Below are positions 1 to 13,753 of a stretch of DNA of 13,753 bases, piece after piece. Under the pieces are notes generated by a model. The model saw only the letters and a program-made list of their open reading frames with translations. It ran no database searches and had not been told where the DNA came from. The position numbers were made by a program, and so were the translations under genes. The stretch is from a virus (taxonomy: Duplodnaviria > Heunggongvirae > Uroviricota > Caudoviricetes). Within the stretch, counting starts at the first letter, position 1; each line of letters opens with the position of its first letter. Location: the IMG/VR virus record IMGVR_UViG_3300029181_000068, positions 1 through 13,753 of that record; one strand, 5' to 3'.

Positions 1-1928
1 TTACTGACAATGCCGAGCTTCTCCAGCAACCAGGAAACGCCGGATTTCAGGGAGTCCAGCGGATGCATGACCATATTCAGCCCTTCCGCCAGTGCCTCCC
101 CGAATCGCCGCCCCATTGCCGCTGCGCTCTGCAGTTCGGCAGAGGTCGACTTAACGGGCGTCAGCAGATCAGTAAACCAGCCCCACAGCGCCTGCACTTT
201 GTCGCCAATCCACTGGAACACGGGCTTAAGCGGTTCGAACGCTGCACTGATGGGACCTGCCGCCGCTTTGAATCCTTCCACCACGCCACCGAGAAATGCG
301 GTGATGGGTTGCCAGTATTTCCAGACAACCAGCGCCACGCCCGCCAGAGCAGTAACCACAAGACCTATCGGACTGAGCAGAGCACCTAACAGACCAGATA
401 TGGCATACAGGGCAACGCGCAGCATCGCCAGTGGACCAGATGCCAGTACTCGCAGCACCGTGCCTGCGGCGGTCAGTCCACCGCGCAGTACCGCCAGAGG
501 ATTCATAAACATCACAGCAACAGCACGTAAACCGGATAATCCAGACCGCAAAAGTGCAACCGGCGCACCTGCTACAGTTTTCAGGACATTTCCCGTCAGT
601 GATGCCGTGCGGCGCAAAGACGACAACGGCGCAGTAAGTAAACCTGCGGCGTTGCCCGATGAAGCAAGCCCGCGTCGCAGCAGTGCCAGTGGTGCGCCAG
701 CCAGCCAGGACAACGCGCTGCTGGTTCGAGTTACTGCTGCCGTAACGGAAGATAACGTTTTGATACCCAACACAGAGAATCCCAGACGGATCACTGCCAG
801 CGGCCCCAGCACTGCAGCCAGCGCCACCGCTAAGGTGCCGAGGCCGACGGTAACCGCAGCCACAACAGCCGATGCTTTCATCAGTGTGCCTGTCAGTTCC
901 GGGTTAGCTTCCACCCAGCGACGCAACGCCCCCGTGACGCTTTTCACCGTGTACAGAATATCCATCAGCGGCTGGCGCAGCGTTTCGCCCAGGCTGCTGA
1001 AGGTGTTCTGCGCTCCGGTTTTGACCAGCAACCACTGCGCAGAAAGTGAATCCTTGTTAATGTCGGATTCTTTCTGCATGGAGCCAAGCGCATCATTGCC
1101 CGCTGTCAGTTTTAACTGACGCTGCAGTTCTGGCAGGTTGTTTGCCAGTTTCGCCGCGTCATCGCCAAACTCTTTACCAAACAACATAGTCATGGCAGAC
1201 AGGCGCTTGTCCTGCGGCAGCGCGTTTACCTTCTCCAGCACGCGCTGGATGGTTCCCATCGCATCCTTCGTCATCTGCTTTTCAATCACTTCAGGATTGA
1301 GTTTCAGCAGATTCATCCCTTCAAAGAAACTCTTGCTTTGCATGGTGGCAATGGACAATTCACGCACCATCGCGTTTGCTGCACTGGCTGCAACCTCTGG
1401 CGCAGCGCCCAGTGTCAGGAAGGTGGAACCCAGCGCCGCCGCTTTACGATAATCCAGACGGTCAGCCACACCGCCCAGACGTTGCATCACATCAATGATG
1501 TCTGCCCCTTTCGACATGGCGTTATCATCCAGATAGTTCAGCGCATCACCGAGCTGTTCAATATTGCGGGTGGGGATTTTGTAGAGCTGGGCGATTTTCC
1601 CCAGACTTTCTGACAGTTCATCCGCTGGCAGCTCAAAGGCTGTTGCCGCCTTTGCTGCCGTACTGGCGAAGGCCAGCAGGTCACGTTTCTGATCTTCCCA
1701 GCTGTCGTCAGGGTTTGCGACGTTCATGCGCGCACCACCTTCAACCAGTGCAGCGAAGTCCACCGCACCGTTTTCCATCGGCAACTGTTCGCTGGCAGCC
1801 TTGATGGCATCCTGCATTTCATAAAAACGTGCAGTGCGGTTGCCATTATCGTCACGCAGACCATTGACCTGCTTTGCCACACCTTTCATGGCATCTTCCA
1901 TGCTGGTATAGCTTTTTACTGCCGCCAT
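1..1928 (-). CDS. Phage tail tape measure protein-like (P2 gpT-type), partial: 3' end lies beyond the window start; 5' region probably missing and fused to truncated gene I
   Basis: Minus-strand frame is open from the stop at 2058-2060 down to position 3 and continues off the window, so it is absent from the ORF track. Hand-translated at both ends: ATG at 1928-1926 gives MAAVKSYTSMEDAMKGVAKQVNG; the left edge reads ...AAMGRRFGEALAEGLNMVMHPLDSLKSGVSWLLEKLGIVS. A quicker, unverified read of the middle suggests an Ala/Gly/Leu-rich product with long hydrophobic stretches, as in tape measure proteins. The + strand ORF 10..1119 is its Ser/Thr/Pro/Arg-rich antisense shadow. Family assignment is from memory, not a search. 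Confidence 0.55.
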   Translation of the reverse strand, partial: MAAVKSYTSMEDAMKGVAKQVNGLRDDNGNRTARFYEMQDAIKAASEQLPMENGAVDFAALVEGGARMNVANPDDSWEDQKRDLLAFASTAAKAATAFELPADELSESLGKIAQLYKIPTRNIEQLGDALNYLDDNAMSKGADIIDVMQRLGGVADRLDYRKAAALGSTFLTLGAAPEVAASAANAMVRELSIATMQSKSFFEGMNLLKLNPEVIEKQMTKDAMGTIQRVLEKVNALPQDKRLSAMTMLFGKEFGDDAAKLANNLPELQRQLKLTAGNDALGSMQKESDINKDSLSAQWLLVKTGAQNTFSSLGETLRQPLMDILYTVKSVTGALRRWVEANPELTGTLMKASAVVAAVTVGLGTLAVALAAVLGPLAVIRLGFSVLGIKTLSSVTAAVTRTSSALSWLAGAPLALLRRGLASSGNAAGLLTAPLSSLRRTASLTGNVLKTVAGAPVALLRSGLSGLRAVAVMFMNPLAVLRGGLTAAGTVLRVLASGPLAMLRVALYAISGLLGALLSPIGLVVTALAGVALVVWKYWQPITAFLGGVVEGFKAAAGPISAAFEPLKPVFQWIGDKVQALWGWFTDLLTPVKSTSAELQSAAAMGRRFGEALAEGLNMVMHPLDSLKSGVSWLLEKLGIVS

Positions 1929-2356
1929 CACTGGCGCACCCATTGCCAGCCCTGCAGCCGTGGTGGTGGCTCCGGCACCTGCAATACGATCACGCACCTC
2001 CAGCGAACGGGCATATCCAGGCGAAACGTGCCCGGTGTTTCTCCGGTCTGCCACCACTCAATAATGCGGATCAGGAATCCGAACGGCTCCACCACCCGCC
2101 GCACGGCACTGGTGGTCCCTTTATGCTGATGAATATAAAAAGCATCCTTCACCACCTGGCGCTTGACGCTTTCTGTCCAGCCCTCGTCCCAGCGATCCAC
2201 AGAGAACGCCCAGGCGAGATAAGGCAGGAAACTGACCGGACAGGTTGCCGGATTCCACAAATCACGAAGCGGCACCTGCAGATCAGAAATCCCGCTGCAG
2301 GTTTGCGCCAGTCGGCGCTCCAGTGGTGTTGAACCCGGTGGCAGCAGACTATTCAT
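1928..2356 (-). CDS. I: Phage tail protein I (P2 gpI-like), apparently C-terminally truncated or frame-disrupted after about residue 114
   Basis: ORF of 142 aa. N-terminal ~114 aa (MNSLLPPGSTPLERRLAQ...LWNPATCP...LAWAFSVDRWDE...GTFRLD) resembles P2 gpI as I recall it (~176 aa). The last 28 aa (MPVRWRCVIVLQVPEPPPRLQGWQWVRQ) are Trp/Pro/Arg-rich and look like out-of-frame translation. Stop TGA at 1928-1930 overlaps the ATG at 1928-1926 of the downstream tape-measure frame. Confidence 0.75.
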   Translation of the reverse strand: MNSLLPPGSTPLERRLAQTCSGISDLQVPLRDLWNPATCPVSFLPYLAWAFSVDRWDEGWTESVKRQVVKDAFYIHQHKGTTSAVRRVVEPFGFLIRIIEWWQTGETPGTFRLDMPVRWRCVIVLQVPEPPPRLQGWQWVRQ

Positions 2357-2945
2357 CCGTTCCTCCGTTGGTTACGCTCCACTGCGTACATGATGCCGCC
2401 TGTGTTTTGTTCAGGACCACATCCGCCAGAGGAGAAGCCAGCTCCACACGCTGCACCCCCTCAACATGCAGGGCGGCAAAGATGGCGCTACGGCGAATAT
2501 CCCGACCAAGACGCGTCTGACTGGCGATGTACTTCTGCAGGCTGGCTTTTGCCGCTGCCATTACCGGCTCTGCTTCCGGTCCAGGATAGAGAAAAATGGT
2601 GGCTTCCACGCGATACGGGATGATTTCTGCGCTGCGAACCGTAAGACGGTCAGCCACCGGGCGGACGTTCTCACTGTTCAGAGCTTTTTCCACCACGTCC
2701 AGCAGGTCTTTTTCTGCAGTTCCATCGCCTTCGCGGCTAAGGACAGTCAGCACCACCTCTGCAGGTGCCGGGCTGGTTGCACTGGCATCCGCCACCCGAC
2801 CGTCGGCGCTTCGGGCATGAAATTCATAAGCTGCAGTTGGCCCCGCAACAGAAAGCCCTTCAAAGGCTGCAGGTACACGCAGGCGCAACGCTTCATCGCT
2901 TTCCATCACAGCTGCAACGGGCGGCAGCCTCCAGTACAAACTCAC
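2349..2945 (-). pseudogene. J: Baseplate assembly protein J (P2 gpJ-like), C-terminal ~2/3 only; N-terminal third missing
   Basis: 198-aa ORF whose track start is a GTG. The sequence PPVAAVMESDEALRLR...FEGLSVAG...HARSADGRVAD...RPVADR...LYPGPE...RLGRDIRRSAIFAALHVEGVQRVELASPLADVVL...TDE matches the C-terminal part of P2 gpJ (~302 aa) from memory. No native N-terminus or RBS. Overlaps the 3' end of the V fragment in another frame. Confidence 0.8.
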
Positions 2946-3357
2946 TGGTTTTCATGATGATGTTGTCAGCAGCCTCAATGACCATTGATTTGATGCCCCT
3001 GACATACCAGCGCCCGGTGGCGGGTTCGTATTCAAACCAGCCACCGTCAGGATGTTCTGTCACGCAGGCATCCGCCGACGTCGACGGTGGTGCGAACTGA
3101 TTCGAATAGACAGCGGGCAGCGCAAAGGCGGTTTCCAGATTGCCGCCCAGACTCAGCAGCACCACCTGCTCACCTTCCGATGGTCGCCACCATGTACGGG
3201 CATTCCCGGCACGCAGCGTCAGCCAGCTGATCCAGTTGGTTTCAAGCTCGCCCGTTTTCACCCGGCAAAGCCAGTTTTCCCTGTCCACTTCGGTGACTAC
3301 CCCTGTGCGGATCAGGTTGGTGATAAGGCGCATGATTTCGGTTAATTGTGCGTTCAT
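2893..3357 (-). CDS. V: Baseplate assembly/spike protein V (P2 gpV-like), N-terminal fragment ending in a premature stop
   Basis: 154-aa ORF with ATG at 3357-3355. N-terminus MNAQLTEIMRLITNLIRTGVVTEVD...RVKTG...WISWLTLRAGNARTWWRPSEGEQVVLLSLGGNLETAFALPAVYS has the gpV OB-fold pattern. Shorter than P2 gpV (~211 aa); its reading frame stops at 2893 inside the region where the J frame opens. Confidence 0.75.
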   Translation of the reverse strand: MNAQLTEIMRLITNLIRTGVVTEVDRENWLCRVKTGELETNWISWLTLRAGNARTWWRPSEGEQVVLLSLGGNLETAFALPAVYSNQFAPPSTSADACVTEHPDGGWFEYEPATGRWYVRGIKSMVIEAADNIIMKTSEFVLEAAARCSCDGKR

Positions 3358-3372
3358 AGGGAAAGGTTGCCA

Positions 3373-3930
3373 TCAGGGGAAGAAAGCCGGATTGCTTTCA
3401 CTCAGGACAGCGCCAATCGCTTTATGCAGACGCGCCCGTGACTGGTCCGGCATATCCAGACCGTCTGTCAGCTCCAGCGTCTGCAGCAACAGATCGGCAT
3501 CAAAGCCGGTGGCGGCAAGCATTGCGCTCTGCGCCGCGTCTGCCATTTCCTCTGCCAGCACGGTCTGCACATTGCGATTACCCAGCGGCATCACCCAGCC
3601 ATGACGCAGGGCGTGACGCCCGATCTCCAGCGCCCCGGCATAATCTCCGGCATCAATGCGCCACAGCATCACGTACATCAGCACGTCATCCTGTTGAGCG
3701 CCTCCGGCAGCCAGGACACCCTCCGCCCAGGCGGCGTACTTCGGCAGCAGCTCCACCTTGATTTCCGCTTTTTTGACCGTGGACTGAACGCCCTTGAGAC
3801 GGCGGCGGTCTTCCGCCAGTTGCAGCAGCATCAGGTCATAGCCCGACGCGTGGCGAACGCTGCCGCCCTCGCGGGCGGCCTGTTCAGCCTGAACGCGCAG
3901 GCGATGCTGCCGTGCGGGACTCAGGCTCAT
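3373..3930 (-). CDS. M: Terminase small (endonuclease) subunit, P2 gpM-like; possibly 3'-truncated
   Basis: 185-aa ORF, ATG at 3930-3928, 3 nt after the N stop (TAA 3936-3934). Resembles P2 gpM (QDDVLMYVMLWRIDAGDYAGALEIGRHALRHG, LELTDGLDMPDQSRARLHK). Shorter than the ~247 aa I recall for P2 gpM. Stop at 3373-3375 is only 15 bp from the V start. Confidence 0.8.
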   Translation of the reverse strand: MSLSPARQHRLRVQAEQAAREGGSVRHASGYDLMLLQLAEDRRRLKGVQSTVKKAEIKVELLPKYAAWAEGVLAAGGAQQDDVLMYVMLWRIDAGDYAGALEIGRHALRHGWVMPLGNRNVQTVLAEEMADAAQSAMLAATGFDADLLLQTLELTDGLDMPDQSRARLHKAIGAVLSESNPAFFP

Positions 3931-3933
3931 GAA

Positions 3934-4992
3934 TTACGCTCCGGTTTCTGCTGCTGCGGCGCTGAAGTCGCCAATCTGGATGTTTTCCACCAGTGCGGCG
4001 CAGCGGTAGTCCTCAACCACATAGGCTTCGTTAACGGATTCAAAGTTTTCAATCCGGTCACGTTTCGGGTTGTCGATAACTGAGCGGCGACGGGTGTCTT
4101 CCTGCCAGTAGATGGACAGGTTATCCAGACGGGTGATCAGCAGTGCATTCGGCGGGAAGAACGGCGCACGCACGGCCTGCAGGCCACCCATGCGTTTCTG
4201 ACTGATGATCATATCGGCAGCCAGTTTTTCACTGTTTTCCTGCTCTTTGTTGACCAGCGGGAAATACTTGTCAGACAGCAGTTCACGACCGCAAATCACC
4301 ACCAGATCGTCATCGTCCTGGTAGACCACATCGATAAGCTCATTGACGGCATCCATCACCACGGCGTCCAGGTTGGCATATTCGCCACCTTTCCCGACTT
4401 TCACCGCACCCGGTGTGGTTTCACCGCCCGTGGTGGTGCTGCCCATGACGTGATCCGGTGCATCTTCACGGATTTTCTGCAGCCAGCCTTTGTTCACATC
4501 CTGCAGCAGCGGGTTTTCGCTACGGTTGGAGGTTTTCGCACGCTTCACGCCGTTAAAGCCGATCATGATGCGGTCCAGAGCCTGACGTTTCACGATGGCG
4601 TCACGGATGCGCACCTGGAAATCCTGAAACTTCGCCCACAGGTCCAGCTTCGCGTAGGTCAGCACCGTGTCAAAGTTGGTCTGCTCGCATTTATATTCCA
4701 CATCGACCATCAGCGTCGGATCGACAGGTTCACGCTCTTTCGCGGTGGTGTCAGTGGTTCCGGCAATGGTGCTGCCAACTCCCAGCCCCAGCAGCTGACC
4801 GGACTGCTCAGTCACTGGCGTGACGTTAATCAGCGTCAGGAAAGCGGCGGACTGCTGGATCTGGTCTTCCAGCGTCTGCTGCACAGACGGCTCCACGGTG
4901 AACTTGCTGGACAGTTCTTCAACTGCCACACCGTTCAGACGCGCCAGCTGCTGCAGGTAAGCGTTAAAAGCAAAGCGGGTATTCTTCTTCAT
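3934..4992 (-). CDS. N: Major capsid protein, P2 gpN family
   Basis: 352-aa ORF. Near-collinear resemblance to P2 gpN as recalled (FNAYL...LNG, KFTVEPSV, IGFNGVKRA, NPLLQDVNKGWLQK, KVGKGG.YA.LDAVVMDA, DKYFPLVNKEQENSEKLAADMIISQKRMG, ENFES...YVVEDY). GGAG upstream of ATG 4992-4990. Confidence 0.95.
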   Translation of the reverse strand: MKKNTRFAFNAYLQQLARLNGVAVEELSSKFTVEPSVQQTLEDQIQQSAAFLTLINVTPVTEQSGQLLGLGVGSTIAGTTDTTAKEREPVDPTLMVDVEYKCEQTNFDTVLTYAKLDLWAKFQDFQVRIRDAIVKRQALDRIMIGFNGVKRAKTSNRSENPLLQDVNKGWLQKIREDAPDHVMGSTTTGGETTPGAVKVGKGGEYANLDAVVMDAVNELIDVVYQDDDDLVVICGRELLSDKYFPLVNKEQENSEKLAADMIISQKRMGGLQAVRAPFFPPNALLITRLDNLSIYWQEDTRRRSVIDNPKRDRIENFESVNEAYVVEDYRCAALVENIQIGDFSAAAAETGA

Positions 4993-5008
4993 CGGGTTTT
5001 GTGCTCCA

Positions 5009-5842
5009 TCAGCAATTGGTCAGAGTGTCAGCGGGGGCGTTACCGCCTGTTGCACGCTGGCGGTAGTCCTGGCGACTGTCTTCATGACTCAGCTTGTCCA
5101 CCAGTTCGTTAAAGGCGGTTTGCTGTGCCTGCAGGGCAGTCTCCAGCTCAGACAGGCGTTCTTCCTGCTCAGACAGGGATTTTTCGGTGCGTGCGCTCAG
5201 GTTCTGCTGCTCAGTGGCGACCAGCTCCACGGCCTTATGCACATCAGAGAACCGGGCGTCATCGGACTGCTCTTTTTTGGTAAACAGCGCCGTGACGCGG
5301 GCAAACAGGGACGGTTTGTCGTCCTGGATTTCTTCCAGTTCGATCACCGTTTCCTCTGCAGCGGTAAAGAGATTGGCAGGATTCTGCTTGCGGTTTGCCA
5401 GCGGGTTATGGGCTGCACTGGCGCTGAATGTCAGCATTTCCGTACCCAGACTGGCAGGGTCATCAGTGGCAGCCAGGCCGACCAGATAGGCTTTGCCCGT
5501 ATCAGCGAACTTCGGGCTGACTTCCATAGAGGTGAATAATTTCTGGCCTTTTTTCACCAGTTCCACCAGGGACTCCGTTGGCTCAACGTCGGCATACAGC
5601 GCCATCTTGCCTGCCAGCGGACCTTCCGTGATTTCTTCAGCAAACAGCGCCGTCACCTTGCCGTAGCGGTTAAAGGTGCTGTCCGGCAGATAAGACTTGA
5701 TGTGCTCAAGGTTAATCAGCGCGGTATACACCGCCGGGTTGTAGCTGGCTGCCATCTGTTCCAGCCATTCACGCTGGATTTCGCGTCCGTCGGTGGTGGC
5801 ACCTTCCACCCCGATGCGAAAACGCTTTGCTTTCACTGTCAT
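5009..5842 (-). CDS. O: Capsid scaffolding protein, P2 gpO family
   Basis: 277-aa ORF. Resembles P2 gpO (FRIGVEGATTDGREI, INLEHIKSYLPD, TSMEVSPKFADTGKAYLVGLAATDDPASLGTEML, ASDDARFSDVHKAV, C-terminal ATGG...TNC). GGAG 8 nt upstream of ATG 5842-5840. First gene of the leftward head operon. Confidence 0.95.
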   Translation of the reverse strand: MTVKAKRFRIGVEGATTDGREIQREWLEQMAASYNPAVYTALINLEHIKSYLPDSTFNRYGKVTALFAEEITEGPLAGKMALYADVEPTESLVELVKKGQKLFTSMEVSPKFADTGKAYLVGLAATDDPASLGTEMLTFSASAAHNPLANRKQNPANLFTAAEETVIELEEIQDDKPSLFARVTALFTKKEQSDDARFSDVHKAVELVATEQQNLSARTEKSLSEQEERLSELETALQAQQTAFNELVDKLSHEDSRQDYRQRATGGNAPADTLTNC

Positions 5843-5920
5843 GAGCCGTGCTCCGTTAGAAAAAACTTACTGGAGCCTTATGGTTGCGGTGATGGGGGCA
5901 GTGAAACAATGCGCGGTATT

Positions 5921-5938
5921 TGTACCGACAACCACACA
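5921..5938. promoter_or_regulatory. TGT-N12-ACA dyad (Ogr/Delta-type late activator box) in the divergent O/P late promoter region (5843-5984)
   Basis: Exact TGTaccgacaaccacACA in the 142-bp gap between divergent O (minus) and P (plus). P2-family late promoters carry TGT-N12-ACA centred near -55. The spacing fits the leftward O promoter best (dyad centre ~5929; plausible -10 CATAAG on the minus strand near 5876-5881; O ATG at 5842). Confidence 0.45.
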
Positions 5939-5984
5939 AACCGCAGGCGGGGAAAGCCTTCATTCAAGGCTGTAGGTTTGTGCC

Positions 5985-7751
5985 ATGAACACCACACTGA
6001 CACCCGCAGATCTCGATCCCCGTCGGCAGGCCATGCTGCTGTACTTTCAGGGATACCGCGTAGCCCGCATTGCTGAAATGCTGGGCGAGAAAGTTGCAAC
6101 CGTTCACAGCTGGAAAAAACGCGACAAGTGGGGTGACTATGGGCCGCTGGATCAGATGCAGCTCACCACCGCCGCACGCTACTGCCAGCTCATTATGAAG
6201 GAGCACAAAGAAGGGAAAGATTTCAAAGAGATTGACCTGCTGGCGCGCCAGTCGGAGCGCCATGCGCGGATCGGCAAGTTTAACAATGGCGGCAACGAAG
6301 CCGACTTAAACCCTAACGTCGCCAACCGCAACAAAGGCCCGCGCCGTCAGCCGGAAAAGAACGTTTTCACCGATGAACAGATTGAGAAGCTGGAAGAAAT
6401 CTTTTATTCCTCCATGTTCAACTACCAGCGCCACTGGTGGGAAGCCGGAAAAACCAACCGCATCCGCAACCTGCTGAAGTCACGCCAGATCGGCGCGACC
6501 TTTTACTTTGCCCGTGAAGCCCTGATTGACGCCCTGCTTACCGGACGTAACCAGATTTTCCTTTCTGCCAGTAAGGCACAGGCGCACGTCTTTAAGCAGT
6601 ACATCATCGACTTTGCCAAAGAAGTTGAGGTGGAGCTGAAAGGCGATCCTATGGTGCTACCTAATGGCGCAGCATTGTACTTTCTCGGCACCAACGCCCG
6701 TACGGCGCAGAGCTACCACGGCAACCTGTACCTTGATGAATATTTCTGGATACCGAAATTCCAGGAACTGCGCAAAGTTGCCTCCGGGATGGCCATTCAC
6801 AAGAAATGGCGACAAACCTACTTTTCCACGCCGTCCAGCCTGACCCACAGTGCCTATCCGTTCTGGTCCGGTGCGCTGTTTAACCGGGGCCGCGCCAAAG
6901 CGGACAAGGTGGATATTGACCTGACCCACAGCAATCTTGCGCGCGGCCTGCTCTGCCCTGACGGACAGTACCGCCAGATAGTCACTGTGGAAGATGCGGT
7001 GCGCGGCGGCTGTAACCTGTTCGACCTCGACCAGTTGCGCATGGAGTACAGCCCGGACGAATACCAGAACCTGTTGATGTGCGAGTTTGTGGACGATCTC
7101 GCGTCCGTGTTTCCGCTCAGCGAGCTGCAGGCGTGCATGGTGGACAGTTGGGAAGTCTGGACCGACTTTCATGCACTGGCCCTGCGCCCGTTTGGCTGGC
7201 GCGAAGTCTGGATCGGATACGACCCGGCGAAAGGCACGCAAAACGGCGACAGCGCCGGATGCGTGGTGGTGGCACCGCCAGCCGTGCCGGGTGGTAAGTT
7301 CCGCATTCTTGAGCGTCACCAGTGGCGCGGGATGGACTTCCGCGCCCAGGCTGACGCCATCAAAAAACTGACCGAACAGTACAACGTGACCTATATCGGT
7401 ATCGACTCAACCGGCGTTGGTCACGGGGTTTACGAGAACGTGAAAGCGTTTTTTCCTGCCGTCCGGGAGTTTGTCTACAACCCCAACGTTAAAAACGCCC
7501 TGGTACTCAAGGCCTACGACATTATTAGCCACCGCCGCCTGGAGTTTGACGCAGGGCACACCGACATAGCGCAGTCCTTTATGGCAATCCGTCGCGCCAC
7601 CACTGCCAGCGGCAACCGCCCGACCTATGAAGCCAGCCGCAGCGAAGAAGCCAGCCACGCCGATCTGGCCTGGGCAACAATGCACGCACTGTTTAATGAA
7701 CCGCTGCAGGGCGAGTCCGCCAATACCAGCAATATTGTGGAGATTTTTTGA
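5985..7751 (+). CDS. P: Terminase large (ATPase) subunit, P2 gpP family
   Basis: 588-aa ORF; P2 gpP is ~590 aa. Resembles the P2 terminase ATPase subunit (MLLYFQGYRVARIAEMLGEK, KSRQIGATFYF Walker A-like, NLYLDEYFWIP, IGYDPA...GDSAG). Stop TGA at 7749-7751 overlaps the Q ATG. Confidence 0.95.
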   Translation: MNTTLTPADLDPRRQAMLLYFQGYRVARIAEMLGEKVATVHSWKKRDKWGDYGPLDQMQLTTAARYCQLIMKEHKEGKDFKEIDLLARQSERHARIGKFNNGGNEADLNPNVANRNKGPRRQPEKNVFTDEQIEKLEEIFYSSMFNYQRHWWEAGKTNRIRNLLKSRQIGATFYFAREALIDALLTGRNQIFLSASKAQAHVFKQYIIDFAKEVEVELKGDPMVLPNGAALYFLGTNARTAQSYHGNLYLDEYFWIPKFQELRKVASGMAIHKKWRQTYFSTPSSLTHSAYPFWSGALFNRGRAKADKVDIDLTHSNLARGLLCPDGQYRQIVTVEDAVRGGCNLFDLDQLRMEYSPDEYQNLLMCEFVDDLASVFPLSELQACMVDSWEVWTDFHALALRPFGWREVWIGYDPAKGTQNGDSAGCVVVAPPAVPGGKFRILERHQWRGMDFRAQADAIKKLTEQYNVTYIGIDSTGVGHGVYENVKAFFPAVREFVYNPNVKNALVLKAYDIISHRRLEFDAGHTDIAQSFMAIRRATTASGNRPTYEASRSEEASHADLAWATMHALFNEPLQGESANTSNIVEIF

Positions 7752-8776
7752 TGGGAAAGAGTAAGAAAAACCGCGCTGCGGCGACGAATCAGCTCAAGCA
7801 TAAAAGCCAAACTTCAGCCGAAGCATTCAGCTTTGGCGATCCCGTTCCTGTTCTGGACCGCCGTGAACTGCTGGACTATGTGGAATGCGTACAGATGGAT
7901 CGCTGGTATGAGCCGCCCGTCAGCTTTGACGGACTGGCACGAACCTTCCGCGCCGCCGTGCATCACAGCTCACCAATTGCGGTGAAATGCAACATTCTGA
8001 CCAGTACCTACATCCCTCACCCGCTGCTCAGCCAGCAGGCTTTTTCACGTTTTGTGCAGGACTATCTGGTATTTGGTAACGCCTACCTGGAGAAACGCAC
8101 GAACCGCTTCGGTGAAGTTATCGCCCTTGAGCCTGCTCTGGCAAAATACACCCGACGCGGGTTAGACCTGGATACCTACTGGTTTGTGCAATACGGTATG
8201 ACAACCCAGCCGTATCAGTTCACGAAAGGCAGCATTTTTCATCTGATGGAACCTGACATCAACCAGGAGATCTACGGCCTACCAGGTTATCTTTCTGCCA
8301 TTCCGTCAGCCCTGCTCAACGAGTCCGCCACGCTGTTCCGCCGGAAGTATTACATTAACGGCAGCCATGCAGGCTTCATCATGTACATGACCGATGCCGC
8401 GCAGAACCAGGAGGATGTGAACAACCTCCGCAATGCGATGAAAAGCGCCAAAGGCCCTGGCAACTTCCGCAACCTGTTTATGTACTCGCCTAACGGCAAA
8501 AAGGACGGGCTTCAGATCATCCCGTTGTCAGAAGTCGCGGCGAAGGATGAATTTCTGAACATCAAGAACGTCAGCCGTGATGACATGATGGCGGCACACC
8601 GCGTACCGCCTCAGATGATGGGAATTTTGCCGAATAATGTTGGGGGTTTTGGTGATGTGGAGAAGGCGAGCTGCGTCTTCGTAAGAAATGAACTATTACC
8701 ACTTCAAAAAAGATTCATGGAAATAAACAGATGGCTTGGTCATGAAATTATAAATTTTGAAATATATACATTATAA
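7751..8776 (+). CDS. Q: Portal (capsid portal vertex) protein, P2 gpQ family; last ~30 codons AT-rich
   Basis: The ORF track starts at TTG 7748; the likely start is ATG 7751 (MGKSKKNR...), overlapping the P stop as TGATG. 341 aa; P2 gpQ is ~344 aa. Portal-like throughout (GNAYLEKR, YWFVQYG, GLPGYLSAIPSALLNE, YYINGSHAGFIMYMTD, MMGILPNNVGGFGDVEKA). Codon usage turns AT-rich from ~8680 (AGA, CTA, TTA, ATA codons). Confidence 0.95.
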   Translation: MGKSKKNRAAATNQLKHKSQTSAEAFSFGDPVPVLDRRELLDYVECVQMDRWYEPPVSFDGLARTFRAAVHHSSPIAVKCNILTSTYIPHPLLSQQAFSRFVQDYLVFGNAYLEKRTNRFGEVIALEPALAKYTRRGLDLDTYWFVQYGMTTQPYQFTKGSIFHLMEPDINQEIYGLPGYLSAIPSALLNESATLFRRKYYINGSHAGFIMYMTDAAQNQEDVNNLRNAMKSAKGPGNFRNLFMYSPNGKKDGLQIIPLSEVAAKDEFLNIKNVSRDDMMAAHRVPPQMMGILPNNVGGFGDVEKASCVFVRNELLPLQKRFMEINRWLGHEIINFEIYTL

Positions 8777-8781
8777 AACCC

Positions 8782-8804
8782 AACGGCATCACAATGATGC
8801 CGTT
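8782..8804. terminator. Hairpin between convergent Q and the PIN-like gene; probable intrinsic terminator for the minus-strand gene
   Basis: AACGGCATC-acaat-GATGCCGTT: 9-bp perfect stem with a 5-nt loop. On the minus strand it is followed by GGGTTTTAT. No T-run follows it on the plus strand. Confidence 0.4.
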
Positions 8805-8813
8805 ATGAACGAA

Positions 8814-9875
8814 TTAATATTCAAAATTATTTTCTTCAATAGAGAACTCAATCCCTCGGGATAACTTATCAATATTCACATCAAATGCGATATCTGTTAA
8901 TTCACCATCCTCGATTTCATACATAACTTCAATTTCAATATCGAAACTAATCTCTTGAACTTCAGTTCGTGTGGTTGTCTCCATTGGAATCATTACTTTA
9001 TCTTCGCTATCCCAATACCCATTATTAAAGTCTGGACCAGAAACAGTAACTTCAAAATCTACAGAAACAGAGAAGGTCGCTAGACAATAATTATTGTCAA
9101 TCTTAATTATTGATGGTTCAAAGTCATCAATATTGACGACTTCAAATGAATCCAATTCAGCGTCTTCCCAAGTTGAAACGTTATATCCATCGGCATCATT
9201 GAGTTGGGCAATTACGTCCGCTCTTATGTCTTCACGTTTGCTTTCGATAAACTGCATCAATTTATTACTTAATTCGTTTGTATGCGTATTGTATTCACCT
9301 AGAAACTTATCAAGTGAATCAATTTGATGAAGATTGTTTTTACCATCACAATAATTTTTTAAGTCACTATCCTCAGAAATGATATACACATCTTCATCAT
9401 TAACAAATCGCTCTACCGCAGCTAAAGTGATTGCATCAGGAAACTCACTTTTTTTCTTATTTTGCCCAAATGGTGGTTCTTTGCCAAAGTATTTATCTAA
9501 AACCTCATTAAGATCTATCACTTCTATTGTAGCTAATTTGGCGTGACATCCTTTCAAAAAATCATCAAAAACTTTTTGTGCTGCTTCGTGAATTTCATGT
9601 TCGTTAAATTGCTGAAAAAAACCATGGAGCGGTCCATTATCAATACTATTCAAAAGCCTAGCTTTTCTTTGTACTGTGTTTATAGCCTGCAGAGCATCCT
9701 TTATTGATTCCTCTATTTTACCTTTTACTTCTCTCTCTACAACTGTAGTTGTAATTAAGACTAAATCACCTTTCGCACATAATTCATGGAAAGCTTTAAA
9801 TGCTACCCCCTCAAAATGAAGACCAGCCTTTACGTACGTTTGTGTGTCAATAAATACCTTATTTGTTTTAAGCAT
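8814..9875 (-). CDS. PIN-like nuclease-domain protein with an acidic C-terminal domain; candidate stand-alone defence or abortive-infection gene
   Basis: 353-aa ORF in AT-rich DNA. ATG 9875-9873 with AGGA 5 nt upstream. N-terminal ~170 aa carry PIN-like acidic motifs (KVFIDTQ; LVLITTTVVEREV; EFPDAITLAAVERFV; VYIISEDSDL). C-terminal ~150 aa are very Asp/Glu-rich with alternating hydrophobics (FDIEIEVMYEIEDGELTDIAFDVNID). Domain call is by motif pattern only. Confidence 0.7.
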   Translation of the reverse strand: MLKTNKVFIDTQTYVKAGLHFEGVAFKAFHELCAKGDLVLITTTVVEREVKGKIEESIKDALQAINTVQRKARLLNSIDNGPLHGFFQQFNEHEIHEAAQKVFDDFLKGCHAKLATIEVIDLNEVLDKYFGKEPPFGQNKKKSEFPDAITLAAVERFVNDEDVYIISEDSDLKNYCDGKNNLHQIDSLDKFLGEYNTHTNELSNKLMQFIESKREDIRADVIAQLNDADGYNVSTWEDAELDSFEVVNIDDFEPSIIKIDNNYCLATFSVSVDFEVTVSGPDFNNGYWDSEDKVMIPMETTTRTEVQEISFDIEIEVMYEIEDGELTDIAFDVNIDKLSRGIEFSIEENNFEY

Positions 9876-10001
9876 ACTAATCCTAATAAGTTTTAAGATC
9901 CGCTACAATTGTTTATGTTTATTTTTTATCAATAATCATACGTAGTTAAGATTATCCATGTCGAAAAATTAAATCAACTTCAATTTATCCTTAAGCGCGC
10001 G

Positions 10002-10020
10002 CTCGTATCCCCGCCACGCC
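10002..10020 (-). other. Candidate cos site (19-nt cohesive end, P2/186-like)
   Basis: Minus strand reads GGCGTGGCGGGGATACGAG followed by CGCGCGCTTAAGG. The P2 left end as I remember it is GGCGAGGCGGGGAAAGCAC then TGCGCGCTGACGG (about 24 of 32 matches; position 5 T as in phage 186). Orientation fits P2: cos, then Q and P transcribed toward cos. It is a GC-rich patch inside otherwise AT-rich accessory DNA. Confidence 0.5.
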
Positions 10021-10382
10021 TGCCCGCTTTATGTAGTGGTTTTCATGCACCTGCATGACATAAGCAAAAGCACGCCAGTTCTGGCTGACTTCAGCAAAAA
10101 CGATCCTCAAACGATCATGCGATCTCATGCGTCATAGTCATGCGCTGCCAAGGGAAGCGTAAATCCGTATCTGAATGACTGCTGAAAAGCGAATCATACG
10201 GGTTTACAAAGATGAAAGTTCGCTGTGAGCGAGAAGCGAACCTTGCAACTTTGTTGGCACAGTTTTAACACCAATTTTTTGAGGATAGCTAGAAAACTTG
10301 TGGCATAAAGGATCAGTTTCCCGATCGAACTTTTTATCAAGAAGGGCTCATAGCAATCGCCAGAAGAAGTGATGTTAAAGTA

Positions 10383-10411
10383 TTGAGCTCGGCGTTAAGA
10401 TTAAATAAATT
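10383..10411 (+). promoter_or_regulatory. Candidate sigma70-type promoter for the SIR2-HerA operon
   Basis: TTGAGC, 17-nt spacer, TAAATT, about 35 nt upstream of ATG 10445 (RBS AAGGA at 10435-10439). Weak match in AT-rich DNA; other candidates exist. Confidence 0.25.
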
Positions 10412-10444
10412 ACAGACTAATCCAATGTTTTGTGGAAGGATAAG

Positions 10445-11488
10445 ATGGCAGTCAAGCGCGCATACTACGGTAACGATAGTGACCGAGACTACTTAGAGCG
10501 GATATTTCAGTCAGCTAACATTAACTTTCTCATCGGATCAGGTGCATCCCTCCCAGCGATTAAAGTACTGGGGACAATCGAAACGGATCTTCAGCAGCTT
10601 ATTAATGATGAACAGGAAGATGAATACTTAAGGATGGCAGCTGACTTTTTGTCAGATGTTTGGCTACCTCATGAATGCATGTTGAAGCGCGGCTACGGCA
10701 CCCCCTTCGCACCTCAGGTGATCACCGATTTGGAATGTACCCGTGCAAATTATGATGCATTTATGTCTTCTCTGGAAAAGATACTGACCCGCCGCCGAAC
10801 TGGCCTACTTCCGAGGCGTATTAACGTTTTTACAACTAATTATGATTTATTCATCGAAGAAGCTGCCACACGTAATAACAATATTCTTTTTAATGATGGA
10901 TTCAATAGAAGAGCAAGTATTTTGGGAGATGCGGAATTTGATGCGGGTAGCTTTAATCATTCTGTAAGTGCAACCGGAAATCTGTATAATTATAAAGTTG
11001 AGCTTCCTACTGTTAACCTTATAAAACTTCATGGTTCGCTCTCTTGGCAGCATTCTAAAGGGAAAATCATTTATCGTATTGCAGATATTAAGCCGCTTGA
11101 CTTTCCCACCCTAGCCGAAATGAAAGGATGGGTACTTGCTCATGCACTTATTCTTCCACGTAAGGAGAAGTTTAAAGAGACTCTACTACAGAACGTTTAT
11201 TATGATTTACTGAGAACCTATTCCAACGAGCTTGATAAAGAAGCAACTTTACTAATTGTCTTTGGGTTCTCGTTTGCTGATGAGCACATTGAAACGATAA
11301 CTAAAAAAGCCCTGCGCAACGCCACCCTGAAGCTACTGATCTTTGCTTTCGATGAGGCCAGTGTTAACGGCTTTATGGAGAAATTTCGGGATTACTCAAA
11401 CGTAGAGATTATTTATCGGCCGGGAAGAAATGTTGATTTTCCGGTAATGAATAACATTATCACGTGCTATCTGGGAGGCTCGAGATGA
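10445..11488 (+). CDS. SIR2-like (sirtuin-fold) NAD-binding protein, defence-associated type
   Basis: ORF track starts at TTG 10430; the likely start is ATG 10445 (MAVKRAYYG...), 5 nt after AAGGA. 347 aa. Sirtuin-like motifs: Gly-rich loop FLIGSGAS (10532-10549), VFTTNYDLFIEEA (TQN-like) and IKLHGSLSW (catalytic His region). AT-rich codon usage. Stop TGA at 11486-11488 overlaps the HerA ATG. Confidence 0.9.
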   Translation: MAVKRAYYGNDSDRDYLERIFQSANINFLIGSGASLPAIKVLGTIETDLQQLINDEQEDEYLRMAADFLSDVWLPHECMLKRGYGTPFAPQVITDLECTRANYDAFMSSLEKILTRRRTGLLPRRINVFTTNYDLFIEEAATRNNNILFNDGFNRRASILGDAEFDAGSFNHSVSATGNLYNYKVELPTVNLIKLHGSLSWQHSKGKIIYRIADIKPLDFPTLAEMKGWVLAHALILPRKEKFKETLLQNVYYDLLRTYSNELDKEATLLIVFGFSFADEHIETITKKALRNATLKLLIFAFDEASVNGFMEKFRDYSNVEIIYRPGRNVDFPVMNNIITCYLGGSR

Positions 11489-13344
11489 GCAGGCATTTTA
11501 CTGAAGAGGAAGCGGTGCTCCGTATAGGCGAAGTCTGTGAGGTTTCTGGACGCGCTGTGACAATTTTGGTCGATAAAAACAAAAATCTCAGTGACTTGTT
11601 TTATCAGGGAAAAGTTCTAAGAAATGTATCAGTGGGTAGCTTCATTGAGATCAAAAAAGGTTTCATGAGCCTGATCGGCAAGGTTGAAGCGGAACGAATC
11701 ATTGAGGAAAAACATCTCGCTGGGAGCGGCAGTGATGCCTGGCGATATCGGCGATACCTGACCTCTACTCTTACGGGTTACATTGATCGTACTGGTTGCT
11801 TCATTGGTGGTTCGCGTGAACTACCTCTCATCGGCAATGAAGTCTTCGTGGTAACTGAAGAGATGATACAGACGGTTCATCAGATAGCTGATGCAGACGA
11901 AACTGTAATGAGGTTTACTCGTACAGATCTTGAAGATATTGAAATTGCACTACCAATCAATGGTCTTATTAATTCCCACATTGCCATTTTCGGTAATACA
12001 GGCAGCGGAAAGTCAAATACCCTAGCCGCGCTATACAAAGCAGGTATTGCCCAAGTTAAACATATTCTCGGCAACCACTTTAGTGAAAGATGCAAATTTA
12101 TTCTATTCGACTTTAATGGAGAATATACTGCCCCACGCTGTATTACTGACGAGAAGACGGTTTATAATCTCAACACGCACCATGCAAATGGTGACAAACT
12201 TCCTCTACCCAGAGAGGTTCTACTTGAGCATGATATGCTCTCAGTTCTAACCGATGCAACAGACAAAACACAGAAACCTTTCCTGAAGAGAGTTCTTGAG
12301 TTTCGCAAGAAAGTGATGACTGCTGATAATCCTCTTGAGTTTATGCGCAATATCCTGAAGAAAAAAGTCAGACAAAATCTCTTTAGTAGCGACAAACCCA
12401 AATGCGATACTATAAATCAGTTTCTTAGCCCAATTTTCAAAGATGACCCAGAACTTATATCTGATCTTGAGTATCATTCAACTGCATATAAATGGAAATT
12501 GAGGGGTGGTAGTATTTTCAATACAGAAGCTGATACTGAGCGCTCCTATCTATTCAGTCTTGCAAGCAATTTTTCATTTAAAACTGATATGATTGAAGAA
12601 CTGTTGGACTTTATGTACTTACAGTTAATACAGGAATATTTATCTAACAAGTCTAACCCTGAACATATTTCACCAGTTATAAATAGAATGAGTGCTAACC
12701 GTAAAGATATAGCCAAAATATTTGATACTTCCGGACAGTCTGACTTTTGGGGTGAACATAATTTCACGGTTGTGAATCTAAATATGGTTAATATAACCAT
12801 GAAAAAAACGCTTCCTCTTTTGATAGCCAAGTGGGCTTACAATATGAAGAAAATGTCTACAGAGAAATCTACACTGCACATCATTATAGATGAAGCCCAC
12901 AATATTTTGTCTAATACTTCTTTTCGGGAAACGGAAAGTTGGAGAGATTATCGTCTGGAAACTTTTGAGGAAATCATAAAGGAGGGGAGAAAATTTGGAG
13001 TTTTTATCACAATTTCCAGTCAACGCCCTAATGATATATCGTCGACAATCATATCCCAAGCACACAATTATTTTATTCATCGCCTTATTAATCAGAATGA
13101 TCTGTACGCAATTGAAAAATCAGTATCATATATAGATCGACTGACTGAAGAGTCGATTCCAACGCTATCTACAGGAACCTGTATTTTTAGTGGTATCGTC
13201 TGCCCCATGCCGCTCAAATTAAGGGTAGCTGAACTTCCAATTGAAGAAAAACCTAAGAGTAATACTATTTCCTTCAACGATTTAATACCTGAGAGGCTGG
13301 GAGAGGATGACCAGAGCGACTACGTAATAACCAGCCCTCACTAA
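11485..13344 (+). CDS. HerA-like (FtsK/HerA superfamily) ATPase, partner of the SIR2-like protein
   Basis: ORF track starts at GTG 11464 inside the SIR2 gene; the likely start is ATG 11485 (MSRHFTEEE...), with GGGAGG 6 nt upstream and an ATGA overlap with the SIR2 stop. 619 aa. Walker A FGNTGSGKSNT (11992-12015), Walker B LHIIIDEAH (12880-12900), and a downstream FITISSQRPNDIS motif. AT-rich. Confidence 0.9.
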   Translation: MSRHFTEEEAVLRIGEVCEVSGRAVTILVDKNKNLSDLFYQGKVLRNVSVGSFIEIKKGFMSLIGKVEAERIIEEKHLAGSGSDAWRYRRYLTSTLTGYIDRTGCFIGGSRELPLIGNEVFVVTEEMIQTVHQIADADETVMRFTRTDLEDIEIALPINGLINSHIAIFGNTGSGKSNTLAALYKAGIAQVKHILGNHFSERCKFILFDFNGEYTAPRCITDEKTVYNLNTHHANGDKLPLPREVLLEHDMLSVLTDATDKTQKPFLKRVLEFRKKVMTADNPLEFMRNILKKKVRQNLFSSDKPKCDTINQFLSPIFKDDPELISDLEYHSTAYKWKLRGGSIFNTEADTERSYLFSLASNFSFKTDMIEELLDFMYLQLIQEYLSNKSNPEHISPVINRMSANRKDIAKIFDTSGQSDFWGEHNFTVVNLNMVNITMKKTLPLLIAKWAYNMKKMSTEKSTLHIIIDEAHNILSNTSFRETESWRDYRLETFEEIIKEGRKFGVFITISSQRPNDISSTIISQAHNYFIHRLINQNDLYAIEKSVSYIDRLTEESIPTLSTGTCIFSGIVCPMPLKLRVAELPIEEKPKSNTISFNDLIPERLGEDDQSDYVITSPH

Positions 13345-13357
13345 TTAACAAAGTGCT

Positions 13358-13377
13358 GAAGCGGTAACGACCGCTTC
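13358..13377. terminator. Hairpin downstream of HerA; possible weak terminator
   Basis: GAAGCGGT-aacg-ACCGCTTC: 8-bp perfect stem, 14 nt after the HerA stop (TAA 13342-13344). No clean T-tract on either side. Confidence 0.3.
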
Positions 13378-13488
13378 TAGCACAAAGCGGACGATCACTT
13401 ATCAAAATGCCCGCCCACCTTACGCCTCGTTTCACTCGTTGCCCAAACTAGCCCCCATCAGAATGAATCCTCCTGGAGGCAACGTTTC

Positions 13489-13722
13489 TTAATGCAGCCA
13501 GCTGTCGTCTTCCCACACTTTCTGCATAATTTTCATCACTTGTTTTCTTTCTTCATCCAGTTGCAGTCCGGTCAGTTCCACACCGTTAGAGCTACCTTTG
13601 CGGATACGAATTACCGTTTTGGGATACAGGGGGCGCAGATTGCGGTAAAGCTCGGATTCAAGGGCGTCCAGGGTAGACTGGCTAATCTTCTGCTCTTTAT
13701 CGATCATTATTTCAATGCGCAT
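13489..13722 (-). CDS. DinI-like family protein
   Basis: Track ORF starts at ATG 13746; the likely start is ATG 13722-13720 (MRIEIMIDKEQ...), with GAGGTG 6 nt upstream. 77 aa. Resembles E. coli DinI (MRIEVTIAK..., ~81 aa) in length, N-terminus and acidic C-terminus (WEDDSW). Backbone-like GC content. Confidence 0.8.
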   Translation of the reverse strand: MRIEIMIDKEQKISQSTLDALESELYRNLRPLYPKTVIRIRKGSSNGVELTGLQLDEERKQVMKIMQKVWEDDSWLH

Positions 13723-13753
13723 AAAAGTCACCTCAACTGATGACATCCATTGA

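What the first reader, a model, noticed from the sequence alone, without database searches (positions are those of the whole stretch)
1928..2060. I'-'T fusion junction: tail fibre, sheath and tube genes missing
Gene I resembles gpI up to ~residue 114 (GTFRLD, ~2015) and then reads as frameshift-like sequence before its stop at 1928. A second frame is open from 2057 through to the window start and encodes a tape-measure-like protein. In P2, H, G, FI, FII and E lie between I and T. Their absence, with I feeding directly into T, indicates a third internal deletion. The TGATG stop/start overlap at 1926-1930 may be coincidental.
Basis: partly seen in the sequence, partly recalled or inferred. Interest (0 to 1): 0.45.

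Follow-up and report, generated by a model that had tools for sequence, protein, structure and literature searches.

The report
Deletion scar in decaying P2-like prophage
This is the scar of a 6.6-kb deletion in a dead P2-like prophage of E. coli; it joins half of baseplate gene I, out of frame, to a tape-measure gene that has lost its start, which is ordinary prophage decay.

Summary
The window is a P2-like (Wadgaonvirus-type) prophage, 97.6-99.9% identical to Escherichia phage 500465-1, with its late genes on the minus strand.

At window 2013-2015, gene I is joined directly to the tape-measure gene T:
- I is identical to intact gpI for residues 1-114 of 201.
- T starts at residue 178 of 1025.
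- 6630 bp are missing: the rest of I, tail fibre H, the fibre-assembly/invertase cassette, sheath FI, tube FII, E/E' and the first 177 codons of T.
- I' then reads T out of frame for 28 codons and stops at 1928.
- The T frame is open back to a TGA at 2058-2060.
- The TGATG at 1926-1930 is native T sequence, so it is a coincidence.

Two further deletions lie nearby:
- 821 bp at 2925-2926 (V'-'J, with W lost).
- 3391 bp at 3384-3386 (M' to V; L, X, the lysis cassette, R and S lost).

All three junctions carry only 2-3 nt of microhomology, which points to illegitimate recombination. The same three scars, base-identical, occur in an independent human-gut metagenome contig, so this is not an assembly artefact. 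They are absent from 5426 complete E. coli genomes.

The result is a grounded prophage that keeps its head genes and its SIR2-HerA defence cargo. Low interest.

The parts
1..2015 (-). 'T: 5'-truncated tape-measure gene, residues 178-848 of 1025. Its 3' end runs off the window start.
   Evidence: 99.85% DNA identity to T of phage 500465-1 and of the prophage in E. coli 503440. 670/671 aa identical from residue 178. Pfam PF10145, E 1e-18.
2013..2015 (.). Deletion junction D1 (I codon 114 / T codon 178). 3-nt microhomology ATA. 6630 bp lost relative to the intact phage.
   Evidence: Exact extension of both flanks against L002. No repeat longer than 8 nt between the two parental breakpoint neighbourhoods.
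1928..2356 (-). I' fusion ORF, 142 aa: gpI residues 1-114, then 28 codons of T read out of frame, with the stop at 1928-1930.
   Evidence: Pfam Tail_P2_I covers profile positions 1-116 of 139 only.
2016..2060 (-). I-derived sequence that happens to be open in the T frame: 14 codons from GTG 2057, preceded by TGA 2058-2060.
1926..1930 (-). TGATG stop/start overlap. It is native T sequence and coincidental.
   Evidence: The identical 17-mer is present in intact T of L002.
2349..2926 (-). 'J: baseplate gene J lacking about the first 111 codons.
   Evidence: protein comparison. Pfam Baseplate_J profile positions 112-254 only.
2925..2926 (.). Deletion junction D2 (V / J). 2-nt overlap CA. 821 bp lost: the V 3' end, all of W and the J 5' end.
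2893..3357 (-). V' fusion ORF, 154 aa: the first ~143-144 of gpV's 192 residues, then ~10 out-of-frame residues.
3384..3386 (.). Deletion junction D3 (M / upstream of V). 3-nt overlap AAG. 3391 bp lost: the M 3' end, L, X, holin, endolysin, lysA/B/C, R and S.
3373..3930 (-). M': small terminase subunit, residues 1-181 of 216, then FFP and a stop.
3934..8776 (.). Apparently intact head module: N capsid (3934-4992 -), O scaffold (5009-5842 -), P large terminase (5985-7751 +), Q portal (7748-8776 +).
   Evidence: Full-length ORFs. Window 3384-7753 is colinear with L002 at 98.9%, and Q is about 83% identical. Sizes match the genes called in relatives.

Best explanation
The finding is a deletion scar in a defective (grounded) P2-like prophage of E. 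coli.

Shown:
- An illegitimate, microhomology-level (ATA) recombination event removed 6630 bp between codon 114 of baseplate gene I and codon 178 of tape-measure gene T.
- The lost segment held the rest of I, tail fibre H, the invertible fibre/fibre-assembly cassette with its invertase, sheath FI, tube FII, the E/E' chaperones and the first 177 codons of T.
- The join is out of frame. I' runs 28 codons into T and stops. 'T has no start codon of its own.
- Two more deletions of the same type lie nearby: 821 bp (V'-'J) and 3391 bp (M' to V, which removes head completion, tail completion and the whole lysis cassette).
- The head genes N, O, P and Q remain as full-length ORFs, a cos-like site is present, and the SIR2-HerA / PIN_12 defence cargo is intact.

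Inferred:
- The deletion also removed the V-operon terminator and the pF late promoter.
- The element can no longer build tails, complete heads or lyse the cell.
- The fusion ORFs I' and 'T have no function of their own.
- If transcribed at all, the remnants O-N-M'-V'-'J-I'-'T would be read as one unit from the O-operon late promoter.
- Loss of lysis and tail genes makes the prophage harmless to the host, while its defence cargo stays useful.
For: - Colinear blocks at 98.5-99.9% identity to intact phage 500465-1 and to the intact prophage in E. coli 503440, with three clean breaks.
- Exact junctions with 3-, 2- and 3-nt overlaps.
- Random breakpoint pairs in the reference give an overlap of 3 nt or more in 5.6% of cases and 2 nt or more in 16%. 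The joint probability for the three junctions is about 5e-4, which fits microhomology-assisted illegitimate recombination.
- Protein-level truncations of I, T, J, V and M.
- Gene order and the operon, promoter and terminator layout of P2.
- The same three scars, with zero mismatches over window 1808-7500, in an independent gut-metagenome contig from ERR589870 that carries a different hotspot cargo. D2 and D3 also occur in ERZ773111, and D3 in ERR14041721.
- Related prophages next to ybjL carry many other, different internal deletions. Decay of this prophage family is therefore common.
- No promoter-like or terminator-like site at the junction. No Rfam family in the window.
- Intact defence cargo in the known P2 gpQ-gpA hotspot (PMC9122126).
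Against: - Nothing contradicts the deletion itself.
- The functional consequences were not tested: no virions, no lysis, and read-through from the O-operon promoter pO.
- The ends of the element (the 3' end of T, U, D, ogr, int, cI, A) lie outside the window, so its overall state is not known.
- The order of the three deletions is only weakly constrained. D3 is seen in the most samples.
- Microhomologies of 2-3 nt are individually compatible with chance.
Confidence: 0.92

Rival explanations
1. Assembly artefact. I and T are joined by a collapsed or chimeric assembly, and the real genome carries an intact tail module.
For: No complete E. coli genome (0 of 5426), GTDB representative genome, JGI metagenome contig or IMG/VR contig contains the junction. 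P2-like prophages are often present in several copies per genome (median 3 places per genome), which invites assembly problems.
Against: An independently assembled contig from a different sample, with a different portal 3' end and different cargo, has the identical junction and both other scars. The parental breakpoints share only 3 nt, and no repeat longer than 8 nt lies within 100 bp, so neither a de Bruijn nor an overlap assembler has a repeat to collapse on. Three separate clean junctions in 1.4 kb are not what a repeat collapse produces.
Confidence: 0.03
2. A functional, selected tail-less element. It would be a capsid- and packaging-competent, helper-dependent mobile element, analogous to capsid-forming PICIs or P4-type satellites. 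It would keep cos, terminase, portal, scaffold and capsid, and borrow tails and lysis from a co-resident P2-like phage.
For: N, O, P and Q are full-length, and a cos-like site remains at about 10002-10029. The scarred backbone is found in at least two samples with different defence cargo, so it has persisted and recombined.
Against: The small terminase M is truncated by 35 residues, and the head-completion gene L is gone. Non-functional fragments of V, J, I and T remain at 99-100% identity to intact phage, which is what recent decay looks like and not what a streamlined satellite looks like. Relatives show many unrelated deletion patterns, including loss of head genes. No satellite hallmark gene was seen in the window.
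Confidence: 0.04
3. A site-specific deletion made by the prophage's own DNA invertase (Cin/Hin/Gin type), which lies inside the lost segment. Alternatively, an adjacent deletion mediated by an IS element.
For: The intact relatives carry an invertase and an invertible fibre cassette inside the D1 interval.
Against: The breakpoints lie inside I and T, kilobases from the fibre-cassette crossover sites. The two breakpoint neighbourhoods share no repeat, and identity in register is at the random level: 30 of 83 positions. No IS sequence or terminal repeat is left at the junction. D2 and D3 have the same kind of junction far from any invertase.
Confidence: 0.01

Closest known systems
Escherichia phage 500465-1 (NC_049342; Peduoviridae, Wadgaonvirus) and the equivalent intact prophage in E. 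coli 503440 (NZ_CP025881)
   Same: 98.5-99.9% nucleotide identity in every retained block from T to P. Same gene order and orientation.
   Different: The window lacks 6630 + 821 + 3391 bp of tail, baseplate, lysis and head-completion genes. Its portal is only about 83% identical, and the hotspot cargo differs.
Other defective P2-like prophages next to ybjL in E. coli, e.g. FDN-11 ('T fused next to L), FORC_082, GCA_027273855.1, GCA_012404565.2, GCA_016890005.1
   Same: Same phage family, with internal deletions that remove tail and/or lysis genes while keeping the prophage end (T'/U/D/ogr) and the defence hotspot.
   Different: The breakpoints differ in every case, and none shares D1, D2 or D3. 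Whether the window's element sits at ybjL is not visible in the window. This is suggested only by L006, which shares D3 and lies next to ogr-ybjL.
Grounded or domesticated defective prophages in general (e.g. PMC6379469; the O157 defective prophage pool, PMC2669165)
   Same: Loss of lysis and morphogenesis genes by deletion, retention of cargo useful to the host, and continued recombination with related phages.
   Different: Nothing distinctive. This is one more instance.
R-type tailocins and P4 / capsid-forming PICI satellites
   Same: They are also phage-derived elements with only part of a virion gene set.
   Different: Tailocins keep sheath, tube, baseplate and fibres and lose heads, which is the opposite of what is seen here. 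Satellites are streamlined and carry dedicated hijacking genes. Here pseudogene fragments remain and the small terminase is truncated.

Membership tests
P2-like phage (Peduoviridae) late-gene region | Conserved synteny Q-P / O-N-M ... V-W-J-I-H-G ... FI-FII-E-T-U-D, and sequence similarity to family members | tested here: met
   The retained blocks are colinear with phage 500465-1 at 98.5-99.9%. The order agrees with the P2 annotation. Pfam families Phage_term_smal, Phage_base_V, Baseplate_J, Tail_P2_I, PhageMin_Tail and Phage_portal all hit.
Functional (inducible, virion-forming) P2-like prophage | Complete set of essential late genes: L, X, R, S, V, W, J, I, H, G, FI, FII, E, E', T, plus the lysis genes Y and K | tested here: not met
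   L, X, Y, K, lysA/B/C, R, S, W, H, G, FI, FII and E/E' are absent. M, V, J, I and T are truncated.
gpI baseplate protein (Pfam Tail_P2_I, PF09684) | Full-length domain and C-terminal part, as in intact homologues (201 aa here) | tested here: not met
   Only residues 1-114 are gpI, and only profile positions 1-116 of 139 are matched. The last 28 residues are out-of-frame T.
Tape-measure protein gpT (PF10145) | Complete ORF with its own start, translated downstream of E/E' in the F operon | tested here: not met
   The first 177 of 1025 residues, E/E' and the whole upstream F-operon region are deleted. The PhageMin_Tail domain itself is present. The C-terminal 177 residues lie outside the window.
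R-type tailocin | Sheath, tube, baseplate and fibre genes present; head genes absent | tested here: not met
   Sheath, tube and fibre are deleted, and the head genes are retained.
Phage satellite (P4-like or capsid-forming PICI) | Streamlined element with dedicated helper-exploitation genes, functional packaging genes and no tail pseudogene debris | tested here: inconclusive
   A cos-like site and P, Q, O and N are retained. However, M is truncated, L is lost and tail-gene fragments remain. Regulatory and replication genes lie outside the window. Mobilisation cannot be tested with these tools.
P2 gpQ-gpA defence hotspot (Rousset et al. 2022, PMC9122126) | Variable anti-phage cargo between the portal gene Q/cos and the replication gene A | tested here: met
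   SIR2 (PADLOC E 6e-211) and HerA (E 6e-267) lie at 10430-13344, between Q and DinI. Relatives have other cargo in the same slot, followed by DinI and gpA. The paper places the hotspot there.

The most novel reading that the evidence does not exclude
The scarred element may be more than debris. It could be a persistent, helper-dependent capsid module: N, O, P, Q and cos are retained while the tail and lysis genes are lost. A co-resident intact P2-like phage could still package and move it, which would spread its defence cargo. The identical triple-scarred backbone carrying a swapped hotspot in a second sample would then reflect mobility rather than vertical descent plus recombination.
Probability: 0.04. 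Interest if true: 0.55.

Novelty: already known. Interest (0 to 1): 0.1.

Why it matters
It matters little on its own. The finding documents, at base resolution, how a P2-like prophage is disarmed. Three short-microhomology deletions remove the tail, lysis and head-completion genes, while the anti-phage cargo (SIR2-HerA, PIN_12) and the head genes stay intact.

For annotation, the I' (142 aa), V' (154 aa), 'J, M' (185 aa) and 'T ORFs should be labelled as pseudogene fragments. The locus should not be scored as an inducible prophage.

One minor point of wider interest: the same scarred backbone occurs with a different defence cassette in another gut sample. This illustrates that defective prophages still take part in hotspot exchange.

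Tried and rejected
- Source genome. I searched for it and for other carriers of the D1 junction with a 34-nt junction pattern in GTDB representative genomes, JGI metagenome contigs and IMG/VR. All three returned 0 hits. Megablast of a 200-bp junction probe found no spanning match in 5426 complete E. coli genomes.
- Exact-protein look-ups. The portal gave nothing. The PIN_12 protein gave many relatives, but none with these scars. The window's own genome was therefore not identified.
- P2 cos 19-mer. With up to 3 mismatches it is not found. A cos-like site was then found by local alignment to the P2 cos region.
- Promoter/terminator scan. Nothing lies at the junction, and the counts do not exceed the shuffles.
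- Rfam. No family reached its gathering score.
- Invertase-mediated or repeat-mediated deletion. Rejected, because the breakpoints share no repeats.
- Translational coupling at TGATG as a designed feature. Rejected, because the pentamer is native T sequence.
- Not run: structure prediction and the large protein homology searches. At 99.9% identity to annotated genes they were unnecessary.

Full report
**What is at the coordinates**

On the minus strand, ORF 1928-2356 encodes 142 aa. A second minus-strand frame is open from GTG 2057, immediately after TGA 2058-2060, through to the window start. Pfam assigns the first ORF to Tail_P2_I, covering residues 5-118 and profile positions 1-116 of 139. 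It assigns the second to the tape-measure family PhageMin_Tail, E 1e-18.

**Identity of the surrounding DNA**

Megablast against 5426 complete E. coli genomes shows window 1-2015 at 99.9% identity inside genes annotated as phage tail tape measure protein. From 2013 onwards the match is to 'phage tail protein I', 'baseplate assembly protein' and 'baseplate assembly protein V'.

The best phage match is Escherichia phage 500465-1 (Peduoviridae, Wadgaonvirus), at 97.6% over the parts that align. In that phage (L002), and in the equivalent intact prophage of E. coli 503440 (L001), the minus-strand order is V-W-J-I, then tail fibre and the invertible fibre-assembly cassette with its invertase, then sheath, tube, E/E', T, U, D and ogr. 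This is the P2 order: V W J I H G, then FI FII E E' T U D.

**The junctions**

blastn of the window against L002 gives four colinear blocks:

| Window | L002 | Content |
|---|---|---|
| 1-2015 | 3001-5015 | T |
| 2013-2926 | 11643-12556 | I' and 'J |
| 2918-3390 | 13368-13841 | V' |
| 3384-7753 | 17226-21595 | M', N, O, P |

Exact extension of the flanks gives three junctions:

| Junction | Window | Overlap | Lost |
|---|---|---|---|
| D1 | 2013-2015 | ATA | 6630 bp |
| D2 | 2925-2926 | CA | 821 bp |
| D3 | 3384-3386 | AAG | 3391 bp |

The two parental neighbourhoods of D1 share no repeat longer than 8 nt. In register they are 30/83 identical, which is the random level. Random breakpoint pairs in the same phage give an overlap of 3 nt or more in 5.6% of trials, and 2 nt or more in 16%. 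The three junctions together (about 5e-4) therefore show a modest excess of microhomology. This is the signature of illegitimate, RecA-independent deletion rather than site-specific or homologous recombination.

**Protein consequences**

- **I'**: gpI residues 1-114 of 201 are identical. Then come 28 residues that are T read in another frame, ending at the first stop in that frame (1928).
- **'T**: starts at residue 178 of 1025 and is 670/671 identical to the end of the window, at residue 848. The 14 codons upstream of the junction that are open in this frame are I sequence read out of frame.
- **TGATG at 1926-1930**: found unchanged in intact T. The stop/start overlap is therefore accidental.
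- **V'**: keeps the first ~143-144 of 192 residues.
- **'J**: starts at about residue 112 of 302. W is gone.
- **M'**: keeps 181 of 216 residues.
- **D3**: also removes L, X, holin, endolysin, lysA/B/C, R and S.

**Regulatory consequences (inferred)**

The P2 record annotates a terminator after G, and the pF activator site and transcription start upstream of FI. The equivalent region lies inside D1.

Only about 27 nt of native sequence remain upstream of the V start, from 3357 to 3384-3386. In P2 the pV activator site sits about 40-70 nt upstream of V, so the equivalent site is probably lost.

If the remaining fragments are transcribed at all, it would be by read-through from the O-operon promoter. 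A consensus scan shows no promoter-like or terminator-like site at the junction.

**Is it real?**

An exact look-up of the 142-aa I' fusion protein finds it on a 12-kb contig from a human-gut metagenome (ERR589870, PRJEB6997). That contig is colinear with window 1808-8758, spans all three scars, and has zero mismatches from 1808 to about 7500. It then has 95 mismatches in the end of P and in the portal, and different cargo: a GAPS4-type PDDEXK three-gene set instead of PIN_12 plus SIR2-HerA. It is therefore a different genome with the same scars.

The V' and M' fusion proteins are also found in ERZ773111. The M' fusion protein (D3) is additionally found in ERR14041721, in a still more eroded remnant next to ogr and ybjL.

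With only 3 nt shared at the breakpoints, an assembler has nothing to collapse on. None of the three scars is present in the 5426 complete E. coli genomes. D1 is absent from GTDB representatives, JGI metagenome contigs and IMG/VR. The lineage is real but rare.

**Context**

Relatives of this prophage, integrated with their ogr end next to ybjL, are frequent, and many are intact. Several are eroded in other ways:
- FDN-11 has 'T abutting L.
- FORC_082 has partial sheath and fibre genes.
- Others lose everything between P and T, or between the hotspot and ogr.

The window's element is one more such case.

Its right-hand part carries a PIN_12 protein, a SIR2-HerA defence system (PADLOC E 6e-211 and 6e-267) and DinI. 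This is the gpQ-gpA hotspot described for P2-like phages (PMC9122126). A cos-like site is also retained: 20/22 identity to the P2 cos-flanking sequence, plus two colinear blocks.

**Interpretation**

This is an ordinary grounded prophage.
- **Shown**: the deletion itself, its exact endpoints, the out-of-frame fusion, and its presence in an independent sample.
- **Inferred**: the mechanism (illegitimate recombination at microhomology), the loss of pF and pV, and the lack of function of I' and 'T.

I considered three rival readings and give them low weight, for the reasons listed under the rival explanations: an assembly artefact, a selected tail-less helper-dependent element, and an invertase- or IS-mediated deletion.

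The only corrections concern the reference used and the full list of what was lost.

**Verdict**

Confirmed, explained and unremarkable. Interest 0.1. The kind of feature is already known.

Noticed in passing
window 10430-13344 (+): An intact SIR2 (352-aa ORF) plus HerA (626-aa ORF) anti-phage system with overlapping genes. PADLOC E-values are 6e-211 and 6e-267. It sits in the P2 gpQ-gpA defence hotspot of a prophage that can no longer make virions.
   Followed up: partly
window 8814-9875 (-): A 353-aa PIN_12-domain protein (Pfam E 1.5e-25, no PADLOC hit) lies between the portal gene and the cos-like site. The exact protein is widespread (554 index blocks). In the relatives shown it keeps the same position relative to the neighbouring variable cargo, next to the portal gene where that gene survives. 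Function unknown.
   Followed up: partly
window ~10002-10150: A cos-like site. TCCCCGCCACGCCTGCCCGCTT matches the P2 cos-flanking sequence at 20/22, followed by two colinear conserved blocks. This ~150-bp segment is conserved at about 88-92% in relatives whose flanking cargo is unrelated.
   Followed up: partly
L003/L007 (ERR589870 contig k127_20018) versus window 1808-8758: Base-identical over 1808-7500, including all three deletion scars. It then has 95 mismatches from about 7500 to 8758, a 345-aa portal, and a different cargo (a GAPS4-like PDDEXK three-gene set, without PIN_12). This suggests hotspot exchange by recombination on an already defective backbone.
   Followed up: partly
L004, L005, L006, L010, L014, L016, L018 (E. 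coli chromosomes and metagenome contigs, ybjL side): The same prophage family shows at least seven other, mutually different internal deletion patterns. They usually keep the ogr-proximal end and the defence hotspot.
   Followed up: partly
window 2925-2926 and 3384-3386: The two other deletion scars, V'-'J (821 bp, W lost) and M'-V (3391 bp; L, X, lysis cassette, R and S lost), have 2-nt and 3-nt overlaps like D1. The D3 scar is seen in the most samples (four assemblies), so it may be the oldest.
   Followed up: yes
window 10-1119 (+): A 369-aa ORF antisense to the tape-measure gene. It is most likely a spurious open frame in GC-rich, alanine-rich coding sequence.
   Followed up: no
window 7748-8776 (+): The portal gene is only about 83% identical to that of phage 500465-1, although the adjacent P gene is about 99% identical. 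This marks a mosaic boundary near the P/Q junction, at about 7750-7820.
   Followed up: no

What the first reader, a model, noticed from the sequence alone, without database searches (positions are those of the whole stretch)
2893..2960. V'-'J fusion junction: gene W and parts of V and J deleted
The V frame has a proper N-terminus but stops at 2893 after 154 aa. A different frame then carries the C-terminal two thirds of J, starting mid-protein (PPVAAVMESD...). No W-like ORF lies between. This is the pattern of an internal deletion fusing V to J out of frame.
Basis: partly seen in the sequence, partly recalled or inferred. Interest (0 to 1): 0.4.

Follow-up and report, generated by a model that had tools for sequence, protein, structure and literature searches.

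The report
Deletion scar in a decaying prophage
An 821-base deletion in a P2-like prophage has removed baseplate gene W and joined the front of V to the back of J out of frame; it is one of three such deletions in a dead prophage, which is ordinary prophage decay.

Summary
On the minus strand, ORF 2893-3357 encodes residues 1-144 of a 192-aa gpV homologue plus 10 out-of-frame residues. A different frame carries residues 112-302 of gpJ. No W homologue exists anywhere in the window. Compared with intact relatives, one of which is identical on both flanks, exactly 821 bp are missing. The breakpoint is at 2925/2926, with only a 2-bp (CA) microhomology.

It is not an isolated event. A 6,482-bp deletion (tape-measure T to I, junction 2013-2015) and a 3,391-bp deletion (M to the V leader, junction 3384-3386) lie within 1.4 kb of it. 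Together they remove the tail, lysis and head-completion genes.

The junctions are real. The fused ORF and all three junctions recur in independently assembled human-gut metagenome contigs. None occurs in 5,426 complete E. coli genomes.

The same prophage family, which in sequenced relatives sits next to host gene ybjL, shows many other independent deletion patterns. The best reading is a recently inactivated P2-like prophage decaying by illegitimate (RecA-independent) deletions, with an intact SIR2-HerA defence cargo.

Interest is low. Two side observations are left open: the same deleted backbone carries different defence cargo in another contig, and the M/V junction is shared with a 2.4%-diverged remnant.

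The parts
1..2015 (-). 'T: 3' part of the tape-measure gene, from codon 178 onward. It runs off the left end of the window and has no start codon.
   Evidence: blastn: window 1-2015 matches L001 220-2234 at 99.85%. Pfam PhageMin_Tail 1e-18. Matches P2 T residues 586-719 by tblastn.
2013..2015 (.). Junction D1: a 6,482-bp deletion joining I codon 114 to T codon 178 out of frame, with ATA microhomology. It removes the I C-terminus, tail fibre genes, invertase, sheath, tube, E/E' and the T N-terminus.
1928..2356 (-). I': a 142-aa ORF made of gpI residues 1-114 plus 28 out-of-frame residues read from T sequence.
   Evidence: tblastn gives I residues 1-118 of 201. Pfam Tail_P2_I 1.8e-47, profile positions 1-116 of 139.
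2349..2926 (-). 'J: gpJ residues 112-302, with no native start and no Baseplate_J_N domain. Gene callers start it at the internal ATG at 2906 (185 aa).
   Evidence: 191/191 identical to L001 J. Pfam Baseplate_J profile positions 112-254 only. Precomputed hits Baseplate_J_M and Baseplate_J_C, without _N.
2925..2926 (.). Junction D2 (the finding): an 821-bp deletion with CA microhomology. The junction 24-mer at 2914-2937 is unique.
   Evidence: 0 mismatches to the intact prophage L030 in 914 + 457 nt of flanks. Flanking sequences are the same in 5 more intact relatives. Present in L003, L004 and L005.
2893..3357 (-). V': a 154-aa ORF made of gpV residues 1-144 (OB domain retained) plus 10 foreign residues. 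The C-terminal beta-helix/apex with the HxH motif is lost.
   Evidence: Pfam Phage_base_V 5.6e-18 at residues 17-84. The intact V aligns to P2 gpV structures 3qr8, 3qr7 and 3aqj, including C-terminal ...AHQHTG....
3358..3386 (-). The 29 nt of native V leader that remain. The TGT-N12-ACA late-activator site of the V promoter, at L001 10926-10943, lies in the deleted part.
3384..3386 (.). Junction D3: a 3,391-bp deletion covering the M C-terminus, L, X, holin, lysozyme, lysA/B/C, R, S and the V promoter. Microhomology is AAG, or AAGCCGG against the commoner allele.
3373..3930 (-). M': small terminase residues 1-182 of 216 plus FFP.
   Evidence: tblastn 182/182. Pfam Phage_term_smal 1.5e-40.
3934..8776 (.). 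Intact head module: N (3934-4992, -), O (5009-5842, -), P (5985-7751, +) and Q (7748-8776, +).
   Evidence: N and O are 100% and P 99.15% identical over full length to L001 proteins. The exact P and Q proteins are widespread in intact prophages.
7419..7525 (.). Mosaic switch zone. To its left the window is identical to L003 (the deleted backbone). To its right it matches L014/L018 (a different Q end and defence cargo).
8814..13344 (.). Cargo of the cos-proximal hotspot: a PIN_12 protein (8814-9875, -), SIR2 (10430-11488, +) and HerA-like ATPase (11464-13344, +).
   Evidence: Pfam. PADLOC SIR2 6e-211 and HerA 6e-267. 99.98% identical to L018.

Best explanation
The window is part of a defective P2-like (Peduoviridae) prophage. 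In sequenced relatives this prophage family sits next to ogr/ybjL in E. coli-type chromosomes. The feature at 2925/2926 is the scar of a genuine 821-bp deletion. It removed the 3' quarter of baseplate-spike gene V, all of wedge gene W and the 5' third of wedge gene J, and it left V' and 'J in different frames.

This is one of three colinear deletions (6.48 kb, 0.82 kb, 3.39 kb). Together they strip the prophage of its tail, lysis and head-completion functions. The head genes N, O, P and Q and the SIR2-HerA defence cargo remain intact.

Shown:
- the exact endpoints and sizes;
- identity of the flanks to intact relatives;
- recurrence of the junctions in other assemblies;
- loss of the V late-promoter activator site.

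Inferred:
- Each deletion arose by RecA-independent illegitimate joining at 2-3 bp microhomologies, through end-joining of a resected break or template slippage/switching during replication.
- The events are evolutionarily recent, because the flanks are 99.9-100% identical to intact phages.
- D2 itself is selectively neutral decay in an element already disabled, or disabled at the same time.
- Any residual V'/'J/I' expression would come only from read-through of the O-N-M' operon.
For: - Four colinear blocks against the intact prophage L001 define three gaps.
- Exact junctions and microhomologies are ATA, CA and AAG. The chance of microhomology at least this long at all three is about 4e-4 (0.051 x 0.156 x 0.051).
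- The nearest intact prophage, L030, is identical over 914 + 457 nt flanking D2 and again gives 821 bp and CA.
- Five other intact relatives have the same flanking sequences.
- Protein-level truncations and the absence of W, S, R, lysis genes, L, X, sheath, tube and fibres are confirmed by tblastn.
- The exact 154-aa V' product is encoded on a MEGAHIT contig and a Logan contig of run ERR589870, and on a SPAdes contig of ERZ773111 at 47x. All are 100% identical to the window across the junctions.
- The same prophage family shows other, different deletion architectures in isolate genomes: L014, L018, L020, L022, L024, L040 and L006.
- Defective P2-like elements with intact defence genes are described in PMC13586616.
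- Microhomology-using, RecA/RecB-independent end-joining that yields large deletions in E. coli is summarised in PMC4872102, citing Chayot et al. 2010.
Against: - A 2-bp microhomology at D2 alone is not distinguishable from a blunt random join.
- No intermediate with only one or two of the deletions was found, so the order of events, or a single complex event, is unresolved.
- None of the three junctions is in 5,426 complete E. coli genomes, the GTDB species representatives or IMG/VR. All support for the junctions therefore comes from metagenome or read-archive assemblies.
- The window itself is a mosaic whose provenance I could not establish.
Confidence: 0.9

Rival explanations
1. Assembly or sequencing artefact: the V'-'J join was created by an assembler or by chimeric reads, and the real genome has intact V-W-J.
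For: Every sequence carrying the junction comes from short-read metagenome or read-archive assemblies. The window is itself a mosaic with a switch in a 107-bp shared stretch, so some mis-joining in this material cannot be excluded.
Against: The two sides of D2 share only 2 bp, far below any assembler k-mer, so a de Bruijn graph cannot jump there. Three assemblies made with different software give identical junctions, one at 47x coverage. Contigs L004 and L005 run through D2 and D3 without breaking, which argues against a co-resident intact copy in those samples.
Confidence: 0.04
2. One complex event: the three deletions arose together, either by serial template switching of a stalled fork or by rejoining the fragments of a shattered region, rather than as three successive decay steps.
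For: The three junctions lie within 1.4 kb. They leave small colinear islands of 912 and 460 bp in the same orientation, each joined at 2-3 bp microhomology. Wherever D2 is seen, D3 is also seen. D1 is also seen where the contig reaches it: L003/L007/L008 do, while L004 and L005 start right of D1. No intermediates were found in any collection searched.
Against: The D3 junction occurs without D2 or D1 in L006. However, a further deletion there would have erased D2 and D1 if they had been present. Sampling of draft genomes was limited.
Confidence: 0.3
3. Selected remodelling (domestication): the truncated V'/'J/I' products or the retained head module have a new function for the host, for example poisoning baseplate assembly of incoming P2-like phages, and the deletions were shaped by selection.
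For: N, O, P and Q are full length. Differences between the window and L006 in M' and N are almost all at third codon positions. The defence cargo is intact.
Against: The flanks are 99.9-100% identical to intact phages, so intact ORFs are expected from recency alone. The synonymous pattern is what variation among functional phages gives. Related remnants keep quite different gene subsets; L006 lacks O and half of P, and L014 lacks O, N and M. All three fusions are out of frame, or run into non-coding sequence at D3, and V' has lost its own promoter element.
Confidence: 0.04
4. Site-specific or programmed deletion, for example by the prophage's Hin/Cin-type invertase or its integrase.
For: Intact relatives encode a recombinase-family invertase near the tail-fibre genes.
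Against: The endpoints lie inside the V and J coding sequence and share only CA. There is no repeated recombination site on the two sides in six intact relatives. The invertase gene itself lies inside D1.
Confidence: 0.01

Closest known systems
Defective (cryptic) P2-like prophages of E. coli that retain hotspot defence genes, as described in PMC13586616 and, for the hotspot itself, PMC9122126
   Same: P2-type gene order Q-P / O-N-M ... V-W-J-I ... T. Core genes are lost or pseudogenised by deletion. An intact defence system (SIR2+HerA) sits in the cos-proximal hotspot between gpQ and gpA.
   Different: This particular three-deletion architecture is not in any of 5,426 complete E. coli genomes, GTDB representatives or IMG/VR. 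It is one more allele of a common process.
Bacteriophage P2 baseplate genes V, W and J (NC_001895; gpV structures 3qr8, 3qr7, 3aqj)
   Same: V' is 44% identical to P2 gpV over the OB domain. 'J is 66% identical to P2 gpJ residues 111-302. Gene order is the same.
   Different: V in this lineage is 192 aa, against 211 aa in P2. Here V lacks the spike apex, J lacks its N-terminal domain and W is absent, so no baseplate can be built.
RecA-independent illegitimate deletion / alternative end-joining in E. coli (Chayot et al. 2010, as cited in PMC4872102)
   Same: Deletions of 0.8-6.5 kb are joined at 2-3 bp microhomologies with no long repeats.
   Different: The mechanism is inferred from the scars only. 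Replication slippage or template switching would leave the same scars.

Membership tests
P2-like prophage (Peduoviridae) | Divergent Q-P and O-N-M head operons with P2-family capsid, scaffold, terminase and portal proteins | tested here: met
   N, O and P match the intact relative over full length. Pfam Phage_cap_P2, Phage_GPO_N, Terminase_6N/6C and Phage_portal are found on identical proteins. The DNA is 95-97% identical to named Peduoviridae phages.
P2-like prophage (Peduoviridae) | Complete V-W-J-I-H-G baseplate/fibre operon and FI-FII-E-T-U-D tail operon | tested here: not met
   Only V(1-144), J(112-302), I(1-114) and T(178-) remain. There is no hit for W, H, G, FI, FII or E. It is therefore a remnant, not a functional member.
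Defective / cryptic prophage | Essential morphogenesis and lysis genes missing or truncated relative to otherwise near-identical intact phages | tested here: met
   Three deletions totalling 10,694 bp relative to L001. The flanks are 99.85-100% identical to intact prophages.
gpV baseplate spike (Pfam Phage_base_V plus Apex) | N-terminal OB domain | tested here: met
   PF04717 5.6e-18, residues 17-84.
gpV baseplate spike (Pfam Phage_base_V plus Apex) | C-terminal beta-helix and apex with HxH metal site | tested here: not met
   V' ends at residue 144. The intact relative has ...AHQHTG... near residue 175, aligned to P2 THKHPG. The Apex hit occurs only on the 192-aa intact proteins.
gpJ (Baseplate_J) | N, M and C domains all present with a native start codon | tested here: not met
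   Profile positions 112-254 only. Baseplate_J_M and _C are present without _N. Intact relatives have all three.
gpW (GPW_gp25) | Presence of a gp25-like wedge gene between V and J | tested here: not met
   tblastn with relative W and P2 W finds no hit in the window.
SIR2-HerA defence system (cargo, not the finding) | Adjacent SIR2-domain and HerA-type ATPase genes | tested here: met
   PADLOC SIR2 6.3e-211 and HerA 6.1e-267 over full length. The genes overlap by 25 nt. Activity was not tested.

The most novel reading that the evidence does not exclude
The same triple-deleted backbone (window 1808-7525, zero mismatches, all three junctions) is joined to two different portal ends and defence cargos. 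The window carries PIN_12 plus SIR2-HerA. Metagenome contig L003 carries a PDDEXK_GAPS4-type three-gene set. If neither contig is a chimera, an already defective prophage exchanged its hotspot cargo by homologous recombination within a 107-bp stretch of gene P. That would be a direct example for the question left open in PMC13586616, namely whether defective elements still swap defences. The D3 junction shared with the 2.4%-diverged remnant L006 would fit the same picture of deletion alleles and flanks being shuffled by recombination.
Probability: 0.35. Interest if true: 0.4.

Novelty: new member of a known kind. Interest (0 to 1): 0.12.

Why it matters
By itself it matters little. It documents, to the base, how a P2-like prophage is dismantled by short-homology deletions, and it explains why V and J look odd here. 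Annotators should label V, J, I, M and T in this window as pseudogene fragments.

The wider context is mildly useful. One prophage family at one chromosomal site offers a natural series of independent decay states with intact defence cargo. This series could be used to measure how fast, and in what order, prophage functions are lost while defence genes are kept.

Tried and rejected
- Junction k-mers. The D2 24-mer was searched in GTDB representative genomes, IMG/VR and JGI metagenome contigs, with no hits. D1 and D3 26-mers in IMG/VR also gave no hits.
- A probe that was not specific. A 22-mer meant to mark D3 was searched in genome, metagenome and viral collections. It hit five intact phages, because their V leader naturally reads AAGCCGG. 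It did show that D3's microhomology may be 7 bp rather than 3 bp.
- Complete E. coli genomes. All three junctions were searched in 5,426 complete genomes and none was found, so no intermediates were recovered.
- Source contig. I tried to find the window's source contig through exact look-ups of its P, Q and PIN_12 proteins. These proteins are too common (119 to 1,332 index blocks), and only long isolate contigs were returned.
- Head-module domestication. I considered it and set it aside, because the flanks are 99.9-100% identical to intact phages and related remnants keep different subsets.
- Recombinase-mediated deletion. Rejected because the endpoints share no site.
- Structure prediction, large protein-database searches and RNA tools were not used. 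The question was settled at the DNA level.

Full report
**What is at the coordinates.** The minus strand of the window carries a P2-type late region. ORF 2893-3357 (154 aa, ATG start) and ORF 2349-2945 are in different frames and overlap by about 50 nt.

An intact E. coli prophage (L001, NZ_CP025865) has V (192 aa), W (119 aa) and J (302 aa) in that order. Against it:
- The 154-aa ORF matches V residues 1-144 at 143/144, then has 10 unrelated residues.
- The other frame is identical to J residues 112-302.
- tblastn with W of the relative and of P2 finds nothing in the whole window.
- Identity to P2 itself is 44% for V and 66% for J.
- Pfam sees only the OB domain of V, and only profile positions 112-254 of Baseplate_J.
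- The intact V aligns to the solved P2 gpV spike, including the C-terminal HxH apex motif that V' has lost.

**The breakpoint.** blastn of the window against L001 gives four colinear blocks. Exact extension from both sides places the V/J join at window 2925/2926. The missing segment is 821 bp (3 x 273 + 2), which explains the frame change. The only shared bases are CA, within an imperfect GCGGCA/GCGGTCA.

The flanking sequences are the same in five other intact relatives. The prophage in isolate assembly GCA_028632145.1 (L030) has no mismatch to the window over the 914 nt left and the 457 nt right of the join, and it gives the same 821 bp and CA. The deletion is therefore evolutionarily young.

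**It is one of three deletions.** The same comparison shows two more deletions.
- D1 is 6,482 bp. It joins I codon 114 to tape-measure codon 178 at 2013-2015 (ATA). It removes the rest of I, the tail fibre genes, the invertase, sheath, tube, E/E' and the start of T.
- D3 is 3,391 bp. It joins M codon 182 to a point 29 nt upstream of V at 3384-3386. The microhomology is AAG, or AAGCCGG if the ancestor had the commoner leader allele. It removes L, X, holin, lysozyme, lysA/B/C, R and S.

D3 also removes the TGT-N12-ACA element upstream of V in intact relatives. That element has the form of the Ogr/Delta activator site annotated upstream of V in P2 (the motif assignment rests on established knowledge of P2 late promoters). 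Both TGT-N12-ACA matches in the O/P intergenic region (5921, 5979) are retained.

N, O, P and Q are full length. At D1 and D2 the upstream gene reads on out of frame, and at D3 M' runs 3 codons into the V leader. With equal base frequencies, microhomology of at least 3, 2 and 3 bp at three random joins has probability about 4e-4. The 2 bp at D2 alone has probability 0.16.

**Is it real?** The exact 154-aa V' protein is on record on four contigs only:
- a MEGAHIT contig (L003) and a Logan contig (L004) of human-gut run ERR589870;
- a SPAdes contig at 47x from ERZ773111 (L005);
- one similar place that was not shown.

L004 and L005 are 100% identical to the window over 2040-6766 and 2079-6583. 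L003 is identical over 1808-7525 and contains all three junctions. A 2-3 bp overlap cannot cause a k-mer assembler to jump, so the joins must be present in reads.

None of the three junctions occurs in 5,426 complete E. coli genomes. The D2 24-mer is absent from GTDB representatives, IMG/VR and JGI metagenome contigs. The allele is real but rare.

**Context: a family that decays repeatedly.** Look-ups of the window's PIN_12, P and Q proteins returned many prophages of the same family. Where the host flank is visible, they lie between an integrase and ogr next to ybjL-ybjM-grxA-nfsA-rimK. Most have intact V (192 aa), W (119 aa) and J (302 aa).

Several have other, unrelated deletions:
- L014: P' joined to 'T;
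- L018: Q' joined to X, and lysB joined towards U;
- L020: O to sheath;
- L022: M' joined to U;
- L024: P to ogr;
- L040;
- L006.

This is the familiar picture of prophage inactivation by deletion. Defective P2-like elements that keep intact defence genes are explicitly described in PMC13586616. The gpA-gpQ hotspot and SIR2+HerA as its cargo are described in PMC9122126. The window's cargo fits: PADLOC scores are 6e-211 for SIR2 and 6e-267 for HerA.

**Mechanism.**
- Shown: endpoints, sizes, minimal microhomology, absence of any repeated site, and youth of the event.
- Inferred: RecA-independent illegitimate recombination. This could be ligation of resected ends at microhomologies, reported for E. 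coli to give deletions of up to 40 kb (PMC4872102 citing Chayot et al. 2010). It could equally be slippage or template switching during replication.
- Not resolved: whether the three deletions were successive or one complex event. They always co-occur where the contig is long enough, and no intermediate was found.

D3 occurs without D2 and D1 in L006. There, however, V' is cut again at about residue 75 and joined to sequence near ogr, which would have erased D2 and D1.

**Consequence.** No baseplate, tail or lysis is possible, so the element is a dead prophage. V', 'J and I' are pseudogene fragments that could be transcribed only by read-through from the O operon.

**Unexplained and side observations.**
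1. L006 shares the D3 junction exactly but differs from the window at 46 of 1,933 positions, almost all third codon positions. In contrast, the window's M'-N is 99.9% identical to intact prophages, and L006's is at most 98.1% identical to any complete E. coli genome. Simple descent from one deleted ancestor does not fit these distances. Recombination around the junction, where only 154 bp are identical, or recurrence are the options.
2. The window is a mosaic. It is identical to L003 up to 7525, and it matches L014/L018 with two mismatches from 7419 to the end. L003 is itself coherent with the intact prophage L030, at 99.84% over 8.6 kb including its GAPS4-type cargo. Either a defective prophage has swapped its portal end and defence cargo, or the window is a chimeric contig. 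This does not affect D2.
3. A cos-like sequence lies at about 10002-10020, inside a 150-bp island conserved among prophages with different cargo. PIN_12 is on the Q side of it and SIR2-HerA on the other.

**Verdict.** The finding is correct and fully explained: an out-of-frame V'-'J deletion scar in a recently degraded P2-like prophage, one of three such scars. It is an ordinary instance of a well-known process. The specific allele is new to the reference collections searched, so the interest is low.

Noticed in passing
window 2013-2015: A second deletion scar (6,482 bp, ATA microhomology) joins gpI codon 114 to tape-measure codon 178 out of frame. It removes the tail fibre, invertase, sheath, tube and E/E' genes.
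   Followed up: yes
window 3384-3386: A third deletion scar (3,391 bp) joins small-terminase codon 182 to the V leader. It removes L, X, the lysis cassette, R, S and the TGT-N12-ACA activator site of the V promoter. Microhomology is 3 bp against L001/L030 but 7 bp (AAGCCGG) against the commoner leader allele.
   Followed up: yes
L006 6535-6547 (equivalent to window 3384-3396); window 3133-5065: The M'/V-leader junction is shared exactly with a further-decayed remnant in a 39-kb contig (ERR14041721). That remnant is 2.4% diverged, mostly at third codon positions, while the window is 99.9% identical to intact phages. This is inconsistent with simple common descent of the deletion. Recombination or recurrence could explain it, and it remains unresolved.
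   Followed up: partly
window 7419-7525: The window is a mosaic. To the left it is identical to metagenome contig L003, which has the same three deletions but a PDDEXK_GAPS4-type cargo. To the right it is near-identical to L014/L018, which carry PIN_12 plus SIR2-HerA cargo. This is either a cargo swap in an already defective prophage or an assembly chimera.
   Followed up: partly
window 10430-13344: An intact SIR2 plus HerA-type ATPase defence pair, with full-length PADLOC matches, lies in the cos-proximal P2 hotspot. It is 99.98% identical to the cargo of another, differently decayed remnant (L018).
   Followed up: partly
window 8814-9875: A 353-aa PIN_12-domain protein lies directly downstream of the portal gene, convergent with it. 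It has no PADLOC match. It is present at the same position in many prophages of this family whatever the neighbouring cargo. Its function is unknown.
   Followed up: partly
window 9994-10143 (about 10002-10020, minus strand): A 150-bp island is conserved among prophages with different cargo. It contains GGCGTGGCGGGGATACGAG, which matches the P2 cohesive end at 14 of 19 positions, with colinear short matches to the P2 cos region. It is probably the cos site, which would split the hotspot into a Q-side part (PIN_12) and an A-side part (SIR2-HerA).
   Followed up: partly
L014, L018, L020, L022, L024, L040 (isolate assemblies): The same prophage family shows at least six other independent deletion architectures, next to ybjL where the host flank is in the locus. 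This gives a natural series of decay states.
   Followed up: partly
window 10-1119 (+): A 369-aa plus-strand ORF lies antisense to the tape-measure fragment. It has a low-complexity Ala/Ser/Pro-rich translation and is most likely a spurious antisense frame.
   Followed up: no

What the first reader, a model, noticed from the sequence alone, without database searches (positions are those of the whole stretch)
3355..3375. Terminase small subunit gene abuts baseplate gene V: the L-to-S block including lysis genes is missing
In P2 the order after M is L, X, Y (holin), K (endolysin), lysA/B/C, R, S, then the V promoter and V. Here the M stop (3373-3375) is 15 bp from the V ATG (3357-3355), with no RBS or promoter between. 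M is only 185 aa, so the deletion may start inside its 3' end. The element lacks head completion, lysis and tail completion genes.
Basis: partly seen in the sequence, partly recalled or inferred. Interest (0 to 1): 0.45.

Follow-up and report, generated by a model that had tools for sequence, protein, structure and literature searches.

The report
Deletion scar in defective P2-like prophage
The terminase gene M sits next to baseplate gene V because a 3.4-kb deletion removed the head-completion, lysis and tail-completion genes from a decaying P2-like prophage; this is ordinary prophage decay, except that the break in M lies at a spot where many independent deletions in related prophages also start.

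Summary
On the minus strand, a 185-aa M ORF stops at 3375-3373 and a V ORF starts at 3357-3355, 15 nt apart. Compared with near-identical intact Peduoviridae prophages (phage 500465-1; E. coli 503440, E189), the window lacks 3,384 bp. The lost stretch covers M codons 183-216, L, X, holin, endolysin, lysA/B/C, R, S and the Ogr-binding dyad of the V promoter. The junction has a 3-nt microhomology (6 of 7 positions match). Q, P, O, N, cos, the PO/PP late-promoter dyad and the defence cargo (a PIN-domain gene and SIR2-HerA) are intact. This is a defective, non-lytic, tail-less P2-like prophage, which is a known kind of element. One result was unexpected. The M-side breakpoint is recurrent. About 24 different junctions in public data start at M nt 547 or nt 523 and end anywhere from L to D; ten were checked at nucleotide level. 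I tested five possible causes and none explains it: a cos-like site, a hairpin, an invertase site, an ori-like nick site and a CRISPR spacer. The cause is unknown.

The parts
1..2015 (-). Tape-measure (T) gene remnant. It lacks about the first 177 codons and runs off the contig end.
   Evidence: 99.85% identical to L001 2001-4015 inside the annotated tape measure gene.
2013..2015 (.). Junction J1. A 6,627-bp deletion (L001 4016-10642) joins the I N-terminus to T. It removes the T N-terminus, E/E', tube, sheath, invertase, tail fibre and assembly genes, and the I C-terminus. The microhomology is ATA.
   Evidence: identical in L003; no tblastn hits for the lost genes.
1928..2356 (-). I' ORF: native I residues 1-118, then an out-of-frame tail.
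   Evidence: PF09684 1.8e-47; tblastn I 1-118.
2349..2945 (-). J' ORF: only the C-terminal residues 111-302 of baseplate J.
   Evidence: PF04865 profile positions 112-254; tblastn J 111-302.
2918..2926 (.). Junction J2. An 811-bp deletion (L001 11557-12367) removes the J N-terminus, W and the V C-terminus, including the spike apex.
2893..3357 (-). V' ORF: 144-146 native residues, then about 8-10 foreign codons and a stop. The intact protein is 192 aa.
3358..3383 (-). Retained native V leader. The Ogr-binding dyad of PV lies beyond the junction and is lost.
   Evidence: Alignment with L001; dyad at L001 12855-12872.
3384..3390 (.). Junction J3, the reported finding. A 3,384-bp deletion (L001 12842-16225). 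Exact microhomology is AAG/CTT at 3384-3386; the imperfect block is AAGCCGG. Window 3384 corresponds to M nt 547, which is recurrent breakpoint hs2.
3373..3930 (-). M' ORF: small terminase residues 1-182, then FFP-stop read from the V leader. It lacks the 34 C-terminal residues.
3408..3408 (.). Position of the second recurrent breakpoint, hs1 (M nt 523). It is intact in this window.
3934..4992 (-). N, major capsid protein, intact.
   Evidence: PF05125 3.5e-152; 100% identical to the E. coli 503440 prophage protein.
5009..5842 (-). O, scaffold/protease, intact.
5921..5938 (.). TGT-N12-ACA dyad between O and P, at the position of the Ogr activator site of the PO/PP promoters. Retained.
   Evidence: P2 annotation.
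5985..7751 (+). P, large terminase, intact.
7748..8776 (+). Q, portal, intact. It is the most diverged gene (about 83% nt, 87% aa).
8814..9875 (-). Cargo gene with a PIN_12 domain, between Q and cos.
   Evidence: PF16289 1.5e-25; no PADLOC hit.
9995..10030 (.). cos region.
   Evidence: Similarity to the P2 cohesive-end region read in reverse complement; conserved block versus L001.
10430..13344 (+). SIR2-HerA defence system in the second P2 hotspot.
   Evidence: PADLOC SIR2 6e-211 and HerA 6e-267, both full length; 99.8% identical copies sit in intact prophages.

Best explanation
The window is a whole 13.75-kb metagenome contig carrying a defective P2-like (Peduoviridae, Wadgaonvirus-type) prophage of E. 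coli. M abuts V because an illegitimate, microhomology-mediated deletion of 3,384 bp joined M nt 547 to the V leader. The deletion removed the last 34 codons of M, head-completion gene L, tail gene X, holin Y, endolysin K, lysA/B/C, tail-completion genes R and S, the end of the O operon and the Ogr-binding site of PV. Two further deletions (0.8 kb J-W-V and 6.6 kb T-to-I) destroyed the baseplate, sheath, tube and fibre genes. The element therefore cannot lyse its host or build tails. It still carries intact Q, P, O, N, cos, the PO/PP late-promoter dyad and its defence cargo (a PIN-domain gene and SIR2-HerA). What is shown: the gene content, the three junctions and their microhomologies, and the recurrence of the M-side endpoint. 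What is inferred: that the deletion was primed by a discrete DNA end at M nt 547, which paired through its last 2-7 nt with the V leader. The evidence for this is that about 16 different deletions share this M endpoint, all at M nt 547 in the seven checked at nucleotide level, and about 8 share nt 523. Also inferred: that loss of the lysis genes let the remnant persist as a carrier of defence genes.
For: Collinear 98.9-99.9% identity to intact phage 500465-1, with three gaps. The intact gene order is seen in E189, 503440, G3 and P2. Protein alignments show M' truncated at residue 182 and V' at 144-146. tblastn shows all the intervening genes are absent. The same junction appears in independent samples, including a contig with E. 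coli flanks at the rcdA/ybjL site. For the recurrent endpoint, the same M breakpoint joins to R, D, J, L, Y/K, lysB, lysC, lysA, K, FI, FII and T, among others. One leftward deletion also ends at nt 546/547. All 22 counted events fall within 10 of the 43 codons that could be surveyed (P about 1e-14), and under the assumption that at least 17 of the 22 sit exactly on the two peak nucleotides (10 were checked at nucleotide level, the rest placed from protein sequence), P is about 2e-16. Defence cargo was identified. Published work reports that defective P2-like elements keep near-identical defence genes (PMC13586616; PMC9122126).
Against: No complete E. coli genome (0 of 5,426) and no GTDB species representative carries this exact junction, so the remnant is rare. 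Only the contig is visible, so the missing genes could in principle lie elsewhere in the genome. The cause of the recurrent endpoint is unidentified. The region shows no significant hairpin (z = 0.07), no convincing cos-like site (z about 2.4, with some shuffles scoring higher), no convincing ori-like or invertase site and no matching type I-E spacer. The survey could not see breakpoints upstream of about codon 170. Most junctions beyond the 10 checked at nucleotide level were inferred from protein sequences. The identical junction in two haplotypes 2.7% apart (window versus L002) fits either recurrence or descent followed by recombination.
Confidence: 0.85

Rival explanations
1. The M-V adjacency is the natural gene order of an intact phage lineage with a short M.
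For: The Pfam small-terminase domain (residues 35-163) is complete in M'.
Against: Every intact relative has a 216-aa M followed by L...S. M' is 100% identical to them up to residue 182 and then reads into the V leader. V, J, I and T are truncated fragments. No phage record covers more than 67% of the window.
Confidence: 0.01
2. The junction is a metagenome assembly chimera.
For: The window is a metagenome contig. L003 comes from the same run as L004, is identical to the window up to about position 7500, and then carries a different Q gene and cargo, which could be an assembly chimera in that region.
Against: The same J3 sequence was assembled independently by ENA, Logan and JGI pipelines from at least three samples. 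Overlaps at the junctions are 3-9 nt, far below assembler k-mers. Analogous junctions occur in closed long-read E. coli chromosomes.
Confidence: 0.02
3. The element is an adapted capsid-only satellite, like a capsid-forming PICI derived from P2, that keeps its head genes on purpose and borrows tails and lysis functions from a helper.
For: Q, P, O, N, cos and the PO/PP activator site are intact while all tail and lysis functions are lost. The Pfam small-terminase domain of M' is complete.
Against: Useless fragments of T, I, J and V remain. The related remnant L002, with the same junction, has also lost O and half of P. N-M' is only 1 nt different from intact prophages, so there has been no time for adaptation. 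M' lacks its C-terminal 34 residues.
Confidence: 0.04
4. The shared M endpoint reflects one ancient truncation inherited by all remnants. Later nested deletions and recombination would then account for the different partners and haplotypes, with no breakage hot spot involved.
For: A type-2 junction (CCGGCTTTC) shares 8 of 9 nt with the V leader (CCGCCTTTC), so a second step from an M-R fusion to this M-V junction is conceivable. P2-like prophages are highly mosaic.
Against: Each later deletion would have to start exactly at the old junction. The N-M' haplotypes of the remnant lineages differ by 35-49 nt per 1,610 nt, as much as intact phages differ from each other, and the window is 1 nt from intact prophages across all inter-junction segments. 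There are two separate peaks, at nt 523 and nt 547. One otherwise intact prophage has only a 486-bp M-L deletion from the same point.
Confidence: 0.12

Closest known systems
Escherichia phage 500465-1 (Wadgaonvirus wv5004651, Peduoviridae) and the intact prophages of E. coli 503440 and E189
   Same: 98.9-99.9% nucleotide identity over every retained segment. N-M' differs by 1 nt in 1,610. Same gene order, late-promoter dyad and cos. E189 carries the same SIR2-HerA cargo.
   Different: The window lacks 10.8 kb in three blocks. It has different cargo next to Q: a PIN_12 gene, where E189 has an AIPR gene and 500465-1/503440 carry a TIR-domain gene in their hotspot.
Bacteriophage P2 (NC_001895)
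   Same: Same late-region architecture: Q-P divergent from O-N-M-L-X-Y-K-lysA-lysB-lysC-R-S, then PV-V-W-J-I-H-G. Ogr dyads and defence morons flank cos.
   Different: Only 44-48% protein identity for V and M. P2 M is 247 aa.
Defective or cryptic P2-like prophages that retain defence hotspots (Rousset et al. 2022, PMC9122126; PMC13586616). The E. coli K-12 ogrK-yegZ(D') P2 remnant is cited from my own knowledge.
   Same: [quoted passage not shown]
   Different: PMC13586616 reports no obvious pattern in which core genes are inactivated. Here a nucleotide-precise recurrent endpoint in gpM is seen.
Illegitimate recombination with one endpoint fixed at a site-specific nick, as in deletions at the M13 and pC194 replication origins (Michel and Ehrlich 1986; my own knowledge, not checked here)
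   Same: One invariant endpoint. The other endpoints are scattered, with only 2-7 nt of homology to the 3'-terminal bases of the fixed end.
   Different: No nickase or nick site is known or recognisable in gpM. Similarity to the P2-type ori is weak.

Membership tests
P2-like phage (Peduoviridae) late region | Q and P transcribed divergently from O-N-M, with family-specific Pfam domains | tested here: met
   PF05944, PF05125 and PF05929 hits; Q and P confirmed by tblastn; synteny with P2 and 500465-1.
P2-like phage (Peduoviridae) late region | Ogr/Delta-type activator dyad TGT-N12-ACA at late promoters | tested here: met
   Present at 5921-5938 (PO/PP). The PV copy lies in the deleted DNA.
P2-like phage (Peduoviridae) late region | cos site next to Q | tested here: met
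   Window about 9995-10030 resembles the P2 cohesive-end region.
Intact (inducible, lytic) prophage | Holin, endolysin and spanin genes | tested here: not met
   No tblastn hit for Y, K, lysA, lysB or lysC in the window. They lie in the 3,384-bp gap.
Intact (inducible, lytic) prophage | Complete tail and baseplate genes and head-completion gene L | tested here: not met
   L, X, R, S, W, H, G, FI, FII and E are absent. V, J, I and T are truncated.
Intact (inducible, lytic) prophage | Integrase, repressor and replication genes | not testable with these tools
   The contig ends in T' on the left and in the DinI-like region on the right. These genes would lie outside it.
P2 defence hotspot cargo (Rousset et al. 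2022) | Variable genes flanking cos between Q and the replication module, encoding known defence systems | tested here: met
   SIR2-HerA has full-length PADLOC matches. The position relative to Q, cos and DinI matches E189. The PIN_12 gene is at the Q-side hotspot but has no PADLOC hit.
Capsid-forming satellite (cf-PICI-like) | A compact element with its own capsid and packaging genes, no tail gene debris, and its own integrase and replication module | tested here: not met
   Fragments of four tail genes remain. The sister remnant L002 has lost head genes. The integrase could not be examined.
Microhomology-mediated illegitimate deletion | Junction with a few shared bases and no recombinase site or mobile-element end | tested here: met
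   3-nt exact microhomology at J1 and J3; only about 2-3 nt exact (CA/CAG) within an imperfect block at J2. No IS is present at any junction. No cix-like site at the breakpoints.

The most novel reading that the evidence does not exclude
gpM of Wadgaonvirus-type P2-like prophages contains a site-specific DNA break or replication-arrest site with discrete ends at M nt 523 and 547, 24 nt apart. This site would repeatedly seed microhomology-primed deletions running from M into the lysis and tail genes. If so, many independent lysogens are converted by the same route into non-lytic remnants that still carry defence genes, and the M-V junction in this window is one such product. The agent could be a nickase, terminase, a host nuclease or a polymerase block, and would be new.
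Probability: 0.4. Interest if true: 0.6.

Novelty: new member of a known kind. Interest (0 to 1): 0.38.

Why it matters
Taken alone, the junction only shows that this contig is a dead P2-like prophage that still carries SIR2-HerA and a PIN-domain gene. That fits the known picture of defective prophages kept as defence islands. The recurrent, nucleotide-precise M endpoint is what could matter. If it marks a programmed or enzyme-made break, it would give a concrete, testable mechanism for how one common prophage family is repeatedly disarmed, and for why the head genes and defence cargo survive while the lysis and tail genes go. It would also give annotators a diagnostic scar for such remnants.

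Tried and rejected
1. Exact 31-nt junction scans found nothing in GTDB representatives, JGI metagenomes or IMG/VR. A shorter 20-nt pattern gave only chance hits, plus one intact phage (L021) with an S183F allele reading GGCTTTCGCC.
2. cos-like site at the hot spot: the best local alignment scored 21, against a shuffle mean of 15.6 and maximum of 28. Not significant.
3. Hairpin at M nt 509-547: the DNA fold has z = 0.07.
4. Invertase (cix/hix-like) crossover site: the phage's likely sites (L001 7499-7510 and 9330-9341) do not resemble the breakpoints.
5. P2 A-protein ori nick site: only short GGCGCT/GCAAT/GTCCTG matches, with inconsistent spacing.
6. Type I-E CRISPR self-targeting. An AAG PAM lies exactly at hs2, and the deleted DNA is on the PAM-proximal side. 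However, no array in 5,426 genomes holds that spacer.
7. IS-mediated adjacent deletion: no IS is present at any of the 10 junctions read at nucleotide level.
8. DNA-level versus protein-level cause, tested with P2-lineage gpM. Only two clear deletion fusions were found (residue 183 to X, residue 228 to holin). Many partial proteins also end at residues 178-179 because their contigs end there. Inconclusive.
9. Reciprocal (leftward) events: the short-query protein search returned only 6 candidates. One, P0288, is an internal M deletion ending at nt 546/547.
10. Purifying selection on M'. The 10 differences between the window and L002 are all synonymous. However, the window's M' is identical to intact phages and L002's alleles mostly match other intact phages, so this reflects standing phage variation, not selection on the remnant.

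Full report
**Observation.** On the minus strand, the ORF listing gives a 185-aa ORF at 3373..3930 and a 154-aa ORF at 2893..3357. The sequence shows the M stop (TCA on the plus strand) at 3373-3375 and the V start (CAT) at 3355-3357, with 15 nt between them. Pfam identifies the first ORF as a small terminase (PF05944, 1.5e-40, complete domain) and the second as the OB domain of baseplate V (PF04717).

**What it is.** The window matches Escherichia phage 500465-1 (Peduoviridae, Wadgaonvirus), but the match spans 22.4 kb of phage for 13.75 kb of window. A local blastn gives four collinear blocks at 98.9-99.9% identity, separated by three gaps:
- window 1-2015 = L001 2001-4015
- window 2013-2926 = L001 10643-11556
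- window 2918-3390 = L001 12368-12841
- window 3384-7753 = L001 16226-20595

The third gap, J3, is the reported finding. It removes 3,384 bp. The lost DNA contains the last 104 nt of M, then L, X, holin, endolysin, lysA, lysB, lysC, R and S. It also contains the intergenic region upstream of V. The same standard order is annotated in intact prophages of E. coli E189, 503440 and G3, and in P2 itself. tblastn with the proteins of the 503440 prophage finds only these in the window: I(1-118), J(111-302), V(1-144), M(1-182) and full-length N, O, P and Q.

M' is identical to intact 216-aa M through residue 182, then reads FFP-stop out of the V leader. V' has 144-146 native residues and lacks its C-terminal 46 residues. 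It also missed a third deletion (J1, 6,627 bp), which fuses the I N-terminus to the middle of the tape-measure gene.

**Junction anatomy.** In M coding orientation, native M reads AATCCGGCTT|CCGCCC. The native V leader reads CTGCCGCCTT|TCTTCCCCTGATGG. The window reads AATCCGGCTT|TCTTCCCCTGATGG. The exact microhomology is CTT (window 3384-3386), and the extended block CCG[G/C]CTT matches at 6 of 7 positions. J1 shares ATA. J2 shares about 2-3 nt (CA/CAG) exactly, inside an imperfect block. No IS end or recombinase site is present. These are ordinary illegitimate deletions.

The roughly 26-33 nt upstream of the V start are native. The missing Shine-Dalgarno sequence is therefore not a consequence of the deletion; P2's own record places the V-operon transcription start at the V start codon. 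What was lost is the Ogr-binding dyad TGTATCAGTGCTGATACA (L001 12855-12872), which lies 14 nt beyond the junction. The corresponding dyad between O and P is retained at 5921-5938.

**Reality and origin.** The exact M', V' and I' proteins are on record from JGI/IMG, ENA and Logan, and the longest contig holding V' and I' is 13,753 bp. The window is therefore a whole metagenome contig. The M' protein is encoded on contigs from at least three samples. L004 and L005 are 100% identical to the window. L003 is identical from 1808 to about 7500 and carries all three junctions. L002 carries J3 in a further-decayed remnant whose flanks are 100% E. coli at the rcdA/ybjL site. The overlaps at the junctions are 3-9 nt, so assembler chimerism is excluded.

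None of 5,426 complete E. coli genomes has J3. No hit was found in GTDB representatives, JGI metagenomes or IMG/VR. The remnant is real but rare.

**Retained parts.** N, O and P are intact and 99-100% identical in protein to those of the 503440 prophage. Q is intact but diverged. Between Q and cos lies a gene with a PIN_12 domain, which has no PADLOC hit. Past cos (about 9995-10030) lies a SIR2-HerA system with full-length PADLOC matches. A 99.8% identical SIR2-HerA copy sits in the same hotspot of intact prophages such as the one in E189.

This matches the published picture. P2-like phages carry defence hotspots around cos (PMC9122126). Defective P2-like elements keep near-identical defence genes (PMC13586616).

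**Most likely mechanism and consequences.** The element is a grounded prophage. It has no holin, endolysin or spanins, no L, and no usable tail or baseplate. Its small terminase lacks the C-terminal 34 residues. V'-J'-I' are now read-through debris downstream of the O operon. Loss of the lysis genes plausibly allowed the remnant to persist; this step is inferred.

**The unexpected part.** The 90% protein cluster holding M' also holds two other truncations at the same codon:
- P0004 is M(1-182)-F fused in frame to the C-terminal 86 residues of R.
- P0005 is M(1-182)-F-stop, followed by D'.

Their contigs (L010-L015) and a closed genome (L022) show the same M endpoint at nucleotide level...AATCCGGCTT|. 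It is joined there to R (TCAGCGG) or to D (TCTGATG). Two other closed genomes (L023, L024) break M 24 nt earlier, at ...GGCGCTG|, and join to two different points in lysB/lysC.

A search with intact M then returned more than 20 separate clusters of 97-100% identical M fusions. In all of them the native part ends at residue 174/175 or at 179-183. Their tails map by tblastn to L, X, K, lysA/B, R, V, J, the fibre region, the invertase, sheath, tube, T and U/D. The partner points are spread over 16 kb downstream. One partner is inverted, and one junction carries a 44-nt templated filler.

More junctions were read at nucleotide level. For the later breakpoint (hs2), J, L, Y/K and lysB all join at M nt 547. 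For the earlier breakpoint (hs1), lysA/B joins at nt 523. In total there are about 24 distinct junctions, 10 of them verified at nucleotide level. Apart from a recurrent poly-A frameshift at K203, no deletion endpoint was seen between codons 184 and 216.

If endpoints were spread evenly over the 43 codons that could be surveyed, the chance of all 22 counted events falling within 10 codons is about 1e-14. If at least 17 of the 22 are taken to sit exactly on the two peak nucleotides (10 were checked at nucleotide level, the rest placed from protein sequence), that concentration within 30 nt has P of about 2e-16. In every case the partner resembles only the bases to the left of the break (GGCTT, CCGCCTT, GGATT, CCGATT, CGGTTT, CAGTT). 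This is what a fixed 3' end pairing with its last few bases would produce. One internal M deletion (P0288) ends at nt 546/547 from the other side.

**One ancestral truncation or a hot spot?** The N-M' haplotypes of the four remnant lineages differ from each other by 35-49 nt per 1,610 nt, as much as intact phages differ from each other. The window is 1 nt from the intact 500465-1 and 503440 prophages. L002, which has the identical J3, carries a different haplotype on both sides, with differences starting 75-76 nt from the junction. Every inter-junction segment of the window is about 99-99.9% identical to the same intact phage. The window's deletions are therefore recent, and an inherited-junction model would need several separate conversion tracts. 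I favour recurrence at a hot spot, but descent followed by recombination is not excluded.

**Cause of the hot spot: not found.** These candidates were tested without support:
- a cos-like site
- a hairpin
- invertase crossover sites
- the P2-type ori nick site
- a type I-E CRISPR protospacer; an AAG PAM abuts hs2 and the deleted side is PAM-proximal, but no such spacer exists in 5,426 genomes

P2-lineage gpM has too few deletion fusions to tell a DNA-level cause from a protein-level one.

**Limits of the survey.** It could not see endpoints upstream of about codon 170. It counts 90%-identity clusters, not events. Most junctions beyond the 10 verified were placed from protein sequence.

**Comparison and verdict.** The thing reported is a deletion scar in a defective P2-like prophage, which is a known kind of element, so as reported it is of low interest. 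What raises the score somewhat is that the M-side breakpoint is one of two nucleotide-precise, recurrent deletion origins in this phage lineage. The literature I could search does not describe this; PMC13586616 states that there is no obvious pattern in which core genes are inactivated.

Noticed in passing
window 3384 (M nt 547) and 3408 (M nt 523); loci L010-L015, L022-L032: Two nucleotide-precise recurrent deletion endpoints in gpM, 24 nt apart. About 24 different junctions share them, with partners from L to D across many E. coli/Enterobacteriaceae assemblies. Cause unknown.
   Followed up: partly
window 2013-2015 and 2918-2926: Two further deletions not mentioned in the finding: 6.6 kb (T to I) and 0.8 kb (J-W-V). 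They leave fragments of T, I, J and V.
   Followed up: yes
window 8814-9875 (-), 10430-13344 (+), cos about 9995-10030: Both cos-flanking P2 hotspots are occupied. One holds a PIN_12-domain gene with no PADLOC match; the other holds a complete SIR2-HerA system. Intact prophages with the same SIR2-HerA carry an AIPR gene in place of the PIN gene.
   Followed up: partly
L003 versus window 7500-8758 and beyond: L003 is identical to the window through all three junctions up to about 7500. It then has a diverged Q gene and different cargo (PDDEXK_GAPS4 locus). This is either a cargo swap after the deletions or an assembly chimera, since L003 and L004 come from the same run, ERR589870.
   Followed up: partly
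L027 4546-4589: A complex junction: M nt 547 joins a 44-nt copy from the holin/endolysin region, which then jumps to the invertase gene. This is a templated filler typical of template switching. P0093's tail maps in inverted orientation.
   Followed up: no
L021 3701-3720 (IMG/VR UViG_2563366981_000002): An intact phage carries the M allele GGCTTTCGCC (S183F) exactly at hs2. With this allele, the microhomology with the TTTC partner sites would be 4-5 nt.
   Followed up: no
M codon 203 (poly-A run GTGAAAAAAGAC); proteins P0051, P0056, P0062: A recurrent frameshift in the A-run near the M C-terminus gives 248-271-aa variants, with dozens of cluster members.
   Followed up: no
M codons 34-40; proteins P0078, P0079, P0101, P0103: Fusions and truncations at the N-terminal side of M also cluster. 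They include an N(1-163)-M fusion at an LLQ microhomology, a host-gene-M fusion at M34, and a 579-member cluster of partial proteins starting at E40.
   Followed up: no
L012-L014 about 7151-8537; L031-L032 2653-3922: Other remnants join the Dam methylase gene directly to O, deleting A, cos, the hotspots, Q and P, in addition to the M-anchored deletion. These sit at a different chromosomal site (near smpB in L012; the neighbouring ssrA is inferred, not seen).
   Followed up: no
P2-lineage gpM proteins P0194 and P0196: Hundreds of partial P2-type M proteins end at residues 178-179 because their contigs end there, at the position homologous to the hot spot. This points to a repeat or divergence boundary at the same place in another lineage.
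   Followed up: no

What the first reader, a model, noticed from the sequence alone, without database searches (positions are those of the whole stretch)
3373..10020. Intact head/packaging module plus cos retained in an otherwise decayed prophage
Q, P, O, N and M are full-length or nearly so, with good starts and coupling, a late-promoter box and a candidate cos. Tail, lysis and head-completion genes are deleted or fragmented. Selective retention next to defence cargo suggests either recent decay or maintenance of the module. A co-resident or superinfecting P2-like phage supplying the late activator and missing functions could express it. Packaging of this element is then conceivable if cos is functional.
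Basis: inference. Interest (0 to 1): 0.45.

Follow-up and report, generated by a model that had tools for sequence, protein, structure and literature searches.

The report
Recently decayed P2-like prophage remnant
This is an ordinary broken copy of a common E. coli P2-type prophage: three small-homology deletions removed its tail, lysis and head-completion genes, and the head genes look intact only because the damage is recent.

Summary
The observation largely holds. The window is a P2/186-like (Peduoviridae, Wadgaonvirus-type) prophage piece. Three microhomology deletions (about 6.6, 0.8 and 3.4 kb) removed most tail genes, all lysis genes and the head-completion gene L.

N, O, P and Q are identical in protein sequence to those of intact prophages. 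The P/O promoter region and a 305-bp cos region are identical to intact relatives. The cos (10002-10020) aligns with the P2 cos.

The module is not intact. The third deletion removes the last 34 residues of the small terminase M, a segment conserved across 287 P2-like phage records, and L is gone.

"Maintenance" is not supported:
- The dead tail fragments are as pristine as the head genes (671 open codons in T').
- No complete E. coli genome (5,426) carries these junctions.
- Sister prophages show many other deletions that remove head genes.

Recent neutral decay is the best reading.

Caveat: the window switches parental type once, inside P (7419-7525). That joint occurs nowhere else, so linkage of this head module to this cos and cargo may be a natural recombinant or an assembly chimera.

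Defective P2-like prophages with conserved cos-adjacent defence hotspots are already described. Interest is low.

The parts
1..2015 (-). T' : tape-measure gene fragment, codons 178-848 of 1025, running off the left end of the window
   Evidence: 99.85% identical to phage 500465-1. 671 codons open with 1 aa difference.
2013..2015 (.). Deletion junction 1 (about 6.63 kb lost: 5' part of T, E/E', FII, FI, invertase, fibre genes G/H, 3' part of I); 3-bp microhomology ATA
   Evidence: Also present in L003.
1928..2356 (-). I' : first 114 of 201 codons of baseplate gene I, then out-of-frame read into T'
   Evidence: Pfam Tail_P2_I on the same product in L003.
2349..2926 (-). J' : last 191 of 302 codons of baseplate gene J
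   Evidence: Pfam Baseplate_J..
2918..2926 (.). Deletion junction 2 (about 0.82 kb lost: 5' part of J, W, 3' part of V); imperfect microhomology of about 6-9 bp
   Evidence: Present in L003, L004 and L005.
2893..3357 (-). V' : first 144 of 192 codons of baseplate spike gene V
   Evidence: Pfam Phage_base_V..
3384..3390 (.). Deletion junction 3 (about 3.39 kb lost: V promoter, S, R, lysC/B/A, K, Y, X, L and the last 34 codons of M); 7-bp imperfect microhomology AAG(G/C)CGG
   Evidence: Nucleotide-identical in L002-L005.
3373..3930 (-). M' : truncated small terminase subunit, 182 native residues + FFP (intact = 216 aa)
   Evidence: Pfam PF05944 core present. Alignment A1. PHROG 74 covers positions 2-185 of 232. 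The lost segment is conserved in 287 phage records.
3934..4992 (-). N : major capsid protein, full length
   Evidence: PF05125 1-327/327. Identical to L009 and L016.
5009..5842 (-). O : scaffold/protease, full length
   Evidence: PF05929. Identical to L012.
5843..5984 (.). Divergent late promoter region; TGT-N12-ACA dyad at 5921-5938
   Evidence: 0 mismatches to intact L019 and L022, and to decayed L003, across the bins that span it (5641-6140). Consensus as given in PMC3931495.
5985..7751 (+). P : large terminase subunit, full length
   Evidence: Terminase_5/6N/6C. The exact protein is in 119 blocks, including intact prophages.
7419..7525 (.). Single crossover interval between two parental prophage types (type A to the left, type B to the right)
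   Evidence: 72 of 72 informative sites are type A up to 7418; 95 of 95 are type B from 7526. The joint was not found elsewhere.
7751..8776 (+). Q : portal protein, full length (341 aa from the ATG)
   Evidence: PF04860. Identical to L008, L009, L010, L014 and L016.
8781..8805 (.). Hairpin terminator between convergent Q and PIN_12
   Evidence: 11-bp stem.
8814..9875 (-). PIN_12-domain accessory gene between Q and cos, AT-rich (33% GC), with a sigma70-like promoter at 9964-9935
   Evidence: PF16289. No PADLOC or PHROG hit. Exact protein in 554 blocks..
10002..10020 (-). Candidate 19-nt cohesive-end sequence (cos): GGCGTGGCGGGGATACGAG
   Evidence: Aligns with the P2 cos and its right-end flank. 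Invariant across the family apart from one single-base gap in phage 500465-1.
10021..10143 (.). Conserved cos flank with repeated CATGC(G)/GCATG motifs (inferred terminase recognition region)
   Evidence: Alignment A2. Homology to relatives with other cargo ends at about 10143.
10445..13344 (+). SIR2 (10445-11488) and HerA (11485-13344) defence pair in the cos-proximal hotspot
   Evidence: Full-length PADLOC SIR2 and HerA hits, E 6e-211 and 6e-267. Pfam.
13489..13722 (-). DinI-like gene, start of the conserved early region
   Evidence: Mapped from L007 (PF06183).

Best explanation
The region is a defective remnant of a common E. coli P2/186-like temperate phage.

Three independent illegitimate-recombination deletions at 3-9 bp microhomologies removed about 10.8 kb of the late region. 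They took most tail genes, all lysis genes, head-completion gene L and the 3' end of small-terminase gene M.

Q, P, O and N, the P/O late promoter region and cos are unchanged because too little time has passed for further hits, not because they are kept for a function.

Inferred behaviour:
- If a late activator (its own Ogr, if still present, or that of a helper) were made, PO/PP would be transcribed and procapsids (N, O, Q) could form.
- The element cannot make tails, lyse the cell or complete heads, and its own terminase is probably impaired.
- Its cos, being identical to that of functional relatives, could be cut by a matching helper terminase.

The selectable content of the remnant is the cos-flanking cargo: PIN_12 and SIR2-HerA.
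For: Deletions:
- The window maps collinearly on phage 500465-1 at 98.9-99.9% identity, with three gaps of 6,630, 820 and 3,391 bp at short microhomologies.

Retained genes match functional relatives:
- N, O, P and Q are identical to proteins of intact prophages.
- The cos block is 100% identical to intact L008.
- The promoter region has 0 mismatches to intact L019 and L022.

Dead fragments are equally pristine:
- T' has 671 open codons and 3 nt differences in 2 kb.
- I'/J' has 1 difference in 0.9 kb.
- The head block has 1 difference in 3.25 kb.

Rarity:
- 0 of 5,426 complete E. coli genomes carry the architecture or junction 3.
- The junction 3 sequence gave 0 hits in JGI metagenomes and GTDB representatives.
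- M' is on record in 5 contigs.

Heterogeneous decay in relatives:
- L002, L007, L011, L013, L015, L018 and L020 each have different deletions, most of which remove head genes.

Literature:
- Defective P2-like elements with conserved defence genes and no consistent pattern of lost core genes (PMC13586616).
- The hotspot between gpA and gpQ next to cos (PMC9122126).
Against: - Junction 3 is nucleotide-identical in L002, although its N-M' DNA differs from the window at 44 sites in 1.7 kb. That deletion is therefore not brand new. It has either persisted through recombination or arisen twice.
- A second remnant, L018, also keeps Q-P-O-N-M while losing tail genes. However, its O is frameshifted, and it was found by a look-up keyed on P, which is an ascertainment bias.
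- The rest of the prophage (int, repressor, A, U, D, ogr) lies outside the window and was not seen.
Confidence: 0.85

Rival explanations
1. Maintained, helper-dependent element. The head/packaging genes and cos are kept because the remnant, with its defence cargo, is mobilised by a co-resident or superinfecting P2-like phage that supplies tails, lysis, L and a full M. This would be a nascent capsid-encoding satellite.
For: - cos and the late promoter region are identical to functional relatives.
- Q, P, O and N are intact.
- cos is flanked by defence cargo on both sides.
- Related P2-like prophages are in about a quarter of complete E. coli genomes, so helpers are common.
Against: - There is no conservation of the architecture.
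- Leftover tail fragments at 99.9% identity mark recent accidental deletion, not an evolved gene set.
- M lacks a family-wide conserved C-terminus and L is missing.
- A helper brings its own head genes, so the retained ones would be redundant.
- The sister lineage L002 lost O and half of P.
- cos packagers are size-constrained (PMC6893505), and the remnant would be about two thirds of unit length (estimate).
Confidence: 0.05
2. The physical link between this decayed head module and this Q-PIN_12-cos-SIR2/HerA segment is an assembly chimera of two P2-like prophages present in one sample. The deletions themselves are real.
For: - There is one clean switch of parental type inside a 107-bp identical stretch, 7419-7525.
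- The joint is absent from 1,221 E. coli genomes that hold this P/Q region (best match 98.5%), from GTDB representatives and from JGI metagenomes.
- The identical left part in gut-metagenome contig L003 continues into a different Q (345 aa) and GAPS4 cargo. Isolates L020, L021 and L026 show that same combination.
- Contig L005 stops at 6583, one base before the first informative site. This indicates a second related prophage in that sample.
Against: - P2-like phages are naturally mosaic, and 107 bp of identity is ample for homologous recombination.
- The origin of the window (isolate or metagenome) is unknown.
- The conclusion does not depend on this point. L003 shows the same decayed module linked to a Q, a cargo and a cos-like block.
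Confidence: 0.3
3. The intact head genes matter only as a recombination reservoir. Incoming P2-like phages can exchange or rescue alleles and cargo by homologous recombination with the remnant. This is a by-product, not a selected function.
For: - The window is itself a two-parent mosaic.
- Junction 3 sits in two different sequence backgrounds.
- The literature raises swapping of defences between defective and functional P2-like elements (PMC13586616).
Against: No direct evidence of exchange involving this locus. The mosaic may be an assembly artefact.
Confidence: 0.3

Closest known systems
Escherichia phage 500465-1 (Peduoviridae, Wadgaonvirus) and the same-type intact E. coli prophages (e.g. 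L008, L019, NZ_CP027366)
   Same: - 97-99.9% nucleotide identity.
- Same gene order.
- Identical N, O, P and Q proteins in intact prophages L008-L026.
- cos block identical to L008, and the 19-nt cos and its right flank conserved in 500465-1.
   Different: The window lacks about 10.8 kb of late genes and has a truncated M. Cargo differs between members.
Bacteriophage P2 (NC_001895) head/packaging module and cos
   Same: - Divergent Q-P | O-N-M arrangement.
- 36-63% protein identity.
- A TGT-N12-ACA dyad between P and O.
- cos and right-end flank alignable.
   Different: - The 19-nt end differs from P2 at 5 positions.
- The intergenic region is 31 bp shorter and not alignable.
- A PIN_12 gene sits between Q and cos, where P2 has about 170 bp of non-coding DNA.
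- The early region of relatives is 186-like (CI, CII/CP76, Fil).
Defective P2-like prophages with conserved defence hotspots (PMC13586616; hotspot defined in PMC9122126)
   Same: An incomplete P2-like element whose cos-adjacent defence genes are near-identical to those of intact phages (99.98% to L011). No fixed pattern of lost core genes.
   Different: None of substance. This is one more instance.
Satellite P4 and capsid-forming PICIs
   Same: A cos site usable by a P2-type terminase lies next to defence cargo (as in P4). Head genes are present without tails (as in cf-PICIs).
   Different: - No satellite-specific genes appeared in the Pfam/PADLOC/PHROG scans of the ten longest ORFs, and the remaining sequence aligns to P2-type late-gene fragments.
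- No head-tail adaptor.
- Tail-gene debris is present.
- The architecture is not conserved across genomes.

Membership tests
P2-like (Peduoviridae) head/packaging module | Divergent operons Q-P and O-N-M(-L) with portal, TerL, scaffold/protease, P2-family capsid and TerS families | tested here: met
   Pfam PF04860, PF06056/PF03237/PF17289, PF05929, PF05125 and PF05944 in that order and orientation.
P2-like (Peduoviridae) head/packaging module | cos homologous to P2-type cohesive ends | tested here: met
   Alignment to the P2 right flank plus cos. 100% identical to intact L008. Cleavage itself was not tested.
P2-like (Peduoviridae) head/packaging module | Ogr/B-type activator site (TGT-N12-ACA) between P and O | tested here: inconclusive
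   A perfect match lies at 5921-5938 and is identical to intact relatives. The motif count in the window equals chance, and the spacing to the P start differs from P2.
Functionally complete head/packaging module | Full-length small terminase gpM | tested here: not met
   182 of 216 residues are retained, plus 3 foreign residues. The missing segment is conserved in 287 phage records.
Functionally complete head/packaging module | Head-completion/adaptor protein gpL present | tested here: not met
   L lies inside deletion 3. gpL is part of the head pathway (PMC7552001).
Functionally complete head/packaging module | Q, P, O, N free of inactivating mutations | tested here: met
   Each protein is identical to one in intact prophages.
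Phage satellite (P4-like or capsid-forming PICI) | Conserved, recurrent gene set lacking helper-supplied functions by design | tested here: not met
   The architecture is absent from 5,426 complete E. coli genomes, and the junction 3 sequence is absent from the GTDB representative genomes and JGI metagenomes. Fragments of T, I, J and V remain.
Phage satellite (P4-like or capsid-forming PICI) | Helper-induced excision, replication and packaging | not testable with these tools
   Needs infection experiments. int, A and ogr lie outside the window.
SIR2-HerA defence system (cargo) | Adjacent SIR2 and HerA genes | tested here: met
   PADLOC SIR2 PDLC04080 (1-347/347) and HerA PDLC04097 (3-616/618). 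The genes overlap by 4 nt.
P2 cos-proximal defence hotspot (between gpA and gpQ) | Variable cargo between conserved Q/cos and the early region, across relatives | tested here: met
   Homology to relatives stops at about 10143 and resumes at about 13365-13479. Relatives carry KAP NTPase, Mrr, DUF6694, retron and other cargo there. PMC9122126.

The most novel reading that the evidence does not exclude
The remnant is an incipient capsid-encoding, helper-dependent element. Its Q-P-O-N genes and cos let it, together with its flanking PIN_12 and SIR2-HerA cargo, be packaged and spread when a matching P2-like helper supplies tails, lysis, gpL and full-length gpM. This would be a P2-derived analogue of capsid-forming PICIs caught at birth.
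Probability: 0.04. Interest if true: 0.55.

Novelty: already known. Interest (0 to 1): 0.13.

Why it matters
As it stands, it matters little. It is one more defective P2-like prophage whose useful content is the defence cargo beside cos, a pattern already described.

It does give a clean, datable example of prophage decay: three short-homology deletions with no secondary damage. It also shows that "intact-looking" genes in a remnant are not evidence of selection.

If helper-dependent packaging were shown, it would show how a defective prophage could turn into a satellite and move defence genes.

Tried and rejected
- A search for the exact P2 cos 19-mer with up to 3 mismatches gave 0 hits. The site differs at 5 positions and was found by local alignment instead.
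- Global alignment of the P/O intergenic region with P2 was uninformative.
- Attempts to find the window's own contig failed. The HerA product with its GTG start is not on record. The I' fragment is found only in L003. Exact scans for junction 3 and for the crossover joint in JGI metagenomes and GTDB representatives all gave 0. The flanks (int, A, U, D, ogr) could therefore not be inspected.
- PADLOC and PHROG scans for PIN_12 gave nothing.
- Rfam gave nothing in the window.
- PDB holds no relative of gpM, so the role of the lost C-terminus rests on conservation only.
- Repeat scanning of the cos region added nothing beyond the alignment.
- I considered a deliberately engineered packaging strain and rejected it. 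The same junctions occur in gut-metagenome and other public contigs.
- I considered a dN/dS test for selection on the head genes and rejected it. Differences to intact relatives are 0-1 per kb, and they reflect standing phage polymorphism.


Full report
**What the window is.** ORF listing and Pfam scans show, from left to right:
- debris of tail genes on the minus strand;
- M, N and O on the minus strand (3373-5842);
- P and Q on the plus strand (5985-8776);
- an AT-rich PIN_12 gene (8814-9875, minus);
- a 555-bp non-coding stretch;
- a SIR2-HerA pair (10445-13344);
- the start of a DinI-like gene.

Megablast against phage records gives Escherichia phage 500465-1 (Peduoviridae, Wadgaonvirus) and Klebsiella/E. 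coli relatives at 95-98% identity, but with only two thirds of the window covered and a record span of 22 kb for 13.7 kb of window.

**The deletions.** A blastn map on the annotated phage shows three clean gaps:
- Window 1-2015 lies inside tape-measure gene T. About 6.63 kb is then missing: the 5' part of T, E/E', FII, FI, the invertase, the fibre genes and the 3' part of I.
- Window 2013-2926 holds I' and J'. About 0.82 kb is then missing: the 5' part of J, W and the 3' part of V.
- Window 2918-3390 holds V'. About 3.39 kb is then missing: the V promoter, S, R, all lysis genes, X, L and the last 34 codons of M.

The junctions carry 3-9 bp perfect or imperfect microhomologies, the usual mark of illegitimate recombination. 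The fragments are 114 of 201 codons of I, the last 191 of 302 of J, 144 of 192 of V, and codons 178-848 of 1025 of T.

**State of the head/packaging genes.**
- N, O and Q are each identical in protein sequence to the product of at least one apparently intact prophage recovered from isolate genomes.
- The exact P protein is on record in 119 blocks of the collection, including prophages with a complete late region.
- Ribosome-binding sites and coupling are as in relatives.
- M is not intact. It keeps residues 1-182 of 216, followed by FFP.
- The Pfam core (PF05944) is covered, but PHROG 74 is matched only over positions 2-185 of 232.
- The C-terminal 61 residues of intact M, which include the lost 34, are matched at 80% coverage or more in 287 phage records. 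These include Ralstonia, Burkholderia, Mannheimia and P2 itself.

The lost part is therefore a conserved piece of the protein. No solved structure exists to say what it does. L, the head-completion protein that acts after packaging (PMC7552001), is deleted.

**Promoter and cos.** The 142-bp P/O intergenic region holds a perfect TGT-N12-ACA at 5921-5938, the consensus given for P2 late promoters (PMC3931495).
- The motif count in the window (3) is what base odds predict, so the motif alone proves nothing.
- The bins spanning the region have no mismatch to intact prophages L019 and L022.
- Its centre is 55.5 nt from the P start codon and 87.5 nt from the O start. This geometry is not the same as in P2, where the annotated site is 55-56 nt from both transcription starts.

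The exact P2 cos was not found at up to 3 mismatches. Local alignment, however, places P2's right-end flank and the first 13 nt of its cohesive end on window 10008-10052 (minus strand). This gives a candidate 19-mer GGCGTGGCGGGGATACGAG at 10002-10020.

In a ten-sequence alignment, the window is 100% identical over 305 bp to the intact same-cargo prophage L008. The 19-mer is unchanged in every relative apart from a single-base gap in phage 500465-1, and about 120-130 bp on its right side is largely invariant whatever the cargo, with repeated CATGC(G)/GCATG motifs. The PIN_12 gene lies between Q and cos.

**Recent decay or maintenance?** Four lines of evidence favour recent decay.
1. The dead fragments are as clean as the head genes. 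T' has 671 open codons and 3 differences in 2 kb from phage 500465-1. I'/J' has 1 difference in 0.9 kb. The head block 3391-6640 has 1 difference in 3.25 kb.
2. The architecture is rare.
   - None of 5,426 complete E. coli genomes has it or has junction 3 alone, although 1,344 carry a related prophage.
   - Eleven of those carry the same cargo with a late region spanning 24-25 kb.
   - Exact scans of JGI metagenomes and GTDB representative genomes for junction 3 found nothing.
   - The M' protein is on record in five contigs only.
3. The lineage goes on decaying. L002 shares junction 3 but has lost O, half of P and everything from V' to the end of D.
4. In a sample keyed on the neighbouring PIN_12 gene, neutral with respect to head versus tail, about half of the 24 contigs read are visibly defective.
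   - There are at least five different lesions.
   - All four deletion types (L007, L011, L013, L015) remove O, N and M.
   - Look-ups keyed on P add L018 (M fused to U, O frameshifted) and L020 (O through to ogr deleted).

This matches the published picture of defective P2-like elements: no consistent pattern of lost core genes, and near-identical defence genes (PMC13586616). It also matches the cos-adjacent hotspot between gpA and gpQ (PMC9122126).

**Points against a very recent origin.** Junction 3 is nucleotide-identical in L002 and the window over at least ±50 nt. Yet L002's N-M' DNA differs at 44 sites in 1.7 kb. Either the deletion is old enough to have passed through recombination with other P2-like phages, or it arose twice. 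I cannot decide which.

**A caveat on linkage.** The window is a two-parent mosaic.
- It carries the alleles of the decayed lineage (L003/L004/L005) at all 72 informative sites up to 7418.
- It carries the alleles of the PIN_12/SIR2-HerA type (L007/L008/L011) at all 95 informative sites from 7526.
- The single switch lies in a 107-bp identical stretch inside P.
- No complete E. coli genome (best 98.5% over 7230-7780), GTDB representative or JGI contig has this joint.
- Gut-metagenome contig L003 links the identical left part to a different Q (345 aa) and a GAPS4-type cargo. Isolates L020, L021 and L026 show that same combination.
- Contig L005 ends one base before the first informative site. 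That points to a second related prophage in that sample.

The joint may be a natural recombinant or an assembly chimera. The main conclusion survives either way, because L003 shows the same three deletions linked to a Q, a cargo and a cos-like block.

**How it most likely works.** Shown:
- the gene content;
- the deletions;
- the identity of N, O, P, Q, the promoter region and cos to functional relatives;
- the truncation of M and the loss of L.

Inferred:
- With a late activator, the two operons would be transcribed and procapsids could form.
- Packaging by the element's own terminase is doubtful, heads could not be completed, and there are no tails and no lysis.
- A matching helper could cut this cos, but it would bring its own head genes. 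It would also need the remnant to excise and replicate.
- cos packaging is size-sensitive (PMC6893505). By my estimate, about 35 kb minus 10.8 kb, the remnant would be roughly two thirds of unit length.

**Verdict.** This is an ordinary, recently decayed P2-like prophage with a known type of cos-adjacent defence cargo. The "maintenance" reading is unsupported, and mobilisation is conceivable but untested. The kind of element is already known, and interest is low.

Noticed in passing
window 8814-9875 (minus), promoter-like 9964-9935, hairpin 8781-8805: A 353-aa PIN_12-domain protein is encoded between portal Q and cos, where P2 has only non-coding DNA. It has its own sigma70-like promoter and no PADLOC or PHROG match. 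The exact protein occurs in 554 collection blocks next to many different cargos, so it may be an uncharacterised accessory or defence gene.
   Followed up: partly
window 8777-13480; L003 1896-5090; L007-L026: In this P2-like family, cos splits the gpA-gpQ hotspot into two variable sub-loci. Q-to-cos holds PIN_12 here and a three-gene GAPS4-type operon in L003, L020 and L026. cos-to-DinI holds SIR2-HerA here, and KAP NTPase, Mrr-like, DUF6694 and others elsewhere.
   Followed up: partly
window 10021-10143: The cos flank, largely invariant across relatives, contains repeated CATGC(G)/GCATG motifs, three of them 10-13 bp apart. Similar motifs occur at the P2 right end. They are candidate small-terminase binding sites.
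   Followed up: no
window 7419-7525: A single clean crossover between two parental prophage types lies inside gene P. The joint was found in no other sequence searched, so it is either a natural recombinant or an assembly chimera.
   Followed up: yes
window 3340-3440 and L002 10491-10591: Deletion junction 3 is nucleotide-identical in L002, although the adjacent N-M' DNA differs at 44 sites in 1.7 kb. Either the deletion is old and recombination followed, or the deletion recurred.
   Followed up: partly
L007, L010, L011, L013, L015, L018, L020: Sister prophages, most of them flanked by the ogr-adjacent ybjL/ybjM host genes, show many independent lesions. These include large deletions, a nonsense codon in N (L010) and a frameshift in O (L018). 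The L007-type deletion alone accounts for 9 of the 24 contigs read.
   Followed up: partly
window 10-1119 (plus): The longest ORF at the left end (369 aa, plus strand) is a spurious antisense frame of the GC-rich tape-measure fragment. The real frame is on the minus strand and runs off the window.
   Followed up: yes

What the first reader, a model, noticed from the sequence alone, without database searches (positions are those of the whole stretch)
8660..8776. Recombination junction inside the 3' end of the portal gene
The protein stays portal-like to its end, but codon usage switches abruptly at ~8680. Upstream codons are GC-rich (ggt gat gtg gag aag gcg agc tgc gtc ttc); the last ~32 codons are AT-rich (gta aga aat gaa cta tta cca ctt caa aaa aga ... 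ata tat aca tta). This suggests the Q 3' end arrived with the AT-rich cargo by homologous recombination within Q from a lower-GC P2-like phage.
Basis: seen in the sequence. Interest (0 to 1): 0.5.

Follow-up and report, generated by a model that had tools for sequence, protein, structure and literature searches.

The report
Defence-cassette boundary inside the portal gene
The last 31 codons of this P2-like prophage's portal gene are AT-rich because they are inherited as one block with the neighbouring anti-phage cargo gene, which shows that the known defence hotspot next to the packaging site reaches into an essential gene and is swapped by homologous recombination.

Summary
GC3 of portal gene Q drops from 0.65 to 0.13 at nt 8681 (support 8669-8694; Fisher p=1.7e-8; 0 of 2000 permutations).

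The window is an E. coli P2-like prophage: P, Q, a PIN-domain gene, cos, SIR2-HerA, DinI. It is the known gpQ-cos-gpA defence hotspot.

- **Linkage to cargo.** In 5,426 complete E. coli genomes this tail (at least 99% identical) occurs in 36, the same 36 that carry the PIN gene. The next-best tails are 76% identical or less.
- **No-cargo controls.** P2, 186 and 7 other distinct prophages with nothing between Q and cos have GC-rich tails (GC3 0.55-0.90). In 54 cargo-bearing loci the median is 0.37, and tail GC3 tracks cargo GC (rho 0.68-0.74). Q-body GC3 does not.
- **Where the recent crossover lies.** It is at 8138-8253, not 8681. The other end of the shared block lies just past cos.
- **What 8681 is.** It is an older, innermost joint.
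- **Donor.** No low-GC donor was found. P2-like Q genes from low-GC hosts still have GC3 of 0.43-0.55.

This is a fine-scale detail of a known hotspot and of moderate interest.

The parts
5985..7751 (+). Terminase large subunit gene P
   Evidence: Pfam Terminase_6N, Terminase_6C and Terminase_5. GC3 is 0.71.
7751..8776 (+). Portal gene Q (341 aa from the ATG at 7751; the mechanical ORF starts at a TTG at 7748)
   Evidence: Pfam Phage_portal, E=1.2e-16. Annotated as portal in relatives.
7748..8137 (+). Backbone-type part of Q. It is close to 100% identical to the E. coli ETEC4089 prophage (DUF262 cargo) but only about 93-95% identical to PIN-bearing prophages. The block starts upstream in P, at about 7348.
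   Evidence: Identity profiles and mismatch lists.
8138..8253 (+). Interval that holds the most recent detectable crossover inside Q
   Evidence: The last mismatch to PIN-bearing L085 is at 8137. After only 2 mismatches in 7748-8200, the next mismatch to the backbone relative L088 is at 8254.
8254..8680 (+). GC-rich 3' body of Q that travels with the PIN cassette. Divergence from Q alleles carrying other cargo climbs from about 3% to about 23% towards 8680.
   Evidence: 99-100% identical to L085-L087. Mismatch density per 30-nt bin.
8681..8776 (+). AT-rich Q tail: the last 31 codons plus the stop (VRNELLPLQKRFMEINRWLGHEIINFEIYTL)
   Evidence: GC3 is 0.13 with the change point at 8681. At least 99% identical in exactly the 36 E. 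coli genomes that carry the PIN gene, and 76% or less elsewhere.
8781..8805 (.). Hairpin terminator between the convergent Q and PIN genes. Its T-run is on the minus strand, so it mainly ends the PIN transcript.
   Evidence: Terminator scan. The fold is -14.3 kcal/mol, z = -5.1.
8814..9875 (-). Cargo 1: PIN-domain protein (353 aa), GC 0.34
   Evidence: Pfam PIN_12, E=1.5e-25. No PADLOC model matches. Annotated as a PIN domain-containing protein in RefSeq.
9876..9994 (-). AT-rich upstream region of the PIN gene, containing a promoter-like site (9964-9935). It is the right-hand end of cassette-specific DNA.
   Evidence: Promoter scan, a consensus match only. Homology to other P2-like phages starts only at about 9995 (BLAST starts at 9974-9995).
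9995..10146 (.). Conserved cos block. The 19-nt cohesive-end equivalent is at about 10002-10020, inferred by alignment to the annotated P2 and 186 cos sites.
   Evidence: 86-93% identical across Klebsiella, Escherichia, Salmonella and Yersinia P2-like phages. Alignment to the P2 and 186 ends. The block shared with PIN-bearing prophages ends at 10031-10059.
10430..13344 (+). Cargo 2, on the other side of cos: the SIR2 (10430-11488) and HerA (11464-13344) defence pair
   Evidence: Pfam SIR2_2 and DUF87/HerA. PADLOC SIR2 E=6e-211 and HerA E=6e-267.
13489..13746 (-). DinI-like gene, the conserved far border of the hotspot
   Evidence: Pfam DinI, E=8e-23. The same gene follows the cargo in relatives.

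Best explanation
The switch at 8681 is the inner edge of the swappable defence cassette that sits between portal gene Q and the cos site of P2-like prophages. The last 31 codons of Q, the terminator, the PIN gene and its upstream region (8681 to about 9994) are inherited as one block. That block, together with a variable length of the GC-rich Q body, moves between prophage backbones by homologous recombination. One crossover falls somewhere in Q (here 8138-8253) and the other at or just beyond cos (before 10031-10059). These steps are shown. The following steps are inferred. DNA closest to the non-homologous cargo can be exchanged only together with it, so it has the oldest linkage to the cargo. 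It has diverged until recombination can no longer start inside it, and it shares the AT-biased compositional history of the cassette pool. In this reading 8681 is an old recombination or gene-conversion joint between cassette-linked DNA and GC-rich backbone-type Q DNA. It is not the site of the latest transfer, and it need not have come from a low-GC phage.
For: (1) Step change at 8681. (2) Complete linkage: the tail is at least 99% identical in 36 of 5,426 E. coli genomes, and these are the same 36 accessions that carry the PIN gene; all other tails are 76% identical or less. (3) Mosaic structure: 7748-8137 is close to 100% identical to L088 (DUF262 cargo) but about 95% to PIN-bearing L085-L087, whereas 8201-10030 is 99-100% identical to L085-L087 and 98%, 83% and 67% to L088 over successive segments. 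(4) PIN-bearing prophages carry different second cargo beyond cos (SIR2-HerA, DUF6236, DUF2971, a hypothetical protein), and their identity to the window ends at 10031-10059. (5) Mismatch density against Q alleles with other cargo climbs from 3% to 10-13%, 20%, 23% and then 30-43% towards the stop codon. (6) In the no-cargo controls (P2, 186 and 7 other distinct loci with 137-238 nt between Q and cos), tail GC3 is 0.55-0.90, against a median of 0.37 in 54 cargo-bearing loci (Mann-Whitney p=3e-5); body GC3 does not differ. (7) Tail GC3 follows the GC of downstream or cargo DNA (rho 0.74 and 0.68), while body GC3 does not (rho 0.03). (8) In 45 loci with a significant drop, the steps lie between -51 and +28 codons of V312, clustering at -20 to -14 and at -6 to +2, as expected from independent joints rather than a fixed property of Q. 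(9) AT pressure has reshaped the amino acids too: the FYMINK fraction against GC3 gives rho -0.69, which indicates long residence under AT bias.
Against: The cause of the AT-richness is not shown. The step is abrupt while divergence is graded, so a true import of an AT-rich Q end at 8681 cannot be excluded. Pairs of loci with homologous cargo have tails only slightly more alike (0.61-0.80) than pairs with unrelated cargo (0.63-0.66). One cargo family (S8 peptidase plus AAA ATPase, L089 and L007) sits next to both an AT-rich tail (GC3 0.16) and a GC-rich tail (0.71), so the linkage is broken over long times. Several cargo-bearing loci keep GC-rich tails (L007, L013, L029, L064). The loci are one per species but are not phylogenetically independent. 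Which sequence is the parent and which the recombinant in the 8138-8253 crossover cannot be told from three comparisons.
Confidence: 0.65

Rival explanations
1. A single homologous crossover at about 8681 with a P2-like phage from a lower-GC host brought in the Q 3' end together with the AT-rich cargo.
For: The composition change is a sharp step, not a slope. The 150 nt just upstream are diverged yet still GC-rich, as expected if two different histories meet at 8681. The tail is a true Q homologue. Cargo and tail have matching composition.
Against: No donor was found. Among about 90 Q genes examined, none has a body GC3 below 0.43, including those from Arsenophonus and Mannheimia. The tail's amino acids are nearer to enterobacterial tails (58-71%) than to low-GC relatives (45-48%). 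The tail alone finds only 70.7% matches in the phage records and none in plasmids. A 40%-identical PIN homologue sits in an ICE without any Q gene and is equally AT-rich, so cargo AT-richness does not need a low-GC phage. The datable crossover in this lineage is at 8138-8253.
Confidence: 0.2
2. The AT-rich end is an intrinsic property of Q, such as relaxed constraint on the C-terminus or a DNA or RNA signal in the gene end, and is unrelated to the cargo.
For: The C-terminal extension varies in length (31-41 codons), and a few loci have stops or frameshifts there.
Against: All 9 distinct no-cargo controls, including P2 and 186, have GC-rich tails (GC3 0.55-0.90) with the same conserved motifs. 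Tail GC3 tracks cargo GC.
Confidence: 0.03
3. The cassette inserted by site-specific recombination into the end of Q and carries its own replacement gene end, as e14 and phage 21 do at icd and many islands do at tRNA genes.
For: The gene end is replaced in frame by a diverged copy, which resembles those systems.
Against: The cassette holds one gene, a PIN-domain protein, and no integrase or recombinase. No displaced copy of the original Q end exists between 8777 and 10430 at protein or DNA level. Step positions differ among loci. Crossovers lie well inside homologous Q DNA.
Confidence: 0.03
4. The portal C-terminus and the defence cargo are functionally matched, for example so that the prophage's own portal does not trigger or is not blocked by its cargo. 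Selection would then keep particular tails with particular cargo.
For: Linkage is complete in E. coli. From general knowledge, portal proteins trigger some defence systems.
Against: The amino-acid changes are those expected from AT pressure. Tails next to homologous cargo are barely more alike than tails next to unrelated cargo, and one cargo family sits next to very different tails. Physical adjacency alone explains the linkage.
Confidence: 0.05

Closest known systems
The cos-adjacent defence hotspot of P2-like phages between gpQ and gpA, the tin/old locus of P2 (Rousset et al. 2022, PMC9122126; NAR 2026, PMC13586616)
   Same: The position is the same: between portal gene Q and replication gene A, next to cos. 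The content varies among near-identical prophages. It carries defence genes (SIR2-HerA here). Turnover is rapid and unlinked from whole core genes.
   Different: Term searches of both papers found the hotspot defined only between whole genes, with no hit for GC content, AT-rich, breakpoint or mosaic, and the exchange mechanism left open. Here the left border lies inside Q, about 31 codons before the stop in this window and 0-50 codons in relatives. Crossovers are mapped in Q and next to cos. cos splits the locus into two sub-hotspots that reassort independently.
Mosaic joints of temperate phage genomes, as described for lambdoid phages by Hendrix and colleagues (from general knowledge, not checked here)
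   Same: Sharp transitions in similarity and composition between modules with different histories, generated by recombination.
   Different: Such joints usually lie at gene borders. This one lies inside an essential structural gene and keeps the reading frame and the protein motifs.
Divergence gradients in genes flanking hypervariable loci, such as gnd next to the O-antigen cluster of E. coli (from general knowledge, not checked here)
   Same: Flanking core DNA hitchhikes with the variable locus. Divergence rises towards the locus because crossovers fall at variable distances from it.
   Different: Here the innermost flank has also shifted in base composition and amino-acid content. The scale is tens to hundreds of bases rather than kilobases.
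Replacement gene ends carried by integrating elements, such as e14 and phage 21 at icd, or islands at tRNA genes (from general knowledge)
   Same: A diverged copy of a gene's 3' end replaces the original in frame.
   Different: There is no integrase, no displaced original end and no fixed joint position. This is a resemblance of outcome only.

Membership tests
P2-like gpQ-cos-gpA defence hotspot | Lies between portal gene Q and replication gene A, adjacent to cos, in a P2-type late-gene layout | tested here: met
   N, O, P, Q and DinI were identified by Pfam. The cos block was found by homology to P2, 186 and Cartapus. Gene A follows DinI in relatives but lies outside the window.
P2-like gpQ-cos-gpA defence hotspot | Gene content differs among prophages with near-identical flanking core genes | tested here: met
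   Downstream of similar Q genes the relatives carry AIPR, a retron-type RT, DUF4145, DUF262, or S8 peptidase plus AAA ATPase, against PIN here.
P2-like gpQ-cos-gpA defence hotspot | Carries anti-phage defence genes | tested here: inconclusive
   SIR2 and HerA match PADLOC models at E=6e-211 and 6e-267. The PIN protein matches no PADLOC model and its function was not tested.
Homologous-recombination mosaic joint | Different relatives are the closest match on the two sides of a point, with homology continuing across it | tested here: met
   L088 is closest left of 8137 and L085-L087 are closest right of 8254. At 8681 identity to every allele outside the PIN lineage falls to 54-73% while the frame and motifs are kept.
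Homologous-recombination mosaic joint | The composition step coincides with the crossover that created the present combination | tested here: not met
   The datable crossover is at 8138-8253. The step at 8681 is shared by all 36 PIN-bearing genomes.
Import from a lower-GC P2-like phage | A P2-like Q gene exists with comparably low GC3 along its whole length and a related 3' end | tested here: not met
   The lowest body GC3 seen is 0.43 (Mannheimia PHL101) and 0.48 (Arsenophonus). Their tails are 45-48% identical in amino acids to this one. Only the samples held here were searched.
Site-specific insertion with a replacement gene end (e14/icd type) | A recombinase is encoded in the insert | tested here: not met
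   The only sizeable ORF between Q and cos is the PIN-domain protein.
Site-specific insertion with a replacement gene end (e14/icd type) | The displaced original gene end is present at the far end of the insert | tested here: not met
   72 Q C-termini were searched against 8777-10430 at protein and DNA level and gave only chance-level hits.

The most novel reading that the evidence does not exclude
The C-terminal 30-50 residues of the P2-type portal are not neutral passengers. They would be co-selected with the adjacent defence cargo, for instance so that a prophage's own portal escapes sensing or inhibition by the system it carries. Each cassette would then bring its own compatible portal end. 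The evidence here does not exclude this but gives it little support.
Probability: 0.05. Interest if true: 0.7.

Novelty: new member of a known kind. Interest (0 to 1): 0.35.

Why it matters
The two papers read here say that defence cassettes in P2-like phages turn over very fast, and they leave the exchange mechanism open. This locus gives sequence-level evidence for one. Exchange is by homologous recombination, with one crossover in the portal gene and the other at or next to cos. A core gene end is dragged along and marked by the cassette's base composition.

There are two practical consequences. Hotspot borders drawn at gene edges miss part of the swapped DNA. The AT-rich portal end could also serve as a simple marker for cargo-bearing P2-like prophages, and as a ruler for how long a cassette and its flank have been linked.

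It does not reveal a new kind of system.

Tried and rejected
- **P2 cos sequence.** The 19-nt cohesive end of P2 was searched in the window with up to 3 mismatches and gave no match. The cos block was then located by homology; the core differs from P2 at 5 of 19 positions.
- **Tail alone against the collections.** Against the phage records, 8660-8812 gave only 70.7% matches to another AT-rich Klebsiella phage tail. Against plasmids it gave nothing. No donor emerged.
- **Low-GC P2-like phages as donors.** Arsenophonus, Mannheimia PHL101 and Yersinia were examined. Their composition and similarity do not fit.
- **Replacement-end integration model.** Rejected: no recombinase and no displaced Q end.
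- **Solved structures.** A sequence search for Q, meant to place the tail in the portal fold, found no match. Structure prediction was not run because it would not bear on the recombination question.
- **PADLOC for the PIN protein.** No match.
- **Tail as a tag for cargo family.** Tails next to homologous cargo in different genera are only weakly more alike than tails next to unrelated cargo. The tail is therefore not a stable tag of a cargo family over long times.

Full report
**What is in the window**

The window is part of a P2-like prophage. Pfam identifies the capsid gene N (3934-4992, minus strand), the scaffold gene O (5009-5842, minus strand), the terminase gene P (5985-7751), the portal gene Q (7751-8776) and a DinI-like gene (13489-13746, minus strand). 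Between Q and DinI lie three AT-rich genes:
- a PIN_12-domain gene (8814-9875, minus strand);
- a SIR2 gene (10430-11488);
- a HerA gene (11464-13344). The last two match PADLOC SIR2 and HerA models at E=6e-211 and 6e-267.

A block conserved among P2-like phages of Klebsiella, Escherichia, Salmonella and Yersinia lies at about 9995-10146. Aligned to the annotated ends of P2 and 186, it contains the cohesive-end equivalent at about 10002-10020. The order is therefore Q, cargo 1 (PIN), cos, cargo 2 (SIR2-HerA), DinI. The host is E. coli: Q plus the 36 bases after its stop codon (7748-8812) is 100% identical in ten complete chromosomes.

**Checking the observation**

GC3 of Q is 0.65 over codons 1-311 and 0.13 over the last 31 codons. 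The best change point is nt 8681, and a per-base analysis gives 8682 with a support interval of 8669-8694. Fisher p is 1.7e-8, and no permutation out of 2000 reaches the observed likelihood ratio. The tail (GC 0.25) matches the PIN gene (GC 0.34, GC3 0.25) and not P, O or N (GC3 0.66-0.71). The protein keeps the conserved C-terminal motifs (VRNEL.PLQ.R...N.W.G...I.F..Y.L) and is 65-71% identical there to P2, 186 and several other enterobacterial Q proteins (58-71% across all ten compared).

**The tail goes with the cargo**

Four results show this.
- **Linkage in E. coli.** Among 5,426 complete genomes, a tail at least 99% identical occurs in 36, and the PIN gene at least 99% identical occurs in 36. 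The accession lists are the same. Every other Q tail is 76% identical or less. Nine viral contigs with the same PIN gene also carry a Q gene 98-99.7% identical in protein, full length, immediately beside it.
- **No-cargo controls.** P2 and 186 have only about 170-180 nt between Q and cos, and their tails have GC3 of 0.77 and 0.90. Eight loci from other species with 137-238 nt between Q and the cos block have tail GC3 of 0.55-0.84. After collapsing near-identical tails, 9 no-cargo tails have a median GC3 of 0.74 against 0.37 for 54 cargo-bearing tails (Mann-Whitney p=3e-5). The Q body does not differ between the groups (p=0.74).
- **Correlation across species.** Over 70 enterobacterial-type loci, tail GC3 correlates with the GC of the next 500 nt (rho 0.74). 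Within cargo-bearing loci it correlates with cargo GC (rho 0.68). Body GC3 does not correlate (rho 0.03).
- **Same feature with other cargo.** Klebsiella and Escherichia phages with AIPR, a retron-type RT, DUF4145, DUF262 or a peptidase-ATPase pair have their own diverged Q ends, most of them AT-poor in GC3 (0.16-0.45), starting in the same region.

**Where recombination happened**

Pairwise profiles show a clear mosaic. From about 7348 to 8137 the window is close to 100% identical to the prophage of E. coli ETEC4089 (L088, DUF262 cargo), with 2 mismatches in 7748-8200. Over 7748-8200 it is about 95% identical to the three PIN-bearing prophages fetched (L085-L087).

From 8138 onwards the window is 99-100% identical to those three, through the rest of Q, the tail, the PIN gene and cos. 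There are only three mismatches between 8138 and 10048 relative to L085. Identity to L088 over the same stretch falls to 98%, 83% and 67% in successive segments. The crossover separating these lineages therefore lies between 8138 and 8253, about 430-540 nt upstream of the composition step.

On the right, identity to the PIN-bearing prophages ends at 10031-10059, just past the cohesive-end position. Beyond that point each carries different cargo: DUF6236, DUF2971 or a hypothetical protein, against SIR2-HerA here. The unit exchanged is thus part of Q, the tail and PIN, up to cos. Its ends lie in two essential conserved sequences.

**What 8681 is**

Mismatch density against Q alleles with other cargo climbs towards the stop codon:
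- about 3% at 8200-8530;
- 10-13% at 8531-8590;
- about 20% at 8591-8650;
- about 23% at 8651-8680;
- 30-43% in the tail.

This is the pattern expected when crossovers fall at variable distances from a non-homologous insert, so the nearest flank has the longest linkage to it. Composition behaves differently and changes as a step. The 150 nt before 8681 are 11-19% diverged from every allele outside the PIN lineage but are still GC-rich. So 8681 joins two stretches with different histories, which makes it an old joint. It is already fixed in all PIN-bearing prophages.

Across 45 loci with a significant drop, the step lies anywhere from -51 to +28 codons relative to V312, with clusters at -20 to -14 and at -6 to +2. 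The family average falls gradually over the last 50 or so codons, whereas no-cargo loci stay flat. The joints are therefore independent events and not a fixed property of Q.

**Where the AT-richness comes from**

This step is inferred.
- P2-like Q genes from low-GC hosts have GC3 of 0.43-0.55 in both body and tail (Mannheimia PHL101, Arsenophonus). Their tails are 45-48% identical in amino acids to this one, against 58-71% for enterobacterial tails.
- The tail alone finds only a 70.7% match in the phage records and nothing in plasmids.
- A 40%-identical PIN homologue sits in an integrating conjugative element of E. coli MS1170. It has no Q gene next to it, and its GC is 0.36 inside 54-55% GC flanks. 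The cargo family is AT-rich wherever it resides and need not have arrived with a phage gene end.
- More distant PIN homologues (52-54% identical) sit next to Q in Pantoea-type viral contigs whose Q body has GC3 of 0.75-0.77 and whose tails have GC3 of 0.32-0.35.
- AT pressure has also changed the tail's amino acids. The FYMINK fraction is 0.39 against 0.26 in no-cargo tails, with rho -0.69 against GC3 across loci. That points to long residence under AT bias.

I therefore favour the view that the tail is an enterobacterial-type Q end that has long been locked to the cassette pool and shares its AT-biased regime. Gene conversion from GC-rich backbones would overwrite Q up to the point where homology fails. 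Import of an AT-rich end at 8681 remains possible, with a probability of about 0.2.

**Rejected alternatives**

- An intrinsic AT-rich Q end is contradicted by the no-cargo controls.
- Site-specific insertion with a replacement gene end, as at icd or tRNA genes, fails on two defining features. There is no recombinase in the insert, and there is no displaced Q end between 8777 and 10430.
- Functional matching of portal end and cargo is not excluded but has little support. Tails next to homologous cargo are 0.61-0.80 identical, against 0.63-0.66 for unrelated cargo. The peptidase-ATPase cargo sits next to both an AT-rich tail (L089, GC3 0.16) and a GC-rich tail (L007, GC3 0.71).

**Comparison with what is known**

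The locus is the defence hotspot of P2-like phages between gpQ and gpA next to cos, described by Rousset et al. 2022 (PMC9122126) and analysed at scale in NAR 2026 (PMC13586616). Rousset et al. speculate that cohesive ends plus a second homologous event exchange the locus. The 2026 paper reports almost no linkage between defence genes and whole core genes, and leaves the mechanism open. Term searches of both papers found no mention of base composition or of a border inside Q.

What is added here:
- the left border of the swapped DNA lies inside the portal gene;
- one crossover is mapped in Q and the other next to cos;
- the last 31 codons are in complete linkage with the cargo in E. coli;
- cos divides the locus into two independently reassorting halves.

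This is a fine-scale detail of a known hotspot and a known process, phage mosaicism with hitchhiking of flanks. It is not a new kind of system.

**Verdict**

Novelty is a new member of a known kind. Interest is 0.35.

Noticed in passing
window 8777-9994 versus 10147-13488; loci L085, L086, L087: cos splits the hotspot into two halves that reassort independently. The same PIN cassette on the Q side is combined with SIR2-HerA (window), DUF6236, DUF2971 or a hypothetical protein on the far side.
   Followed up: partly
window 10020-10059: In three PIN-bearing prophages with different second cargo, identity to the window ends 11-39 nt past the inferred cohesive-end position (first mismatches at 10031, 10049 and 10059). 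This fits the published speculation that cos ends take part in exchange, but also fits ordinary crossovers within the conserved cos block.
   Followed up: partly
L107:3793-4863 (E. coli MS1170 chromosome): A 40%-identical homologue of the PIN cargo protein lies inside an integrating conjugative element. It is AT-rich (GC 0.36) within 54-55% GC flanks and has no phage genes nearby.
   Followed up: partly
Q C-termini of window and L001-L091: AT-rich tails are shorter (median 32 codons after V312) than GC-rich tails (median 36). They lack the acidic C-terminal extension seen in P2 (DTDND), 186 (DNPE) and no-cargo loci. Length against GC3 gives rho 0.61.
   Followed up: partly
L044, L068, L038, L061 (Q 3' ends): Some loci have an in-frame stop (L044, L068), a 65-codon aberrant end (L038) or a truncated match (L061) in the Q tail, which suggests decaying prophages.
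   Followed up: no
L085:3784-5004 and L089:1736-5004: Several E. coli prophages that keep Q plus cargo are remnants. In L085 a truncated terminase gene abuts a truncated gpD gene. In L089 the tail sheath and terminase genes are pseudogenes. The Q-cargo-cos segment outlives the rest of the phage.
   Followed up: no
window 10002-10020: The inferred 19-nt cohesive-end sequence differs from that of P2 at 5 positions, and a search with the P2 sequence at up to 3 mismatches finds nothing. It is identical in the aligned E. coli, Klebsiella, Cartapus and Enterobacter relatives.
   Followed up: partly
window 8814-9875 (minus strand): The PIN_12-domain cargo protein matches no PADLOC 2.0 model, although it occupies a defence hotspot in 36 E. 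coli genomes and has 52-54% identical homologues at the same position in Pantoea-type viral contigs. It is a candidate single-gene defence or toxin module of untested function.
   Followed up: partly
window 10-1119 (plus strand): A 369-aa ORF at the left end of the window has no Pfam match at E of 0.001 or below. It was not examined further.
   Followed up: no

What the first reader, a model, noticed from the sequence alone, without database searches (positions are those of the whole stretch)
8814..9875. Unassigned PIN-domain protein with an acidic C-terminal domain, inserted between the portal gene and cos
A 353-aa AT-rich ORF sits where P2 has only a short non-coding stretch between Q and cos. 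It is convergent with Q, has its own RBS (AGGA), a terminator hairpin and AT-rich promoter-like DNA. The N-terminal half shows the four acidic motifs of a PIN-fold nuclease (FIDTQ, TTTVVERE, PDAITLAA, IISEDSD). The C-terminal half is very acidic and strand-like, which could be a sensor, oligomerisation or nucleic-acid-mimic module. A single-gene toxic nuclease in a prophage accessory locus is the usual signature of a defence or abortive-infection gene. I do not recognise it as a named defence family.
Basis: partly seen in the sequence, partly recalled or inferred. Interest (0 to 1): 0.8.

Follow-up and report, generated by a model that had tools for sequence, protein, structure and literature searches.

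The report
Cosus-like PIN nuclease defence gene
This is a real, intact prophage cargo gene for a two-domain PIN-nuclease protein that is a distant full-length relative of "Cosus", a recently validated single-protein anti-phage system, so it is a plausible but untested and not fundamentally new defence gene.

Summary
A 353-aa ORF (8814-9875, minus strand, 34% GC) lies between portal gene Q and cos of a P2-like prophage. It has an AGGA ribosome-binding site, a strong terminator hairpin, an N-terminal PIN fold and a very acidic, strand-rich C-terminal domain.

It is not unassigned. It is Pfam PIN_12 (PF16289, formerly DUF4935; 91 bits against a cut-off of 32). Rousset et al. 2022 already list this protein as "PIN_12" in their tables of the P2 gpA-gpQ hotspot, untested.

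A profile-profile comparison shows full-length homology to Cosus/Brc24 (99.1%, 311 columns, about 26% identity). Cosus is a single PIN_12 protein from mobile integrons that blocks T7. The PIN domain is also homologous to that of the two-gene system DS-5.

The catalytic acids D10, E49, D147 and D169 are invariant across all these subfamilies. The C-terminal domain has an NTF2/cystatin-like fold and was found only fused to PIN_12.

Relatives are cargo in other prophages, ICEs, an IME and plasmids. Several sit beside Gabija, Lamassu, Septu, AbiTii or PifA.

Verdict: a new member of a known kind. It is probably a stand-alone nuclease defence gene. The mechanism, the trigger and the phenotype of this subfamily remain untested.

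The parts
8814..9875 (-). CDS of the 353-aa PIN_12/DUF4935 protein (stop codon included)
   Evidence: ORF list and translation. Pfam PF16289: 91 bits against a cut-off of 32. 160 full-length homologs.
9318..9875 (-). N-terminal PIN domain, residues 1-186. It has a long helical insert and the conserved PPFGxxKKKSEFPDA loop. The catalytic acids are D10, E49, D147 and D169.
9192..9317 (-). Helical linker, residues 187-228 (three helices)
   Evidence: AlphaFold2 secondary structure: H188-199, H202-212, H214-227.
8817..9191 (-). Acidic strand-rich C-terminal domain, residues 229-353. Together with the linker helices it forms an NTF2/cystatin-like fold. Conserved motifs are STWED, GPD and a D-x-x-D-K loop (D289, D292).
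9881..9884 (-). Ribosome-binding site AGGA, 5 nt upstream of the ATG
   Evidence: Read directly from the sequence.
9935..9964 (-). Best sigma-70-like promoter candidate (TCGACA-18-TATGAT, 10 of 12 matches), about 60 nt upstream of the ATG
   Evidence: The number of such sites in the region is not above chance.
8781..8805 (.). Hairpin with an 11-bp stem between the convergent Q and PIN genes. It is an intrinsic terminator for the PIN gene (T-tract on the minus strand) and lies where P2 has tQ.
   Evidence: P2 annotation of tQ.
9995..10052 (.). Conserved cos block that bounds the gene's upstream region. The equivalent of the P2 19-nt cohesive end is at 10002-10020.
   Evidence: Alignment with Cartapus, 813R9 and an E. 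coli prophage and with the P2 left end.

Best explanation
The ORF is a stand-alone anti-phage defence gene of the DUF4935/PIN_12 family, 'Cosus-like'. A P2-like prophage carries it as exchangeable cargo in the cos-adjacent hotspot, in the slot between portal gene Q and cos.

Shown:
- The protein has a VapC-type PIN fold with four invariant metal-binding acids (D10, E49, D147, D169).
- A conserved basic loop (GxKKKxEFPDA) lies next to D147.
- Three helices link the PIN domain to a very acidic NTF2/cystatin-like domain.
- That domain occurs only in this fixed architecture.
- The whole protein is homologous to Cosus/Brc24.

Inferred:
- It is expressed from its own promoter in the lysogen.
- It acts as a Mg2+/Mn2+-dependent endonuclease, most likely on RNA (phage transcripts, or host tRNA/rRNA), when another phage infects.
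- The acidic C-terminal domain, with its conserved D-x-x-D-K loop, regulates the nuclease. It could do so by oligomerisation (a hexamer was predicted for Cosus) or by masking the basic loop and active site until a phage cue arrives.
- Judging from Cosus, protection may be direct rather than by cell suicide.

For: Conservation: 160 full-length homologs. D10, E49, D147, D169 and D171 are invariant in 28 of them at 39-56% identity. D10, E49, D147 and D169 stay invariant when Cosus, DS-5B and plasmid PIN_12 proteins are added.

Homology to tested systems:
- hhalign of this family against the Cosus family: 99.1%, E=6e-19, 311 columns, residues 2-330 aligned to Cosus 6-356.
- BLASTP against Brc24 (P0121): 29% identity over 235 aa, E=3e-17.
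- Cosus gives complete T7 resistance. D14A, which corresponds to D10 here, lowers it more than 10^5-fold.
- DS-5 defence is lost with D7A or E44A in its PIN_12 protein. That PIN domain is homologous to this one.

Context:
- The gene sits at the same Q-adjacent site in 36 complete E. coli genomes. The cargo beyond cos differs: a PifA-like NTPase, an HNH protein, or nothing.
- Rousset 2022 list it in the P2 hotspot.
- A 54% homolog occupies the same slot in a Pantoea P2-like prophage.
- Other homologs lie in an Aeromonas lambdoid prophage, next to AbiTii in P. aeruginosa, in a Vibrio island with Gabija and Lamassu, in a Salmonella ICE next to Septu, in a Pseudomonas IME, and in the P2-like phage ENT4.
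- Some Cosus relatives carry an N-terminal cold-shock (RNA/ssDNA-binding) domain.
Against: - No phenotype is known for this gene or its subfamily.
- Identity to Cosus is only about 26-29%, so specificity and even function could differ.
- In Cosus only T12A, D14A and D96A were reported to weaken defence. D153A and D177A, which correspond to D147 and D169 here, were made but not reported as defective. The motif-II Glu was not mutated. Nuclease catalysis is therefore not firmly shown for Cosus.
- DS-5 needs a partner protein that is absent here.
- PADLOC-DB 2.0 has no model that matches.
- The few E. coli alleles compared differ by 0 synonymous and 1-4 non-synonymous codons, too few to show selection.
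- The substrate, the trigger and the role of the C-terminal domain are all inferred.
- The host prophage is a deletion remnant, so expression here is unknown.
Confidence: 0.62

Rival explanations
1. It is a selfish stabilising or addiction toxin, or a general stress RNase, that helps retain the prophage and has no anti-phage role.
For: VapC-like PIN fold. Cosus imposes an 11% fitness cost when strongly expressed. The gene survives in a heavily deleted prophage remnant.
Against: There is no antitoxin-like ORF on either side. Matelska 2017 also describes the family as monocistronic. The protein is three times the size of VapC and has a fixed extra domain. Two homologous systems have anti-phage phenotypes.
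Confidence: 0.12
2. It serves the phage rather than the host. It could be an anti-defence factor whose acidic domain mimics nucleic acid, or a factor acting on satellites or relatives that share the same cos.
Confidence: 0.1
3. It works only together with neighbouring cargo, here SIR2-HerA across cos, as one multi-gene system.
For: It is adjacent to SIR2-HerA in this window. The PIN_12 protein of DS-5 needs a partner. On IncX4 plasmids a PIN_12 gene forms an operon with AbiH.
Against: In other E. coli prophages the same PIN gene (identical in L001, and 1-3 codons different in L002 and L003) is paired with different cargo or with none. cos and opposite transcription separate it from SIR2-HerA. 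SIR2-HerA is a complete known system on its own. Cosus works alone.
Confidence: 0.06

Closest known systems
Cosus (Brc24), a single-protein PIN_12 defence system from mobile integron cassettes (Kieffer et al., bioRxiv 10.1101/2024.07.02.601719; Science 2025)
   Same: - Single gene, about 350-380 aa.
- PIN_12 domain with the same GxKKxEFPDA loop, a helical linker and an acidic strand-rich C-terminal domain.
- Profile-profile homology over almost the full length (99.1%, 311 columns).
- D10 here corresponds to D14 of Cosus, whose mutation weakens defence.
- Both are carried on mobile elements of gamma-proteobacteria.
   Different: - Only 26-29% identity, so they form separate subfamilies.
- Here the gene is cargo of a P2-like prophage, not an attC cassette.
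- D171 is not conserved in Cosus.
- No phenotype is known for this subfamily.
DS-5 (working name PN12), a two-gene system of DefensePredictor (PMC13092281): WP_021513008 plus the PIN_12 protein WP_021513009
   Same: - Homologous PIN_12 domain (23% identity over 200 aa, E=2e-7; hhalign 95%).
- Also found in the P2 gpA-gpQ hotspot.
- The catalytic D and E are required for defence.
   Different: - DS-5 needs a second protein (DUF5830 plus an AcrIF4-like domain). That protein is absent from this window.
- The C-terminal halves do not align by sequence.
VapC toxins of VapBC type II toxin-antitoxin systems
   Different: - There is no VapB-like antitoxin gene.
- The protein has a long helical insert and an extra domain of about 165 residues.
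- Sequence identity is 9-17%.
Other cargo of the P2 cos-adjacent hotspot (old, tin, and the systems of Rousset et al. 2022, PMC9122126)
   Same: Same hotspot between gpA and gpQ. The cargo is AT-rich and varies between otherwise similar prophages. Rousset's tables list this gene there as 'PIN_12'.
   Different: It lies on the Q side of cos, not the A side. Other P2-like phages carry different single genes in this sub-slot: DUF4145 in Cartapus and Hypoth_Ymh in 813R9. It does not appear under 'PIN' or its accession numbers in the paper's other supplementary files, and the three P2 systems named as validated do not include it.

Membership tests
Pfam PIN_12 (PF16289, formerly DUF4935) | Match to the family HMM above the curated gathering score | tested here: met
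   91 bits against a cut-off of 32, E=1.5e-25, residues 7-171 on profile positions 1-171 of 172.
Pfam PIN_12 (PF16289, formerly DUF4935) | Conserved acidic residues of a PIN active site | tested here: met
   D10, E49, D147 and D169 are invariant within the subfamily and across subfamilies.
Pfam PIN_12 (PF16289, formerly DUF4935) | Protein of about 350 aa with an N-terminal PIN domain and a C-terminal alpha/beta region that has no solved relative; monocistronic (Matelska 2017) | tested here: met
Cosus (Brc24) defence system | Full-length homology to Brc24, covering both the PIN_12 domain and the C-terminal domain | tested here: met
   hhalign A1 against A2: 99.1%, E=6e-19, 311 columns, residues 2-330 aligned to 6-356.
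Cosus (Brc24) defence system | Close sequence relationship, that is, the same subfamily as the tested protein | tested here: not met
   29% identity over 235 aa by BLASTP, with no significant pairwise alignment of the C-terminal domain. In the joint alignment, Cosus-family proteins are 20% identical to the window protein.
Cosus (Brc24) defence system | Confers resistance to phage as a single gene (T7 for Brc24) | not testable with these tools
   This needs cloning and plaque assays. The phenotype is known only for Brc24.
DS-5 (DefensePredictor) two-gene PIN_12 system | Homologous PIN_12 component | tested here: met
   BLASTP E=2e-7 and hhalign 95%, over residues 6-210 only.
DS-5 (DefensePredictor) two-gene PIN_12 system | An adjacent partner gene (DUF5830 plus AcrIF4-like protein, WP_021513008) that is required for defence | tested here: not met
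   tblastn of the partner protein against the window gives nothing better than E=1.2. There is no ORF next to the PIN gene.
VapBC type II toxin-antitoxin | A small PIN toxin encoded with an upstream antitoxin gene | tested here: not met
   The fold is similar, but the protein has 353 aa with an extra domain. The 120 bp upstream run into cos and hold no ORF.
Defence families in PADLOC-DB v2.0.0 (2023) | Match to any model of a known or candidate system | tested here: not met
   0 families at E up to 1. The library predates Cosus and DS-5.
Cargo of the P2 gpA-gpQ (cos-adjacent) hotspot | Located between replication gene A and portal gene Q of a P2-like prophage, and variably present among relatives | tested here: met
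   The gene is flanked by Q and cos. It is present in 36 of the 1276 complete E. coli genomes that match this region. It is listed in Rousset 2022 Table S5.

The most novel reading that the evidence does not exclude
This subfamily could be a self-contained sensor-effector. In that reading the very acidic NTF2-like domain, with its conserved D-x-x-D-K loop, holds the PIN nuclease inactive in cis by occupying the basic KKK loop as a nucleic-acid mimic. A phage component would release it, giving direct, non-suicidal immunity from a single polypeptide. The Q-cos slot would be a distinct one-gene cargo site that travels with cos.
Probability: 0.2. Interest if true: 0.6.

Novelty: new member of a known kind. 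Interest (0 to 1): 0.38.

Why it matters
If it is active, this gene adds a second, divergent branch to the Cosus-type single-protein PIN_12 defences, whose mechanism is still unknown. The fixed pairing of a PIN nuclease with an acidic NTF2-like domain, conserved across subfamilies, offers a compact model for how a nuclease is kept safe without an antitoxin. The gene also shows that the short Q-cos interval of P2-like phages is a cargo slot of its own. The practical gain is modest: one more candidate for defence-annotation tools, which currently miss it.

Tried and rejected
- PADLOC, NCBIfam and PHROGs scans gave no useful family.
- The idea that the C-terminal domain is a shuffled sensor module was tested with a phmmer search of 1.84 billion representatives. 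It returned 76 hits. All those examined are PIN_12 proteins or fragments of them, apart from one repetitive 998-aa protein that is probably spurious.
- A DS-5-type partner was searched for and not found.
- Counting synonymous and non-synonymous differences among E. coli alleles was uninformative (0 synonymous, 1-4 non-synonymous).
- The Rfam scan and the repeat search around the gene found nothing relevant.
- A text search for 'PIN_12' returned only journal DOIs.
[quoted passage not shown] It could not be read, so I cannot exclude that this gene has already been tested there.
- The Brc24 sequence had to be rebuilt from an error-ridden PDF table and from primers. It was then replaced by database proteins, 88% identical to the error-laden reconstruction.

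Full report
**1. Is the feature there?**

Yes. The window holds an ATG-initiated ORF of 353 codons at 8814-9875 on the minus strand. Its GC content is 33.7%, against 56.5% for the phage structural genes to its left.

The flanking signals are as follows.
- An AGGA lies 5 nt upstream of the ATG, at 9881-9884.
- A hairpin with an 11-bp stem and a T-rich tail follows the stop codon, at 8781-8805. Terminator-like sites in this region are five times more frequent than in shuffles.
- The best promoter-like site, TCGACA-18-TATGAT at 9964-9935, is well placed. However, the count of such sites equals the chance expectation, so this is weak evidence.

**2. Genomic setting**

Pfam identifies the neighbouring genes as those of a P2-like phage:

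| Coordinates | Strand | Gene |
|---|---|---|
| 3373-3930 | - | M, small terminase |
| 3934-4992 | - | N, capsid |
| 5009-5842 | - | O, scaffold |
| 5985-7751 | + | P, terminase ATPase |
| 7748-8776 | + | Q, portal |

The PIN gene is convergent with Q.

A 58-bp block at 9995-10052 is invariant between the window, phage Cartapus (where it is annotated as the cos site), phage 813R9 and an E. coli prophage. The 19-nt left cohesive end of P2 aligns to 10002-10020. In P2 itself, cosL (1-19) and the stop codon of Q (187) are separated only by non-coding DNA that contains terminator tQ.

Beyond cos lies a SIR2-HerA system, at 10430-11488 and 11464-13344 (PADLOC E=6e-211 and 6e-267). A DinI-like gene follows.

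**3. What the protein is**

*Conservation.* A search of 5.8 billion proteins found 160 relatives. Those listed are full-length proteins of about 355 aa from gamma-proteobacteria. Among 28 of them, at 39-56% identity, the following are invariant:
- D10 (FIDTQ), E49 (VVEREV), D147 (FPDA), D169 and D171 (SEDSD);
- most of the loop PPFGxGKKKSEFPDA;
- in the C-terminal part, N232, W236, G280-P281-D282, E291, E314 and E348.

*Is the C-terminal domain shuffled between proteins?* A phmmer search with the C-terminal half alone, against 1.84 billion representative proteins, gave only 76 hits. Nearly all are proteins of 345-385 aa in which the match sits at the same position. The shorter ones that I examined begin inside the PIN domain, so they are fragments. 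The single 998-aa hit is a repetitive protein and probably spurious. The two domains thus form a fixed unit rather than a shuffled sensor module.

**4. Relation to characterised systems**

The gene is not new to the literature.
- Rousset et al. 2022 list this protein (WP_000920990, WP_063106696, WP_000920989) as "PIN_12" in their table of gene arrangements of the P2 gpA-gpQ hotspot. The three validated P2 systems named in the text do not include it, and neither 'PIN' nor its accession numbers occur in the paper's other supplementary files.
- Kieffer et al. found that the integron cassette brc24, named Cosus, encodes a single PIN_12 protein. It gives complete resistance to T7 at both low and high MOI, costs 11% fitness when strongly expressed, and is weakened more than 10^5-fold by T12A, D14A or D96A. 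A hexamer was predicted.

I rebuilt the Brc24 sequence from the supplementary DNA table and the mutagenesis primers. I then recovered matching database proteins (P0121 and P0132, 382 aa, annotated DUF4935) together with 335 relatives.

The comparison with Cosus gave these results.
- A profile-profile comparison of the two families gives 99.1% probability, E=6e-19, over 311 columns. Residues 2-330 here align to 6-356 of Cosus, so both domains are covered.
- Pairwise identity is 29%, and is confined to the PIN domain and linker.
- D14 of Cosus corresponds to D10 here.

DeWeirdt et al. validated DS-5, a two-gene system from the same P2 hotspot. Its PIN_12 protein needs D7 and E44, and also needs a partner protein. 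Its PIN domain is homologous to this one, but the partner is absent from the window.

In a joint alignment of this subfamily, Cosus, DS-5B and two plasmid PIN_12 proteins:
- D10, E49, Y129, F130, F136, P146, D147, A148 and D169 are invariant;
- K141, K142, D289, D292 and E348 are nearly invariant.

**5. Context of relatives**

- The same gene (98-99% DNA identity) sits next to Q in 36 of the 1276 complete E. coli genomes that match this region. Beyond cos these carry a PifA-like NTPase, an HNH protein, or no further cargo. The gene therefore does not depend on SIR2-HerA.
- A 54% homolog occupies the same slot in a Pantoea P2-like prophage.
- More distant homologs lie:
  - after the antiterminator gene of an Aeromonas lambdoid prophage;
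  - next to AbiTii and a filamentous prophage in P. aeruginosa;
  - in a Vibrio island with Lamassu and Gabija;
  - in a Salmonella ICE next to Septu;
  - in a Pseudomonas integrative mobilisable element;
  - between gpS and gpV of the P2-like phage ENT4;
  - on conjugative plasmids, including an operon with AbiH on an IncX4 plasmid.
- Other P2-like phages fill the Q-cos slot with unrelated single genes: DUF4145 in Cartapus and Hypoth_Ymh in 813R9.

**6. Most likely mechanism**

The best-supported reading is a stand-alone, Cosus-like nuclease defence gene.

Shown: the PIN fold with an intact acidic site, the fixed two-domain architecture, homology to two tested defence systems, and carriage on mobile elements near defence systems.

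Inferred: metal-dependent cleavage, most likely of RNA. The reasons are that VapC-type PIN domains are ribonucleases, and that some Cosus relatives carry an N-terminal cold-shock domain. Also inferred is control by the acidic NTF2-like domain, through oligomerisation or by masking the basic loop.

Cautions:
- In Cosus, D153A and D177A (D147 and D169 here) were made but not reported as defective, and the motif-II Glu was not tested.
- Cosus protects at high MOI, which does not fit a simple abortive-infection toxin.
- No experiment exists for this subfamily.
- I could not read Brenes & Laub 2025, which might contain one.

**7. Verdict**

This is a new member of a known kind: a divergent branch of the DUF4935/PIN_12 Cosus-type defences, already catalogued but untested in the P2 hotspot. 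Interest is moderate to low.

Noticed in passing
window 10430-13344 (+): A complete SIR2-HerA defence system lies just across cos from the PIN gene (PADLOC SIR2 E=6e-211, HerA E=6e-267; the two genes overlap by 25 nt). The cos site is therefore flanked by defence cargo on both sides.
   Followed up: partly
window 1-3930: The prophage is a deletion remnant. A 5'-truncated tape-measure gene (1-2015, 99.9% identical to annotated T genes) abuts fragments of I, J (only profile positions 112-254) and V, and then M. The genes for L, X, holin, lysozyme, R, S, W, the tail fibre, sheath and tube are missing. No complete E. coli genome has this arrangement.
   Followed up: partly
window 13489-13746 (-): A DinI-like gene (Pfam E=8e-23). 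It is the usual marker on the gpA side of the P2 hotspot.
   Followed up: no
L012 1695-2393 (phage Cartapus); L013 2738-3889 (phage 813R9): Other P2-like phages carry unrelated single genes (a DUF4145 protein; a Hypoth_Ymh protein) in the same Q-cos slot, also convergent with Q. This short interval is a one-gene cargo site of its own.
   Followed up: partly
P0211, P0217, P0220, P0225: Some Cosus-family proteins (462-467 aa) carry an N-terminal cold-shock domain (PF00313) fused to PIN_12. This hints at RNA or ssDNA as the substrate.
   Followed up: no
L010 4914-7056 (IncX4 plasmid pEC111): A 393-aa PIN_12 protein and an AbiH-family protein form a two-gene operon about 2.3 kb from mcr-1. The same PIN_12 protein gave identical tblastn matches on several other E. 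coli, Salmonella, Shigella and Klebsiella plasmids, but only pEC111's gene neighbourhood was examined.
   Followed up: partly
L007 1-13561 (Vibrio coralliirubri): An island of about 12 kb holds Lamassu (LmuB with CTD6 and MC2 proteins), the PIN_12 homolog and Gabija. It is bracketed by two thymidylate-synthase gene pieces, as if it had inserted into or next to thyA.
   Followed up: no
L021 3995-5059 (Enterobacter phage ENT4): A 41% homolog sits between tail genes gpS and gpV of a P2-like phage, on the opposite strand. The family therefore also uses a cargo slot inside the late operon.
   Followed up: partly
L002 7215-8276: The E. coli 2452 allele has a stop codon two codons early (E352*). Otherwise it differs from the window at no other codon.
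   Followed up: yes
Supplement of bioRxiv 10.1101/2024.07.02.601719: The mutant labels for Brc24 do not all fit the sequence: 'D6A' changes D7 and 'E42A' changes E38. The residue that aligns with the canonical motif-II Glu (E52) was not mutated. The published mutagenesis therefore does not settle whether Cosus needs PIN catalysis.
   Followed up: partly
window 10-1119 (+): A 369-aa ORF with no Pfam match lies antisense to the tape-measure gene in GC-rich DNA. It is most likely a chance ORF.
   Followed up: partly

What the first reader, a model, noticed from the sequence alone, without database searches (positions are those of the whole stretch)
9991..10030. Candidate cos site embedded between the two cargo modules
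The minus strand reads GGCGTGGCGGGGATACGAG-CGCGCGCT, close to the 19-nt cohesive end and adjacent bases of P2 and 186 as I remember them, in the orientation expected relative to Q and P. It is a GC-rich patch flanked by AT-rich cargo, as expected if cargo is exchanged around a conserved packaging site. If cos is functional, the element keeps its packaging site next to intact terminase and portal genes.
Basis: partly seen in the sequence, partly recalled or inferred. Interest (0 to 1): 0.5.

Follow-up and report, generated by a model that had tools for sequence, protein, structure and literature searches.

The report
P2-family cos site, defective prophage
The flagged GC-rich patch is the DNA-packaging (cos) site of a Fels-2-type P2-like prophage, sitting in the well-known defence-gene hotspot; this is ordinary, published biology, and this prophage copy has lost too many genes to package itself.

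Summary
The minus strand at 10020-10002 reads GGCGTGGCGGGGATACGAG, followed by CGCGCGC (10001-9995). This 19-mer matches the cohesive ends of 186 at 15/19 and of P2/P4 at 14/19. It is identical to the cos published for virion-derived Salmonella phage SEN8 and to the same sequence in Fels-2 and SopEPhi. The whole 55-bp P2/P4 cos core (10049-9995) is 55/55 identical to Fels-2.

It sits in a sharply bounded conserved island (9995-10146), in P2 orientation relative to Q and P. Two cargo slots flank it and assort independently. One holds a PIN-domain gene (cos to Q); the other holds SIR2-HerA (cos to DinI). This is the gpA-gpQ defence hotspot of Rousset et al. 2022.

The new caveat is that the prophage is defective. 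Three internal deletions remove L, X, Y, K, lysA, lysB, R, S and W. They also remove the block from the tail-fibre genes to the 5' part of T, and they truncate the small terminase gpM (185 aa instead of 216), V, J and T. gpP and gpQ are full length. The cos sequence is therefore intact but could act only in trans, with a helper.

Novelty: already known. Interest: low.

The parts
10002..10020 (-). 19-nt cohesive-end sequence GGCGTGGCGGGGATACGAG (the cosN equivalent). By homology with P2, the nicks are predicted between 10021|10020 on the minus strand and 10001|10002 on the plus strand, giving 5' overhangs.
   Evidence: Identical to Fels-2, SopEPhi, SEN8 and YpMLG42; 15/19 to 186; 14/19 to P2/P4. 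SEN8 1-19 is annotated 'putative cos site' and published as such.
9995..10001 (-). CGCGCGC, the 7-bp left-end flank of the 55-bp core. Homology to all relatives stops here and the PIN cargo begins.
   Evidence: P4 has CGCGCGC; P2 and 186 have TGCGCGC.
10021..10049 (-). 29-bp right-end arm of the 55-bp P2/P4 cos core (TGCATGAAAACCACTACATAAAGCGGGCA).
   Evidence: 29/29 to Fels-2, 23/29 to 186, 22/29 to P2 and P4. The 55-bp core concept comes from Ziermann & Calendar 1990, as cited in PMC5694545 and PMC3931495.
9995..10146 (-). The whole conserved cos island (152 bp) between the two variable cargo slots.
   Evidence: (BLAST E about 6e-57 to Peduoviridae phages), and (per-position conservation in 111 unique viral-contig segments).
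10043..10058 (.). Dyad TCATGCA-GG-TGCATGA, 23-38 bp from the predicted nick. Candidate terminase-binding element (inferred).
   Evidence: I11, 7-nt arms, 100% complementary. Most positions are conserved at 0.95 or more. 186 has TCATGCA-AC-TGCATTA.
10115..10143 (-). Three direct CGCATGA repeats spaced 10 and 13 bp apart. Candidate cosB-like recognition repeats (inferred).
   Evidence: D2. Five of the window's 12 GCATGA sites fall within 10043-10143. Conserved at 0.9 or more. Related GCATG/TGCAT runs are present in the corresponding arms of P2 and 186; the distal P4 arm was not examined.
10074..10089 (-). Hairpin followed by a T run, aligned with the region of 186 that holds terminator t95b. This copy carries four rare substitutions that weaken the stem.
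   Evidence: window bases at 10090, 10088, 10086 and 10072 are shared by only 2-8% of relatives.
5985..7751 (+). gpP, terminase large subunit, full length (588 aa).
   Evidence: Terminase_5, Terminase_6N, Terminase_6C; 98.8% over 588/588 aa to an intact E. coli prophage; 63% to P2 gpP.
7751..8776 (+). gpQ, portal protein, full length (341 aa).
   Evidence: 100% over 341/341 aa to the Q of the Z1323HEC0423 prophage; 62% to P2 gpQ.
3373..3930 (-). gpM', truncated terminase small subunit. Residues 1-182 of 216 plus 3 foreign residues, ending at a deletion junction.
8814..9875 (-). Left cargo slot (cos to Q): a single PIN_12-domain gene (353 aa), AT-rich.
   Evidence: 'PIN domain-containing protein' next to the portal gene in 36 complete E. 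coli genomes. No PADLOC or NCBIfam hit.
10430..13344 (+). Right cargo slot (cos to DinI): two-gene SIR2-HerA anti-phage system, transcribed away from cos like old/tin in P2.
   Evidence: PADLOC SIR2 6e-211, HerA 6e-267..
13489..13746 (-). DinI/Tum-like gene, the conserved backbone edge of the right cargo slot.
2013..3390 (.). Three deletion junctions relative to the 99%-identical phage 500465-1: about 2013-2015 (T to I), about 2918-2926 (J to V), and about 3384-3390 (upstream of V to M).
   Evidence: 3-9 nt microhomologies. (the same junctions occur in independent metagenome assemblies).

Best explanation
Window 9995-10146 is the cos (cohesive-end packaging) region of a Fels-2/Wadgaonvirus-type P2-like (Peduoviridae) prophage. 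By homology with P2, 186 and P4, the terminase (gpM plus gpP) recognises the 55-bp core (10049-9995). It probably also uses the conserved GCATGA repeats and the dyad on the right-end arm (10043-10143). It would then make two nicks 19 nt apart, at 10021|10020 on the minus strand and 10001|10002 on the plus strand, leaving the 5' overhang GGCGTGGCGGGGATACGAG. The site lies in the gpA-gpQ hotspot and acts as a fixed hinge between two cargo slots that are exchanged independently by recombination. In this copy one slot holds a PIN gene and the other SIR2-HerA. The cos sequence here is intact and matches the element's own terminase type. However, the prophage has three internal deletions: gpM is truncated, and L, the lysis genes and most tail genes are gone. 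This cos therefore cannot serve autonomous packaging. At most it could be cut and packaged in trans by a related helper phage. Shown here: sequence identity, position, orientation, island boundaries, cargo assortment and the deletions. Inferred: the nick positions, the role of the repeats, and non-function in cis.
For: Sequence. The 19-mer, the 7-mer and the 29-bp arm are 55/55 identical to Fels-2 and 54/55 to SEN8, SopEPhi and YpMLG42. They match 186 at 44/55, P4 at 43/55 and P2 at 42/55. SEN8 is a virion-derived phage, and its paper and record give ggcgtggcggggatacgag as its cos.

Statistics. There is a single hit in the window and none in 200 shuffles. The 152-bp island hits 91 phage records, all named as P2-like where checked, with E down to 6e-57.

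Boundaries. Conservation is at least 0.9 at most positions from 9995 to about 10145 and about 0.25-0.3 outside.

Context. The order gpP, gpQ, cargo, cos, cargo, DinI is the same as in Fels-2, SopEPhi and SEN8.

Slot variability. The cos-to-Q gap is 156-3534 bp in 87 loci and the DinI-to-cos gap is 205-3444 bp in 80 loci. PIN pairs with a P-loop NTPase, and SIR2-HerA pairs with AIPR or with a retron Ec67 RT, in other E. coli prophages.

Literature. The cos-adjacent gpA-gpQ hotspot is described in PMC9122126 and PMC13586616. The cosL-to-Q insertion site is noted in PMC5694545.

Defectiveness. Alignment to phage 500465-1 shows jumps 25017 to 18389, 17476 to 16664 and 16191 to 12806, with microhomology at the junctions. 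gpM' covers 182 of 216 residues. Pfam finds only fragments of V and J next to M. The same junctions occur in independent assemblies.
Against: No experimental end determination exists for the ATACGAG variant in anything I could read. The SEN8 cos was assigned by annotation, so the nick positions rest on homology to P2, 186 and P4. The role of the GCATGA repeats and the dyad is inferred from conservation only. I could not read Ziermann & Calendar 1990 to compare the island with their minimal functional fragment. The conservation profile is conditioned on an exact 26-mer, so the 1.00 values inside it are by construction. The window does not show the rest of the prophage (int, cox, A, B, att), so excision and replication competence and total size are unknown. 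The truncated gpM keeps the whole Pfam Phage_term_smal domain and might retain some activity.
Confidence: 0.88

Rival explanations
1. Fully functional cos in a self-sufficient, inducible P2-like prophage. This is the first reader's implied reading: the packaging site is kept beside an intact packaging machine.
For: gpP and gpQ are full length and the cos core is identical to that of active phages. The same Q-PIN-cos block sits in an apparently complete prophage in E. coli Z1323HEC0423.
Against: Three internal deletions remove L, X, Y, K, lysA, lysB, R, S and W, plus the block from the tail-fibre genes through sheath, tube and E to the 5' part of T. They also truncate M, V, J and T. The junctions recur in independent assemblies, so they are not an assembly artefact.
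Confidence: 0.03
2. A relic with no present role. The cos island is conserved here only because it arrived recently by recombination, together with its flanking cargo, from a functional phage. It is never cut in this host.
For: A sister copy (L016) is 100% identical to the window from 1808 to about 7500, including all three deletion junctions. It then diverges through Q (pS 0.31), and it carries different cargo and an island only 88% identical outside the core. The Q-cargo-cos-cargo block was therefore replaced after the prophage had become defective. No selection for packaging in this element is needed to explain the intact cos.
Against: This is not really exclusive of the best explanation; it differs only in whether trans-packaging by a helper ever happens. 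About 1280 of 5426 complete E. coli genomes have a megablast match to the queries containing this island, although those queries also include Q, DinI and cargo sequence. If many of these are related prophages, helpers with the same cos type would be common.
Confidence: 0.45
3. The cos of a P4-like satellite rather than of a P2-like phage.
For: P4 shares the 55-bp core, including CGCGCGC, and P4-like elements also carry a defence hotspot next to cos.
Against: The neighbours are P2-type Q, P, O, N and M on one side and DinI on the other, in the same order as Fels-2. Nothing satellite-like turned up among the ORFs scanned. The island is 92% identical to P2-like phage records across 152 bp.
Confidence: 0.01
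4. A chance GC-rich match, or a regulatory element (terminator or promoter) unrelated to packaging.
For: The island contains a terminator-like hairpin. Both cargo modules are transcribed away from it, so their promoters must lie near it.
Against: No shuffle gives a match. The core is 55/55 identical to known P2-like phages. The promoter-like hits in 8700-10500 are not above chance (7 found against 7.2 expected), and the one nearest cos lies in the cargo, not in the island. The hairpin is the least conserved part in this copy.
Confidence: 0.01

Closest known systems
cos of the Fels-2 group of Peduoviridae (Fels-2, SopEPhi, SEN8, RE-2010, Yersinia phage vB_YpM_MLG42, Klebsiella phage 4LV2017, Escherichia phage 500465-1)
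   Same: The 19-mer and the 26-mer are identical and the 55-bp core matches at 54-55/55. The 152-bp island is 87-93% identical. The position between DinI-side cargo and Q-side cargo is the same.
   Different: This copy has four rare substitutions in the hairpin at 10072-10090. It also sits in a multiply deleted prophage. The ends of this cos variant appear to be assigned by homology, not measured.
cos of coliphages P2, 186 and satellite P4 (experimentally defined 19-nt 5' cohesive ends; 55-bp P2/P4 core of Ziermann & Calendar 1990)
   Same: The length and architecture match: a 29-bp right-end arm beginning TGCAT(T/G)AAAACC, the 19-mer GGCG(A/T)GGCGGGGA..., then YGCGCGC. The orientation relative to Q and P is the same. 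Overall identity is 42-44/55.
   Different: Positions 14, 16, 17 and 19 of the overhang differ (ATACGAG against AAAGCAC or AAAGCAT). These ends would therefore not anneal perfectly with P2 or 186 ends, and terminase specificity may differ. The window's gpP, gpQ and gpM are only 63%, 62% and 49% identical to those of P2. In P2 and 186 the cos-to-Q slot is empty (167-176 bp); here it holds a 1.06-kb gene.
P2 gpA-gpQ defence hotspot (Rousset et al. 2022, PMC9122126; Nucleic Acids Res 2026, PMC13586616)
   Same: Variable anti-phage cargo lies next to cos between the replication side and the portal gene. P2's own old/tin genes occupy the same slot and orientation as SIR2-HerA here.
   Different: Nothing substantive. 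The data here add a detail: cos splits the hotspot into two independently assorting slots, with breakpoints at the edges of the 152-bp island.
Lambda cos (cosN, cosB with R sites, cosQ)
   Same: The general logic is shared: a nicking site with staggered cuts and an adjacent array of short repeats that could bind the small terminase.
   Different: There is no sequence similarity. The overhang is 19 nt rather than 12 nt. The repeat function here is inferred only. From my own knowledge, not checked here, P2 terminase is reported to prefer circular monomers over concatemers.

Membership tests
P2-family (Peduoviridae) cos site | A 19-nt GC-rich sequence homologous to the experimentally determined cohesive ends of P2, 186 and P4 | tested here: met
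   14/19 to P2 and P4, 15/19 to 186, 19/19 to Fels-2, SEN8 and SopEPhi. Unique in the window; 0 of 200 shuffles match.
P2-family (Peduoviridae) cos site | The 55-bp core shared by P2 and P4 (29-bp right-end arm, 19-mer, YGCGCGC) | tested here: met
   42/55 to P2, 43/55 to P4, 44/55 to 186, 55/55 to Fels-2. The core is as cited in PMC5694545 and PMC3931495.
P2-family (Peduoviridae) cos site | Position and orientation: between the replication/DinI side and the portal gene Q, with Q and P on the strand opposite to the 19-mer | tested here: met
   In 87 of 120 viral contigs carrying the 26-mer, Q lies downstream in this orientation.
P2-family (Peduoviridae) cos site | Cognate terminase (gpP plus gpM) encoded by the same element | tested here: inconclusive
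   gpP is full length and of the type found with this cos (98.8% to an intact prophage). gpM lacks 34 of 216 C-terminal residues.
P2-family (Peduoviridae) cos site | Cleavage by terminase to give 19-nt 5' overhangs and packaging of the DNA | not testable with these tools
   This needs virion DNA end sequencing or an in vitro cleavage or transduction assay.
P2 gpA-gpQ defence hotspot | Variable gene content between conserved backbone genes in otherwise homologous prophages | tested here: met
P2 gpA-gpQ defence hotspot | Carries recognisable anti-phage systems | tested here: met
   SIR2 (6e-211) and HerA (6e-267) PADLOC models. The PIN gene has no PADLOC hit.
Intact, self-packaging P2-like prophage | Complete late gene set (Q P O N M L X Y K lysA lysB R S V W J I H G FI FII E T U D) | tested here: not met
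   L to S, W, and the block from the tail-fibre genes to the 5' part of T are absent. M, V, J and T are truncated. U and D lie outside the window.
P4-like satellite cos | cos adjacent to the psu-delta-sid helper-subversion module; no capsid genes | tested here: not met
   The neighbours are Q, P, O, N and M and DinI.

The most novel reading that the evidence does not exclude
The triple-deleted prophage may not be mere debris. It could be a persisting P2 derivative without tails or lysis genes that keeps cos, TerL, portal, scaffold, capsid and two defence modules. It still swaps its Q-cos-cargo block, as shown by the sister copy that is identical up to about 7500 but carries different cargo. 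It might be mobilised through its intact cos by a resident or superinfecting Fels-2-type helper, as a P2-derived, capsid-encoding, satellite-like element.
Probability: 0.06. Interest if true: 0.5.

Novelty: already known. Interest (0 to 1): 0.15.

Why it matters
As a cos call it mainly has annotation value. It fixes the genome ends and the map orientation of this prophage family, and it explains why a GC-rich 152-bp block survives between two AT-rich defence cassettes.

The comparison also yields a 'natural deletion analysis'. Homology in more than 100 relatives stops exactly 7 bp left of the overhang and about 125 bp to its right. This predicts the functional extent of cos in the Fels-2 group and points to the GCATGA repeats and the dyad as candidate terminase contacts.

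For people mining defence islands, cos is a reliable anchor. It splits the gpA-gpQ hotspot into two independently assorting slots. A defective prophage can still receive new cargo by block recombination.

Tried and rejected
1. Searching the window for the P2 19-mer with up to 3 mismatches found nothing. The true site has 5 mismatches to P2, so a degenerate pattern was needed.

2. I tried to read Ziermann & Calendar 1990 for the minimal functional cos fragment, but the paper is not held. Only the '55-bp core' as quoted by later papers could be used.

3. I looked for phage records that physically end at the site. SEN8 starts at the 19-mer, but by annotation. The Cartapus, Midge and SW9 records end at other, apparently arbitrary positions. 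This gave no independent evidence for the ends.

4. The promoter scan of 8700-10500 gave 7 hits against 7.2 expected, so no promoter claim is made.

5. I considered a conserved hairpin inside the 29-bp arm (10024-10039). The pairing is weak (5 pairs including one G-T), and by eye the same pairing is not kept in the P2, 186 and P4 sequences. I dropped it.

6. I considered that the deletions might be an assembly artefact. This was rejected because the same junctions occur in three different sequence contexts from independent assemblies.

7. dN/dS between the window and L016 was uninformative for selection. The two are identical up to about 7500, and the differences are a recombination tract.

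8. The genome contigs and metagenome-contig scans, structure prediction and deep protein searches were not used. They would not have changed the verdict on cos.

Full report
**Observation**

The plus strand at 9990-10030 reads cttaagcgcgcgctcgtatccccgccacgcctgcccgcttt. The minus strand therefore reads ...AAAGCGGGCA GGCGTGGCGGGGATACGAG CGCGCGC TTAAGG. The 19-mer occupies 10002-10020 and the CGCGCGC occupies 9995-10001.

I fetched the deposited ends of P2 (NC_001895), 186 (NC_001317) and P4 (NC_001609) and rebuilt their circular junctions. The annotated cohesive ends are:
- P2 and P4: GGCGAGGCGGGGAAAGCAC
- 186: GGCGTGGCGGGGAAAGCAT

The window matches these at 14/19 and 15/19. The adjacent YGCGCGC matches at 6-7/7. 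A degenerate pattern built from these ends hits only this place in the window, and no hit appears in 200 shuffles. The patch 9995-10030 is 75% G+C, against 33% and 40% for the flanks.

**What it is**

The 152 bases 9995-10146 hit 91 phage records, with E-values down to 6e-57. Every record I checked is P2-like (Peduoviridae): Fels-2, SopEPhi, RE-2010, SEN8, Yersinia vB_YpM_MLG42, many Klebsiella prophage-derived phages, and Escherichia phage 500465-1.

Later papers quote Ziermann & Calendar 1990 for a 55-bp cos core shared by P2 and P4. In the P2/P4 junctions this core is a 29-bp right-end arm, the 19-mer and 7 further bases. The window has all of it at 10049-9995. Identity of that core is:

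| Relative | Identity |
|---|---|
| Fels-2 | 55/55 |
| SEN8, SopEPhi, MLG42 | 54/55 |
| 186 | 44/55 |
| P4 | 43/55 |
| P2 | 42/55 |

. The exact 19-mer ggcgtggcggggatacgag is published as the cos site of the virion-derived phage SEN8 and annotated at positions 1-19 of its record. That assignment was made by annotation, not by end sequencing.

Gene context agrees. gpP (5985-7751), gpQ (7751-8776), gpO, gpN and gpM are P2-type, and a DinI/Tum-like gene closes the other side. This gives the Fels-2 order: DinI, cargo, cos, cargo, Q, P. The orientation relative to Q and P is that of P2.

**Extent and anatomy**

An exact-match scan of IMG/VR for the 26-mer returned 120 contigs before hitting its cap. 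I anchored 111 unique segments on the 26-mer. Identity to the window is at least 0.9 at most positions from 9995 to about 10145. It falls to 0.25-0.3, which is random, immediately outside on both sides. Values inside the 26-mer are 1.00 by construction.

The island therefore ends 7 bp left of the overhang and extends about 125 bp into the right-end arm. That arm contains:
- Five GCATGA motifs within 101 bp. The whole window has only 12, about the number expected, so this is local clustering.
- Two of these motifs form a perfect 7-bp dyad, TCATGCA-GG-TGCATGA (10043-10058).
- Three of them are direct CGCATGA repeats spaced 10 and 13 bp apart (10115-10144).
- Two GATCGTTT repeats (10098-10116).
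- A hairpin with a T run (10074-10089), aligned with the region of 186 that holds terminator t95b.

Related TGCAT/GCATG runs occur in the corresponding arms of P2 and 186. I infer, but cannot show, that the repeats and the dyad are terminase recognition elements analogous to cosB.

**Mechanism**

By homology with P2, 186 and P4, terminase would nick between 10021|10020 on the minus strand and between 10001|10002 on the plus strand. This leaves 19-nt 5' overhangs. It is an inference from homology, since no measured ends for the ATACGAG variant were found. Four overhang positions differ from P2 and 186. The window's gpP, gpQ and gpM are only 63%, 62% and 49% identical to those of P2. This is probably a distinct specificity group within the family.

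**Cargo around cos**

Between Q and cos lies a 353-aa PIN_12-domain gene (8814-9875, minus strand). It has no PADLOC or NCBIfam match. Between cos and DinI lies a SIR2-HerA pair (10430-13344; PADLOC 6e-211 and 6e-267). It is transcribed away from cos, as old/tin are in P2.

Each half is found at 99% or more in complete E. coli genomes, but never together:
- PIN pairs with a P-loop NTPase in an apparently complete prophage at rcdA/ybjJ.
- SIR2-HerA pairs with an AIPR protein.
- SIR2-HerA pairs with a retron Ec67 reverse transcriptase.

Homology breakpoints fall at 9974-9996 on one side and at 10143-10151 or 10233 on the other. Across the viral contigs the cos-to-Q gap ranges from 156 to 3534 bp and the DinI-to-cos gap from 205 to 3444 bp. 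The window has 1225 and 3468 bp.

This is the cos-adjacent gpA-gpQ defence hotspot described by Rousset et al. 2022 and analysed again in 2026. The cosL-to-Q insertion point was noted even earlier.

**The caveat: a defective prophage**

Pfam showed fragments of V, J and I directly next to M. Alignment to the 98.9-99.9%-identical phage 500465-1 shows three deletions:

| Jump in the phage coordinates | Position in the window |
|---|---|
| 25017 to 18389 | about 2015 |
| 17476 to 16664 | about 2920 |
| 16191 to 12806 | about 3387 |

Each junction has 3-9 nt of microhomology. Lost genes are L, X, Y, K, lysA, lysB, R, S and W, plus the block from the tail-fibre genes through invertase, sheath, tube and E to the 5' part of T. 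M, V, J and T are truncated. gpM' keeps residues 1-182 of 216.

The exact gpM' protein occurs on five contigs from independent assemblies. None of 5426 complete E. coli genomes spans the M'-V' junction.

One contig (L016) is 100% identical to the window from 1808 to about 7500, through all three junctions. It then diverges through Q (pS 0.31), carries different cargo on both sides, and has an island only 88% identical outside the identical 55-bp core. The Q-cargo-cos-cargo block was therefore replaced by recombination after the prophage became defective.

The intact cos here needs no selection for packaging to explain it. The element cannot package itself. Use in trans by a helper with the same cos type is possible but untested.

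**Verdict**

This is a correctly spotted, genuine P2-family cos site of the Fels-2 type. It sits in the known defence hotspot, inside a deleted prophage. Novelty: already known. Interest: low.

The only mildly new points are the sharply delimited 152-bp island with its repeat architecture, and the post-decay block exchange of the cos-hotspot region.

Noticed in passing
window 1-3390 (junctions at about 2013-2015, 2918-2926, 3384-3390): There are three internal deletions relative to the 99%-identical Escherichia phage 500465-1, of about 6.6 kb, 0.8 kb and 3.4 kb. Window 1-2015 is an internal fragment of the tape-measure gene T on the minus strand. The 369-aa plus-strand ORF at 10-1119 has no Pfam hit and is probably an antisense artefact.
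   Followed up: yes
window 1808-8758 compared with L016 (human gut metagenome contig, ERZ914683): The two copies are 100% identical from 1808 to about 7500. All 95 differences lie in the end of P and in Q, and beyond that the cargo is different (a PDDEXK_GAPS4 protein and others). This is a block replacement of Q-cargo-cos-cargo in an already deleted prophage.
   Followed up: yes
L015 (Logan ERR14041721, 39-kb contig): A further-decayed remnant shares the M'-V' junction. It contains int, a SNIPE-nuclease cargo gene, CI, a truncated TerL, N, M', a V fragment and ogr. It sits between a TetR-family/MFS gene pair (apparently the same site as the rcdA/ybjJ insertion) and E. coli chromosomal genes. 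The deletion lineage therefore seems to persist and keep eroding.
   Followed up: partly
window 8814-9875 (-): This is a single-gene cargo encoding a 353-aa PIN_12 protein with a weak DUF7339 hit. It has no PADLOC 2.0 or NCBIfam hit. It lies next to cos in 36 or more complete E. coli genomes and is annotated only as 'PIN domain-containing protein'. It is a candidate uncharacterised anti-phage gene.
   Followed up: partly
window 10430-13344 (+): This is a SIR2-HerA two-gene defence system with overlapping genes. It has full-length PADLOC matches but scores far below the NCBIfam equivalog cut-offs, so it is a divergent subtype. In other E. coli prophages it pairs with AIPR or retron Ec67 RT on the other side of cos.
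   Followed up: partly
window 10072-10090 (-): The terminator-like hairpin in the cos island carries four substitutions (at 10090, 10088, 10086 and 10072) found in only 2-8% of 111 relatives. They weaken the consensus 9-bp stem GCCCGCCAG/CTGGCGGGC. This may be tolerated because the adjacent cargo here is transcribed away from cos.
   Followed up: partly
window 8781-8805: A strong 11-bp-stem hairpin lies between the convergent Q and PIN genes. It is probably a shared or bidirectional terminator at the cargo/backbone boundary.
   Followed up: no
L014/L005 (NC_049342.1, Escherichia phage 500465-1): The RefSeq 'phage' record has a 1-nt deletion inside the 19-mer (GGCGT-GCGGGG), split portal and terminase ORFs, and an IS21/IS100-type insertion. 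It also includes about 9 kb of host chromosome (smpB, recN, grpE, ffh). It is a prophage excerpt rather than a virion genome.
   Followed up: no
window 10098-10116: Two GATC (Dam) sites lie within the direct repeats GATCGTTT, and most of their positions are well conserved across relatives. Their significance for packaging or regulation is unknown.
   Followed up: no

What the first reader, a model, noticed from the sequence alone, without database searches (positions are those of the whole stretch)
10445..13344. SIR2-like plus HerA-like ATPase operon (SIR2-HerA type anti-phage system) as prophage cargo
Two translationally coupled genes (ATGA overlap at 11485-11488; GGGAGG RBS) encode a sirtuin-fold protein (GSGAS, TTNYD, LHGS motifs) and a HerA/FtsK-type ATPase (Walker A GNTGSGKS, Walker B IIIDEAH). 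SIR2+HerA pairs are an experimentally described anti-phage system (Gao et al. 2020) thought to act through NAD+ depletion. Here the pair is AT-rich relative to the backbone and sits next to cos on the side where P2 carries tin/old. The tight coupling fits a stoichiometric complex.
Basis: partly seen in the sequence, partly recalled or inferred. Interest (0 to 1): 0.75.

Follow-up and report, generated by a model that had tools for sequence, protein, structure and literature searches.

The report
Known SIR2–HerA phage-defence operon in prophage
The two genes are a real SIR2 plus HerA anti-phage pair, a known kind of defence that kills infected cells by destroying NAD+, sitting in the known defence-gene hotspot of a P2-like prophage, so the finding is correct but ordinary.

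Summary
Window 10445-11488 encodes a 347-aa SIR2 protein and 11485-13344 a 619-aa HerA ATPase. They overlap by ATGA, and all quoted motifs are present. Both proteins match PADLOC's SIR2-HerA models over their full length (698 and 885 bits). The catalytic N132/D134/H196 and Walker A K176 / Walker B D469-E470 are invariant in homologs. The predicted folds hit the solved SIR2-HerA complexes first. A cos-like site lies at 10002-10020. The operon therefore occupies the position and orientation of old/tin in phage P2.

None of this is new. Rousset et al. 2022 catalogued SIR2+HerA in the P2 hotspot. Their Table S5A lists an arrangement of this composition (PIN_12 + SIR2 + HerA + DinI), with the RefSeq accessions carried by a 100%-identical E. 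coli locus.

One nuance: this pair is not the characterised E. coli "Nezha". It belongs to a distant clade (~20% identity to all solved systems) for which I found no solved structure and no paper naming its accessions.

Noticed in passing: the host prophage is a deletion remnant lacking tail, lysis and head-completion genes. The cargo slot on the other side of cos (here a PIN_12 gene) varies independently.

Verdict: interpretation supported, already known, low interest.

The parts
10002..10020 (.). cos-like cohesive-end site (CTCGTATCCCCGCCACGCC). It separates the portal-side cargo slot from the old/tin-side slot that holds SIR2-HerA.
   Evidence: 14 of 19 bases match the reverse complement of P2 cosL/cosR, within a ~65-nt conserved cos region.
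10214..10444 (+). Upstream non-coding region that travels with the operon; presumed promoter and 5' UTR, promoter not located.
   Evidence: Homology with the 91%-identical copy in a non-P2 island starts at window 10214. The sigma-70 scan found no convincing + strand site here. No credible small ORF.
10445..11488 (+). SIR2-family NADase gene (347 aa). Rossmann motif G31-S-G-A-S35; catalytic N132, D134, H196.
   Evidence: Pfam SIR2_2. PADLOC SIR2 PDLC04080, 698 bits, residues 1-347 of 347. Invariant residues in 27 homologs. AlphaFold model pLDDT 83.5, with the top 38 PDB hits all SIR2 subunits of SIR2-HerA complexes.
11473..11478 (+). GGGAGG ribosome-binding site for HerA, inside the end of the SIR2 gene.
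   Evidence: Read directly from the sequence, six nt before ATG 11485.
11485..13344 (+). HerA-type hexameric ATPase/translocase gene (619 aa). Walker A G170-NTGSGK176-S; Walker B D469-E470.
   Evidence: Pfam DUF87. PADLOC HerA PDLC04097, 885 bits. Invariant motifs in 25 homologs. The model matches HerA of SIR2-HerA and DUF4297-HerA complexes and archaeal HerA.
13353..13383 (+). Strong hairpin nine nt after the HerA stop codon; possible operon terminator or mRNA-end stabiliser, with no U-tract.
   Evidence: MFE -21.2 kcal/mol, z = -4.4, 0 of 200 shuffles fold as well. It lies inside the block shared with the 91% variant, which ends near 13367-13384.

Best explanation
This is a functional two-gene SIR2-HerA (also called Nezha) anti-phage system. 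It is carried as accessory cargo in the cos-proximal hotspot of a P2-like prophage, which is now defective. By analogy with characterised systems, the likely mechanism is as follows. The two co-translated proteins assemble into a large complex: a HerA hexamer docked by its N-terminal beta-barrel onto a two-layered SIR2 ring of 12-14 subunits. On infection by another phage, the SIR2 NADase hydrolyses cellular NAD+ to ADP-ribose and nicotinamide, using N132/D134/H196. This starves the phage and arrests the infected cell (abortive infection), which protects the lysogen population. HerA ATPase activity (K176) is needed for defence. The signal that triggers the system is unknown. Shown here: gene pair, motifs, family membership, fold, genomic placement and conservation. 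Inferred from homologs: complex formation, NAD+ depletion and the defence phenotype.
For: Full-length PADLOC hits to the SIR2 and HerA models of the SIR2-HerA system, plus Pfam SIR2_2 + DUF87. N132/D134/H196 are invariant and correspond to the putative catalytic N163/D165/H212 of Paenibacillus SIR2 (PMC11472057). Walker A K176 is invariant and corresponds to K173, whose K173A mutant was tested as catalytically inactive HerA; that paper states that catalytic-residue mutations in either SIR2 or HerA abolished T7 protection (PMC11472057). Both predicted structures hit solved SIR2-HerA complexes from S. aureus, E. coli and Paenibacillus first. The pair, usually with the 4-nt overlap, is kept in relatives down to ~42% identity, in prophages, a restriction-enzyme island, integrase/relaxase elements and a plasmid contig. 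The locus sits where P2 carries old/tin and is transcribed away from cos as they are. Rousset et al. list SIR2+HerA as the 14th most common system of this hotspot and list these accessions. NAD+ depletion and abortive infection by SIR2-HerA have been shown experimentally in other members (bioRxiv 10.1101/2021.12.14.472415; PMC11559045).
Against: This clade has not been tested, as far as I could find. No paper in the library names the accessions. The proteins are distant from every solved system: phmmer E-values are 3.5e-21 to 8.5e-5 for SIR2 and 1e-27 to 2e-20 for HerA, with 16-21% identity in the structural alignments. Both proteins score far below the NCBIfam equivalog cut-offs: 99.8 vs 500 for SIR2_antiphage, 138.7 vs 800 for HerA_antiphage. 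Characterised members already differ from one another in oligomer state and ATPase activity (PMC11514289), so details cannot be transferred safely. The HerA model is poor in the C-terminal RecA half (pLDDT <50 at 473-485, 516-538 and 546-575). No promoter was located.
Confidence: 0.85

Rival explanations
1. The pair is a defence system but works mainly on DNA. HerA translocase/helicase activity together with a nuclease activity of the complex would degrade phage DNA, with NAD+ hydrolysis secondary.
For: E. coli SIR2-HerA is reported to have NADase, helicase and nuclease activities, as summarised in PMC11559045. S. aureus SIR2-HerA showed NADase and nuclease activity (PMC11514289). The related DUF4297-HerA systems pair HerA with a different effector and have DNA-bound structures.
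Against: The NADase catalytic residues are invariant across the whole clade. SIR2 catalytic mutations abolished defence or NAD+ hydrolysis in characterised members. A phage escapes V. cholerae Nezha simply by regenerating NAD+. No nuclease domain was detected in either protein.
Confidence: 0.08
2. The operon is a silent or decaying passenger. It sits in a prophage that is being deleted away and no longer provides any function.
For: The carrier prophage has lost its tail, lysis and head-completion genes. A related locus (L014) has an even larger deletion. No clear promoter was found.
Against: Both ORFs are intact with all catalytic residues. The block is 99.7-100% identical in the E. coli chromosomes compared, most of them with intact-looking prophages. 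Every deletion spares the hotspot.
Confidence: 0.05
3. The pair serves the prophage or host in DNA metabolism (HerA-NurA-like end resection, FtsK-like translocation or packaging help) rather than in immunity.
For: HerA belongs to the FtsK/HerA translocase superfamily. There are weak hits to archaeal repair HerA, FtsK_SpoIIIE, TrwB and a terminase PHROG. The locus is adjacent to cos.
Against: All those hits are far below the family cut-offs, whereas the defence-specific models match full-length. No NurA partner is present. The locus is variable cargo that is replaced by unrelated genes in sister prophages, so it is dispensable for the phage.
Confidence: 0.02

Closest known systems
E. coli SIR2-HerA / Nezha (PDB 8J4U, 8SU9, 8SUB, 8UAE, 8SXX)
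   Same: Two-gene SIR2 + HerA operon with the same folds. It is also carried in the P2-like prophage hotspot: the representative HerA of Rousset's system 14 scores 676 bits over its full held length against the 8J4U HerA.
   Different: A different clade. The HerA proteins align over only ~135 residues at 28% identity. phmmer E-values are 1.5e-11 (SIR2) and 1.9e-20 (HerA). SIR2 here is 347 aa against 415 aa.
Paenibacillus sp. 453MF SIR2-HerA (Gao et al. 2020; PDB 8W9L, 8WIV, 8WLD)
   Same: The best sequence and fold match for HerA. The catalytic N/D/H and Walker A Lys are equivalent. Defence against T7 requires both enzymes (PMC11472057).
   Different: About 19% identity. PsHerA is 696 aa with a C-terminal arm domain (aa 576-696) for which the 619-aa protein here has no room.
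Staphylococcus aureus SaSir2-HerA (PDB 8YHX, 8YHO)
   Same: The best sequence and fold match for SIR2. NADase is switched on allosterically by HerA binding (PMC11514289).
   Different: About 21% identity. SaSir2 is 428 aa and dimeric when alone, and SaHerA lacks ATPase activity. Which of these traits apply here is unknown.
P2 old-tin exclusion genes
   Same: Same genomic slot (between cos and the replication gene A side), same orientation away from cos, AT-rich accessory cargo that excludes other phages (PMC9122126).
   Different: Unrelated proteins and mechanism: Old is annotated an AAA-family ATPase/exonuclease that blocks lambda, and Tin blocks T-even phages.
DUF4297-HerA defence system (PDB 8XAU, 8ZIQ, 9C1M)
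   Same: A homologous defence-type HerA.
   Different: The partner there is a DUF4297 protein; here the partner is a SIR2 NADase.

Membership tests
SIR2-HerA (Nezha) anti-phage system | Adjacent, co-oriented SIR2-domain gene and HerA-family ATPase gene forming one operon | tested here: met
   10445-11488 and 11485-13344 on the + strand with a 4-nt overlap. Pfam SIR2_2 + DUF87.
SIR2-HerA (Nezha) anti-phage system | Both proteins match the system-specific profile models | tested here: met
   PADLOC SIR2 PDLC04080, 698 bits, residues 1-347 of 347. PADLOC HerA PDLC04097, 885 bits, residues 9-606.
SIR2-HerA (Nezha) anti-phage system | SIR2 NADase catalytic Asn/Asp/His and the Rossmann GxGxS motif intact | tested here: met
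   G31, G33, A34, S35, N132, D134 and H196 are invariant in 27 homologs down to 40% identity. The equivalent residues in PsSIR2 are N163/D165/H212.
SIR2-HerA (Nezha) anti-phage system | HerA Walker A Lys and Walker B acidic pair intact | tested here: met
   G170-S177 including K176, and D469-E470-A-H, are invariant in 25 homologs.
SIR2-HerA (Nezha) anti-phage system | Folds match solved SIR2-HerA subunits better than other SIR2 or HerA proteins | tested here: met
   For the SIR2 model, ranks 1-38 are SIR2 chains of SIR2-HerA entries (E down to 1e-15); KomBC, DSR2, ThsA and Avs5 follow at E of about 1e-6 or weaker. For the HerA model, ranks 1-5 are Paenibacillus SIR2/HerA entries, and DUF4297-HerA appears from rank 6. 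The HerA model is weak in residues 473-575.
SIR2-HerA (Nezha) anti-phage system | Gene pairing conserved in relatives and located in mobile or defence contexts | tested here: met
   SIR2+DUF87 are adjacent in all 7 non-P2 loci examined and in all 8 P2-like prophage loci. Six of the seven non-P2 loci have mobile or defence-type neighbours (restriction enzyme/IS, integrase, relaxase, Rep3/IS1); the 75% copy has mostly metabolic neighbours and an IS5 about 5 kb away.
SIR2-HerA (Nezha) anti-phage system | Assembly of a HerA hexamer with a 12-14-subunit SIR2 ring; HerA-dependent NADase activation | not testable with these tools
   Needs co-purification, cryo-EM or a multimer prediction.
SIR2-HerA (Nezha) anti-phage system | Protection against phage with NAD+ depletion on infection | not testable with these tools
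   Experimental. Shown only for other members.
NCBIfam equivalogs SIR2_antiphage (NF042942) / HerA_antiphage (NF042943, NF042944) | Score at or above the curated equivalog cut-off | tested here: not met
   99.8 vs 500 bits; 138.7 vs 800 bits; 117.5 vs 850 bits. The pair is therefore not an ortholog of the systems those models were built on, but a separate clade of the same system type.
P2-like prophage cos-proximal defence hotspot (Rousset et al. 2022) | Located between portal gene Q and replication gene A, next to cos, with content that varies among syntenic prophages | tested here: met
   Portal gene at 7748-8776, cos at 10002-20, DinI at 13489-13722, and gpA next in sister loci. Other prophages carry unrelated genes at this place. 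An arrangement of this composition is listed in Table S5A.
DUF4297-HerA system | HerA partnered with a DUF4297 protein | tested here: not met
   The partner is SIR2_2, with no DUF4297 hit.
HerA-NurA DNA end-resection machinery | NurA nuclease partner and a repair-type HerA | tested here: not met
   No NurA gene is present. Archaeal HerA equivalogs score 72.6 vs 800 and 60 vs 970 bits.
Other SIR2 defence systems (Thoeris ThsA, DSR1/2, SIR2-pAgo, Avs5) | SIR2 fused to SLOG, a long C-terminal sensor or a STAND domain, or paired with ThsB or pAgo | tested here: not met
   The protein is 347 aa with a SIR2 domain only, and its neighbour is HerA. The Aga_SIR2 PADLOC models score at most 57.5 bits against 698 bits for the SIR2-HerA model.

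The most novel reading that the evidence does not exclude
This enterobacterial clade has a short 347-aa SIR2 and shares ~20% identity with the three structurally characterised systems. I found no solved structure and no paper naming its accessions, so it may not simply copy them. It could assemble differently or respond to a different cue. For example, HerA might sense DNA ends or translocation intermediates made by the packaging machinery of competing cos or pac phages. That could explain why it is repeatedly kept next to cos even while the rest of the prophage is deleted away.
Probability: 0.1. Interest if true: 0.45.

Novelty: already known. Interest (0 to 1): 0.15.

Why it matters
It matters little for discovery. 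SIR2-HerA is an established NAD+-depleting defence system with several cryo-EM structures. P2-like prophages are a published reservoir of such systems, and this protein pair is already in RefSeq, matches PADLOC's models full-length and appears in a published supplementary table. The modest value is practical. The window gives a clean, compact natural example (~3.2 kb with its upstream region and hairpin) of a SIR2-HerA clade for which I found no solved structure or dedicated study. That clade could be compared with the characterised E. coli Nezha, which occupies the same prophage hotspot. The locus also illustrates defence cargo outliving the decay of its prophage.

Tried and rejected
- **Rfam scan** of 8700-13753 at a permissive threshold gave only a chance mir-34 hit at E = 1. 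I found no regulatory RNA.
- **Promoter and terminator scan.** It found 16 promoter-like sites against 13.9 expected, none convincing upstream of SIR2. The promoter remains unlocated.
- **Small ORFs in 9876-10444.** Only 22-48 codon ORFs with no support. I rejected a hidden third gene.
- **Upstream alignment** across the 91%, 75% and Klebsiella variants showed conservation only with the 91% copy and no shared motif.
- **Phage genome collection.** There was no DNA match to the operon. The protein search found only 30%-identity matches in two Streptococcus phages. This clade is therefore known only from prophages and islands in bacterial genomes.
- **Paper search** for the two RefSeq accessions found nothing in main texts.
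- **PIN_12 as a third component.** I rejected this. The PIN gene lies on the other side of cos on the opposite strand, occurs in 36 complete genomes without SIR2-HerA, and is replaced by other genes in prophages with the identical SIR2-HerA.
- **GTG 11464 and TTG 10430 as true starts.** I rejected both in favour of the ATGs.
Full report
**1. Observation.**
- An ATG at 10445, preceded by GGAAGG at 10434-10439, opens a 347-codon frame that ends at TGA 11486-11488.
- An ATG at 11485, preceded by GGGAGG at 11473-11478, opens a 619-codon frame that ends at TAA 13342-13344. The two genes therefore overlap in ATGA at 11485-11488.
- The mechanical ORF list extends both frames to upstream TTG and GTG codons. 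Three things support the ATGs: RefSeq annotates them in a 100%-identical E. coli locus, Met1-Ala2 of SIR2 is nearly invariant in homologs, and the 4-nt overlap recurs in relatives.
- All quoted motifs are present: GSGAS 31-35, TTNYD 130-134 and LHGS 195-198 in SIR2; GNTGSGKS 170-177 and IIIDEAH 466-472 in HerA.
- GC content is 41.8% and 39.3% for the two genes against 56.5% for the phage backbone at 1-8776.

**2. Identity of the proteins.**
- Pfam gives SIR2_2 (E 1.3e-12) and the HerA central domain DUF87 (E 3.7e-19), both above gathering cut-offs.
- PADLOC-DB gives full-length matches to one SIR2 model (PDLC04080, 698 bits, residues 1-347 of 347) and one HerA model (PDLC04097, 885 bits). Dozens of weaker hits go to other SIR2 and HerA models.
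- NCBIfam's anti-phage SIR2 and HerA equivalogs are hit, but far below their cut-offs: 99.8 vs 500 bits and 138.7 vs 800 bits.
- Against the PDB, the best sequence relatives are subunits of solved SIR2-HerA complexes, but only distantly: S. aureus SIR2 at E 3.5e-21, E. coli SIR2 at 1.5e-11, Paenibacillus HerA at 1.2e-27.
- I collected homologs and aligned 27 SIR2 and 25 HerA sequences reaching down to 40-50% identity.
- In SIR2, G31/G33/A34/S35, T130-T-N132-Y-D134 and H196-G-S are invariant. In HerA, the whole Walker A (G170-S177, with K176) and D469-E470-A-H are invariant.
- These correspond to the putative catalytic N163/D165/H212 of Paenibacillus SIR2 and to HerA K173. The K173A mutant was tested as catalytically inactive HerA, and the paper states that catalytic-residue mutations in either protein abolished protection from T7 (PMC11472057).
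- The AlphaFold SIR2 model is good (pLDDT 83.5). Its top 38 PDB matches are all SIR2 chains of SIR2-HerA entries, followed by KomBC, DSR2, ThsA and Avs5.
- The HerA model is moderate (pLDDT 76.0, poor in residues 473-575). It matches the Paenibacillus SIR2/HerA entries first, then HerA of DUF4297-HerA complexes and of the other SIR2-HerA complexes, and archaeal HerA.

**3. Genomic setting.**
- Upstream lie P2-type genes: terminase endonuclease subunit M, capsid protein N, scaffold protein O, terminase ATPase P (5985-7751) and portal protein Q (7748-8776). Downstream is a DinI-like gene (13489-13722, minus strand).
- Window 10002-10020 (CTCGTATCCCCGCCACGCC) matches 14 of 19 bases of the P2 cohesive end. 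It is embedded in a ~65-nt stretch that aligns with the circularised P2 cos region.
- In P2, old and tin lie between cos and gene A and are transcribed away from cos. SIR2-HerA has the same position and orientation here.
A 353-aa PIN_12-domain gene (8814-9875, minus strand, 33.7% GC) fills the short space between the portal gene and cos.

**4. Distribution.**
- The operon occurs in 18 of 5,426 complete E. coli genomes, always chromosomal: 13 at 99.8% identity or more, 3 at 91% and 2 at 75%.
- The exact SIR2 sequence is indexed in 1,762 blocks of the assembly collection. All eight loci examined are P2-like prophages with the same cos-to-DinI block.
- The 91% copy lies in an island beside ypjA with a restriction endonuclease and IS elements. 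The 75% copy sits mostly among metabolic genes, with an IS5 about 5 kb away.
- More distant homologs (41-62% identity) keep the SIR2+DUF87 pair next to integrases, a relaxase or a Rep3 plasmid replicon. None of these contexts looks like a core housekeeping operon, although the 75% copy has no obvious defence neighbours.
- No deposited phage genome carries this clade.

**5. Prior knowledge.**
- SIR2+HerA was discovered as a defence system by Gao et al. 2020. It causes NAD+ depletion and an abortive-infection phenotype (bioRxiv 10.1101/2021.12.14.472415).
- Cryo-EM shows a HerA hexamer bound to a SIR2 12- or 14-subunit ring, with HerA-dependent activation of the NADase (PMC11472057; PMC11514289).
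- V. cholerae Nezha restricts three phages, and one phage counters it by regenerating NAD+ (PMC11559045).
- Rousset et al. 2022 (PMC9122126) defined the gpQ-gpA cos-proximal region of P2-like prophages as a defence hotspot.
- Their Table S5B lists "SIR2 | DUF87 = SIR2 + HerA (Gao et al., 2020)" as system 14, with 188 occurrences.
- Their Table S5A lists contig NZ_QRLO01000001 with "SIR2_2 + hypothetical + DinI + DUF87 + PIN_12" and accessions WP_028985770 + WP_029364119. These accessions annotate the locus that is 100% identical to the window's operon. The gene composition matches the window's (PIN_12, SIR2, HerA, DinI).
- The finding is thus already catalogued.

**6. A nuance.**
- The representative HerA of Rousset's system 14 scores 676 bits over its full held length against the structurally characterised E. 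coli Nezha HerA (8J4U).
- It aligns with the window's HerA over only ~135 residues at 28% identity.
- Two distant SIR2-HerA clades therefore occupy the same P2 hotspot. The window carries the one for which I found no solved structure and no paper naming its accessions.
- Its SIR2 is shorter (347 aa against 381-428 aa). Its HerA has no room for the 121-residue C-terminal arm domain of the Paenibacillus protein.

**7. Mechanism and rivals.**
- Most likely (0.85), the pair is an active SIR2-HerA system. The proteins are co-expressed and assemble, and on infection the SIR2 NADase depletes NAD+ while HerA ATPase activity is required.
- Shown here: gene structure, family membership, conserved catalytic residues, folds and context. 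Inferred from other members: the complex, NADase activation and the phenotype.
- The trigger is unknown, even for characterised members. An ATP-level sensing model has been proposed for the S. aureus system.
- Rivals are a mainly DNA-directed mode of defence (0.08), a silent passenger in a decaying prophage (0.05) and a non-immune DNA-metabolism role (0.02).

**8. Seen in passing.**
- Compared with intact relatives, the window's prophage has three internal deletions. Window 1-2015 is an internal piece of the tape-measure gene, joined at ~2013-2015 to a truncated tail protein I gene.
- The second junction, at ~2918-2926, removes W and parts of J and V. The third, at ~3384-3390, removes S, R, the lysis cassette, X, L and the 3' end of M.
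- Pfam confirms the truncated I, J, V and M products. A sister locus with the same PIN_12 + SIR2-HerA hotspot (99.4% identity) has one larger deletion from T into P.
- The carrier is therefore a defective remnant whose defence cargo is intact, unless the junctions are assembly artefacts, which I could not check.
- Prophages with the identical SIR2-HerA block carry different genes on the portal side of cos: retron Ec67, another RT with an STM3845-family protein, AIPR, HIRAN plus an unknown protein, a 557-aa unknown protein, or PIN_12.
- The homology break falls at 9974-9995, immediately left of cos. The two slots flanking cos thus assort independently.

**9. Verdict.** The system is already known as a kind, in this hotspot, and by these accessions. 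Interest is low (0.15). The remaining open point is that this particular clade appears not to have been studied experimentally.

Noticed in passing
window 1-3930 (junctions near 2013-2015, 2918-2926, 3384-3390): The P2-like prophage is a deletion remnant. An internal fragment of the tape-measure gene T is joined to a truncated tail protein I gene. W and parts of J and V are missing. S, R, the lysis cassette, X, L and the 3' end of M are also missing. The junctions show only 3-9 nt of overlap between the flanking matches. No complete E. coli genome shares these junctions. I could not exclude an assembly artefact.
   Followed up: partly
window 8814-9875 (- strand): A 353-aa protein with an N-terminal PIN_12 domain (E 1.5e-25) and an unassigned C-terminal half, 33.7% GC, sits between the portal gene and cos. 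It has no PADLOC, NCBIfam or PHROG hit and no solved relative. It is present at 99.7% identity or more in 36 of 5,426 complete E. coli genomes, never with SIR2-HerA there, and next to varying partners (KAP/P-loop NTPase, HEPN, HNH, DUF8087). It is a candidate single-gene defence or toxin cargo.
   Followed up: partly
window 9974-10020; loci L001, L014-L021: The two cargo slots flanking cos assort independently. Prophages with a 99.7-99.9% identical cos-SIR2-HerA-DinI block carry six different gene sets on the portal side (PIN_12, retron Ec67, RVT_1 + STM3845, AIPR, HIRAN + a 304-aa protein, a 557-aa unknown protein). The homology break lies just left of cos.
   Followed up: partly
L014 (GCA_027273855.1, JAPXCK010000004.1) 4815-7307: A sister locus with the same PIN_12 + SIR2-HerA hotspot (99.4% identity over window 6855-13753) has a single larger deletion that fuses the tape-measure gene to the terminase ATPase gene. 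This suggests stepwise prophage decay that spares the defence cargo.
   Followed up: partly
window 8781-8805: An 11-bp-stem hairpin with a T-run lies between the convergent portal and PIN_12 genes. It is probably the terminator of the PIN gene or a bidirectional terminator.
   Followed up: no
window 13353-13383: A strong hairpin (-21.2 kcal/mol, z = -4.4) lies nine nt after the HerA stop and has no U-tract. It lies between the convergent HerA and DinI-like genes.
   Followed up: partly
Rousset et al. 2022 Table S5B, system 14, versus window 11485-13344: Two distant SIR2-HerA clades occupy the same P2 hotspot in E. coli. One is the structurally characterised Nezha type (its HerA scores 676 bits against PDB 8J4U). 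The other is the window's clade, which shares only 28% identity over ~135 residues with it.
   Followed up: yes
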